Part shown: piece by piece, positions 1 to 32,124 of the stretch | Numbering within the stretch: the first letter of the stretch is position 1 | Layout of the letters: every line of letters starts with the position of its first letter | Origin: Desulfobia sp. | Lineage (GTDB): Bacteria > Desulfobacterota > Desulfobulbia > Desulfobulbales > SURF-16 | Direction: 5' to 3' | DNA: 32,124 nucleotides | Assembly: GCA_041641775.1 (NCBI GenBank) | Contig: JBEPXR010000004.1 | Coordinates: 1 to 32,124 of the forward strand | Made by a program: the position numbers and the translations under genes | The notes under the pieces: generated by a model | Seen by the model: only the letters and a program-made list of their open reading frames with translations | What the model was told of the DNA's origin: nothing | The model's database searches: none

Positions 1-349
1 CGTAACGCCCCATCTCTCGAAGGTAGGTTGTTGTGGCCTCTTCTATTTCCTGTTCATCAGCTTTTTCTTTTACACTATCGACGCTGTCATCGACTTCAAC
101 TTTGACTTCGTCGACTGAAACGGGGCCCAGAGGCCTTTTGTGGGATTTCTGGTCTATAATTTTTTTGCTGACGACTTCTATGTTGTGTTTACCTAAAAAG
201 GTGAAGACTTCATCGATGAAAGCCGCATCTTTGTCTTCCGGGATAAGATCGTTTAAGAAATCGATGCTCAGAAAGCCGTTGTTTTTACCTGCTTCAAGGA
301 GTTTATTTTTAATTTTTGTGATGACCGGTTTCTTGCTTTGCTTTTCCAT
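1..349 (-). CDS. rpoD: RNA polymerase sigma-70 factor, RpoD-like (5' part only, runs off the window start)
   Basis: Not in ORF track. Manual translation from the ATG at 349: MEKQSKKPVITKIKNKLLEAGKKNGFLSIDFLNDLIPEDKDAAFIDEVFTFLGKHNIEVV (region 1.1), an acidic linker, then ATTTYLREMGRY (region 1.2 YLREMG motif). Confidence 0.8.
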   Translation of the reverse strand, partial: MEKQSKKPVITKIKNKLLEAGKNNGFLSIDFLNDLIPEDKDAAFIDEVFTFLGKHNIEVVSKKIIDQKSHKRPLGPVSVDEVKVEVDDSVDSVKEKADEQEIEEATTTYLREMGRY

Positions 350-517
350 GAGAAGTTAAATTCTTTTTTGAGATACTTTTTTATGTAGAAATTCGGTTGC
401 CAATAGTGGTTGCCGCGATCGGTAGGAAATGGAAGATATTAAAAAGTGAAGCCGGTACAGCAGCGGTTACGGATTGCTCCGCCTTCTCTTCCAAGAAACG
501 CAGGCACGAAATTCCCC

Positions 518-546
518 ATGTTAATATTTTGTTTGGGTAATTGCAA
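518..546 (-). promoter_or_regulatory. Putative sigma-70 promoter for the rpoD-like gene
   Basis: Minus strand TTGCAA-N17-TAACAT, about 170 nt upstream of the start codon. Confidence 0.5.
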
Positions 547-548
547 GG

Positions 549-2522
549 CTATTTTGTTCCAGTTTTATATTCGTTGATTTCCTGCAGCTCATGGTCTTTC
601 ACTTCATCAACCTGTTCAGACCCTGGCAGCTGCTCCCGGCCAGATATTGCCTCAAGATGAATGTTCTGTGCCGGCACAGCGAGTTCCAGGCCATTATCTC
701 TAATAATTTCTATAATCTTCAGCAGGATATCCTCCTTGACAGCCAGCCATTTATCCCAGTCAGTGGTTCTGGAGAAACAGTAAATCAGGATATCGATCGT
801 CGAACTGCCGAGACTGTCGACATAGACCATGAGGTCGTTCTTGTAGCCGTACAAATCGTTGGGGGAGACGATATTCTTTCGTGATTTCAGCCAGTTTTGA
901 TTGCTGAAGAAGAGAGAGCGGTGAGGGTTGGCGATTTCGGGATGTTCGGTAAGCATTTTCCGGATTTCCGTTACGCACCTTTTCAGGGACTGAACGTCAC
1001 TCTCATTGGGAAGACTGACGAGGGTTTTTATCCTCCTGCCCAGCTTCCTTCTGCTCCAGTTTCTGATTATTTTGTCTGATAACAGGGCGTTGGGCACAAA
1101 GAGCATTGAGTTGTCAAAGGTCCTTATCGTGGTCTGACGCAGACCCACTTCCACCACCGTTCCCTCGGCCGCCTCTGTTTCTATCCAGTCTCCCAGGGAG
1201 AAAGGATTGGTTATGAGAATGGTAACCGAGGCCAGAAAATTGGCCAGGGTGTCCCTGGCTGCCAGGGCCATGGCCAGACCACCAATACCCAGGGAGGCGA
1301 GTACTGCCGATATATCGTAGTCCATTCTCCTGAGAGCTATGATGACGGCGATAACCACAATTATGAAATAGGATATTTTTATGCCCAGGCCGATGATTTC
1401 CCGCCGCAGGGTGTCCTTGCGTTTGAGAAGATTGCTGGCGGATACCTCACCGTAGATTCTGACCAGGATGAAAGCCGTCCAGATCCAGACTGCCAGTTTC
1501 AGCAGATCAAACAGCAGGACGAGATGGGGAGAAATCGCTGCCGGATAAAAAATGATCCGGATGATATTTTCTGCTATATAAAGGAGAAGAAGAACGGCTA
1601 CCGGCTTGCGGATCGATTTGAGCACATCATCTTCGTCCTCAGTTTCCGACTCTTCCGGGACCAGGTATTTCCTCAAAAGAGATTCCAGCAGCCTGATAAC
1701 TCCCATGTAGAGGAGCAGAGACAGAATGAGAAGCCCCGTGGAAATTACCATTTTCCCTGGATTTATGCCCAGGGGACGAAAAGATGTCAGGCCATTAATC
1801 CTGTTCAGTACTTTCTGGAGACTGATGGAGCCATAGGTAAAGACCTCGGGCATCAGCAGCATGGTATTTTCGGAGAAAAAGGAAAGTATTTCTCGAAACG
1901 AGTTGCGTCTCGCCTTGAGCCTGTTCAGAGTGTCCTGCAGCTCACGGTGGATCTCGCTCTGGCTGGCCGTGTCCAGAGCTGCCTCATATCTGGAAATATC
2001 AAGGTCGGCAAGCTCCCGCAGTTTAGCTTTGAAGAGCTCCAGCAGCTTTTCTTCCTCACCGGGCTTATGGAGCAGCTTTTTGATATCCTTGCAGCAGGCG
2101 TCGATTTTTTTGTTGAGCTTCAGGTAGTCAATTCTGACTTCATCCCTGATGACGGCTGTATGGTTGCCAAGTCTGGAGTTGGTTTCAATTCTGTTTTCCA
2201 GTTTTTGTACGTCAGCTTTGAACCTGGCCTCTTGAAAGGAAGAATAAATTTCCCCTTTCAGGATCTTTTCCGGAATTCCTTCTATAATGGTAATCTTCTG
2301 ATTAATCAGTCTGGTGAGGTTGTCCCTCCCGCTGTCGAAATCTTTTTTATCTTCCAGAGCGGCAGCGGTCTGGTTGATCTCCTGATTAATCGATTCTATT
2401 TTTTCAAGTATTTGGAATATGTTGGCGGGTTGAGTCGAAGAAGATTCTGCACTGGAGAGAGAACAGGGGGATAAGAAGGCTATGAAACTGAACAGGAGGA
2501 CTGTCCGCAGTACTTTATCCAA
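549..2522 (-). CDS. MscS-family mechanosensitive channel with a large N-terminal periplasmic helical domain
   Basis: 657 aa. Signal peptide, coiled-coil N-terminal region, TM helices, and MscS signatures ASLGIGGLAMALAARDTLANFL, PFSLGDWI, GTVVEVGLRQTTIRTFDNSMLFVPN. TTG start. Confidence 0.9.
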   Translation of the reverse strand: MDKVLRTVLLFSFIAFLSPCSLSSAESSSTQPANIFQILEKIESINQEINQTAAALEDKKDFDSGRDNLTRLINQKITIIEGIPEKILKGEIYSSFQEARFKADVQKLENRIETNSRLGNHTAVIRDEVRIDYLKLNKKIDACCKDIKKLLHKPGEEEKLLELFKAKLRELADLDISRYEAALDTASQSEIHRELQDTLNRLKARRNSFREILSFFSENTMLLMPEVFTYGSISLQKVLNRINGLTSFRPLGINPGKMVISTGLLILSLLLYMGVIRLLESLLRKYLVPEESETEDEDDVLKSIRKPVAVLLLLYIAENIIRIIFYPAAISPHLVLLFDLLKLAVWIWTAFILVRIYGEVSASNLLKRKDTLRREIIGLGIKISYFIIVVIAVIIALRRMDYDISAVLASLGIGGLAMALAARDTLANFLASVTILITNPFSLGDWIETEAAEGTVVEVGLRQTTIRTFDNSMLFVPNALLSDKIIRNWSRRKLGRRIKTLVSLPNESDVQSLKRCVTEIRKMLTEHPEIANPHRSLFFSNQNWLKSRKNIVSPNDLYGYKNDLMVYVDSLGSSTIDILIYCFSRTTDWDKWLAVKEDILLKIIEIIRDNGLELAVPAQNIHLEAISGREQLPGSEQVDEVKDHELQEINEYKTGTK

Positions 2523-2677
2523 GGTGAGTCGTGCTGCTGCTTTGCTGAGTTGATATAATCGGTTCGAACATCGCCTGCGATTTTCCCGGGATCCTACGGG
2601 ATCATGTTAATGGTATCAGGCGGGCAAACCGGTTGCCAGCTATTTTTCAGGATTGTTGCTCTTTCGTCTCCATATAG

Positions 2678-2705
2678 TTGACAGGGAATGCCAGGATTGT
2701 AAATT
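2678..2705 (+). promoter_or_regulatory. Putative sigma-70 promoter for the heptosyltransferase gene
   Basis: TTGACA-N16-TAAATT (perfect -35) in the divergent intergenic region. Confidence 0.5.
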
Positions 2706-2726
2706 AAGGAATTATATTTTTTTACT

Positions 2727-3845
2727 GTGAAGAATATAAGAGAGCTGCCGCTTAAGTCAACAGAGGTGGAGAAAATTACCGGAGAAAAAATTTTAATCAT
2801 CAAACCGAGTTCACTGGGGGATATTATACATACCCTTCCGGTGGCGCATGCCATCAAAAGAGGCCATCCCGACTGCCATCTGGGCTGGCTGGTACAGAAA
2901 CCTTTCCGCACTCTGCTGGAAAGAGATCCTGCCGTAGATGAGGTTATTGCCCTTAATATCCCTTCCACCAGTGAACCCGGCGCAGGTTTCCGGTCCTGGC
3001 TGCTGGCGGGCAGGGCAACTTTCACCACCCTCCTGGAGCTGCGAAGACGCTTCAAGAGAGATCCTTTTGATCTGGTTCTCGACCTGCAGGCTTCGTTCCG
3101 TTCGGCACTTATCAGCCAGGCCAATCCTGGAGGATTCCGGGTGGGCTTTGCAGACGCCCGGGAAGGAAATTCTCTGATTCAGGACCACAGGATAGAGGTG
3201 ACTGAGCCGAGAATGCACGCCCTGGATAAAAACCTCCTTTTTTGCAGCTATCTTGAATGTACCGTCTTGAAAGATGATTTTTTTCTGCCATTCAATCATG
3301 ATGATGAACTGGCAGCTGGAAAATTCCTGAGGAGTTATGTCGGAAAGATAGTCTCCAATAAAAAAATTATCTATTTTAACCCGGCAGCCCGCTGGGAAAC
3401 CAAATTCTGGCAGCCCGAAAAATGGGCCTTGCTGGGGGACAGATTGGCCGGAGAACTCGACAGCCTCGTCATTTTAGCCGGCGGCAGGGGAGACCGGAAT
3501 TATCTCATGAGGATTGCAGGATACATGAAGGAGAGAGCGGCAGTCACTGCCGGAGACCTGTCCCTTGCCGGCATCGCGGCCCTGATGGCCAGGACCTCCG
3601 TTTATGTAGGGCTTGATTCGGGACCCATGCATATGGCGGCAATGGCAGGAGTTCCGGTGGCAGCACTTTTCGGGCCGACTAATCCCGAACTGGTCAAACC
3701 CTATGGTGTGGCGCACCGGATAATCAGAAACGAGGGAATGGATTGTCTCGGCTGCCGGAAAAGGAGCTGTGAAACGCTGACCTGTATGAAAGGTATTACG
3801 GTGGACCAAGTCCATGAGGCAGTGCTTGAGCTGGCAAACAGGTAA
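2727..3845 (+). CDS. LPS heptosyltransferase (GT9 family, WaaC/WaaF-like)
   Basis: ILIIKPSSLGDIIH, FDLVLDLQ, WETKFW, DSGPMHMAAMAGVPVAALFGPT and C-terminal CxxC...C...CMKGI. The start may instead be GTG 2766. Confidence 0.9.
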   Translation: MKNIRELPLKSTEVEKITGEKILIIKPSSLGDIIHTLPVAHAIKRGHPDCHLGWLVQKPFRTLLERDPAVDEVIALNIPSTSEPGAGFRSWLLAGRATFTTLLELRRRFKRDPFDLVLDLQASFRSALISQANPGGFRVGFADAREGNSLIQDHRIEVTEPRMHALDKNLLFCSYLECTVLKDDFFLPFNHDDELAAGKFLRSYVGKIVSNKKIIYFNPAARWETKFWQPEKWALLGDRLAGELDSLVILAGGRGDRNYLMRIAGYMKERAAVTAGDLSLAGIAALMARTSVYVGLDSGPMHMAAMAGVPVAALFGPTNPELVKPYGVAHRIIRNEGMDCLGCRKRSCETLTCMKGITVDQVHEAVLELANR

Positions 3846-4634
3846 TCAGTCCAGGTAAAAGCGGCTCAGGGCGGTCAGGCTTTCTTCCAGCTCTTCTTTG
3901 CGGTGGGGTTCCAGGGTCACGACAGGATTGACATTGTTTGTCTTGAGCCAGTTAAAGAGACCGGCAAAATCGAATTTTCCCTTTCCCATGGGCAGATGAT
4001 CGTCTCGCAGGCCATGATTGTCATGGAGATGGAGTTGGCCGAGCCAGGGTTTCATAACGGGGAGCCAGTTTTGCCAGATGTCTCCGGCAAAGGCCAGGAG
4101 GTGTCCAGTGTCCAGGCAGAACCCGGCATAGTCTGAATCAATGGCTTCAAGAATCTTCTTATGCCGACCGGGTGCTGTTTCATAAGTGTTTTCAAGCATC
4201 AAGGGTGTGTCAGCTTCTTTCGCCCGGTTGACAAAAATCTGCCAGGCTTCCAGATTATACCGCAGCCACTCCTCCTCTTTATAGCTGTGCTTATTTTCTT
4301 CAAAACCCAGGTGGCAGACAATGGATGCCGGTTTAAATACCGGCAGCAGATCCAGAGACAGATGTATTTTAGAGCGGCTGGCTTCTCTGATATAGGGGTC
4401 TACGGCCCCGACACTCAATTCATGAAAGGGGGCGTGCAGAGTGCAGTGCAACTCGGCTTCCTGAAGTTTGCCGGCTACTTCATCGAACAGGGTCCGCGGG
4501 GTTTCGTACAGGATATTGCCTTCCAGGCCGATCTCCGGCTGAATTCTCTTTTCCAGAAGCCAGTCGAGATTATCATGGAGAAAACCAAAGGGGGCATTAA
4601 CAAAGCACTGGCTGGTGATCTCGCTGCTGTTCAT
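3846..4634 (-). CDS. Sugar phosphate isomerase/epimerase (xylose isomerase-like / AP endonuclease 2 TIM barrel)
   Basis: Metal-binding motifs TLHAPF, VCHLG, MLENT, CLDTGH, LHLHDNHG..DDHL, TLEPH. Confidence 0.85.
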   Translation of the reverse strand: MNSSEITSQCFVNAPFGFLHDNLDWLLEKRIQPEIGLEGNILYETPRTLFDEVAGKLQEAELHCTLHAPFHELSVGAVDPYIREASRSKIHLSLDLLPVFKPASIVCHLGFEENKHSYKEEEWLRYNLEAWQIFVNRAKEADTPLMLENTYETAPGRHKKILEAIDSDYAGFCLDTGHLLAFAGDIWQNWLPVMKPWLGQLHLHDNHGLRDDHLPMGKGKFDFAGLFNWLKTNNVNPVVTLEPHRKEELEESLTALSRFYLD

Positions 4635-4667
4635 TTTGCTGCCAGATATATTCGGTTGCCTGATTTT

Positions 4668-4832
4668 TCAGAAAGTCTCTGCTTCATCGATCAGCATGAT
4701 AGGGATGTCATCTTCTATCCTGTAGATGAGACGGCATTTTTCACAGATCAATCCATCTTTTCGTTCGTTTAAAACTACAGGCCCCTTGCACTTCGGACAG
4801 GCCAGTATGTCAATCAGATCCTGTTGTATCAT
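4668..4832 (-). CDS. Trm112/YcaR (UPF0434) family small zinc-ribbon protein, 54 aa
   Basis: Below the ORF-track cutoff. Translation MIQQDLIDILACPKCKGPVVLNERKDGLICEKCRLIYRIEDDIPIMLIDEAETF matches the LACPxCKG...Y.I.D.IP.ML.DEA pattern. Strong SD AGGAGG upstream; typical LPS/msbA neighbourhood. Confidence 0.92.
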   Translation of the reverse strand: MIQQDLIDILACPKCKGPVVLNERKDGLICEKCRLIYRIEDDIPIMLIDEAETF

Positions 4833-5048
4833 AATTCCTCCTGGGCGGTTTCGGGTCCCGAGTCTCTTAATGAAAAGGTTTGTATGTCTTCCAGATCATG
4901 GACCCTGCTACATTATATATTGTCATATTCACTTATAAGGAGTAGATTTAGCGCCTTTCGTAGAAAAGAACGCAGCGCCGCCGGATAGTCCAGCTTGAAG
5001 CCGACAGGCAATATACCATAGATGACTTTTTAACAATTTAATTTTTTA

Positions 5049-6788
5049 ATGGCCGTCAAGAATTCTTTACGAACCATCTTTGATCCCAAAATCGTGAGGC
5101 TCATCCGGCCGTATTCCCGGAGAGTCATCCTGGCCATATTTTTCAGTCTGCTGGCCTCAGCTGCCAGCGGAGGGATCGCCTGGCTCCTCAAGCCAATAGT
5201 CGATTCCATTTTTGTCGAGAAAAAATACACCCTGCTTACTTTTCTTCCCGCCATTGTCGTTTTGCTCTATGCTTTCCAGGGGGGCTGCCAGCTCATTTAC
5301 AGTTATCTTATCAGGACCGCTGGATTTCAGCTGGTTCGTGATACCCGTCAGAGACTTTATGAACATCTGCACAGGCTGCCGGTAGCTTCTCTGGGAAAGG
5401 AGTCGGCCGGTAAGGTAATATCCCGTTTCCTGAATGACACCACTCAGGTCCAGAAGATGGTTTCTCAGATTATGCTGACTGTCTTCAAGCATCTGCCAAC
5501 TATATTCGTCCTTTTGGGAGTGGCCTTTTACAGACGATGGGATGTCACTCTTCTTTCTCTGATCGTCCTGCCCGGCATTGCCCTTTATTCACACCGGCAG
5601 GGCAAGAGGGTGAAAAAAAAGCGAAACAGGGCCCAGCAGCAGCTGGCCACTCTGACCCATATCATTAACGAAACGATCAGCGGGGTCAAGGTCATCAAGT
5701 CCTTTCTCAATGAACCGGGCCTGATCCGTCGTTTCAATCAGACTATTTCCGCCCAGTACCGGCAGGAGGCCAAGATAATCCTGCACAAAGAACTGGCCAA
5801 GTTTGTCGCCAATCTCTCCACCGGGGTGGGGATAGGGCTGGTAATCTGGTATGGAGGGGGGCTGGTTGTTGACGGCACTATCACCAGCGGCGATCTCTTT
5901 TCTGCTCTGGGTGCCATGGTCATGGTCTTCTCTCCCGTTAAGGAGATTAGCAAGGCCTATGCTCTGTACCAGGAAATCACCGCTGCTACTGAGAGGTTGT
6001 GGTGGCTCGAGCAGCTGGAAGTGGAGCAGAGTGGTGAGACATCCCTGCCTGAATTCAGGAAAGAGATTCGTTATGAAAATGTCTCCCATCGTTACGATCC
6101 CGCCAGTGAAAAGGCGTTGCACAATATTAACCTGACCATTCGTAAAGGAGAGACTGTGGCCTTCGTCGGCCCCAGTGGAGCAGGTAAGACAACGATGATC
6201 GACCTGCTCCCACGGTTTTTCGATCCAAGTGAAGGAGGAATACTGATCGACGACCTTGATATAAGACAGATTCAACTGGCCGATCTCCGCAGACTTATCG
6301 GTCTGGTGAGCCAGGATGTTATACTTTTCAATGACACGGTCAGGGCCAATATCGCCTTTGGAACAGAAGATGTCCAGGTGGAAGAAATCGAGAAGGCCGC
6401 TGCAATGGCTTATGCCCATGATTTCATTCAACAGCTTCCCAACGGCTATGAAACTGTCCTGGGAGAAGGCGGAATCAGTCTCTCAGGAGGACAGCGCCAG
6501 CGGATTGCCATTTCCAGGGCTATTCTGAAAAACGGTCCTATCCTCATTCTCGATGAAGCTACCTCGGCCCTGGATAACACTTCCGAAACCCTGGTGCAGC
6601 ATGCTTTGGAAGAGTTGATGAAGGATAAGACAACGATTGTCGTAGCCCATCGTCTCTCCACGATCAAAAACGCCGACCGGATTCTGGTCTTCGACCGGGG
6701 CCGGATAGTTGCCCACGGTACGCACCAGGAGCTGCTAGGCCGCTCGGACCTATACAGGGAGCTTTACAGTTCGCTGTCCGCAGCCTAG
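5049..6788 (+). CDS. msbA: Lipid A export ABC transporter, permease/ATPase (MsbA-like)
   Basis: N-terminal transmembrane domain, Walker A GPSGAGKT, signature LSGGQRQR, Walker B ILILDEATS, AHRLSTI; LPS gene context. Confidence 0.8.
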   Translation: MAVKNSLRTIFDPKIVRLIRPYSRRVILAIFFSLLASAASGGIAWLLKPIVDSIFVEKKYTLLTFLPAIVVLLYAFQGGCQLIYSYLIRTAGFQLVRDTRQRLYEHLHRLPVASLGKESAGKVISRFLNDTTQVQKMVSQIMLTVFKHLPTIFVLLGVAFYRRWDVTLLSLIVLPGIALYSHRQGKRVKKKRNRAQQQLATLTHIINETISGVKVIKSFLNEPGLIRRFNQTISAQYRQEAKIILHKELAKFVANLSTGVGIGLVIWYGGGLVVDGTITSGDLFSALGAMVMVFSPVKEISKAYALYQEITAATERLWWLEQLEVEQSGETSLPEFRKEIRYENVSHRYDPASEKALHNINLTIRKGETVAFVGPSGAGKTTMIDLLPRFFDPSEGGILIDDLDIRQIQLADLRRLIGLVSQDVILFNDTVRANIAFGTEDVQVEEIEKAAAMAYAHDFIQQLPNGYETVLGEGGISLSGGQRQRIAISRAILKNGPILILDEATSALDNTSETLVQHALEELMKDKTTIVVAHRLSTIKNADRILVFDRGRIVAHGTHQELLGRSDLYRELYSSLSAA

Positions 6789-6858
6789 GGTCGTTGATCG
6801 GAGCTGGCAAATTCGCAAATTTCTCATACTTCTCTAACGATACAGATAAGATCAGGAG

Positions 6859-8385
6859 ATGATGAAACAGTACTCGCCTTCCTGGAAAATCAGTGGTTCC
6901 CTGTTGAGCTTCATTCTGACCTACTGGATTATCTTCTTAAATCCAGTAATCAATCATGACGGCATTCTTTATCTCCAGACTGCAGACCTGTTCCTCCAGG
7001 GAGATTGGAGCGGAGCCGTCAATCTGTACCCCTGGCCTTTTTATCCTCTTATCATTGCCATCCTGAGCAAGTTCACATCCCTGGCGCTTGAATCGTCGGC
7101 CCACCTGATTACCGCACTTTCCGCGGCTATGCTGACCTATGTTTTTCTTGTTCTTTTACAGGAGATCGACCGAGAGAAGACTGTCCCGTTTTTCATTGCG
7201 GTCTTTGTCATCGTTTTTTTTTCGGAGCTGAATGAAACCAGAAATCTGATTGTCAGGGAACATGGATACTGGTCCTTCTATCTCCTGGCTCTTCTCTTAT
7301 TCCTCCGTTTTTACAGGTTGCCGACCATTTTCTACGGCCTCGGCTGGAACATGTGCATGATAATCGCTACCCTGTTCCGGATTGAGGGTCTGGTCTTTCT
7401 TGTGTTGCTCCCCGTTCTGTTCCTGTTACGTAAGGACCTGAGATTGCTGACAAGATGCAGACAGTTCCTGGCTGCTAACTGTCTGACCATGGGGCTTGTG
7501 CTCGGCGGCCTGCTGCTGTTTTTCACCGGCCTGCTGCCGGAATGGCTGAACAGCAGCCGGCTTACCGACCCCCTGTTCTTTCTGAACAGGCTTCAGGATG
7601 CCCTGGGTGGGGGGTTGGCGGAGAACGCCGCTGTTATTGAAGATGAGATCCTGAACAAGTATTCGGGGGATGCGGCTATCTGGGCGGCTCTTGCTATACC
7701 TCTTATTATCATTGGCCTGGCACTCATCAAGGCTCTGACTCCACTTTATGCGGTACTTCTCTGCTGGCAGCCCGGCCGCAATATATCGCGCCTGCGAAAT
7801 CTGGAAGGTGCTGTTTTCCTTTGGGCAGTCTTTCTGAATCTGCTCATCTTTGTCGTAGTTACCCTCGCCCGTTATTTTCTTTTTGAGCGTTTTGTCCTGC
7901 CCCTCGTCTTCTTACTGCTGCTTGTCCTTTGTTTTACCCTTGCAGCCCTCTATGCCCGCTGGAAGAAAGAGGGCGGTAGACAGCAGCCATGGCGGAAGAA
8001 ATGGATCTACTATCTGCTCTGTCTGCTGCTGATTGTAAACAGCGGCGAAGCCCTTTTTCATCTTCCCGGAGACTCGAAAAGATACCTCAAAACCGCTGGC
8101 ATATGGCTCCGGGAGAATGTTGATCAAGATGCCCGGATATTTACCAATAATATCAAATTGCGTTTTTACAGTGGCAAGTTGGATAACGAAGATCTGCCGG
8201 CTCACGAGATAATTGCCGAGGAGAGTCTGCGAAATTGGCTGAGAGAGGAATACGACTATTACGCCCTTTGGCTCGATCACCGCAGCTCCCTCTCCGGCGA
8301 TGAGGTTGACACTCTGATGGGAGGCGGTCCATTGCATCGTTTTGCCAACAACAGGGGCGATCAGGTTTTGATATACCGGAGATGA
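6859..8385 (+). CDS. Polytopic membrane protein, probable GT-C fold glycosyltransferase (PMT/ArnT-like)
   Basis: About 11-13 hydrophobic segments, first-loop motif NHDGILYL followed by YPWPFYPLII, short soluble C-terminal domain; directly downstream of msbA. Confidence 0.6.
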   Translation: MMKQYSPSWKISGSLLSFILTYWIIFLNPVINHDGILYLQTADLFLQGDWSGAVNLYPWPFYPLIIAILSKFTSLALESSAHLITALSAAMLTYVFLVLLQEIDREKTVPFFIAVFVIVFFSELNETRNLIVREHGYWSFYLLALLLFLRFYRLPTIFYGLGWNMCMIIATLFRIEGLVFLVLLPVLFLLRKDLRLLTRCRQFLAANCLTMGLVLGGLLLFFTGLLPEWLNSSRLTDPLFFLNRLQDALGGGLAENAAVIEDEILNKYSGDAAIWAALAIPLIIIGLALIKALTPLYAVLLCWQPGRNISRLRNLEGAVFLWAVFLNLLIFVVVTLARYFLFERFVLPLVFLLLLVLCFTLAALYARWKKEGGRQQPWRKKWIYYLLCLLLIVNSGEALFHLPGDSKRYLKTAGIWLRENVDQDARIFTNNIKLRFYSGKLDNEDLPAHEIIAEESLRNWLREEYDYYALWLDHRSSLSGDEVDTLMGGGPLHRFANNRGDQVLIYRR

Positions 8386-8674
8386 ATATTCTTGTTTCGC
8401 ACGGCGGTTCTGCTGCCATTTTCAGAGGAATCGCAGCAGGATTAAGACTGGCGGTCATCCCGTCATTGGTGCTGCAGCAATAACGGATTCGAATGAGGTA
8501 ATATACCCGAGCTCTGTTCTGGAAGAAATTTGATTACATCGGAGAGATTCGATGAACTTGAATTCAGGGAGCTATTGTTATCAGCTGCAATTCCGTATGG
8601 TTTTGTGGAGATAAGAAGGGCAGAAATATACTGATAATTTTTTACAATTGACGTTTTTCCGCACTGATTTTATT

Positions 8675-8683
8675 TGCTACACT
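8675..8683 (+). promoter_or_regulatory. Putative extended -10 promoter of the hydrogenase operon
   Basis: TG-C-TACACT (TGn-TAnnnT) in an AT-rich region. TTGACG at 8648 is an alternative -35. SD AAGGAGGT precedes ATG 8727. Confidence 0.35.
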
Positions 8684-8726
8684 ATAGCAGTGAACCAACG
8701 CATCCCTTAACGCAAGGAGGTAAACC

Positions 8727-9818
8727 ATGTTGCGAGATTCTGGCCAGTCCGGTTCGAAACCTGAATTAAGCCGCCGCGATTTTATCAAGGGCTGCACCAT
8801 CGCCGCCGCCGCTCTCGGTCTCTCGGATTCGGTGGTCCCTAAGATGGCTGAAGCTGCTGCCTCTGAGAACAAGCCGCCGGTTATCTGGCTCCATTTCATG
8901 GAGTGCACCGGCGATACCGAGGCCCTGCTTCGGGCTTCCCATCCGACGGTAAGCCGTCTTATCCTTGAATTGATTTCCCTTGATTATCACGAAACCGTGA
9001 TGGCTGCCGCCGGACACCAGGCCGAGGAAGTCCTGGCCAGCACGGTGGAAAAATATCGGGGTCAGTACATCTGTGTGGTGGAGGGAGCAATATCCACCAA
9101 GGACAATGGCATTTACTGCAAAATAGGAGGAAGGACCGCCCTGGAGATCCTCAAAGAGGTGGCCCCCGATGCCGGCCTGTTGATAGCCATTGGTAACTGC
9201 GCTACCTTCGGTGGAATTCAGGCGGCTGAACCCAATCCCACTGGTGCCGTGGGGGTCGGAGACCTGATCAAGCATAAGAATCTGATCAATATTGCAGGAT
9301 GTCCTCCCAATCCGGTTTCCTTCCTCGGAACTGTTCTCCATTACATGACCTTCAAGTTTCCTCCCCTCACAGACAGATTGAACCGGCCCCGGTTTGCCTA
9401 CGGCCGGAAAATTCACGACCACTGCGAGCGCAGGCCTCACTTTGATGAGGGCCGGTTTGTCGAACAGTTCGGTGACGCCGGTCACCAGCAGGGATTCTGT
9501 CTTTATAAAGTCGGCTGCAAGGGCCCCAGCACCTATAATAACTGTCCCGTCGTCCGTTTCAACGATGTCGGTGTCTGGCCCGTCGGAGTCGGGCATGGTT
9601 GTGTAGGCTGTTCTGAACCTCAGTTCTGGGATAATATGACTCCCTTCTACGAAAGACTTCCCGGGATTGATCTGCCGGGAGGAAAAGGTATTGTCCAGAG
9701 TGTCGACGATGCCGGCAAGGCCCTGCTGGGGGTTACAGCAGCGGCAATAGGTGTTCATGCCGCCTTGGGTATAGGCAAAAAGCTGAAGAAGGGCGGTTCG
9801 GAACAGGACAATGAGTAG
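8727..9818 (+). CDS. Membrane-bound [NiFe]-hydrogenase small subunit (HybO/HyaA-like), Tat-exported
   Basis: Tat motif SRRDFIK; ECTGD, GNCA, GCPP (proximal); NCP...WP...GCVGC (medial 3Fe-4S); HDHC...CLYKVGC (distal); C-terminal TM anchor containing His. Confidence 0.95.
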   Translation: MLRDSGQSGSKPELSRRDFIKGCTIAAAALGLSDSVVPKMAEAAASENKPPVIWLHFMECTGDTEALLRASHPTVSRLILELISLDYHETVMAAAGHQAEEVLASTVEKYRGQYICVVEGAISTKDNGIYCKIGGRTALEILKEVAPDAGLLIAIGNCATFGGIQAAEPNPTGAVGVGDLIKHKNLINIAGCPPNPVSFLGTVLHYMTFKFPPLTDRLNRPRFAYGRKIHDHCERRPHFDEGRFVEQFGDAGHQQGFCLYKVGCKGPSTYNNCPVVRFNDVGVWPVGVGHGCVGCSEPQFWDNMTPFYERLPGIDLPGGKGIVQSVDDAGKALLGVTAAAIGVHAALGIGKKLKKGGSEQDNE

Positions 9819-9890
9819 CAGGACCCGAGTATTCTTGAAAACACCAGTGAATCGCACTGCCTGTCATTACATGCAAAGGGGGAATAACGA

Positions 9891-11591
9891 ATGGCAACAC
9901 GTATAACGATTGATCCGGTAACCAGGATAGAAGGTCATCTCAGGATCGATGCCCAGGTGGATGGGGGGAAGATAAATAAGGCCTGGTCTTCTGGGCAGAT
10001 GTGGAGGGGAATTGAAAATATCCTTTACGGCCGTGATCCCCGGGATGCCTGGCTTTTTGCCCAGCGGATCTGTGGGGTCTGTACCACTGTTCACGCTCTG
10101 GCCTCGGTTCGTTCGGTAGAGAATGCCCTCGGTCTGGAAATTCCCATGAACGCCCAGTATATCCGAAACCTGGTCATGTCGATCCATGCCCTTCATGACC
10201 ATATTGTTCACTTTTATGTACTCTCTGCTCTGGACTGGGTGGATGTGGTCTCCGCCCTCAAGGCGGACCCGAAGAAGACGGCCCAGCTGGCCCACAGCCT
10301 TTCCGACTGGCCGGGCAACGGAGCCATGCAGTTCAAGGCCGTCCAGGAGCAGGTTCAGGCTCTGGTGGACAGCGGTCAGCTTGGCCCCTTTGCCAACGGC
10401 TACTGGGGGCATCCGGCCATGGCTCTGCCTCCGGAAGCCAATCTCATGGCTGTTTCCCATTATCTGCAGGCCCTTGATTATCAGCGAAAGGCCAACCAGG
10501 CTTACGCGATCATCTCAGGCAAAAATCCCCATATCCAGAATCTTTCGGTCGGAGGGGTGACAACAGCGATTAATCCCCACAATGAAGCTACTCTCAACAT
10601 GGAGCGGCTTTACTGGATGAAACAGTTGATTACCGAGGTGCAGGATTTTATCCAGAACGTTTACATTCCCGATGTGATTGCAATCGGCAGTATTTATAAG
10701 GACTGGCTTCAGTATGGGGCCGGAGTTGTCAACTATCTTGCCGTCCCGGATATGGTTCTTGATACCAGGGGAGAGATGTTTGACCTGCCTGGAGGGACGG
10801 TTATGGACGGAGATATTGCCACTGTTAAACCCATTGAGAGTTTCTACGATCCCTATTTCCGGGATAACGTAGCAGAGTCAATAGCTCATGCCTGGTATGA
10901 CGGCAACTGGTCAAAACATCCTTATGAGGAGGAGACCGTTCCCCAATACACCGACTTTCAGGAAAACGGCAAGTATACCTGGCTTAAAGCCCCCCGTTTC
11001 GAGGGCAGACCCATGCAGGTCGGTCCATTGGCCCAGCTCGTGGTCGGGTATGGTCTGGGCCATGAAATGACCAAGAAACATGTGGACAACGCCTTGAGTC
11101 AGTTGAGCAGCGCTGCAGGTGTACAGGTCGGACCCGAAGCTCTCCATTCCACACCAGGGAGGCATGTCGCCCGGGCGGTACGGGCCGGTATGCTTGCTGA
11201 ACTTGCCCTGAAGCACTGGCAGCTTCTGGTCGATAACATCGGCAGGGGGGATCTCGAAATATTCAATCCTCCGGAATTTCCCAAGGGAGAGCAACGGGGT
11301 GTGGGCTTCCACGAGGCTCCCAGAGGATCGCTATCCCACTGGATAGTGATTCAGGATGGATACATCAAAAACTACCAATGCGTGGTGCCTTCCACCTGGA
11401 ACGCCGGTCCCAGAGATGAAGACGATCAACCCGGTCCCTACGAAGCGAGCCTGGTGGGCAATCCAATGGCTGATCCGGAAAAGCCGCTCGAAGTATTGCG
11501 CACCATTCACTCTTTTGATCCCTGTATAGCCTGCGCCGTCCATATGGTTGACCCGGCCGGAAATGAATTCGCCAAAGTAAAGGCCCTTTAA
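9891..11591 (+). CDS. Group 1 [NiFe]-hydrogenase large subunit (HybC-like)
   Basis: IDPVTRIEGH, L1 QRICGVC, L2 FDPCIACAVH plus a 15-residue cleavable C-terminal tail; no selenocysteine. Confidence 0.96.
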   Translation: MATRITIDPVTRIEGHLRIDAQVDGGKINKAWSSGQMWRGIENILYGRDPRDAWLFAQRICGVCTTVHALASVRSVENALGLEIPMNAQYIRNLVMSIHALHDHIVHFYVLSALDWVDVVSALKADPKKTAQLAHSLSDWPGNGAMQFKAVQEQVQALVDSGQLGPFANGYWGHPAMALPPEANLMAVSHYLQALDYQRKANQAYAIISGKNPHIQNLSVGGVTTAINPHNEATLNMERLYWMKQLITEVQDFIQNVYIPDVIAIGSIYKDWLQYGAGVVNYLAVPDMVLDTRGEMFDLPGGTVMDGDIATVKPIESFYDPYFRDNVAESIAHAWYDGNWSKHPYEEETVPQYTDFQENGKYTWLKAPRFEGRPMQVGPLAQLVVGYGLGHEMTKKHVDNALSQLSSAAGVQVGPEALHSTPGRHVARAVRAGMLAELALKHWQLLVDNIGRGDLEIFNPPEFPKGEQRGVGFHEAPRGSLSHWIVIQDGYIKNYQCVVPSTWNAGPRDEDDQPGPYEASLVGNPMADPEKPLEVLRTIHSFDPCIACAVHMVDPAGNEFAKVKAL

Positions 11592-11726
11592 GGCGATAAT
11601 CTTGGGGGATCAGCCGTTATGCTGTGTTAAGAATTAGAGAGACCGCAGAAGAAATGGAACGATCATCCACTGGTAAAAAGCCGCAAAGGTCAACAATTTC
11701 CGGTTCTTCCGGATAAGGAGGATGAG

Positions 11727-12374
11727 ATGGCCCTTGAAAAAAAATATGCCTGGAGTGTCCTGCTTCGCATCTATCACTGGGTTCTGGCTCTAAGTACCGC
11801 TTTCCTGGTGGTCACGGGTTTCTACATCCATGATCCCTGGACCAATACCACCCTGGTGGAACAGAGCAGCTTCACCATGGCCAATATGCGTTATATTCAT
11901 TTTCTGGCTGGTTTGTTTTTTGCCTGTGCCCTCCTGATACGATTTTATCTGCTTTTCTTCGGCAACAAGGCGGAAAGGATCTTGAATTTCGCCCCCCTGA
12001 CCATCCACAACCTCAAGAAAATCGGTCCGACCCTCAAATATTATCTCTACATACGCGAGCGTTATGAACCTCCACTGGGTCATGGTGTCCTGGCCGGACT
12101 GTTCTACTGCATAACCTTTATTTTCGGGATAGTGATTACACTCAGCGGCTTTTTCATGCTCTATCCCGAGTCGCAATTTTTTACGTATTTGGGGACTCTG
12201 GTTTTCGGTTCACAGCAGTTCGCCCGCTTCATTCACCATATTTCCATGTGGTATTTTCTTCTTTTTGTGACAGTGCATGTCTATCTGGTCATCTGGAACT
12301 CTCTGAAATTACCTGAAGGCATGGCGTCTTCGATGATTGACGGCTATAAGTTTAAAGAGAAGGAGGAAAATTGA
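11727..12374 (+). CDS. [NiFe]-hydrogenase di-heme cytochrome b subunit (HyaC/HydC-type)
   Basis: Four TM helices with heme histidines: RIYHW, RYIHF, RFIHH, VHVY; ends with SSMIDGYK. SD AAGGAGG. Confidence 0.92.
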   Translation: MALEKKYAWSVLLRIYHWVLALSTAFLVVTGFYIHDPWTNTTLVEQSSFTMANMRYIHFLAGLFFACALLIRFYLLFFGNKAERILNFAPLTIHNLKKIGPTLKYYLYIRERYEPPLGHGVLAGLFYCITFIFGIVITLSGFFMLYPESQFFTYLGTLVFGSQQFARFIHHISMWYFLLFVTVHVYLVIWNSLKLPEGMASSMIDGYKFKEKEEN

Positions 12375-12593
12375 TTTAAGGGTTTCTTGAGGGAGTCTGA
12401 AGAGAGCCTGAAGAGATCTGATTTACCTGTACCGTCCGGCTGCTCATGGAGGGATCCTGCATAAGACAGCCCTTTCCGGGTGGTCAATCCAGGTCTGTGA
12501 TAGATTTGCTGTCTGCTGCTTTTCAAAAGCTGTTATTTGAGGACAAGAATATACCCCGTCTTTCTGGAGTTCGGCAATTGAAAACGAATTGAA

Positions 12594-14909
12594 ATGAAAA
12601 GAGGAGTCGAACTTCGAATTAGCGGTATAGTGCAGGGTGTCGGTTTTAGACCATTTATTTACAGGCTTGCCCGCAAATATGGCTATTCCGGCTTTGTAGC
12701 GAATACCGGCAGCGGGATCACAATTCAGATTGATCAGCAGGATGAGCGTTTTGATGAATTTCTGGCCGATGTCCGGCGCTTATCTCCGCCTATGGCCAGC
12801 ATAACTTCTGTTGTTTGTCAGGAGGTAATTCCTGAAGACAGCGTGGAATTCGTTATTCTGGCCAGTGAGTCCCTAAAGGAAACAAGTGTTTCAATCCCCC
12901 CCGATATCGCTCTCTGTCCAGACTGTCTGACGGAGCTTTTCAGTCAGACGGACCGTAGATACCTGTATCCCTTTATCAACTGTACCAACTGCGGCCCCCG
13001 GCTCAGTATAGTCAAAGGGATCCCCTATGACCGGCCTTTGACCTCAATGGCCTGTTTTCCGATGTGCCCTGAGTGTGAGGCAGAGTACAATGACCCAGTC
13101 AGTCGTCGTTTCCATGCTCAGCCTAACAGCTGTTGGCAATGCGGTCCCACCTTGAGCTGGCATGACGGTGAGTGTCGTCGGATGGATTGCGGCAATCCGA
13201 TCGCCGAGGCTGATAGGGCCCTGACAGACGGTAAAGTTGTGGCGCTTCGGGGTATCGGTGGATTTCATCTGGCTGTGGATGCCCGTTCCGAAGAGGCAGT
13301 TGAAAAGCTGCGCCGGGTCAAGGGCAGAAAATCAAAACCCCTGGCGGTCATGGCCGCTGATATGGCGACGGTGCGGAAATATTGGTATGCCGGTCCTGAA
13401 GAAGAGGCCCTGCTATCGTCTTTCCGGAGCCCCATCGTCCTGCTTCGAGATAAAGCAGAAAGGGAGCTGGCCCGGGGGCTTGCACCCGGTCTCGACGAGA
13501 CAGGGGTAATGCTGCCCTATTCTCCTCTGCATTATCTGCTTTTTGCCTGTTCGGCGGTGACGGACGTCCTGGTTATGACCAGTGCCAATTACAGTGGGGA
13601 GCCTCTCTGTGCAGGCAACCGGGAAGCTGCCGAAAGACTCTCCGGACTGGCAGATTTTTTTCTTCTGCACAACAGAGAGATCGTCAACCGTCTTGATGAT
13701 TCGGTAGCAAGAATGGTCTCTGGAAAGGCCAGCACGATCCGCCGCTCCCGGGGCTATGTCCTTGAGCCTGTCCATCTTGACCAGGATTATCCCGGTATTC
13801 TGGCCTGCGGTGGCGAGACAAAGAATGCCTTCTGTTTTATAAAGGAAAATCGAGCCTATCTCAGTCAGCACATCGGAACCCTCACCAACCCAGCAGTCTT
13901 CAATCACTACCTGCAAAGCATTCAGTCCCTCGGCTCTCTTCTTGATGTTGAGCCCGAGATAGTGGCCTGTGATCTCCATCCTGACTATCCAAGCAGTAAC
14001 TATGCCCGGTCCAGCAATCTCCCCATTTTTGAGGTGCAGCATCACCACGCCCACGCCGTGGCTGTCATGGCCGAGCATGGTTTAACCGGAGAGTGTCTGG
14101 CAATAGTAATGGATGGAGCGGGTCTCGGCCCTGATCGGACTGTTTGGGGAGGGGAGGTGATGCTGGTGGATTATGCTTCCTACAGGCGGCTGGCCCATCT
14201 TCAGCTCCTCCCCATGCCGGGAGGGGACCTTGCCGCCCGTGAGTTGTACAGGATGGGTTTTGCTGCCTGGTGGAAATCCAGAGGGGAGGAGGGAAATGAC
14301 CTTCCTGCCGCTCTGTGGAACATTCCTGCGGAAAACAGGGAGATTCTCTCCCAGATGATTGGCAGAGGCATCAACACTCCGGTTACCTCAAGTTGTGGAC
14401 GGCTTTTTGACGCGGTAGCTTCCCTTCTAAACCTTAGACAGGAGTCCGATTACGAGGGTCAAAGTGCGATGGAACTGGAGGCCATGGCTTACAGGGCTTT
14501 AGGCTGCCAGTCCCTGTCTGTCGCTGATCTTCCTGGAGAAAATCTTTTACCGGTTTCTTTTGATAATTTGGTAACCCCTATCGTCCTCCATTCCCTTCCC
14601 ATGATCAGGGAACTTCTGAGCCTGCTGGACAGGGAGTATGAGAGGGAGAGTCTGGCACTTGCCTTTCACAGATGGCTGATTTCCTCTATAGCTTCAGTAA
14701 TCAGCGAGGATATGCAAGACATTGGCCATTTACCTGTTATCCTTGCGGGAGGGTGTCTTCAGAATACCCTTCTCCTTCAGGGACTCCAGGATTATCTTCG
14801 GACTCATGGATTCCAGGTTTACAGGGCCGAAAAAGTGCCTGCCAATGACGGCTGTATCGCCCTGGGGCAGGGAATTATTGCCGGAACCCGGTTTCTGCAG
14901 CAGTCCTGA
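12594..14909 (+). CDS. hypF: Carbamoyltransferase HypF
   Basis: Acylphosphatase domain GIVQGVGFRPF, zinc fingers (CPDC/CTNC, CPEC/CWQC), YrdC-like GIGGFHL, Kae1-like QHHHAH, SSCGRLFDAV, PANDG. Confidence 0.96.
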   Translation: MKRGVELRISGIVQGVGFRPFIYRLARKYGYSGFVANTGSGITIQIDQQDERFDEFLADVRRLSPPMASITSVVCQEVIPEDSVEFVILASESLKETSVSIPPDIALCPDCLTELFSQTDRRYLYPFINCTNCGPRLSIVKGIPYDRPLTSMACFPMCPECEAEYNDPVSRRFHAQPNSCWQCGPTLSWHDGECRRMDCGNPIAEADRALTDGKVVALRGIGGFHLAVDARSEEAVEKLRRVKGRKSKPLAVMAADMATVRKYWYAGPEEEALLSSFRSPIVLLRDKAERELARGLAPGLDETGVMLPYSPLHYLLFACSAVTDVLVMTSANYSGEPLCAGNREAAERLSGLADFFLLHNREIVNRLDDSVARMVSGKASTIRRSRGYVLEPVHLDQDYPGILACGGETKNAFCFIKENRAYLSQHIGTLTNPAVFNHYLQSIQSLGSLLDVEPEIVACDLHPDYPSSNYARSSNLPIFEVQHHHAHAVAVMAEHGLTGECLAIVMDGAGLGPDRTVWGGEVMLVDYASYRRLAHLQLLPMPGGDLAARELYRMGFAAWWKSRGEEGNDLPAALWNIPAENREILSQMIGRGINTPVTSSCGRLFDAVASLLNLRQESDYEGQSAMELEAMAYRALGCQSLSVADLPGENLLPVSFDNLVTPIVLHSLPMIRELLSLLDREYERESLALAFHRWLISSIASVISEDMQDIGHLPVILAGGCLQNTLLLQGLQDYLRTHGFQVYRAEKVPANDGCIALGQGIIAGTRFLQQS

Positions 14910-15051
14910 CTGCAAATATATAGCACCGGCTATGGCAGGGAATTTCCGGGGCAGAAAAGGGGGACGTAATTTTAAGTGCATATTTTCAATGATATGGTAT
15001 CAATCGTGATAGTCGATGGTAATATGCTGAAACCGATTATGAAGAGGAGAA

Positions 15052-15399
15052 GTGGAAGAAGTGTCTGATTCAGTAGATCTCGTCCTGTTAAAGGCCTGTC
15101 TGAAAGAGAAATACAATCTTAGAGAGCCTCAACAGGAGAAACTGATCAAGGTTTCCGCCCAATCCATTAAAGAAAGTCTTGATAATGCCGAAGAAGCTCT
15201 TGCTGAAAGGGATCTGCAGGCCCTCTCTGAATACGCTCATAAATTGAAGGGAACGCTTTTAATCATGTCCCTCGATACCTGGGCTGACAAGGCAGATGAA
15301 ATCCATTCAGCAGCCGAGCGGGGAAGTAAGCTGAACTATGCAACCTTACTCAGGGAAATTCGGGGTGGACTGAAGATGCTTTGTGAGCAGGGGGAGTAA
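15052..15399 (+). CDS. Stand-alone histidine phosphotransfer (Hpt) domain protein
   Basis: Helical 115 aa with H-box YAHKLKGTL. SD AGGAG spacing favours GTG 15061 as the true start. Confidence 0.8.
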   Translation: MEEVSDSVDLVLLKACLKEKYNLREPQQEKLIKVSAQSIKESLDNAEEALAERDLQALSEYAHKLKGTLLIMSLDTWADKADEIHSAAERGSKLNYATLLREIRGGLKMLCEQGE

Positions 15400-15642
15400 G
15401 ATTCCGGCAGGAAGTGGTTCGACTGCTCGGTTTTCTTTCGCTTTTCAGAGAGGCCAGATTTCTAAAAGCATCAAAACGTCAGATCATCGCAGTCCAGCTT
15501 AACAGATATAATGCGATTTTTCTATCTCGCTGATGAAATCCAGTTTTGTCCAGTGAGCCTGTCTGCAGGGTGTAGACTTGTTCCGAGGATATAGGCAATA
15601 ACAGAACTCGGCATCATGAAAAGGCCGGAGTTAGAGGGACTT

Positions 15643-15915
15643 ATGTGTTTAGCTGTTCCAATGCGGGTCATTGAAATAGAGGGAGTGGAAGGTGACTTCT
15701 CCACTCTCGCAAAAGCCCTGGTAGAAGGAGAGGGGGTGCGGCGGGAGGTACGACTCGATATTATAGATCGATGGCCTGAAATTGGTGACTATGTGATCGT
15801 TCATGCCGGTTTTGCTCTTCACGCTCTGACTGCCGGGGAGGCGGAAGAAAGTCTCAGGCTTCTCCGTCAGATTGCGGGAAATACGGATCAGAGAGATACT
15901 GAGGATCCCGTTTGA
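15643..15915 (+). CDS. hypC: Hydrogenase maturation chaperone HypC
   Basis: Start reassigned to ATG 15643 to give the canonical N-terminus MCLAVP; GDYVIVHAGFAL. Confidence 0.95.
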   Translation: MCLAVPMRVIEIEGVEGDFSTLAKALVEGEGVRREVRLDIIDRWPEIGDYVIVHAGFALHALTAGEAEESLRLLRQIAGNTDQRDTEDPV

Positions 15916-15916
15916 T

Positions 15917-17032
15917 ATGGAGATTAAAGACGCTCTATCCGGGATTGACGATGACTCTCTTGTCAAAGATCTCCTTAAAAGATTAAAAGATGAACTGCAG
16001 GGATATCCGTCCTCCCTGCGATTTATGGAAGTCTGCGGAACCCATACCATGTCTGTATTCCGGCATGGCCTCCGTAGTCTTCTACCGGACAAGATCGATC
16101 TGCTGGCCGGCCCGGGATGTCCAGTCTGTGTGACTTCCGCTGGCCAGGTCGACGCTATTCTCGACCTTGCCTGCCTGAATGGGGTGAGGGTGGCGACCTT
16201 CGGAGACCTCTATCGGGTGCCGGGTTCCCAGGGCTCCCTCGCTTTGGCTTCGGCTTCGGGAGGCAAGGTGGATATCGTCTATTCGCCTGTGGATGCCCTG
16301 CAGTTAGCCAAAAATAATCCTTCTGAATTCGTTGTCTTCCTGGGGGTGGGTTTTGAAACCACTATTCCTGGTGTGGCTGCTACCGTCCGGGAGGCAGCCG
16401 GCAGTAAAATTGACAATTTTGCCGTTTTTTCTGCCCACAAGACTATGCCGCCGGCTCTGGATGCGCTGTTTACTGATGACGCGTCGAGAATAGACGGACT
16501 TCTCTGCCCCGGCCATGTCAGTGCCATTATAGGGGCTTGCGCCTACAAACCACTGGCTGATAAGTATGAATTTCCCTGCGTTGTTGCCGGCTTTGAACCG
16601 GCAGACATCCTCCAGGGACTGATAATGCTGGTCCGTCAGAAAAAGCGGGGTATAGCCTCTGTTGAAAATGCCTACTCCAGGGTGGTCAGTTGGCAGGGGA
16701 ACAAGAGTGCCCTGGAGATGATTGATTCCGTCTTTCAGGTTTGTGACACTGCCTGGAGGGGGCTCGGGGTTATTCCGGCCAGTGGACTGGCAGTCCGGCC
16801 GGAATTTGCTTCTTATAACGCCCAAAAAAGATTGAATGTAGAAGAAAAAATGGTCTCTGAACCACCCGGCTGCCTCTGCGGTTCCATCCTGAAGGGCGAA
16901 AGTGTGCCTGCTGCCTGCCCCCTGTTCGGCAGAACCTGCACCCCAGTTAATCCGGTAGGGCCGTGTATGGTATCAAGTGAAGGAAGCTGTGCGGCATACC
17001 ACCGTTATGGCGGAGTAGACCGGAAAAGCTGA
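15917..17032 (+). CDS. hypD: Hydrogenase maturation protein HypD
   Basis: MEVCGTHT, GPGCPVC, GFETT, PGHVS, C-terminal Fe-S cysteines and GPCMVSSEGSC. Start placed at the ATG 1 nt after the hypC stop. Confidence 0.96.
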   Translation: MEIKDALSGIDDDSLVKDLLKRLKDELQGYPSSLRFMEVCGTHTMSVFRHGLRSLLPDKIDLLAGPGCPVCVTSAGQVDAILDLACLNGVRVATFGDLYRVPGSQGSLALASASGGKVDIVYSPVDALQLAKNNPSEFVVFLGVGFETTIPGVAATVREAAGSKIDNFAVFSAHKTMPPALDALFTDDASRIDGLLCPGHVSAIIGACAYKPLADKYEFPCVVAGFEPADILQGLIMLVRQKKRGIASVENAYSRVVSWQGNKSALEMIDSVFQVCDTAWRGLGVIPASGLAVRPEFASYNAQKRLNVEEKMVSEPPGCLCGSILKGESVPAACPLFGRTCTPVNPVGPCMVSSEGSCAAYHRYGGVDRKS

Positions 17033-17039
17033 CTGCCAG

Positions 17040-18110
17040 GTGAAGACGAACGGCAACCTTAACTATGGACACCAGACCGGGAGCAATGAAAAGGTAGTGG
17101 ACAAAGACAGCATCCTCCTCGATCATGGCAGCGGTGGTCTTGCCAGCCAGAAATTGGTCAGTGATATTTTCCTGAGCCAGCTGGATAATCCTTTTCTGGC
17201 CGGGCTGGAAGACAGCGCCGTTCTTGGAAAGATAGAAGGCCGCGTGGTCTTTACCACCGACAGCTATGTGGTTGATCCTCTCTTCTTTCCGGGGGGGGAC
17301 ATAGGGAGTCTATCCGTTCATGGTACGATTAACGATCTGGCCATGAGAGGAGCCCGGCCTATATGCCTGAGTCTGGGCTGCATTATTGAAGAAGGCTTTT
17401 CAATGGCTGATCTCAAGAGAATTGCCGCTTCAATCGCCGGGGCCTGCCGGGAGTCCGGTGTTGTCATAGCCACCGGTGATACCAAGGTAGTCCCAAGGGG
17501 GAAAGGAGACGGTATCTATTTGAATACTTCTGGAGTGGGTTCCGTCCCGGAGGATCTTACTGTTTCCACTTCCCTGGCCAGGCCGGGAGATAAGATAATC
17601 CTCTCCGGCACCATGGCAGACCACGGCATTGCCATTCTAACCAGTCGGACGGGACTAACAATGGAAGGTGATTTTCGGAGTGACAGCCAGCCCCTTCATT
17701 TTATGGTCGGAGAACTCTGTGAATCCCTCGCCGGAAATCTTCACAGTCTCAGAGATCCTACCAGAGGAGGGGTGGCGACTTCTCTCTGTGAAATAGCGTC
17801 AAGCAGCAGGGTGGGCATAATTATCGAAGAAAGTGCCCTGCCTGTAAGATCCCAAACTCGAGGGGCGTGCGAGATTCTCGGGCTTGAGCCATTATATCTT
17901 GCCAATGAAGGGAAATGTCTGGTAATAATTCGAGAAGAAAAGGCTGAACTGGCCCTGGAGATAATGCGCAACCGTTTGGAAGGCAGGGACGCCGTCATCA
18001 TCGGGAGTGTCACTGAAGGACCGGAAGGCAGAGTGGAGATGATCACCGGAATCGGGGGTAGAAGACTCATCGCTCCTCTGGCCGGTGAACCGTTGCCCAG
18101 AATATGTTAG
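17040..18110 (+). CDS. hypE: Carbamoyl dehydratase HypE
   Basis: HGSGG, TTDSYVV, GDTKVV, RDPTRGG, ANEGK, C-terminal PRIC. The start could be GTG 17097. Confidence 0.96.
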   Translation: MKTNGNLNYGHQTGSNEKVVDKDSILLDHGSGGLASQKLVSDIFLSQLDNPFLAGLEDSAVLGKIEGRVVFTTDSYVVDPLFFPGGDIGSLSVHGTINDLAMRGARPICLSLGCIIEEGFSMADLKRIAASIAGACRESGVVIATGDTKVVPRGKGDGIYLNTSGVGSVPEDLTVSTSLARPGDKIILSGTMADHGIAILTSRTGLTMEGDFRSDSQPLHFMVGELCESLAGNLHSLRDPTRGGVATSLCEIASSSRVGIIIEESALPVRSQTRGACEILGLEPLYLANEGKCLVIIREEKAELALEIMRNRLEGRDAVIIGSVTEGPEGRVEMITGIGGRRLIAPLAGEPLPRIC

Positions 18111-18231
18111 AAAATAAGGTAGAGGAAATTAAGAAAAGATAAGGTGGCAATCTGTCAAGGTGCCCCGGAAAACCCCGGATTGCAGTATGTGAGACATTTC
18201 TGAAACAACAAATCTTATCCCCCTGAATGTA

Positions 18232-20442
18232 ATGGCCCAGCCCAAGAAGAAATCAACCCAGCAGACTTCTTTGCGGTCCACCGTAAAGGATCAGTCCGGC
18301 GCAGGAAAGACCAGGATCGGTGAAATACTGCGCAAAGAAGGCCAGATCCTGACCAGGCAGCTCGAGGAAGTCAAGCAGATCCAGAAGAAGACCGGCCAGC
18401 GGCTAAGCACGATCCTGGTTCAGCAAGGGCATATAGATGAAGATACGGTTGTCAAGGTTTTGAGCCGTATTCATAACTACAAGGCCGTTGATCTGACTAA
18501 AGAGCCTCCCAATCCCCAGGTTATCAAGATCGCACCTTTCGATACAGTCAAGAAGTACTGTGCCATGCCACTCAGGGTAAAGGATGACGTCCTGCACATT
18601 ACCATGGCTGAACCGACAGACACTTCCGCCGTGGAATCTCTTCAGTCTGAACTGAAGATGACCTTGTCTGTCGGTGTTTCTACGGAAAAGGACATTCTCA
18701 ACGCCTACAAGAAGTACTATAAGATCAGCGATGAAGAGTATAATAAACTGCTGGGCGGCAAGGAAGACGTAGAAGCCGAAGAGGAGGAAATTACCAGTGT
18801 TGACGATTTTGGTTCTCTCGCTTCGGAAGCTGCTGAAGAAGTCGCTCTTGAGGTGGAGGCAGGGGAGGAAGAAGCGGAAGAGTTTTCTTTCGGTGACGCC
18901 CCTATAATCAAGCTGGTAAACGGTATTCTGGTCAAGGCGGTCAAAGATGACGTCAGTGATATTCACATCGAGCCTTACGAAAAGAATCTCCAGATACGCT
19001 ACCGGCTTGACGGAGCCCTTTTCCGGGCCATGAATTTGCCTCTTTCCATCAAAAATGCGTTGATCTCCCGTGTAAAAATACTGGCTAATCTGGACATAAC
19101 CGAACGCAGGATTCCCCAGGACGGCAGGATAAAAATGAGGGTAGGGAAGAGCAAGATCGTCGATTTCCGGGTCTCTACCTTGCCCACCCTGTGGGGAGAA
19201 GGAATAGTTCTTCGTATTCTGGATAAAGGATCTCTCAATGTTGATCTGACCAAGCTGGGCTTCGAGGAAGATACTTATGCCGCCCTGAGACGGAGTCTTA
19301 ATATGCCCCAGGGGCTTCTTCTGGTTACCGGACCGACAGGAAGCGGTAAAACCGTGACCCTGTATTCAGCTCTGAATTCACTGAATACCGAAGATAATAA
19401 GCTCCTCACCGCAGAGGATCCGGTGGAATTCAACTTCAAGGGCATAAACCAGGTTAATGTCCGCGACGAAGTGGGGATGACTTTTGCCGCCGCTCTGAAG
19501 GCCTTTCTCCGCCAGGATCCAGATATAATCATGGTCGGTGAGATCAGGGATATGGAAACCGCTGAAATTGCGATCAAGGCCGCCATGACGGGCCATCTGG
19601 TTTTTTCCACTCTCCATACCAATGACAGTCCTTCCACCATCGGCCGTCTTGTAGATATAGGCGTCCCCTCGTACATGCTTTCAGCCTCCCTGACCATGGT
19701 GCAGTCACAAAGACTGGGGAGAAGGCTTTGCACGGAATGCCGTCGTCCCATCACTCTCCCGGACCAGGAGGAGTTGATCGGTCATGGCTTTGAGGAGGAA
19801 CAACTTGAAGGGCTTACCCTCTATGGTCCGGTGGGCTGCACCAGGTGTCGGGGCACCGGCTACAAGGGCAGGGTCGGTTTTTTCGAGTTAATGGAAGTCA
19901 CTGACGAGGTGGCCAAGGCGATCAGTGCGGAAGTGCCTGAAGATCAATTGAGAAAAGTAGCTATCCAGGAAGGCATGAAGCCCTTGCGCAAGGCGGCCAT
20001 CCAAAAGGCCATAAAAGGAGTTACAAGTCTTGACGAGGTCCTGAAGCGTACTGTTATTACTGAAGAGAGCCTGCCCGCCTACCTCGTCAATCCTGATATC
20101 GAGCTCTACGAGGATGGCGATGTCATAATTCACCAAAGCAATCAGGATATCGATTTTTTCCAGCTTATCCAGGGAACCCTGATGGTGGTCAGAGACGGGA
20201 ATAAAATAGCGGAAATAACCGAACCAAACGAATATTTTGGCGAGATGTCGGCTATATCCGGCGAACCCCGTTCTGCTTCGATCATATCCAAGGGCCGTAC
20301 TAAGATTAAAAGGTTCCCAGGAGATAAGATGATGGAGATTATAGAAAAACATCCCAAGGTGGCGAAGCATCTCTTCAAAACTCTGGTCAATCGCCTTTCC
20401 CAATCCAACCAGGTTCTGATTAATCTGGCCAAAAGAAGATAG
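18232..20442 (+). CDS. pilB: Type IV pilus assembly ATPase PilB with N-terminal MshEN motif and C-terminal cyclic-nucleotide-binding domain
   Basis: SDIHIEP, PQDGRI, Walker A GPTGSGKT, AEDPVE, LRQDPDIIMVGEIRD, TGHLVFSTLHTN, Zn motif CTEC...CTRC; extra ~110-aa C-terminal domain with FGEMS...PRSAS. Confidence 0.92.
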   Translation: MAQPKKKSTQQTSLRSTVKDQSGAGKTRIGEILRKEGQILTRQLEEVKQIQKKTGQRLSTILVQQGHIDEDTVVKVLSRIHNYKAVDLTKEPPNPQVIKIAPFDTVKKYCAMPLRVKDDVLHITMAEPTDTSAVESLQSELKMTLSVGVSTEKDILNAYKKYYKISDEEYNKLLGGKEDVEAEEEEITSVDDFGSLASEAAEEVALEVEAGEEEAEEFSFGDAPIIKLVNGILVKAVKDDVSDIHIEPYEKNLQIRYRLDGALFRAMNLPLSIKNALISRVKILANLDITERRIPQDGRIKMRVGKSKIVDFRVSTLPTLWGEGIVLRILDKGSLNVDLTKLGFEEDTYAALRRSLNMPQGLLLVTGPTGSGKTVTLYSALNSLNTEDNKLLTAEDPVEFNFKGINQVNVRDEVGMTFAAALKAFLRQDPDIIMVGEIRDMETAEIAIKAAMTGHLVFSTLHTNDSPSTIGRLVDIGVPSYMLSASLTMVQSQRLGRRLCTECRRPITLPDQEELIGHGFEEEQLEGLTLYGPVGCTRCRGTGYKGRVGFFELMEVTDEVAKAISAEVPEDQLRKVAIQEGMKPLRKAAIQKAIKGVTSLDEVLKRTVITEESLPAYLVNPDIELYEDGDVIIHQSNQDIDFFQLIQGTLMVVRDGNKIAEITEPNEYFGEMSAISGEPRSASIISKGRTKIKRFPGDKMMEIIEKHPKVAKHLFKTLVNRLSQSNQVLINLAKRR

Positions 20443-20593
20443 CTCCCAATACCGGTGCCCTGTATCTGCCAGAAGTGCCGGTCAAATTTTCTATCCTTTC
20501 AAGCGCAGCCTTTCGGGTGTTGCTGCGTCCACAGCTACTATCCCTCCAGTCATACTAAACGATGTCAGCGGTAATTTTTGTGCCAAGAATTTA

Positions 20594-20622
20594 TTGCAAA
20601 ACGTTGAAAATTTTTATAGGTT
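20594..20622 (+). promoter_or_regulatory. Putative sigma-70 promoter of the folD-cooS cluster
   Basis: TTGCAA-N17-TAGGTT in an AT-rich intergenic segment. Confidence 0.4.
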
Positions 20623-20766
20623 ACAGGATTGTGTCTTTACTCTGAAATTTTTTTGCCCGGCTGGATTCCATTGGTATCTGTTGCAGGTTCTAAGTCATAT
20701 TTCCCCTCTGACCGGGTAATCGAAACTGAAAACTTATGAAAAAATCATAATGGCCAAGGAGAATGT

Positions 20767-21648
20767 ATGAGTGCAAAGATTATTAGCGGTAAGGAAAACG
20801 CTCAGGCTATCAAGGAAGAACTGAAAGTAGAAGTTGATGAGCTCAAGGAAAAAGGTATTGTTCCCGGTCTGGTGACTATCCTGGTTGGTGATGATCCGGC
20901 GTCCCAGTCCTATGTTAATGCCAAGAATAAGACGGCCCATAATCTGGGCATCAATTCCGAGCAGATTAATCTTGATGCCGATGTCAGTGAAGAGGAGCTC
21001 CTTAACCTGGTAAAAAAGTATAACAACGACGACAAGGTCCACGGCATTCTTGTCCAGCTGCCGCTTCCCAAACATATTAACGACAGCAAGGTGCTCAATG
21101 CCATTAATCCTGACAAAGACGTCGATGGTTTTCACCCCGAAAACGTCGGAAGAATGGTTTTGGGCGAACAGTGCTTTCTGCCCTGCACCCCTCATGGTAT
21201 ATTGGAACTGCTTTCCAGGAGCGGCGTGGAGACCAGCGGTGCCGAAGTCGTCGTTGTTGGTCGTAGCAATATCGTCGGCAAACCCATAACCAATCTCATG
21301 CTCCAGAAGAGGAAAGGAGGCAATGCCACGGTAACCATTTGCCATACCGGAACCAGGGATATGAGCGTTCATACTAAAAAAGCTGATATAGTGATTGTGG
21401 CAGCGGGTGTTCCCAAGATGCTCACCGCAGATATGGTGAAGGACGGGGTTGTCGTAATCGATGTCGGGGTTAATCGTATGGGAATGACTGAGGAAGGCAA
21501 AGCCATTCTGGCCGGAGACGCCGACTTTGATACCATCAAGGAAAAAGCCGCGGCCATAACCCCGGTTCCCGGCGGGGTGGGACCAATGACCATAACGATG
21601 TTGATGAAAAATACCGTCCAGTCAGCCCGCCAGGCTGCCGGGTTGTAG
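20767..21648 (+). CDS. folD: Bifunctional methylenetetrahydrofolate dehydrogenase/cyclohydrolase FolD
   Basis: VGDDPASQSYV, GILVQLPLP, KDVDGFHP, PCTPHG, VVGRSNIVGKP, DVGVNR, TPVPGGVGPMT. Confidence 0.97.
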   Translation: MSAKIISGKENAQAIKEELKVEVDELKEKGIVPGLVTILVGDDPASQSYVNAKNKTAHNLGINSEQINLDADVSEEELLNLVKKYNNDDKVHGILVQLPLPKHINDSKVLNAINPDKDVDGFHPENVGRMVLGEQCFLPCTPHGILELLSRSGVETSGAEVVVVGRSNIVGKPITNLMLQKRKGGNATVTICHTGTRDMSVHTKKADIVIVAAGVPKMLTADMVKDGVVVIDVGVNRMGMTEEGKAILAGDADFDTIKEKAAAITPVPGGVGPMTITMLMKNTVQSARQAAGL

Positions 21649-21673
21649 GAGTTTTACTGTAAGGAGATTTACT

Positions 21674-23662
21674 ATGGCTACATCACGAACCGATTGTGAA
21701 GGTTGTAACGATATAACCTGTGGATCTACCCAGGATGTTCTGGCTCAGGATCTTTCTCAAAATATTATTACCGCCTATGATCGGATAGAGGCAAGGGGCA
21801 TGTCTGCCTGTCTGTTCGGTTCTGGGGGTACCTGCTGCCGGAACTGCAATATGGGCCCCTGTCAGATTATAGATGGGGTGCCAGACATGATCGGAGTATG
21901 CGGGGCAACGGCTGATACAGTTGCCGCCCGGAACTTCACCAGAACGATAGCCTCCGGTTCTGCAGCGCACACGGACCATGCCAGAGAGATGGTCAAAGGC
22001 TTTATCGATGCCGCCAAAGGCCACGGCCCTCATGGCATAAAAGATGGAAATAAGCTGAACATGCTGGCCGAGGTCTTCGGGGTCGAAACTGAAGACAGAT
22101 CCAAGGAGGAGATTGCCTTGGAGATCGGCGAGAAAGCCCTGGCTGATTTCGGTAAACAGGATGAAACCCCCATAACCATGGTCAATCGGGCTCCCAAGAA
22201 GCGCCAGGAGCTTTGGAAAAGGCTTGGCGTGACCCCCAGAGGAATTGATCGCGAAATCGTAGAGATGATGCATCGGACCCACATGGGTGTCGACCAGGAA
22301 TATCATAACTTGATGCTTCAGGGCACCCGCTCTGCATTGGCTGACGGCTGGGGCTCTTCCATGCTGTCCACTGAGCTGACTGATGTGATGTTCGGTACCC
22401 CAGTGCCAAGACGTGCTATTGTGGATCTCGGCGTATTACAGCCTGATCAGGTCAATGTCACTGTTCACGGCCATGAGCCTCTGCTCGCTGAGTCTCTCTG
22501 TCTGGCTGCTCAGGATGAAGAAATTCAGACGCTGGCCCAGAAGGCCGGAGCCAAAGGGGTCAATCTTGCTGGGGTCTGCTGTACCGGAAACGAGATTCTG
22601 ATGCGGCGTGGAATACCTGTCGCCGCAGGATTTATCCAGCAGGAGATGGCCCTGGCCACAGGTGCTATCGAGGCCATGGTCGTTGATGTCCAGTGTATAA
22701 TGCAGTCGGTCACAGATGTGGCCAAATCATTCCACACCGATATTATTACCACCAATTATCGGGCAAAAATGCCTGAATCTGTCCATATCCAGTTTGAAGA
22801 GGATAGGCCTCTGGAAAGCGCCAAGGAGATTCTGAAGAAGGCAATTGCCAATTACAGGAAACGGGAGACCTACTATATCCCCCAGGCCTCGAAATTCGAT
22901 GTGGTTGTCGGCTTCAGTCATGAAACCATAAATTATATGCTTGGTGGCCGCTTCCGCTCCAGTTACCGGCCCTTGAACGACAACATCATCAATGGCCGGA
23001 TTAGAGGGGTTGCAGCTATAGTTGGTTGTGACAATTACAAGATGATGGATAACCGCCACGAGATCATTGCCCGGGAATTGATCAAAAACGATGTTCTTGT
23101 TCTGGCCACAGGCTGTGCCGCCACCGGACTTGGCCGGGTGGGTCTCGTCCGTCCTGAGGCGGCAAAAGAGGCGGGCCCGGGTCTGTCTGAGGTCTGTGAA
23201 GCTGTGGGTATGCCTCCTGTTCTTCACTGCGGCAGCTGCGTTGACAACAGTCGCCTCCTGATAGCCGCTACCGAAATGGTTCGGGAGGGGGGACTGGGAG
23301 ATGATATATCTGATCTTCCGCTTGCAGGTACCGCCCCCAGCTGGATGAGCGAAAAGGCGGCCGCTATCGGACAGTATTTTGCTGCCAGCGGCTGTTATGT
23401 TGTTTTTCAGGGTCTGCCGGTCACCGGTGCCAAAAATTTTACCAAATTTCTCACTGAAGAGATGAAGGATATCTATGGCGGGCGCTGGGATATTGAAGAA
23501 GATCCTGTCAAGCTGGCACACAGGATGATCGCCAATATAGATGAAAAACGCAAGGCCCTCGGTATTGATAAACAGAAGGAGAGGGTCCTCTTTGACATGG
23601 AGATGCGGCGTGATATGGCAGGATCTGGTCTCAAAGATGCTGGATGTAAGGGACCTGCCTGA
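21674..23662 (+). CDS. cooS: Anaerobic Ni-dependent carbon monoxide dehydrogenase catalytic subunit (CooS/AcsA)
   Basis: D/B-cluster C-X7-CCRNCNMGPC...C; C-cluster ligands HGHEP, CCTGNE, DVQC, GCDN, TGCA, GSCVDNSR; catalytic AAHTDH and WMSEKA. Confidence 0.96.
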   Translation: MATSRTDCEGCNDITCGSTQDVLAQDLSQNIITAYDRIEARGMSACLFGSGGTCCRNCNMGPCQIIDGVPDMIGVCGATADTVAARNFTRTIASGSAAHTDHAREMVKGFIDAAKGHGPHGIKDGNKLNMLAEVFGVETEDRSKEEIALEIGEKALADFGKQDETPITMVNRAPKKRQELWKRLGVTPRGIDREIVEMMHRTHMGVDQEYHNLMLQGTRSALADGWGSSMLSTELTDVMFGTPVPRRAIVDLGVLQPDQVNVTVHGHEPLLAESLCLAAQDEEIQTLAQKAGAKGVNLAGVCCTGNEILMRRGIPVAAGFIQQEMALATGAIEAMVVDVQCIMQSVTDVAKSFHTDIITTNYRAKMPESVHIQFEEDRPLESAKEILKKAIANYRKRETYYIPQASKFDVVVGFSHETINYMLGGRFRSSYRPLNDNIINGRIRGVAAIVGCDNYKMMDNRHEIIARELIKNDVLVLATGCAATGLGRVGLVRPEAAKEAGPGLSEVCEAVGMPPVLHCGSCVDNSRLLIAATEMVREGGLGDDISDLPLAGTAPSWMSEKAAAIGQYFAASGCYVVFQGLPVTGAKNFTKFLTEEMKDIYGGRWDIEEDPVKLAHRMIANIDEKRKALGIDKQKERVLFDMEMRRDMAGSGLKDAGCKGPA

Positions 23663-23854
23663 TCGAAAGGCAAACGGGATGTGGAGCACGGGACATGATG
23701 TAAGGGCTTGATAGACAATCCCCCGAGGTAACTCCTTGATTACCTCCCCATATTAGGGAGCCTCTCTGTGAGCTCCCTGTCAGATTTACATAAGACCGGC
23801 AGTCCATAGCCGCAACCTGTCTCTGGACAGCTATATGGCCTGCAGTCAGTGCGC

Positions 23855-23896
23855 CTGAACTCTGAACTCACGGTCCCGAACTCTGAACCTTGAATT
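23855..23896 (+). repeat. Degenerate 7-bp tandem repeat (consensus CTGAACY), six units
   Basis: CTGAACT CTGAACT CACGGTC CCGAACT CTGAACC TTGAATT, immediately upstream of the metF-acsD start. Confidence 0.6.
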
Positions 23897-23917
23897 TACC
23901 AAACAAACAGGAAATAT

Positions 23918-26542
23918 ATGAAAGCTGGAAGCCGATTAGAAAAGATTCTCACTTCAGGTGAATTTGCTGTTACCGGAGAGCTCGGTCCGCCAAAAAGCGG
24001 AAGATCTGAAGTGGTCCGGGAAAAGGCAAGACTGCTGAAAGACTATGTGGATGCAGTCAATATAACTGACTGCCAAACCGCAATAGTCAGAATGTCCAGT
24101 ATAGGAGCCGGCCTCCTGGTTTTACAGGAAGGGGTCGAGCCCGTCATTCAGATGACCTGCCGGGACAGAAACAGGATAGGCATGCAGAGTGACATTCTTG
24201 GCGCCTCTGCTCTGGGGCTCAAAAATCTGCTCTGCCTGACCGGGGATCACCAGAAGTTTGGCAATCATCCCGGTGCCAAAGGGGTCTTTGATATGGACTC
24301 CATCCAGATGCTCGGAATGATGAAAGGAATGCGGGACGACAGCGTTTTCCAGTGTGGAGAAGAAATAAAAACCGATGCCCCTGAGTTGTTTCTCGGTTGC
24401 GCTGCCAACCCATTTGCCTACCCTCATGAGTTCAGGGCGACACGGCTGGCGAAGAAAGTCAATAGCGGAGCGGATTTTGTCCAGACCCAGATCGTCTATA
24501 ATCTGGATCGGTTCAGGGAATTCATGAAGATGGTTCGTGATCTGGGAGTTCATGAAAATACGTACATTCTGGCAGGTGTGACTCCCCCTAAGTCGCTTGG
24601 AATGGCAAGATACATGAAAAAAAATGTCCCGGGGCTGGATGTGACCGACGAAGTTATAGACCGGCTGCAGGATGCTTCCGATAAGGCTGAAGAGGGTATA
24701 AATATTTGTGTGGATATCATAAACCAGGTGAAAGACATCGAAGGAGTCGCTGGTGTCCACATAATGGCGATCGAATGGGAGGAAGCTGTCCAGGAGATTG
24801 TCAAAAGGGCAAAACTTGATAAACGCCCCCAGGTTGATCTTGAAATGCCTGGTTCTGTCCAGCCAGCCAGAGAAACGGTCGCAGTGCGCGGGACAGCTGA
24901 GGAAGATGTTGAGGCGGAGAGAGAACGCATTTTGGCCGAAGCCAGAGAAGAGGCTGCCAGAATGGTTGAATCTGCCCGGAAGCAGGTTGAACTGAAAGGA
25001 GAAATTCCATCCGGAGATGACGCAGGAGAGCATGAAATGAATGAAAAAGAGCGCCAGGCGGCCCTGGAAGCCGTCAATAGTGGTCTTAGGGCATTAAAGA
25101 CATCGTTGAATCTGAGTGATGAACAGTTCGAGGCATTGACCAGTTTTGCCGGAGCTGAAGCAATATTAAAAAAAGAGCCCCCTAAATCCGGCACACTGAA
25201 ATCCGTCCCGGTACCAAGTGTGACCGAGCAGGCCGAATCTGTTCCAGCGACTGAGACAGGCGCTGAAGCAGAAAAGGCCGAGGAGTCCAGGAAAGCTGAA
25301 GAAGCCAAAAAGGCTGAGGAAGCCAGGCAGAAGGCGGAAGAAGCTAAAAAGGCAGAAGAAGCTAAGAAAGCCGAGGAGACCAGAAAGGCTGAAGAGGCTA
25401 AAAAGGCAGAAGAAGCTGAAAAAGCCGAAGAAGCCAAAAAGGCGGAAGAAGCCAGAAAGGCTGAAGAGGCCAGGAAAGCCGAGGAAGCGGTAAAGACGGC
25501 TCCCGAACCTGAGAAGAAAGAGGTGAGTACACCGGCCAGTGCGGAACTTTCCGCTGCAGAACTTGATCGGGAAAAATCTTCTCTGGGTGAAAGGGCCTCC
25601 AAGGTGCCTGCGGACTCCTATACCATGAAATATACCGGCCAGATCAGGGAGACCGTCCTCGGCAATGGGAATAATCAGGTCAAGGTTGGGGGGGAACAGG
25701 TCCTGCCATTTCATCAGTTTGAAGGTAATATCCCCAATAAGCCCCTGATTGCCATGGAGGTACCCGACGTCAAGCCTGAGGAATGGCCCGAATCTCTTAT
25801 CCGGCATTTTGAAGATGTTAAGGACAGCCCGCTGGACTGGGCCCGTAAATGCATTAACGAATATAAAGCGGAAGCTATCTGTCTCTCCCTGGGCAGCACA
25901 GACCCCAACGGCAAGAACCGGTCTGCAGCTGAAGCCGCCAAGGATGCGGCCGAGGTTATCAACAACGTTGATGTTCCGGTTATCGTGTGGGGCTGCGGTA
26001 ATTCCGAAAAGGATACTGAGAGCTTGAGAGAAGTAACTGCCCAGATCGGCGACAAGAAGGTCTGTCTGGCTCCCTTGGAGGATACCAATTACAAATCGCT
26101 GGGTGCTACAGCCATGGCCTTCCAGCATCCCATGGTCGCAGCTTCTCCCATAGATGTCAACCTCGCCAAGCAGCTCAATATTCTTCTGGAGAATCTGGGA
26201 GTTTCTCTCGACACCATTTTGATGGATCCTTCCATAGGCGCCCTTGGCTATGGAATAGAGTATACCTACTCTGTGATGGAGAGGATACGTCTTGCCGCCC
26301 TCACCCAGCAGGATGAGAAACTGCAGAACGGCTTGATCTGCAACCTGGGAGTACAGGTCTGGAAGGCGAAGGAAGCCAAATTGCCCACCGACGACATGAT
26401 GGGCGATATGGAAAAACGGGGTATTATGATGGAGGCTATAACCGCATCCTGCATGCTTCTGGCAGGTGGTGAAGTTCTGATTATGAGGCATCCCAAAGCC
26501 GTTAATCTCACCAAGTCCCTTATCAAGGGGCTGTTAGGATAA
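23918..26542 (+). CDS. Fusion protein: methylenetetrahydrofolate reductase (MetF), helical/low-complexity linker, corrinoid Fe-S protein small subunit (AcsD/CdhD)
   Basis: aa 1 to ~304 are MetF (GELGPPK, DAVNITD, QMTCRDRNR, LCLTGD, GADFVQTQ, GVHIMAIEWEE). aa ~568-874 are AcsD (VGGEQVLPFHQFEG, STDPNG, SPIDVNLAKQLN, MDPSIGALGYGIEYTYSVMERIR, MRHP). One continuous frame. Confidence 0.9.
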   Translation: MKAGSRLEKILTSGEFAVTGELGPPKSGRSEVVREKARLLKDYVDAVNITDCQTAIVRMSSIGAGLLVLQEGVEPVIQMTCRDRNRIGMQSDILGASALGLKNLLCLTGDHQKFGNHPGAKGVFDMDSIQMLGMMKGMRDDSVFQCGEEIKTDAPELFLGCAANPFAYPHEFRATRLAKKVNSGADFVQTQIVYNLDRFREFMKMVRDLGVHENTYILAGVTPPKSLGMARYMKKNVPGLDVTDEVIDRLQDASDKAEEGINICVDIINQVKDIEGVAGVHIMAIEWEEAVQEIVKRAKLDKRPQVDLEMPGSVQPARETVAVRGTAEEDVEAERERILAEAREEAARMVESARKQVELKGEIPSGDDAGEHEMNEKERQAALEAVNSGLRALKTSLNLSDEQFEALTSFAGAEAILKKEPPKSGTLKSVPVPSVTEQAESVPATETGAEAEKAEESRKAEEAKKAEEARQKAEEAKKAEEAKKAEETRKAEEAKKAEEAEKAEEAKKAEEARKAEEARKAEEAVKTAPEPEKKEVSTPASAELSAAELDREKSSLGERASKVPADSYTMKYTGQIRETVLGNGNNQVKVGGEQVLPFHQFEGNIPNKPLIAMEVPDVKPEEWPESLIRHFEDVKDSPLDWARKCINEYKAEAICLSLGSTDPNGKNRSAAEAAKDAAEVINNVDVPVIVWGCGNSEKDTESLREVTAQIGDKKVCLAPLEDTNYKSLGATAMAFQHPMVAASPIDVNLAKQLNILLENLGVSLDTILMDPSIGALGYGIEYTYSVMERIRLAALTQQDEKLQNGLICNLGVQVWKAKEAKLPTDDMMGDMEKRGIMMEAITASCMLLAGGEVLIMRHPKAVNLTKSLIKGLLG
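25274..25492 (+). repeat. Coding tandem repeat: 12 copies of KAEE(A/S/T)x (18-bp unit, one 21-bp unit) inside the metF-acsD linker
   Basis: KAEESR KAEEAK KAEEARQ KAEEAK KAEEAK KAEETR KAEEAK KAEEAE KAEEAK KAEEAR KAEEAR KAEEAV, with synonymous codon variation between units. Confidence 0.95.
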
Positions 26543-26649
26543 AAAGTATGAGTTAAGATTTGTAAATTGCCAATCATGTCATACAGATAACCAGGATTCT
26601 GATTCGTAATTTACTGATCCGTAAGTAAATTTAACAGGAGCCAAACCCT

Positions 26650-28854
26650 ATGTCTAAAATAATCTGTTCAGCCGCGATCAGGGGAGCCCACAAAATAGTC
26701 GATATGGCTGAGGAAAAGTTTGAAGCTGTTCTGAAGGAATATGGTCCGGAACAGGAGGTTACCTTTCCGAACACAGCCTATTATCTCCCTGTAGTTTACA
26801 GCATGCTCGGCGCGAAGATCGAACGCCTTGGAGACATGAAGGATATTTTCCAGGAGTGCCGTAAACTTCTCCCGGAGGAAGTCAGCGAAACCAAGTGGCT
26901 TCCCTACCTCGCTCCTGCCCTGGACGCCGGGATGGCTACTTTTTTCGCCGAGGAGATGTACGAAGCCATAAAATATCTGGAGACTCCCGACCTCTATACC
27001 AAAACCGAAGATCCAACTGAAGACAACCTGTGGCTGGGAGCTGCTGACGACTTAATCTTCCGGAAGAGAGGAGTAGAATTCGTAGACGGCACAGCGCCAG
27101 GATTTGCTGCTATTATGGGTTCTCCAGCCGATAAGGAGATGGCCAGTAAGATCGCCCTGGAACTCCAGGAAAAAAATCTCTATATATTCATGCACGACCA
27201 GACAGACGGGATCTCCATGCCTGAGCAGCTGATAAAAAATGACGTTCAGGTAGGGTGGAGTACCAGATTGGTTCCTTTCGGGAAATCATATACTTCCGCG
27301 GTTTTCTCAATCGGGTTTGCCTGCCGGGTGGCCATGGCCTTCGGTGGAGTGAAGCCGGGAGACTATCGTGAGAACCTGATCTATAATAAAAACCGGACCT
27401 TCGCCTTTGTCATGCCCTTTGGACCGGTGAGCGACGAATGGTATGCCAACGCAGCCGGGGCTATTAACTGGGGATTTCCTACTATATCCGACTACGATAT
27501 CCCAGAGGTGCTCCCGACAGGAATCTGTACTTACGAGCATGTGGTGAGCAACATTCCCCACGAAGAGATTGTGCAGAAGGCTATAGAAGTTCGGGGGCTT
27601 AAAGTCAGCATCACCAAGATTGATATTCCCATGTCTTTCGGACCCGCCTTCGAAGGTGAACGGATCAGGAAGGACGATCTGTTTATGGAATGCGGGGGGG
27701 GGCGCACTGAGGCGGTGGAGCTCCTGGTATCCAAGGAGATGGACGAGGTGACTGACGGGGAGATCACTCTGGAAGGCAAGGATATCCAGGATATCAGCGA
27801 GGGAGAGAATCTTCCTCTGGCTATTCTGGTAGAAGTTGCCGGCCGGGAAATGCAGTCTGATTTTGAGCCCATTCTGGAAAGGCAGTTTCATCATCTGATC
27901 AACTACACCCAGGGTATCATGCATATCGGCCAGCGTAATATCATGTGGGTAAGAATTGGCAAGGCTGCAGTCGAAAAAAAGTTCTCTTTCAAGCACATCG
28001 GAAAGGTTCTTCATGGAAAACTTCATCAGGAGTTCGGCAGCATCGTGGATAAGGTCCAGGTGAAACTCTATACTGAGCTCGACAAAGTTAAAGAGGTTAA
28101 CGAGCTTGCCAAACAGACCTATGAGGAAAGAGACCGCAGGCTGGGTAATATGACTGATGACACGGAAGAAGTCTTCTACTCCTGCACCCTCTGTCAATCC
28201 TTTGCTCCCAGCCACGTTTGTGTAATTACCCCGGAGAGGGTGGGTATGTGCGGAGCCTACAACTGGCTGGACGGCAAGGCATCTTACCAGATCAATCCAA
28301 CCGGTCCCAATCAGCCCATAGAGAAAGGCGAATGCACCGACTCTGTACTCGGCGATTTTACCGGGATAAATGAATTCGTCAGTCAGGCATCCCGGGGAGC
28401 CGTGCCAGCGGTCAGCTGCTACTCTCTGATGAATAATCCCATGACTGCCTGCGGTTGTTTCGAATGTATCGCCGCCATGCTGCCTCAGTGCAACGGAATT
28501 ATGGTTGTTAACCGTGATTATATGGGGATGACGCCGAGCGGCATGAAATTTACTTCTCTGGCCGGCATGGCCGGTGGAGGTGCTCAGACCCCGGGTTTTA
28601 TGGGAATAAGCAAACACTATTTGACCAGTCGGAAGCTTTTCATGGCCGAAGGCGGCCTGAAAAGGGTGGTCTGGCTTCCCAAGATGCTCAAGGAAGAGCT
28701 CAAGGATAAATTGCAGACACGCTGTGAAGAATTAGGCATGCCCGAACTCTTTGATATGATTGCCGATGAAGAAGTCGGAATCACTGAAGAAGAGATTCTG
28801 CCCTTCCTCAAGGAGAAGGGGCATCCCGCTCTTGAAATGGAAACCGCTATGTAG
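26650..28854 (+). CDS. acsB: Acetyl-CoA synthase catalytic subunit AcsB (bacterial type)
   Basis: FPNTAYYLP N-terminal domain, GPAFEGERIR, A-cluster ligands YSCTLCQSFAPSHVC...GMCGA and MTACGCFECI. SD AGGAG. Confidence 0.96.
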   Translation: MSKIICSAAIRGAHKIVDMAEEKFEAVLKEYGPEQEVTFPNTAYYLPVVYSMLGAKIERLGDMKDIFQECRKLLPEEVSETKWLPYLAPALDAGMATFFAEEMYEAIKYLETPDLYTKTEDPTEDNLWLGAADDLIFRKRGVEFVDGTAPGFAAIMGSPADKEMASKIALELQEKNLYIFMHDQTDGISMPEQLIKNDVQVGWSTRLVPFGKSYTSAVFSIGFACRVAMAFGGVKPGDYRENLIYNKNRTFAFVMPFGPVSDEWYANAAGAINWGFPTISDYDIPEVLPTGICTYEHVVSNIPHEEIVQKAIEVRGLKVSITKIDIPMSFGPAFEGERIRKDDLFMECGGGRTEAVELLVSKEMDEVTDGEITLEGKDIQDISEGENLPLAILVEVAGREMQSDFEPILERQFHHLINYTQGIMHIGQRNIMWVRIGKAAVEKKFSFKHIGKVLHGKLHQEFGSIVDKVQVKLYTELDKVKEVNELAKQTYEERDRRLGNMTDDTEEVFYSCTLCQSFAPSHVCVITPERVGMCGAYNWLDGKASYQINPTGPNQPIEKGECTDSVLGDFTGINEFVSQASRGAVPAVSCYSLMNNPMTACGCFECIAAMLPQCNGIMVVNRDYMGMTPSGMKFTSLAGMAGGGAQTPGFMGISKHYLTSRKLFMAEGGLKRVVWLPKMLKEELKDKLQTRCEELGMPELFDMIADEEVGITEEEILPFLKEKGHPALEMETAM

Positions 28855-28951
28855 AAATGAAGGTTCCGGGTTCAAGAAACAGCTATCCCTCTAAGGAGGA
28901 GAACGAACCATGAGCCTTGCAAGAAAGTTATAAGAAAGAGGAGATAGAAAA

Positions 28952-30307
28952 ATGGCCTTAACAGGTATCCAGATACTGAAGATGCTGCCCAAAAAAAATT
29001 GTGGCGAGTGTGGAATTCCGACTTGTCTGGCCTTTGCCATGAAGGTAGCCGCCGGGCAGGCTGAAGTAGAGAAGTGTCCCTATGTTTCAGAGGAGGCCAA
29101 GGCGACCATTGGTGAAGCTTCAGCCCCTCCAATTCGAACCGTTAAGTTAGGTGAGGGGGAATCCTCCTTTACTACCGGTGGCGAAACCTGCCTTTTCAGG
29201 CATGAAAAGCGGTTTGAAAATCCTACTGGCCTGGCAGTGCTAATCCGTACAGACATGGCTGATCAGGATATTGAAGGACGGATAGAACGTTTCAAAGACC
29301 TTCGCTATGAGAGGGTCGGAGTCATGATGAAAGCGCAACTTATTGCCGTCAAGGACGCGGATGGTGACAAGGAGAAGTTCGTGACTCTGGTTAAAAAAGT
29401 TCTGGAATCCACAGATGATGCCGCGCTCATCCTGATGAGTGAGAAAGCCGAAAATCTCAAGGCCGGGGCCGAAGCTTGCGGAGAACGTAAGCCTCTCCTT
29501 TATGGAGTTAATTCGGAAAACGTTGATGACATGGCCAATCTGGCCAATGAAAGCGGTTGTCCACTGGGAATTAAAGGCAGCAATGTTGATGATACGGTTA
29601 CTATTTCCGAGAAACTCCAGGAAGGTGGGCTTAAGGATATGGTCATAGATACCGGGGCCAGAACTCTGCGGGCCGCTTTTGAAGATAATGTCGTGGCCAG
29701 AAGTTCAGCAATCAAGGCCAAATACAAGCCATTGGGATTTCCCACAATAACTTTCCCCTGTGAGATGACCGATGACCCGATGATGGAAGCCATGGTTGCC
29801 TCTGTGCTTATAGCCAAATATGCCGGAATCGTCGTCCTTTCAGATCTCCAGGGTGATATCCTCTTTCCCCTGCTGCTGGAGCAACTGAATCTTTTTACCG
29901 ATCCTCAACGGCCCATGGTCCAGAAGGAAGATCTTTACAATATCAATGGTCCTGGAGAGGATTCGCCGGTCCTGGTCACTTGTAACTTCTCTCTCACCTA
30001 TTTTATCGTATCCGGAGAGATAGAAGGCAGTAAAGTTCCGTCCTGGTTGATCGTCAAGGATACCGAGGGGTTGTCTGTGTTGACCGCCTGGGCTGCCGGT
30101 AAATTCGGTGCTGATCTCATTGCCCAGTTTATCAAGAAATCAGGTATAGAGGATAAAGTCAATCATCGTGATCTAATCATCCCCGGCTATCTTGCCAGCA
30201 TGAAGGGTGAACTGGAAGAAGAGCTGCCAGATTGGAATATTGTTATTGGCCCCCGGGAAGCGGGTCATCTTCCTGCTTTTCTGAAGGATTGGAAGCCCAG
30301 CAAGTAA
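28952..30307 (+). CDS. acsC: Corrinoid Fe-S protein large subunit AcsC (CdhE/gamma)
   Basis: LPKKNCGECGIPTCLAFA...KCPY [4Fe-4S] motif, FRHEKRF, FTDPQRP, NFSLTYF, GLSVLTAWAAGKF, GPREA. Confidence 0.96.
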   Translation: MALTGIQILKMLPKKNCGECGIPTCLAFAMKVAAGQAEVEKCPYVSEEAKATIGEASAPPIRTVKLGEGESSFTTGGETCLFRHEKRFENPTGLAVLIRTDMADQDIEGRIERFKDLRYERVGVMMKAQLIAVKDADGDKEKFVTLVKKVLESTDDAALILMSEKAENLKAGAEACGERKPLLYGVNSENVDDMANLANESGCPLGIKGSNVDDTVTISEKLQEGGLKDMVIDTGARTLRAAFEDNVVARSSAIKAKYKPLGFPTITFPCEMTDDPMMEAMVASVLIAKYAGIVVLSDLQGDILFPLLLEQLNLFTDPQRPMVQKEDLYNINGPGEDSPVLVTCNFSLTYFIVSGEIEGSKVPSWLIVKDTEGLSVLTAWAAGKFGADLIAQFIKKSGIEDKVNHRDLIIPGYLASMKGELEEELPDWNIVIGPREAGHLPAFLKDWKPSK

Positions 30308-30361
30308 ACAGACCGATTTTGCCGGACTGTCCCGGCAACAAAGCCGGGCCTGTCTGGCATT

Positions 30362-30404
30362 AAGGGGTAGTAAGTGTGATTACTTTTTGATTTACCCCTT
30401 TTTT
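30362..30404 (+). terminator. Possible intrinsic terminator after acsC
   Basis: AAGGGGTA...TACCCCTT stem (inner AGTAA/TTACT stem) running into a T tract. GC hairpin CCCGGC-N6-GCCGGG at 30331-30348 just upstream. Confidence 0.4.
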
Positions 30405-30546
30405 AATTGCTCCTTTAAGTGGTTGCAAACAGATCAGGCAGTACTTATCTTACTTAGGAAACGATGTACCACAATTGATAGAGCACAGCTGTCCTGGTTG
30501 GCAGTTAACGTGCATCTAATGAGTAACCTCCGAACTTGAATCTGAC

Positions 30547-32124
30547 ATGTCTACAATTACTCTGGAGATAAACGGCTCCGAAATCGTCGCTGAAAACGGA
30601 CTGACGATTCTTGAAATTGCCCGTCGAGCCGAAATCAATATACCAGCCCTGTGCTCCATCGACCGTAAAAGCAGTGAGGTTCCCTGCGGTCTCTGTCTGG
30701 TTGAAATAGAAGGCATAGAAAAGCCTGTCCGAGCCTGCCAGGCCGTTGCCAAGGAAGGGATGCAAGTTGTTACTGAAAGCGATCAGCTCAAGGAAATGCG
30801 GACTTCCCGTCTTGCTGCCATGTCATCCGTTCACTTCGGCGACTGTAAGGCCCCTTGCAATCTCACCTGTCCCGGGCAAATCAATGTTCAAGGTTATATA
30901 GCGCATGTCCGCAAAGGAGAGTATGAAGAAGCACTTCGGCTTATCATGGAGAAAAATCCTTTTCCCTTCTCCGTGGGCAGGGTCTGTCCCCGCTTCTGCG
31001 AGACCAGATGCCGCCGCCTCCTTGTTGACGAACCCATCGCCATCAACCATCTTAAGAGATTTGTGGCAGACTGGTGCATGTCATCGGGCCTGGATATCGG
31101 TTTTGACAGAGCCGAGGCTACTGGTAAGAGAGTTGCCATAATTGGCGGTGGTCCGGCGGGAATGACAAGCGCTTTTTATCTGTCGAGAAAGGGGCATGAC
31201 GTTACCGTTTTTGAAGCGAACCCTAAGCTGGGAGGCATGCTGCGCTACGGACTGCCTGAATACAAGATTCCCCGGGATGTTCTTGATTATGAACTTGAAA
31301 CCCTTCTCAGACTCGGCATTTCTGTCCGGCTGAGCCAGAGATGGGGGGCCGATTTTTCCCTCCAGGATCTCAAGGAACTGGGTTACGATGCCATCCTCAT
31401 TACGATAGGAACGGGAGTGGACAAGCCCCTGGAGATTGAGGGGGCCACTCACCCTAAGGTGTTGATGGCAACCGACTTTCTCAAGCAGATCTCCACCACG
31501 TCGAGCAAAGGCCACTACGGCCGGGAGGCTGCAGTGATAGGCGGCAATAACATTGCCATGGAGACTGCCAGGTCCCTGCTGCGCAACGGAGTCGACAGCG
31601 TGACCGTCGTCTATTTCCGAGGCCGTGAAGAGATGCCGGCCAACCAGCGTAATATCAGGGAGGCAGAAGAAGAGGGAGTGGAATTTCTTCTGATGGCATC
31701 CCCCGTAAAAATCCAGGAGAATGGCCAGGGGCTTCTCGAGGTGGAACTGGTCCGGATGCGTTATGGCGAACCGGACGAGAAAGGCAGGCGTTATCCGGAG
31801 GCCATTCCTGGGACTTCGCAGATACTCAGGGTCGATACCCTGATTTCCTCTCAGGGTCAGATGGCCTTCAGCGATGAGGGCTATTCAGGTGAACTTGAAA
31901 AAGAGCTCGCCTTAAAACCCGGCAATATCATCAAGGCTTCTCCCCGGGATTCAGCCACCTCGGTGGAGGGGGTCTTTGCCGCAGGCGATGCAGCCAGCGG
32001 CTCCCGGAGTGTCATCCAGGCTGTGGTTTCAGCCCGAAGAGCGGCTGATAACATTGATGCCTACATAACTGGAGAGGCCAAGACAGCGGCCCCCAGTCGT
32101 TTTAATTTCACCAGAGGCAGTTCT
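30547..32124 (+). CDS. Fe-S flavoprotein oxidoreductase: N-terminal [2Fe-2S] (NuoG/Fdh-like) domain plus GltD/NfnB/SfrB-like FAD/NAD(P) domain (3' part beyond the window)
   Basis: Not in ORF track because it has no stop in the window. MSTITLEING...IPALC...PCGLCLVEIEG...RAC; GDCKAPCNLTCP; GRVCPRFCETRC; VAIIGGGPAG; GGMLRYGLPEYKIP; GVFAAGDA. Frame open to 32124. Confidence 0.9.
   Translation, partial: MSTITLEINGSEIVAENGLTILEIARRAEINIPALCSIDRKSSEVPCGLCLVEIEGIEKPVRACQAVAKEGMQVVTESDQLKEMRTSRLAAMSSVHFGDCKAPCNLTCPGQINVQGYIAHVRKGEYEEALRLIMEKNPFPFSVGRVCPRFCETRCRRLLVDEPIAINHLKRFVADWCMSSGLDIGFDRAEATGKRVAIIGGGPAGMTSAFYLSRKGHDVTVFEANPKLGGMLRYGLPEYKIPRDVLDYELETLLRLGISVRLSQRWGADFSLQDLKELGYDAILITIGTGVDKPLEIEGATHPKVLMATDFLKQISTTSSKGHYGREAAVIGGNNIAMETARSLLRNGVDSVTVVYFRGREEMPANQRNIREAEEEGVEFLLMASPVKIQENGQGLLEVELVRMRYGEPDEKGRRYPEAIPGTSQILRVDTLISSQGQMAFSDEGYSGELEKELALKPGNIIKASPRDSATSVEGVFAAGDAASGSRSVIQAVVSARRAADNIDAYITGEAKTAAPSRFNFTRGSS

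Follow-up and report, generated by a model that had tools for sequence, protein, structure and literature searches.

We found that in Desulfobia sp. the ATPase for type IVa pilus extension, PilB, continues in the same reading frame into a C-terminal cyclic-nucleotide-binding (CNB) domain. This fused protein, PilB-CNB, is a real and apparently undescribed variant of a known motor, and throughout an order of environmentally important sulfur bacteria, cable bacteria among them, it is the usual form of PilB. On balance, although not strongly, we favour the reading that the CNB domain is ligand-competent and would serve as a post-translational cyclic nucleotide (cNMP) switch on pilus extension, judging from the conservation of its binding site. 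Placed inside PilB, such a domain would let a cNMP act directly on the motor of a type IV filament and would add a new class to the outputs of CNB domains; no precedent was found in the literature searched.

The fused ATPase belongs to the PilB family

A single uninterrupted ORF covers both the ATPase and the tail (Table 1) in the window, that is, the whole stretch of 32,124 nt that was analysed. The product matched the NCBIfam equivalog for the type IV-A pilus assembly ATPase PilB (TIGR02538) with 744.2 bits against a cut-off of 675.65, aa 29-608 corresponding to profile positions 2-563 of 564, while the GspE model gave 551.2 bits, under its cut-off of 630.25. The source assembly is a fragmented MAG (369 contigs, 83.6% complete) whose three other full-length T2SSE ATPases are GspE- or MshE-like and all fall under the PilB cut-off; these paralogues lie elsewhere in the genome with GspF partners of their own. 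PilT (TIGR01420, 463.5 bits, contig 57), pilM-pilN-pilO (contig 29) and a lone T2SSF/PilC-type gene (contig 88) were identified in the same genome. Moreover, the fused gene was the sole match over the PilB cut-off in five of five near-complete fusion-bearing genomes, and no match over this cut-off was obtained in the five class genomes without the fusion that were examined.

Table 1. Features of the pilB-CNB gene and its product (positions are those of the window)
Feature	Position	Strand	Evidence
pilB-CNB gene, 736 aa + stop	18232..20442	+	ORF and translation
N-terminal motif S16-T-V-K-D-Q-S-G23, pattern [ST][IVL][KR]D[QE]xG, clade-specific	18277..18300	+	sequence comparison
MshEN-type c-di-GMP motif pair, aa 28-51 and aa 57-80, 5-aa spacer	18313..18471	+	NF053729
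MshEN / GSPII N1D domain, aa 82-167	18475..18732	+	Pfam PF05157, 44.9 bits
T2SSE ATPase core, N2D + CTD, aa 221-604	18892..20043	+	Pfam PF00437, 452 bits
Linker, last PilB helix to CNB barrel, aa 605-625	20044..20106	+	alignment of 36 sequences
Cyclic-nucleotide-binding domain, aa 626-707	20107..20352	+	Pfam PF00027 (cNMP_binding), 49.5 bits
Phosphate-binding cassette F669-G-E-M-S-A-I-S-G-E-P-R680-S-A682	20236..20277	+	alignment, PKG match
B/C-helix region, aa 708-736	20353..20439	+	alignments

The best solved relatives were the PilBs of M. xanthus (3jc8) and of Geobacter metallireducens and G. sulfurreducens (5tsg, 5tsh, 6olj, 5zfr), which aligned with aa 26/28-607/609 along this whole stretch (E ~1e-154) and share the N1D-N2D-CTD layout. 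The translation carries Walker A (GPTGSGKT), Walker B (DPDIIMVGEIRD) and the His box (GHLVFSTLHTND), as well as two CxxC pairs, CTEC and CTRC, which are the motifs of the tetracysteine zinc site in the CTD; these catalytic and zinc motifs are common to the solved PilBs and align with those of 3jc8. The catalytic motifs are those of PilT/VirB11-like ATPases, whose roles are covered in part by a review (PMC11656802). The sequence-only reading had stated that in characterised PilB, GspE and MshE motors nothing follows the ATPase domain, and the solved PilBs indeed stop 2-5 residues past aa 607/609, so that they have no counterpart of the tail. In contrast to them, PilB-CNB adds 129 aa of linker, CNB domain and C-helix, carries an N-terminal extension with the motif [ST][IVL][KR]D[QE]xG, and falls with its fused relatives on a long separate branch. 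The profile scores, in this genome and in the others compared, identify the fusion partner of the CNB domain as the true PilB orthologue.

The motor might instead drive a different type IV filament machine gated by a cNMP, such as a secretion pseudopilus, a conductive or adhesive fibre, or a DNA uptake system. This would fit the long stem branch (0.91) of the ATPase core and the locus, in which pilB-CNB stands alone amid hydrogenase-maturation and Wood-Ljungdahl genes; of 80 loci, 42 have folD after it and 37 have CODH. However, the protein passes the PilB equivalog cut-off while the GspE- and MshE-like paralogues with their GspF partners exist separately, the genome holds PilT and pilMNO, and the closest solved relatives are the T4aP PilBs of Myxococcus and Geobacter. 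We therefore regard a different machine as quite improbable and retain the type IVa pilus as the probable system served by PilB-CNB.

In other families, the genes downstream of pilB-CNB were fhs, thyX, an ELM1-like gene or glycosyltransferases, and pil genes never adjoined it in the loci examined, which speaks against the favoured reading. Since the neighbours differ among families and never include pil genes, the neighbourhood was dropped as a clue to function. A promoter and terminator scan of 17900-20900 returned sites no more numerous than in shuffles.

The tail carries a CNB domain with an intact cassette

The frame runs on past the PilB end GVTSLDEVLKRT (aa 596-607), as noted earlier from the letters, and 129 aa lie beyond T607 rather than the estimated ~120; the other strings quoted at that time, YEDGDVIIHQ, FFQLIQGTLMV, YFGEMSAISGEPRSASI and EKHPKVAKHLFKTLVNRL, were likewise all found in the translation. 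The cNMP_binding domain proposed there was recovered by Pfam over the gathering cut-off of 27.5 bits, the match covering profile positions 4-89 of 89 and reaching 53.6 bits when the tail was scanned alone. Across 36 aligned sequences, the most distant at 42% identity, invariant residues were found in the linker (L614, P615, Y617, L618 and P621), the cassette (F669, G670, E671, M672, R680 and A682) and the B/C-helix region (P708 and R721). The mean column conservation was 0.881 for the linker and 0.852 for the CNB domain, against 0.875 for the ATPase. The cassette had been described as intact, and FGE-x8-R-x-A is kept in 163 of 164 unique tails.

We found that the tail profile matched 180 PDB sequences at E<=0.01, the best of which were PKG, PKA R subunits, PycTIR, HCN and SthK, and that the cassette aligned gaplessly to PKG cassettes, including that of Plasmodium PKG, with equal Glu-to-Arg spacing. 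Only the C-helix of the tail aligned with CRP-family regulators: S725-N726 stands opposite Thr-Asn and R721-L722 opposite Arg-Leu of GlxR in an alignment that reaches aa 732, which is weak when taken alone (E 0.33), and a longer query matched the same chains at E 1.4e-5. CNB domains form an eight-stranded beta-barrel on which the B/C helices act as a lid; the sequence alignments with HCN2/4, SthK, MlotiK1 and GlxR extend through the C-helix. No HTH family appeared among the Pfam matches of the whole protein at E<=1, and the protein stops 29 residues past the CNB match; because it ends with the C-helix, it has no HTH DNA-binding domain. The term "CRP-type" used in the sequence-only reading is therefore imprecise: the predicted CNB fold and the likeness of the C-helix hold, but the CRP/FNR class does not, as there is no HTH and the best matches are of the PKG/PKA/HCN type. 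Among stand-alone proteins of the phylum, those closest to the tail are ~250 aa long and contain a tandem pair of CNB domains. Profile matches and alignments thus show the tail to contain a true CNB domain whose cassette is intact and strongly conserved.

A distinction between cAMP and cGMP from the residue after Arg680 was also considered, and it is undecidable on this basis, as S (116 unique tails), T (33), N (6), A (6) and G (2) all occur there. Cassette conservation does not tell which ligand binds.

The fusion is widespread in Desulfobulbia

An architecture search for T2SSE plus cNMP_binding and its taxonomic range, suggested earlier as a check, revealed the fusion across hundreds of genomes. 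PF00437 and PF00027 occurred together in all of the best 120 of 1338 matches, and a junction-spanning match was counted by hand in about 363 of 401 Desulfobulbia genomes, compared with 8 of 146 phylum genomes outside this class. The fused ORF is thus more than a chance event, given its recurrence across hundreds of genomes. The same ORF in closed genomes and hundreds of independent assemblies, together with the conserved linker, refutes the idea that the extension arose by misassembly, faulty gene calling or a recent chance fusion.

When the CNB domain was removed, a quick IQ-TREE tree separated 20 fused rows from 12 unfused PilBs by one branch (SH-aLRT 100, stem 0.91). A search of the tail profile against 1.84 billion representatives returned mostly multi-CNB repeat proteins as top matches, giving no clean family count, and 15 single-stretch matches starting at profile position 1-2 were used from it. 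A fused PilB was also found in a Nitrospinota MAG, where the cassette is degenerate, its Gly being replaced by Cys and its Arg by His, indicating that the CNB domain can persist without the canonical site.

This variant bears on the possibility that the tail is merely CNB-derived and acts as a ligand-independent module for oligomerisation, stabilisation or docking, for example to PilM, PilC or a polar landmark. Such a module could retain the domain despite a degenerate cassette, as in Nitrospinota; contacts between proteins or within the molecule are suggested by the invariant linker together with the clade-specific N-terminal motif, and the C-helix resembles the CRP-family dimerisation helix. 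However, G670, E671, R680 and A682, residues that serve ligand binding only, are invariant, and a single unique tail departs from the intact cassette. Given that the degenerate variant shows the fold to tolerate loss of the cassette, its retention elsewhere implies selection for binding, and we consider a purely structural role rather unlikely compared with the ligand-competent domain that we favour.

No published description of the fusion was found in the literature searched; the supplementary tables of PMC5013675, which cover MshEN-containing proteins, may list it. The fusion occurs in the cultured strains Desulfobulbus elongatus DSM 2908, D. alkaliphilus DSM 24258, D. rhabdoformis DSM 8777, Desulfogranum marinum DSM 2058, Thiovibrio frasassiensis and Desulfurivibrio dismutans, and the direct-switch hypothesis is therefore open to ordinary biochemistry.

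Class III cyclases co-occur with the fusion

Two class III cyclases, MASE6- and CHASE2-linked, are encoded in the source genome. Among the 81 class genomes with a completeness of >=95%, PF00211 was present in 77, and two of the four genomes that lack it are the two of this sample that also have no fused PilB; class III cyclases thus co-occur with the fusion in 77 of 79 fusion-bearing genomes. Genome G002 (99% complete) carries the fused gene with an intact cassette, yet no PF00211 or CYTH cyclase was found in it, the search covering all but 1569 nt, and G055 has only a CYTH protein, without PF00211.

Some CRP/FNR-family sensor domains bind non-nucleotide ligands, and the CNB domain could regulate the motor through another small molecule, be it cCMP/cUMP, a cyclic dinucleotide or a non-nucleotide ligand. 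The match to PycTIR (8jsk, E 6e-15, profile positions 27-135), a CNB protein that binds pyrimidine cNMPs, is consistent with this, as are the unfixed residue following the Arg and the intact cassette in G002, where neither a class III nor a CYTH cyclase could be recognised. In contrast, the Gly-Glu...Arg-x-Ala cassette, the signature of 3',5'-cNMP ribose-phosphate binding, shares its spacing with PKG in the gapless alignment, and class III cyclases accompany the fusion almost throughout the sample. We hold another ligand to be unlikely; the strict conservation of the sensor-type domain suggests that the pilus motor may be under the immediate control of a cyclic nucleotide.

We propose that the membrane-bound class III cyclases (MASE6- and CHASE2-linked) would make cAMP or cGMP, which would bind the cassette with G670/E671 to the ribose and R680/A682 to the phosphate. 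The bound nucleotide would then reposition the C-helix and, through the invariant linker beside the last ATPase CTD helix, alter the hexamer conformation or partner docking, whereby pilus extension would be switched post-translationally, by activation or inhibition. According to portions of the review, c-di-GMP bound to C. perfringens PilB2 left ATP hydrolysis in vitro unchanged (PMC11656802), so messenger binding need not change the ATPase rate. In another PilB, according to the same review, it is the nucleotide selectivity that c-di-GMP alters.

The N-terminal half carries a second putative sensor

The clade-specific motif S16-G23 sits in a ~27-aa extension preceding the MshEN motif, and its pattern occurs in 120 of 124 fused sequences but in none of 12 unfused true PilBs of the phylum. 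NF053729 matched aa 28-79 with 42.1 bits against a cut-off of 38, and the motif spacing is correct. With the motif definition given in part of PMC5013675, the pair is only partly canonical, having K48 for Leu in motif I, and S59 for Gly and I80 for Gln in motif II; Lys occupies the first of these positions in 103 of 116 relatives, and motif II ends in L/I/V across the 116. This partly canonical MshEN motif may add a c-di-GMP input.

As a tentative and rather doubtful elaboration, the motor might integrate c-di-GMP (MshEN) and cAMP/cGMP (CNB), with CRP-like C-helices pairing neighbouring protomers, three CNB dimers clamping or releasing the C2-symmetric hexamer, and the N-terminal peptide docking. 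If so, CHASE2/MASE6 sensor cyclases would steer extension within seconds and free of transcription in Desulfobulbales, including cable bacteria, which would link environmental cues directly to movement or attachment by means of pili.

Comparison with known sensors and motors

Cyclic AMP control of pili had been described as usually transcriptional, which agrees with portions of a 2024 PilB review, where cAMP figures only as a transcriptional input, via Vfr (PMC11656802). The same portions present messenger control of the extension motor as known via c-di-GMP, through either the MshEN domain or FimX/PilZ, and M. xanthus PilB as binding c-di-GMP through its MshEN domain (PMC11656802). PilB-CNB resembles ATPases of the MshE/PilF/PilB2 type, as covered in part by PMC5013675 and PMC11656802, in having a nucleotide messenger sensor built into the motor, although binding here is putative. 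The sensor of those ATPases is N-terminal, has another fold and binds a cyclic dinucleotide, whereas PilB-CNB has at its C-terminus an additional putative sensor, which belongs to the CNB superfamily.

With the CNB domains of PKG, the PKA R subunit, HCN and SthK, the tail shares the best profile matches and the gapless cassette alignment, but its output is a hexameric secretion-type ATPase instead of a kinase or channel. With CRP/FNR receptors (E. coli CAP/Vfr; GlxR, 4cyd/4byy/3r6s; M. tuberculosis CRP, 3d0s) it has in common the CNB fold, as predicted from its sequence, and a long C-helix, and it differs from them in having no HTH DNA-binding domain. In the canonical CNB layout, an N-terminal helical bundle lies ahead of the barrel; in PilB-CNB this bundle is replaced by a 14-residue invariant linker.

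Domain layout and identity of the fused PilB

The gene pilB-CNB joins a PilB ATPase to a C-terminal cyclic-nucleotide-binding (CNB) domain in one frame (see the table). Residues 26/28 to 607/609 aligned with the solved PilBs (M. xanthus 3jc8, Geobacter 5tsg/5tsh, 6olj and 5zfr), and the catalytic and zinc motifs of the ATPase part were intact in the translation and in this alignment. Since the solved chains stop 2-5 residues past the aligned stretch, the final 129 residues are extra relative to characterised PilBs. The closest relatives, the PilBs of Myxococcus and Geobacter, share the same core but lack this tail. The sequence-only reading had placed a cyclic-nucleotide-binding extension in frame behind the normal PilB end and had stated that characterised PilBs end at the ATPase domain; all the strings it quoted were found in the 736-aa frame, the cNMP_binding model matched over its cut-off (53.6 bits for the tail by itself), and the solved Myxococcus and Geobacter chains indeed have no tail.

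Positions of the fused PilB, its domains and further features named in the text
Feature	Position	Strand	Description
pilB-CNB gene, single long ORF	18232..20442	+	736 aa
MshEN	aa 82-167	+	Pfam
T2SSE	aa 221-604	+	Pfam, 452 bits
cNMP_binding	aa 626-707	+	Pfam, 49.5 bits (gathering cut-off 27.5)
Other T2SSE ATPase 1 of the genome			GspE, with GspD and GspF
Other T2SSE ATPase 2 of the genome			GspE-like, with a GspF
Other T2SSE ATPase 3 of the genome	contig 150 (L003), 473-2140		MshE-like, 556 aa; stronger c-di-GMP motif, GspF-like partner
Nitrospinota fused protein	340-kb MAG contig (L161), 3001-5001		667 aa, MshEN-T2SSE-CNB
ORF beside hydrogenase genes	6859-8385	+	508 aa
Hpt (histidine phosphotransfer) protein	15052-15399	+	115 aa
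ORF in Wood-Ljungdahl cluster	23918-26542	+	874 aa; MTHFR (aa 6-298), CdhD-like (aa 579-824)

The fused PilB scored 744.2 against TIGR02538, the NCBIfam PilB equivalog (curated cut-off 675.65), and stayed under the cut-off of the NCBIfam GspE model. Its genome, a MAG (369 contigs, 83.6% complete), encodes three further full-length T2SSE ATPases, none of which reached the PilB cut-off. Other contigs carry pilM-pilN-pilO, PilT (463.5 bits) and a lone T2SSF gene of PilC type. In all five closed or near-complete genomes with the fusion, the fused frame was the sole match over the PilB cut-off, and no such match appeared in any of five high-quality genomes of the class Desulfobulbia that lack it. 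In these carriers PilB is the fused gene, and the five class genomes without the fusion appear to miss PilB itself, not merely the tail. Genus g51 of family f9 mostly lacks the fused PilB: six of the seven sampled genomes (G127, G143, G239, G274, G296 and G335; the exception is G317) gave only weak matches, and the two examined held no PilB-level ATPase at all. The window's genome has another messenger-sensing ATPase, the MshE-like protein, which scored 62.6 bits against NF053729 and is followed by a GspF-like gene.

Spread and origin of the fusion

Residues 560-736 as the query matched 1338 proteins at E<=0.001; the best 120 of the 1338 all carried PF00437 and PF00027, and the names among them included Desulfobia, Desulfurivibrio, Thiovibrio and Desulfobulbaceae. 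The database label of the fused proteins is plain "PilB". We then used a query across the junction (residues 541-736, 196 aa) on 401 class genomes from 16 families and 81 genera. Some match was obtained in 400 of them, and a strong one (E<=1e-40, covering at least query positions 1-193 of 196 within open frames of about 740-800 aa) in about 363 by hand count, a spread across the junction against which an assembly artefact, proposed earlier as a way to refute the extension, fails. Among the carriers are cultured Desulfobulbus species and Desulfogranum marinum, as well as cable bacteria (Candidatus Electrothrix and Electronema); by named records, the closest kin of the window belong to Candidatus Desulfobia (94% identity). 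Elsewhere in the phylum Desulfobacterota, 8 genomes out of 146, in five families, had the fusion, and in the others only the PilB tail or a free-standing CNB protein matched.

A quick maximum-likelihood tree was computed for the ATPase part after removal of linker and CNB domain (38 rows with checked identities, midpoint root). One branch (SH-aLRT 100, stem length 0.91) separated the 20 fused rows, those of other classes included, from the 12 unfused true PilBs, a small sample taken from other Desulfobacterota. This tree, midpoint-rooted and with few unfused PilBs, fits a single origin. The PilB-CNB fusion is real and widespread, and a regulatory role of the tail is putative; a search of full texts, supplements aside, returned no paper on such a fusion.

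Conservation of the CNB domain

An alignment of 36 tails, down to 42% identity, revealed invariant residues in the phosphate-binding cassette (F669, G670, E671, M672, R680 and A682), the linker (L614, P615, Y617, L618 and P621) and the helices (P708 and R721). The cassette, described as intact in the sequence-only reading, followed FGE-x8-R-x-A in 163 of 164 genuine unique tails, with LGE in the remaining one; the residue after its Arg was S in 116, T in 33, N in 6, A in 6 and G in 2. Across 116 full-length relatives, the CNB domain, the linker and the ATPase had mean column conservation values of 0.852, 0.881 and 0.875, respectively.

The tail profile matched 180 PDB sequences at E<=0.01, led by a Toxoplasma multi-CNB protein, Plasmodium PKG, PKA regulatory subunits, PycTIR, HCN2/4 and SthK, with gap-free alignment of the cassettes. 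Through the C-helix, the tail aligned with CRP-family regulators (GlxR and M. tuberculosis CRP) and MlotiK1; in the GlxR alignment, weak on its own, R721-L722 stands opposite Arg-Leu and S725-N726 opposite Thr-Asn, and the equivalent C-helix pair of E. coli CAP contacts the adenine, which offers a lead. No HTH was found in the fused PilB, and its closest free-standing relatives within the phylum are proteins of ~250 aa with two tandem CNB domains. The epithet "CRP-type" is therefore too specific. By alignment, the tail is shown to be a conserved, canonical-looking CNB domain joined to a PilB orthologue.

When 1.84 billion representatives were searched with the profile, 15 of the best 150 matches were single-stretch ones starting at the PilB terminal helix; T2SSE and cNMP_binding occurred together in seven of the eight scanned. 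One of these, the Nitrospinota fused protein from outside the phylum, shares 43-47% identity with Desulfobulbaceae fused PilBs, has no N-terminal c-di-GMP motif region and carries a degenerate cassette, with Cys in place of Gly and His in place of Arg. The Nitrospinota variant points in two directions: as the fold can evidently do without these residues, keeping them invariant throughout the main clade implies selection for binding, yet the variant also shows that the CNB domain has some value in the absence of a canonical site.

At the other end of the protein, the N-terminus scored narrowly over the cut-off of an MshE-related c-di-GMP motif model (42.1 vs 38). Compared with the MshEN motif published in PMC5013675, the spacing is correct and several key positions are changed, and c-di-GMP binding there is possible. 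Of 124 fused sequences, 120 have an N-terminal extension with [ST][IVL][KR]D[QE]xG, which none of 12 unfused PilBs has.

Proposed mechanism and source of the ligand

In the alignment, the CNB domain hangs on the last helix of the CTD via the invariant linker. Sensor cyclases would make a cyclic nucleotide that the cassette is predicted to bind; binding would shift the C-helix and, via the linker, change how the hexamer cycles through its conformations or docks to PilM or PilC, with C-helix pairing of protomers as a possible additional route. The closest concept is the MshEN-based c-di-GMP sensing of MshE, PilF and PilB2. According to a 2024 review of PilB regulation (PMC11656802), c-di-GMP changed the nucleotide selectivity of one PilB and left the hydrolysis rate of another unaffected, so that by analogy the CNB output may be subtler than switching ATPase activity on or off. 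In that review cAMP figures solely at the level of transcription, via CyaB and Vfr, and "cyclic nucleotide" is absent as a phrase.

Two class III cyclases were found in the genome of the window; one follows a MASE6 domain and the other a CHASE2 domain. PF00211 was found in 77 of 81 class genomes at least 95% complete, the window's own (83.6%) being counted within. Two of the four negative genomes, G033 and G010, are also the only two of the sample without fused PilB; the other two, G002 and G055, have it with an intact cassette. A CYTH protein was found in G055 and G012, and neither PF00211 nor CYTH in G002 (99% complete, 1569 nt of it not searchable), a small point against endogenous cAMP or cGMP as the ligand. 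The co-occurrence of cyclases and fused PilB across the class is only suggestive because the genomes are kin. G002 had seven cNMP_binding matches.

Gene neighbourhood

The fused gene is flanked by hydrogenase genes (hyaABC, hypF, the Hpt protein gene, hypD and hypE) and Wood-Ljungdahl genes (folD and CODH/ACS), and no pil gene adjoins it in the window. The order pilB-CNB, folD, CODH (window 20443-23662) is kept in many relatives (FolD follows in 42 and CODH in 37 of the 80 loci L023-L102), and hypD/hypE lie upstream in only two of the 80; in other families their place is taken by fhs, thyX, an ELM1-like gene and glycosyltransferases. The 508-aa ORF, which has an ABC transporter gene on one side and the NiFe hydrogenase small subunit on the other, matched no Pfam family at E<=1e-5. 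The Hpt protein gene is placed between hypF and hypD within the hydrogenase maturation cluster, and the 874-aa ORF holds its MTHFR and CdhD-like parts in a single frame.

What the first reader, a model, noticed from the sequence alone, without database searches (positions are those of the whole stretch)
23918..26542. MetF (MTHFR) fused to the corrinoid Fe-S protein small subunit AcsD: a tethered methyl-branch module of the Wood-Ljungdahl pathway
Seen: one 874-aa frame holds a complete MetF TIM barrel, a ~265-aa linker and a complete AcsD, between cooS and acsB-acsC. Established: MetF interconverts methylene- and methyl-THF, AcsE moves the methyl group to or from the AcsC/AcsD corrinoid, and metF and acsD are normally separate genes. 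Inference: the fusion ties MTHFR to the CFeSP. If the MetF domain oligomerises as many MetF proteins do, it could scaffold several CFeSPs into a bacterial multienzyme complex analogous to archaeal ACDS. I know of no characterised example, but cannot search for one.
Basis: partly seen in the sequence, partly recalled or inferred. Interest (0 to 1): 0.85.

Follow-up and report, generated by a model that had tools for sequence, protein, structure and literature searches.

The report
MetF–AcsD fusion gene, already noted
One gene in this sulfur bacterium's carbon-fixation cluster really does join methylene-tetrahydrofolate reductase to the small subunit of the corrinoid iron-sulfur protein, but the fusion is widespread in its relatives, was already noted in print, and has never been studied biochemically.

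Summary
Window 23918-26542 (+) is one uninterrupted 874-aa frame. It has a full MTHFR domain (res 6-298), a ~269-aa linker and a full AcsD/CdhD domain (res 568-872). It lies between cooS and acsB-acsC.

It is not an artefact. The same end-to-end frame is found in 28 of 40 genomes of the family and 89 of 151 of the order. Longer-linker forms occur in other classes of the phylum. In 5 of 5 genomes checked it is the only AcsD. On a tree, the MetF domains of fused forms group together.

The linker is not featureless. It holds a conserved helical hairpin (res ~368-420) and a KAEEA-repeat long helix. A model supports MetF-domain homodimerisation (score 0.88, best control 0.00).

The architecture is not new. 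The Desulfurivibrio alkaliphilus genome paper lists "mthfr/acsD ... fusion" with the same pulE-folD-acsA-fusion-acsB-acsC layout, and cites a 2008 paper. No characterisation was found.

Verdict: a real, conserved, previously noted fusion. The tethering and scaffold mechanism remains inferred.

The parts
23918..26542 (+). Whole fusion ORF, 874 aa plus stop: MetF - linker - AcsD
   Evidence: both Pfam families on one chain
23918..24817 (+). MetF (MTHFR) TIM-barrel domain, res 1-300, of the MetV-partnered Wood-Ljungdahl type
   Evidence: PF02219 at res 6-298. Best NCBIfam match is the MTHFR half of NF006396 (216.6 bits); only 58.9 bits to TIGR00676. 60-65% identical to stand-alone MetF of anammox bacteria and Chloroflexota. 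'LTGDH' and 'VQTQ' align to 'LRGD' and 'ITQ' of solved MTHFRs. The predicted homodimer interface lies in res 24-155.
24818..25018 (+). Linker part 1, res 301-367: a poorly conserved stretch plus a predicted helix at res 329-359
   Evidence: Column identity to the query 0.22-0.46. Helix 329-359 has 10-residue block pLDDT of 65-78.
25019..25177 (+). Conserved linker module, res ~368-420: a two-helix hairpin (376-396, 401-417). Function unknown.
   Evidence: L383 and G389 are invariant, and E378, L390, L393, Q403, F404, A406, F410, A413, L417 are >=90% conserved in 40 fused sequences. The alignment is shown. pLDDT ~70. Found only in fused forms or their fragments.
25178..25549 (+). Low-complexity spacer, res 421-544: a P/A/T-rich stretch, then KAEEA(K/R) repeats predicted as one long helix (res 459-521)
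   Evidence: Tandem repeat 25265-25488, period 18 nt, ~12 copies. Helix 459-521 has pLDDT 53-58. Spacer length varies from 76 to 257 aa among 40 fused proteins.
25550..25618 (+). Conserved segment just before the AcsD barrel, res 545-567 (R559 invariant)
25619..26539 (+). AcsD (CFeSP small subunit) TIM-barrel domain, res 568-874
   Evidence: NCBIfam models at res 568-872. phmmer E 2.2e-79 to the Moorella CFeSP small subunit 4djd_D and 3.2e-77 to 2h9a_B.
18232..20442 (+). PilB/PulE-type ATPase with an MshEN domain and a C-terminal cNMP-binding domain; upstream neighbour of the cluster
   Evidence: 'pulE' is in the abbreviation list of the published D. alkaliphilus paper.
20767..21648 (+). folD (methylene-THF dehydrogenase/cyclohydrolase)
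21674..23662 (+). cooS/acsA (Ni-CODH catalytic subunit)
   Evidence: TIGR01702, 629 bits against a cut-off of 478
26650..28854 (+). acsB (acetyl-CoA synthase)
   Evidence: NF040764, 1085.7 bits against a cut-off of 800
28952..30307 (+). acsC (CFeSP large subunit)
   Evidence: NF003195, 601 bits against a cut-off of 306
30547..32124 (+). 2Fe-2S + GltD/NfnB-like flavoprotein, cut by the contig end. In relatives it continues into a selenocysteine formate dehydrogenase alpha subunit.
   Evidence: relatives; TGA inside 'HCARYUHSPT' in L012

Best explanation
The ORF is a genuine, conserved bifunctional gene. It is an orthologue of the 'mthfr/acsD' fusion already noted for Desulfurivibrio alkaliphilus. 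Its C-terminal domain is the only AcsD in the genome, so it must pair with AcsC to form the corrinoid iron-sulfur protein. The CFeSP of these bacteria therefore carries a covalently tethered methylene-THF reductase.

The MetF domain is of the MetV-dependent Wood-Ljungdahl type. In related lineages its gene sits directly behind hdrA-like, mvhD, fer4, mvhD and metV genes. In a same-genus relative of this organism a fer4-mvhD-metV trio lies elsewhere in the genome.

Shown here: the single frame, both domains, family- and order-wide conservation, sole-AcsD status, clustering of the fused forms on the MetF tree next to an unfused metV-metF-acsD-acsB arrangement, and a structured linker.

Inferred: the 224-465-aa tether keeps the producer of methyl-THF within roughly 10-20 nm of the CFeSP that consumes the methyl group through AcsE. 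That distance is my own estimate from the linker length, not a computed result. The tether also fixes a 1:1 stoichiometry. Because the MetF barrel is predicted to homodimerise, it may bridge two CFeSPs.
For: Single frame with both domains.

Database relatives: all 120 of the 120 best hits listed are 830-918 aa and carry PF02219 plus PF03599. In total 1088 hits had E<=0.001 among the 8000 candidates scored.

Genome surveys: the query matched end to end in one stop-free frame in 28 of 40 family genomes and 89 of 151 order genomes (my row counts). Outside the order, fused frames of 844-1174 aa occur in 9 further families. ORFs of 839-1111 aa were verified in 9 fetched loci.

Sole AcsD: a PF03599 search finds only AcsC and the fusion above ~135 bits in 5 of 5 genomes (G000, G029, G058, G457, G321).

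Tree of 106 MetF domains: 35 fused plus 3 adjacent forms lie on one side of a branch (SH-aLRT 95) against 68 stand-alone forms. The unfused metV-metF-acsD-acsB of L051/L052 is sister to all fused forms.

Catalytic-motif positions D110 and Q189/Q191 are invariant in 40 of 40 sequences and align to the 'RGD' and 'TQ' motifs of solved MTHFRs. The AcsD domain has E 2e-79 to the Moorella CFeSP small subunit.

Electron-module context: hdrA-like, mvhD, fer4, mvhD and metV lie directly upstream of the fusion in L013 and L014. A fer4-mvhD-metV trio is present in same-genus G029.

Linker: a conserved hairpin and a long predicted helix.

Homodimer model of res 1-430: score 0.88, best of 3 controls 0.00. 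The mark was reached by 20 of 30 proteins solved as pairs and 1 of 23 solved as single chains. Runs agree in >=55% of contacts and the partner pLDDT is >=76. MTHFR homo-oligomers have been solved, so the pass may reflect likeness to those.

Published naming of the fusion, with the same abbreviations for neighbouring genes.
Against: There are no expression or protein data. No RNA run holds the stretch, which says nothing either way.

MetV (PF12225) was not found in this genome, which is 83.6% complete. acsE is not in the window; only candidates on other contigs were found.

The AcsD domain scores below the cut-off of NCBI's 'WLP_AcsD' exception model (311.8 against 430).

Relatives carry two more MTHFR-domain genes, in frames of ~640 aa and ~520 aa. 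Which MTHFR serves the pathway is therefore not proven.

A long, partly disordered linker could be cleaved after translation. Fusion alone does not show substrate channeling, and AcsE is still needed between the two domains' reactions. One lineage (G407) has split the gene again without losing it, so covalent linkage is not essential.
Confidence: 0.7

Rival explanations
1. Supercomplex core. A dimer of MetF domains, each with MetV, MvhD, a ferredoxin-like protein and the HdrA-like flavoprotein, bridges two CFeSPs. Through them it would link CODH/ACS into a bacterial methyl-branch metabolon analogous to archaeal ACDS. The conserved linker hairpin would serve as a docking site, for example for AcsE or AcsB.
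For: The predicted MetF-domain homodimer (0.88 against 0.00 for the best control). The fusion is the sole AcsD. hdrA-like, mvhD, fer4, mvhD and metV lie immediately upstream of the fusion in two lineages, and an hdrA-like gene lies in the same cluster in G058. The conserved hairpin has no other explanation.
Against: No partner of the hairpin was tested, and no biochemical data exist. The dimer pass may be recalled from solved MTHFR oligomers. In the Desulfobulbales the metV trio is unlinked from the cluster.
Confidence: 0.25
2. Co-expression convenience only. The fusion fixes equal synthesis of two pathway proteins, or arose by neutral loss of a stop between adjacent metF and acsD. The domains act independently, possibly after proteolytic cleavage in the linker.
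For: The unfused adjacent arrangement metV-metF-acsD-acsB exists in the sister lineage. There is a secondary fission in G407. The spacer is low-complexity and highly variable in length.
Against: A neutral read-through would not be expected to keep a conserved 50-aa module with invariant residues and a repeat helix across classes. The fusion is retained in 28 of 40 family genomes and 89 of 151 order genomes; most of the rest are contig-end fragments.
Confidence: 0.2
3. The MetF half is a non-catalytic, pseudo-enzyme scaffold, and another MTHFR does the chemistry.
For: Other MTHFR-domain genes exist: the YitJ-type at G000:C99, and ~520-aa MetF-MetV-like frames in relatives.
Against: The MetF half has mostly 0.6-0.99 column identity to the query and about 110 invariant columns in res 1-300. 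These include the aligned RGD-type Asp and TQ-type Gln. It is 60-65% identical to stand-alone pathway MetFs.
Confidence: 0.04
4. Assembly or annotation artefact: a lost stop or a frameshift peculiar to this contig.
For: The linker contains a 224-nt imperfect tandem repeat, which is a place where assemblies can err.
Against: The frame is open end to end in 28 of 40 family genomes and 89 of 151 order genomes. An identical Logan contig exists, though probably from the same reads. One apparent split in relative G027 coincides with a run of N in the linker.
Confidence: 0.01

Closest known systems
'mthfr/acsD' fusion of Desulfurivibrio alkaliphilus AHT2 / delta proteobacterium MLMS-1 (Melton et al. 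2016, PMC5016858; it cites Pierce et al. 2008, which I could not read)
   Same: Same domain order. The neighbours match the paper's abbreviation list: pulE, folD, acsA, mthfr/acsD, acsB, acsC. The database protein that NCBI names as from D. alkaliphilus (P0041, 893 aa) is 68% identical over alignment A1.
   Different: Different genus and family. The paper only labels the gene in a figure and calls it 'methylene-THF reductase' in the text. It gives no distribution, linker analysis or biochemistry.
CFeSP AcsC/AcsD of Moorella thermoacetica and Carboxydothermus hydrogenoformans (PDB 4djd, 2h9a)
   Same: The C-terminal 305 residues align over nearly the whole small subunit (E 2e-79 and 3e-77). acsC and acsB are adjacent.
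   Different: The solved small subunits are 310-323-aa stand-alone proteins. Here about 567 extra N-terminal residues carry an enzyme and a structured tether.
MetFV-type MTHFRs of acetogens: the MetFV heterodimer of C. ljungdahlii (PMC8515935, passages read), and the MetFV-HdrABC-MvhD complex of Moorella as described in PMC10553843 and PMC8515935 (passages read)
   Same: A small MetF without an NAD(P)H domain. metV, mvhD, a ferredoxin-like gene and an hdrA-like gene are next to it in related lineages.
   Different: There MetF is a separate polypeptide. No hdrB or hdrC was identified here, and the subunit composition is untested.
YitJ-type bifunctional homocysteine S-methyltransferase/MTHFR (NF006396)
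   Same: Another fusion of an MTHFR barrel to a consumer of its product, methyl-THF. The MetF domain here scores best against that model's MTHFR half. A ~635-aa frame of this type is in the same genome.
   Different: The partner domain and the pathway (methionine synthesis) differ. In YitJ the MTHFR is C-terminal and there is no long linker.
Archaeal ACDS (CdhABCDE) multienzyme complex
   Same: The concept only: CFeSP subunits held in one assembly with other pathway activities.
   Different: ACDS contains no MTHFR, and its CdhD is not fused to one. No assembly has been shown here.

Membership tests
MTHFR / MetF (Pfam PF02219) | Sequence match over the curated cut-off that covers the whole barrel | tested here: met
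   125 bits against 24; model positions 1-286 of 287
MTHFR / MetF (Pfam PF02219) | Conserved active-site Asp ('RGD'-type motif) and Gln ('TQ' motif). The roles of these residues are recalled from E. coli MetF work and come from no call. | tested here: met
   'LTGDH' aligns to 'LRGD', and 'FVQTQ' aligns to 'FIITQ' and 'FAITQ' of human and Thermus MTHFR. D110, Q189 and Q191 are invariant in 40 of 40 sequences.
MTHFR / MetF (Pfam PF02219) | FAD binding and methylene-THF reductase activity | not testable with these tools
   Needs purified protein
MetFV-type MTHFR | A MetV (PF12225) partner encoded in the genome | tested here: inconclusive
   Not found in G000, which is 83.6% complete. Found in 5 of 5 other genomes searched, including both same-genus ones. 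It is adjacent to the fusion in L013 and L014.
AcsD / CdhD, CFeSP small subunit (PF03599; NCBIfam NF003376) | Sequence match over the curated cut-off | tested here: met
   PF03599 scores 151 against 24.8. NF003376 scores 379.4 against 280. It is below the cut-offs of NF003377 (480.6 against 527) and of the exception model NF040759 WLP_AcsD (311.8 against 430).
AcsD / CdhD, CFeSP small subunit | Full-length likeness to solved small subunits, with acsC and acsB alongside | tested here: met
   for the solved subunits; for the neighbours
AcsD / CdhD, CFeSP small subunit | Forms a heterodimer with AcsC | not tested
   Inferred, because it is the only AcsD in 5 of 5 genomes
Published 'mthfr/acsD' fusion (Melton 2016) | N-terminal MTHFR and C-terminal AcsD on one gene, among pulE, folD, acsA, acsB and acsC | tested here: met
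   compared with the paper's abbreviation list and the Fig. 3 legend. The figure itself is not held.
Archaeal ACDS-like multienzyme complex | Stable co-assembly of CODH, ACS, CFeSP and further activities | not testable with these tools
   Only a homodimer model of res 1-430 was run
ER/K-type single alpha-helix spacer | A long isolated helix of alternating acidic and basic residues | tested here: inconclusive
   KAEEA(K/R) repeats. Predicted as one helix at res 459-521, but with pLDDT of only 53-58.

The most novel reading that the evidence does not exclude
The fusion protein is the organising core of a bacterial 'methyl-branch metabolon'. A MetF-domain dimer loaded with MetV, MvhD, a ferredoxin-like protein and the HdrA-like flavoprotein is joined through semi-rigid KAEEA helices to two CFeSPs. 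The conserved linker hairpin (res 368-420) recruits AcsE or ACS. Methyl groups made by a possibly electron-bifurcating MTHFR would then be handed to acetyl-CoA synthase inside one assembly, as a bacterial counterpart of archaeal ACDS.
Probability: 0.2. Interest if true: 0.7.

Novelty: already known. Interest (0 to 1): 0.3.

Why it matters
These organisms include sulfur disproportionators, Desulfurivibrio and Desulfocapsa relatives, and lineages with Thermodesulfatator and Dissulfuribacterales names. In them the only CFeSP small subunit is welded to the enzyme that makes methyl-THF.

This is a natural experiment on whether the methyl branch of the Wood-Ljungdahl pathway benefits from physical coupling to CODH/ACS. 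It also bears on what donates electrons to MTHFR outside acetogens, which is an open bioenergetic question.

There is a practical consequence for annotation. Pipelines name the gene for only one half. Genome papers then list it as just 'MTHFR', or report 'acsABC' without naming acsD. Pathway-completeness calls that rely on query coverage can therefore misjudge these genomes.

The new elements here are the distribution of the fusion, the clustering of the fused forms on the MetF tree next to an unfused sister arrangement, the conserved linker module, and the predicted dimer. The architecture itself is not new.

Tried and rejected
RNA evidence: no RNA holder was listed for 24700-25750. The only holder is a DNA run that may be the window's source.

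Read support: only Logan contigs were available, so no raw-read check of the repeat was possible.

Operon signals: promoter-like sites numbered 12 against 10.5±3.4 in shuffles, and terminator-like sites 10 against 11.5±3.6. Nothing exceeds chance.

Internal start for a separate AcsD: M570 (ATG at 25625) sits at the AcsD boundary. It has no Shine-Dalgarno-like sequence upstream, and the position is not conserved in the 40-sequence alignment. Rejected as a conserved mechanism.

Linker module in other proteins: phmmer with res 325-425 against 1.84 billion representatives gave 5 hits at E<=0.001. Their lengths were 69, 71, 84, 436 and 921 aa. I read them as fragments or fused forms but did not inspect them further. 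Pfam found nothing in the linker except a sub-threshold low-complexity hit.

Apparent splits in relatives: in G027 the break coincides with a run of N in the linker. G025, G038 and G008 are cut at contig ends. G039 has TGA stops and frame changes and was not examined. G289/L020 gave a 755-aa ORF with an odd N-terminus that I did not resolve.

Papers that do not mention the fusion, by 'find' passages only: PMC10553843, PMC3584212, PMC9676032, PMC8780430, PMC4911364, PMC7117923, PMC8515935, PMC7857596, PMC12827605, PMC11247825.

Searches that returned nothing relevant. led to the paper that names the fusion. One search found that phrase in that paper only.

Not held: the PNAS 2019 cable-bacteria paper and Pierce et al. 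2008. Whether the 2008 paper says more about the fusion is unknown to me.

S10 Fig of PMC10553843 and the supplementary tables and trees of PMC12827605 may show or mis-score this gene, and I could not see them.

Tree: rows dropped were loci whose BLAST alignment to res 1-305 was under 290 residues (L027, L047), L045 (no ORF hit in my script), L020 and L024. The method was 'quick' (SH-aLRT only), the root was at the midpoint, and no AU test was run.
Full report
OBSERVATION. Window 23918-26542 (+) is one 874-codon frame with an ATG start and no internal stop. An AGGA lies 8 nt upstream of the start. Pfam places a complete MTHFR domain at residues 6-298 (model 1-286 of 287; 125 bits, cut-off 24). 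It places CdhD at residues 579-824 (151 bits, cut-off 24.8). NCBIfam delta-subunit models extend the AcsD match to residues 568-872; NF003376 scores 379.4 against a cut-off of 280. The gene lies in the series pilB/pulE-like ATPase (18232-20442), folD (20767-21648), cooS (21674-23662), the fusion, acsB (26650-28854), acsC (28952-30307). A 2Fe-2S/GltD-like flavoprotein follows and runs off the contig end (30547-32124).

IS IT REAL? A second assembler's contig from run X1 covers 23800-26650 with no difference. That run may be the window's own source, so I give it little weight. The decisive evidence is comparative.

- All 120 of the 120 best database hits listed are 830-918 aa and carry both Pfam families. 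In total 1088 hits passed E<=0.001 among the 8000 candidates scored.
- In whole genomes, the query is matched end to end in one stop-free frame in 28 of 40 genomes of the family. Of the other 12, ten hold pieces cut by contig ends, N runs or frame breaks, and two hold only paralogue-level matches.
- The same holds in 89 of 151 genomes sampled from the order, across its 17 families (my row counts).
- The class contains only this order.
- In a phylum sample of 301 genomes, fused frames also occur outside the order. They are 844-913 aa in family f42, and 1004-1174 aa in eight further families, where the two halves match as two segments of one frame.
- I fetched ten of these loci and found fused ORFs of 839-1111 aa in nine.
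- Named contigs put the fusion in Desulfocapsa, Desulfobulbus, Desulfurivibrio, Dissulfuribacterales and a Thermodesulfatator MAG.

Most other members of the phylum have a ~310-aa MetF (58-63% identical) and a separate ~320-aa AcsD.

ORIGIN. I built a quick maximum-likelihood tree of 106 MetF domains: 68 stand-alone, 35 fused and 3 adjacent but unfused. It places all fused and adjacent forms on one side of a branch (SH-aLRT 95).

The sister of all fused forms is L051/L052, one of which is named Candidatus Desulfaltia bathyphila. There the genes run metV, metF (328 aa), a ~200-nt gap, acsD (318 aa), acsB, with no linker. This is what a pre-fusion state would look like.

One split form (G407: MetF of 306 aa, then a 447-aa linker-AcsD) is nested among fused forms, so it reads as a secondary fission. 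The tree is rooted at the midpoint and no AU test was run. A single origin is therefore consistent with the data, not proven.

ANATOMY OF THE LINKER. Forty fused sequences were aligned; they are 49-75% identical to the query. Both barrels are well conserved, with column identity to the query mostly 0.6-0.99. The linker is heterogeneous:

- Residues 301-367 are poorly conserved.
- Residues ~368-420 form a conserved module. L383 and G389 are invariant, and nine further positions are >=90% conserved.
- Residues 421-544 are a low-complexity spacer of variable length (76-257 aa).
- Residues 545-567 are conserved again (R559 invariant).

Total linker length ranges from 224 to 465 aa. The spacer in this window contains ~12 copies of an 18-nt unit encoding KAEEA(K/R).

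An AlphaFold2 model built on this alignment has mean pLDDT 73.4 and pTM 0.47. It gives two TIM barrels, a helix at 329-359, a two-helix hairpin at 376-396 and 401-417 (pLDDT ~70), and one long helix at 459-521 (pLDDT 53-58). A phmmer search with residues 325-425 against 1.84 billion representatives returned only five hits. By their lengths and match positions these look like fragments or fused forms. The module appears specific to this fusion. Its function is unknown.

WHAT THE TWO HALVES ARE. The AcsD half aligns over essentially the whole solved CFeSP small subunits of Moorella (4djd_D, E 2.2e-79) and Carboxydothermus (2h9a_B, E 3.2e-77). A PF03599 search of five genomes (this one, a same-genus relative, and three others from two further classes or families) finds only AcsC and the fusion as strong matches. 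The fusion is thus the only AcsD available to build the CFeSP.

The MetF half is distant from E. coli-type MetF (TIGR00676, 58.9 bits against a cut-off of 293.7). It is nearest to the MTHFR half of NF006396 (216.6 bits). It is 60-65% identical to stand-alone MetF proteins of anammox Planctomycetota, Chloroflexota and Actinomycetota. Its 'LTGDH' and 'VQTQ' motifs align with the 'LRGD' and 'ITQ' motifs of solved human and Thermus MTHFRs, and they are invariant in the 40 fused sequences. I recall from the E. coli MetF literature that these hold the catalytic Asp and Gln; no call tested that. I therefore regard the domain as catalytic, but this is untested.

ELECTRON-INPUT CONTEXT. In two lineages outside the order (L013, L014) the fusion is directly preceded by an HdrA-like flavoprotein (~950 aa), MvhD, a poly-ferredoxin, a second MvhD and MetV (PF12225). 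It is followed by acsB, acsC, acsE and a GltD-like~FdhA gene.

In one complete genome of the order (G058) the cluster is folD, cooS, fusion, acsB, acsC, GltD-like~FdhA, HdrA-like, then an MvhD fragment. There the FdhA frame is interrupted by a TGA inside 'HCARYUHSPT', the classic selenocysteine site.

In a same-genus relative (G029) a fer4-mvhD-metV trio sits at another locus. In the window's own genome PF12225 was not found, but that genome is only 83.6% complete. acsE candidates lie on other contigs.

The MetF domain is thus of the MetV-partnered type known from acetogens (PMC8515935, passages read). It is plausibly fed by an Hdr/Mvh-like module. This is inference from gene neighbourhood.

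MECHANISM. Shown: one chain carries the CFeSP small subunit and a MetF barrel, joined by a 224-465-aa tether that has a conserved module and a probable long helix.

Inferred: the tether holds MTHFR within roughly 10-20 nm of the CFeSP (my own estimate from the linker length). It fixes a 1:1 ratio and raises the local concentration of methyl-THF for AcsE.

A homodimer model of residues 1-430 supports binding. The score is 0.88, and the best of 3 controls is 0.00. The mark was reached by 20 of 30 proteins solved as pairs and 1 of 23 solved as single chains. The runs agree in >=55% of contacts, and the partner pLDDT is >=76. The interface lies within residues 24-155 of the barrel, not in the linker. 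MTHFR homo-oligomers have been solved, so the pass may reflect that likeness. If the dimer is real, each fusion dimer would carry two AcsD domains and could bridge two CFeSPs. Nothing here shows an ACDS-like complex.

IS IT KNOWN? Eight literature searches and ten papers read by passages gave no mention of the fusion. Genome papers list the gene simply as 'methylenetetrahydrofolate reductase' (T. dismutans), or list 'acsABC' without naming acsD and report two metF copies with metV absent (Ca. Desulfobulbus rimicarensis).

[quoted passage not shown] The same list holds pulE, folD, acsA, acsB and acsC. The paper states that its Fig. 3 is based on the MLMS-1 clusters defined by Pierce et al. 2008. 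A phrase search found that wording in this paper only, and the 2008 paper is not held.

The architecture, in the same gene order as this window, has therefore been noted in print at least since 2016 and probably since 2008. I found no biochemical, structural or proteomic work on it, and neither its breadth nor its linker appears to have been described.

VERDICT. The novelty is low: an orthologue of an already noted fusion. The feature is a good, unexploited target for biochemistry, so I score interest at 0.3. The boldest reading not excluded is a supercomplex core built on a MetF dimer, with the hairpin as a docking site. I give that about 0.2 probability.

Noticed in passing
window 30547-32124 (3' open); L012 5979-10223 (-); L013 13934-18046; L014 3470-5938: The gene after acsC is a 2Fe-2S + GltD/NfnB-like flavoprotein. 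In relatives it continues, on the same chain, into a formate dehydrogenase alpha subunit. In L012 that frame is interrupted by a TGA inside 'HCARYUHSPT', a selenocysteine-type site. This would be an unusual NfnB-like~FdhA fusion sitting in the acs cluster.
   Followed up: partly
window 18232-20442: A PilB/PulE-type ATPase carrying an N-terminal MshEN (c-di-GMP-binding type) domain and a C-terminal cyclic-nucleotide-binding domain sits directly upstream of folD. 'pulE' is also in the abbreviation list of the published D. alkaliphilus paper, so the odd pairing with the acs cluster seems conserved.
   Followed up: partly
G000:C99:3644-4468 (-), L002: The genome's only other MTHFR domain lies in a ~635-aa frame. 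I take this to be a YitJ-type homocysteine methyltransferase/MTHFR fusion (not scanned), which would be a second case of MTHFR fused to a methyl-THF consumer. Relatives also have ~520-aa frames that combine MTHFR and PF12225 matches.
   Followed up: no
L019 (G407:C2) 797-3118 (-): In one small-genome lineage the fusion is split again into MetF (306 aa) and a 447-aa linker-plus-AcsD gene in the same frame, separated by a stop and ~57 nt. The conserved linker module stays with AcsD.
   Followed up: partly
G039:C58:124340-127014 (-): In one family member the fusion gene appears in four pieces with TGA stops and frame changes. It may be a pseudogene or a poor assembly.
   Followed up: no
L013 1342-6548; L014 13408-18753; L012 2871-5723: A ~950-aa HdrA-like flavoprotein with ferredoxin domains at both ends accompanies the cluster in three lineages. 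In two of them it is followed by mvhD, fer4, mvhD and metV directly upstream of the fusion. No hdrB or hdrC was seen in these stretches.
   Followed up: partly
G000:C297:1398-1748 (+): A weak CdhD-family match (39.5 bits, model positions 267-383) in a 399-aa frame elsewhere in the genome. It could be another corrinoid-protein-like gene and was not examined.
   Followed up: no
window 17040-18110: hypE (hydrogenase maturation; TIGR02124, 417 bits) lies just upstream of the pilB-like gene. The ORFs further upstream in the window (1-17000) were listed but not annotated.
   Followed up: no
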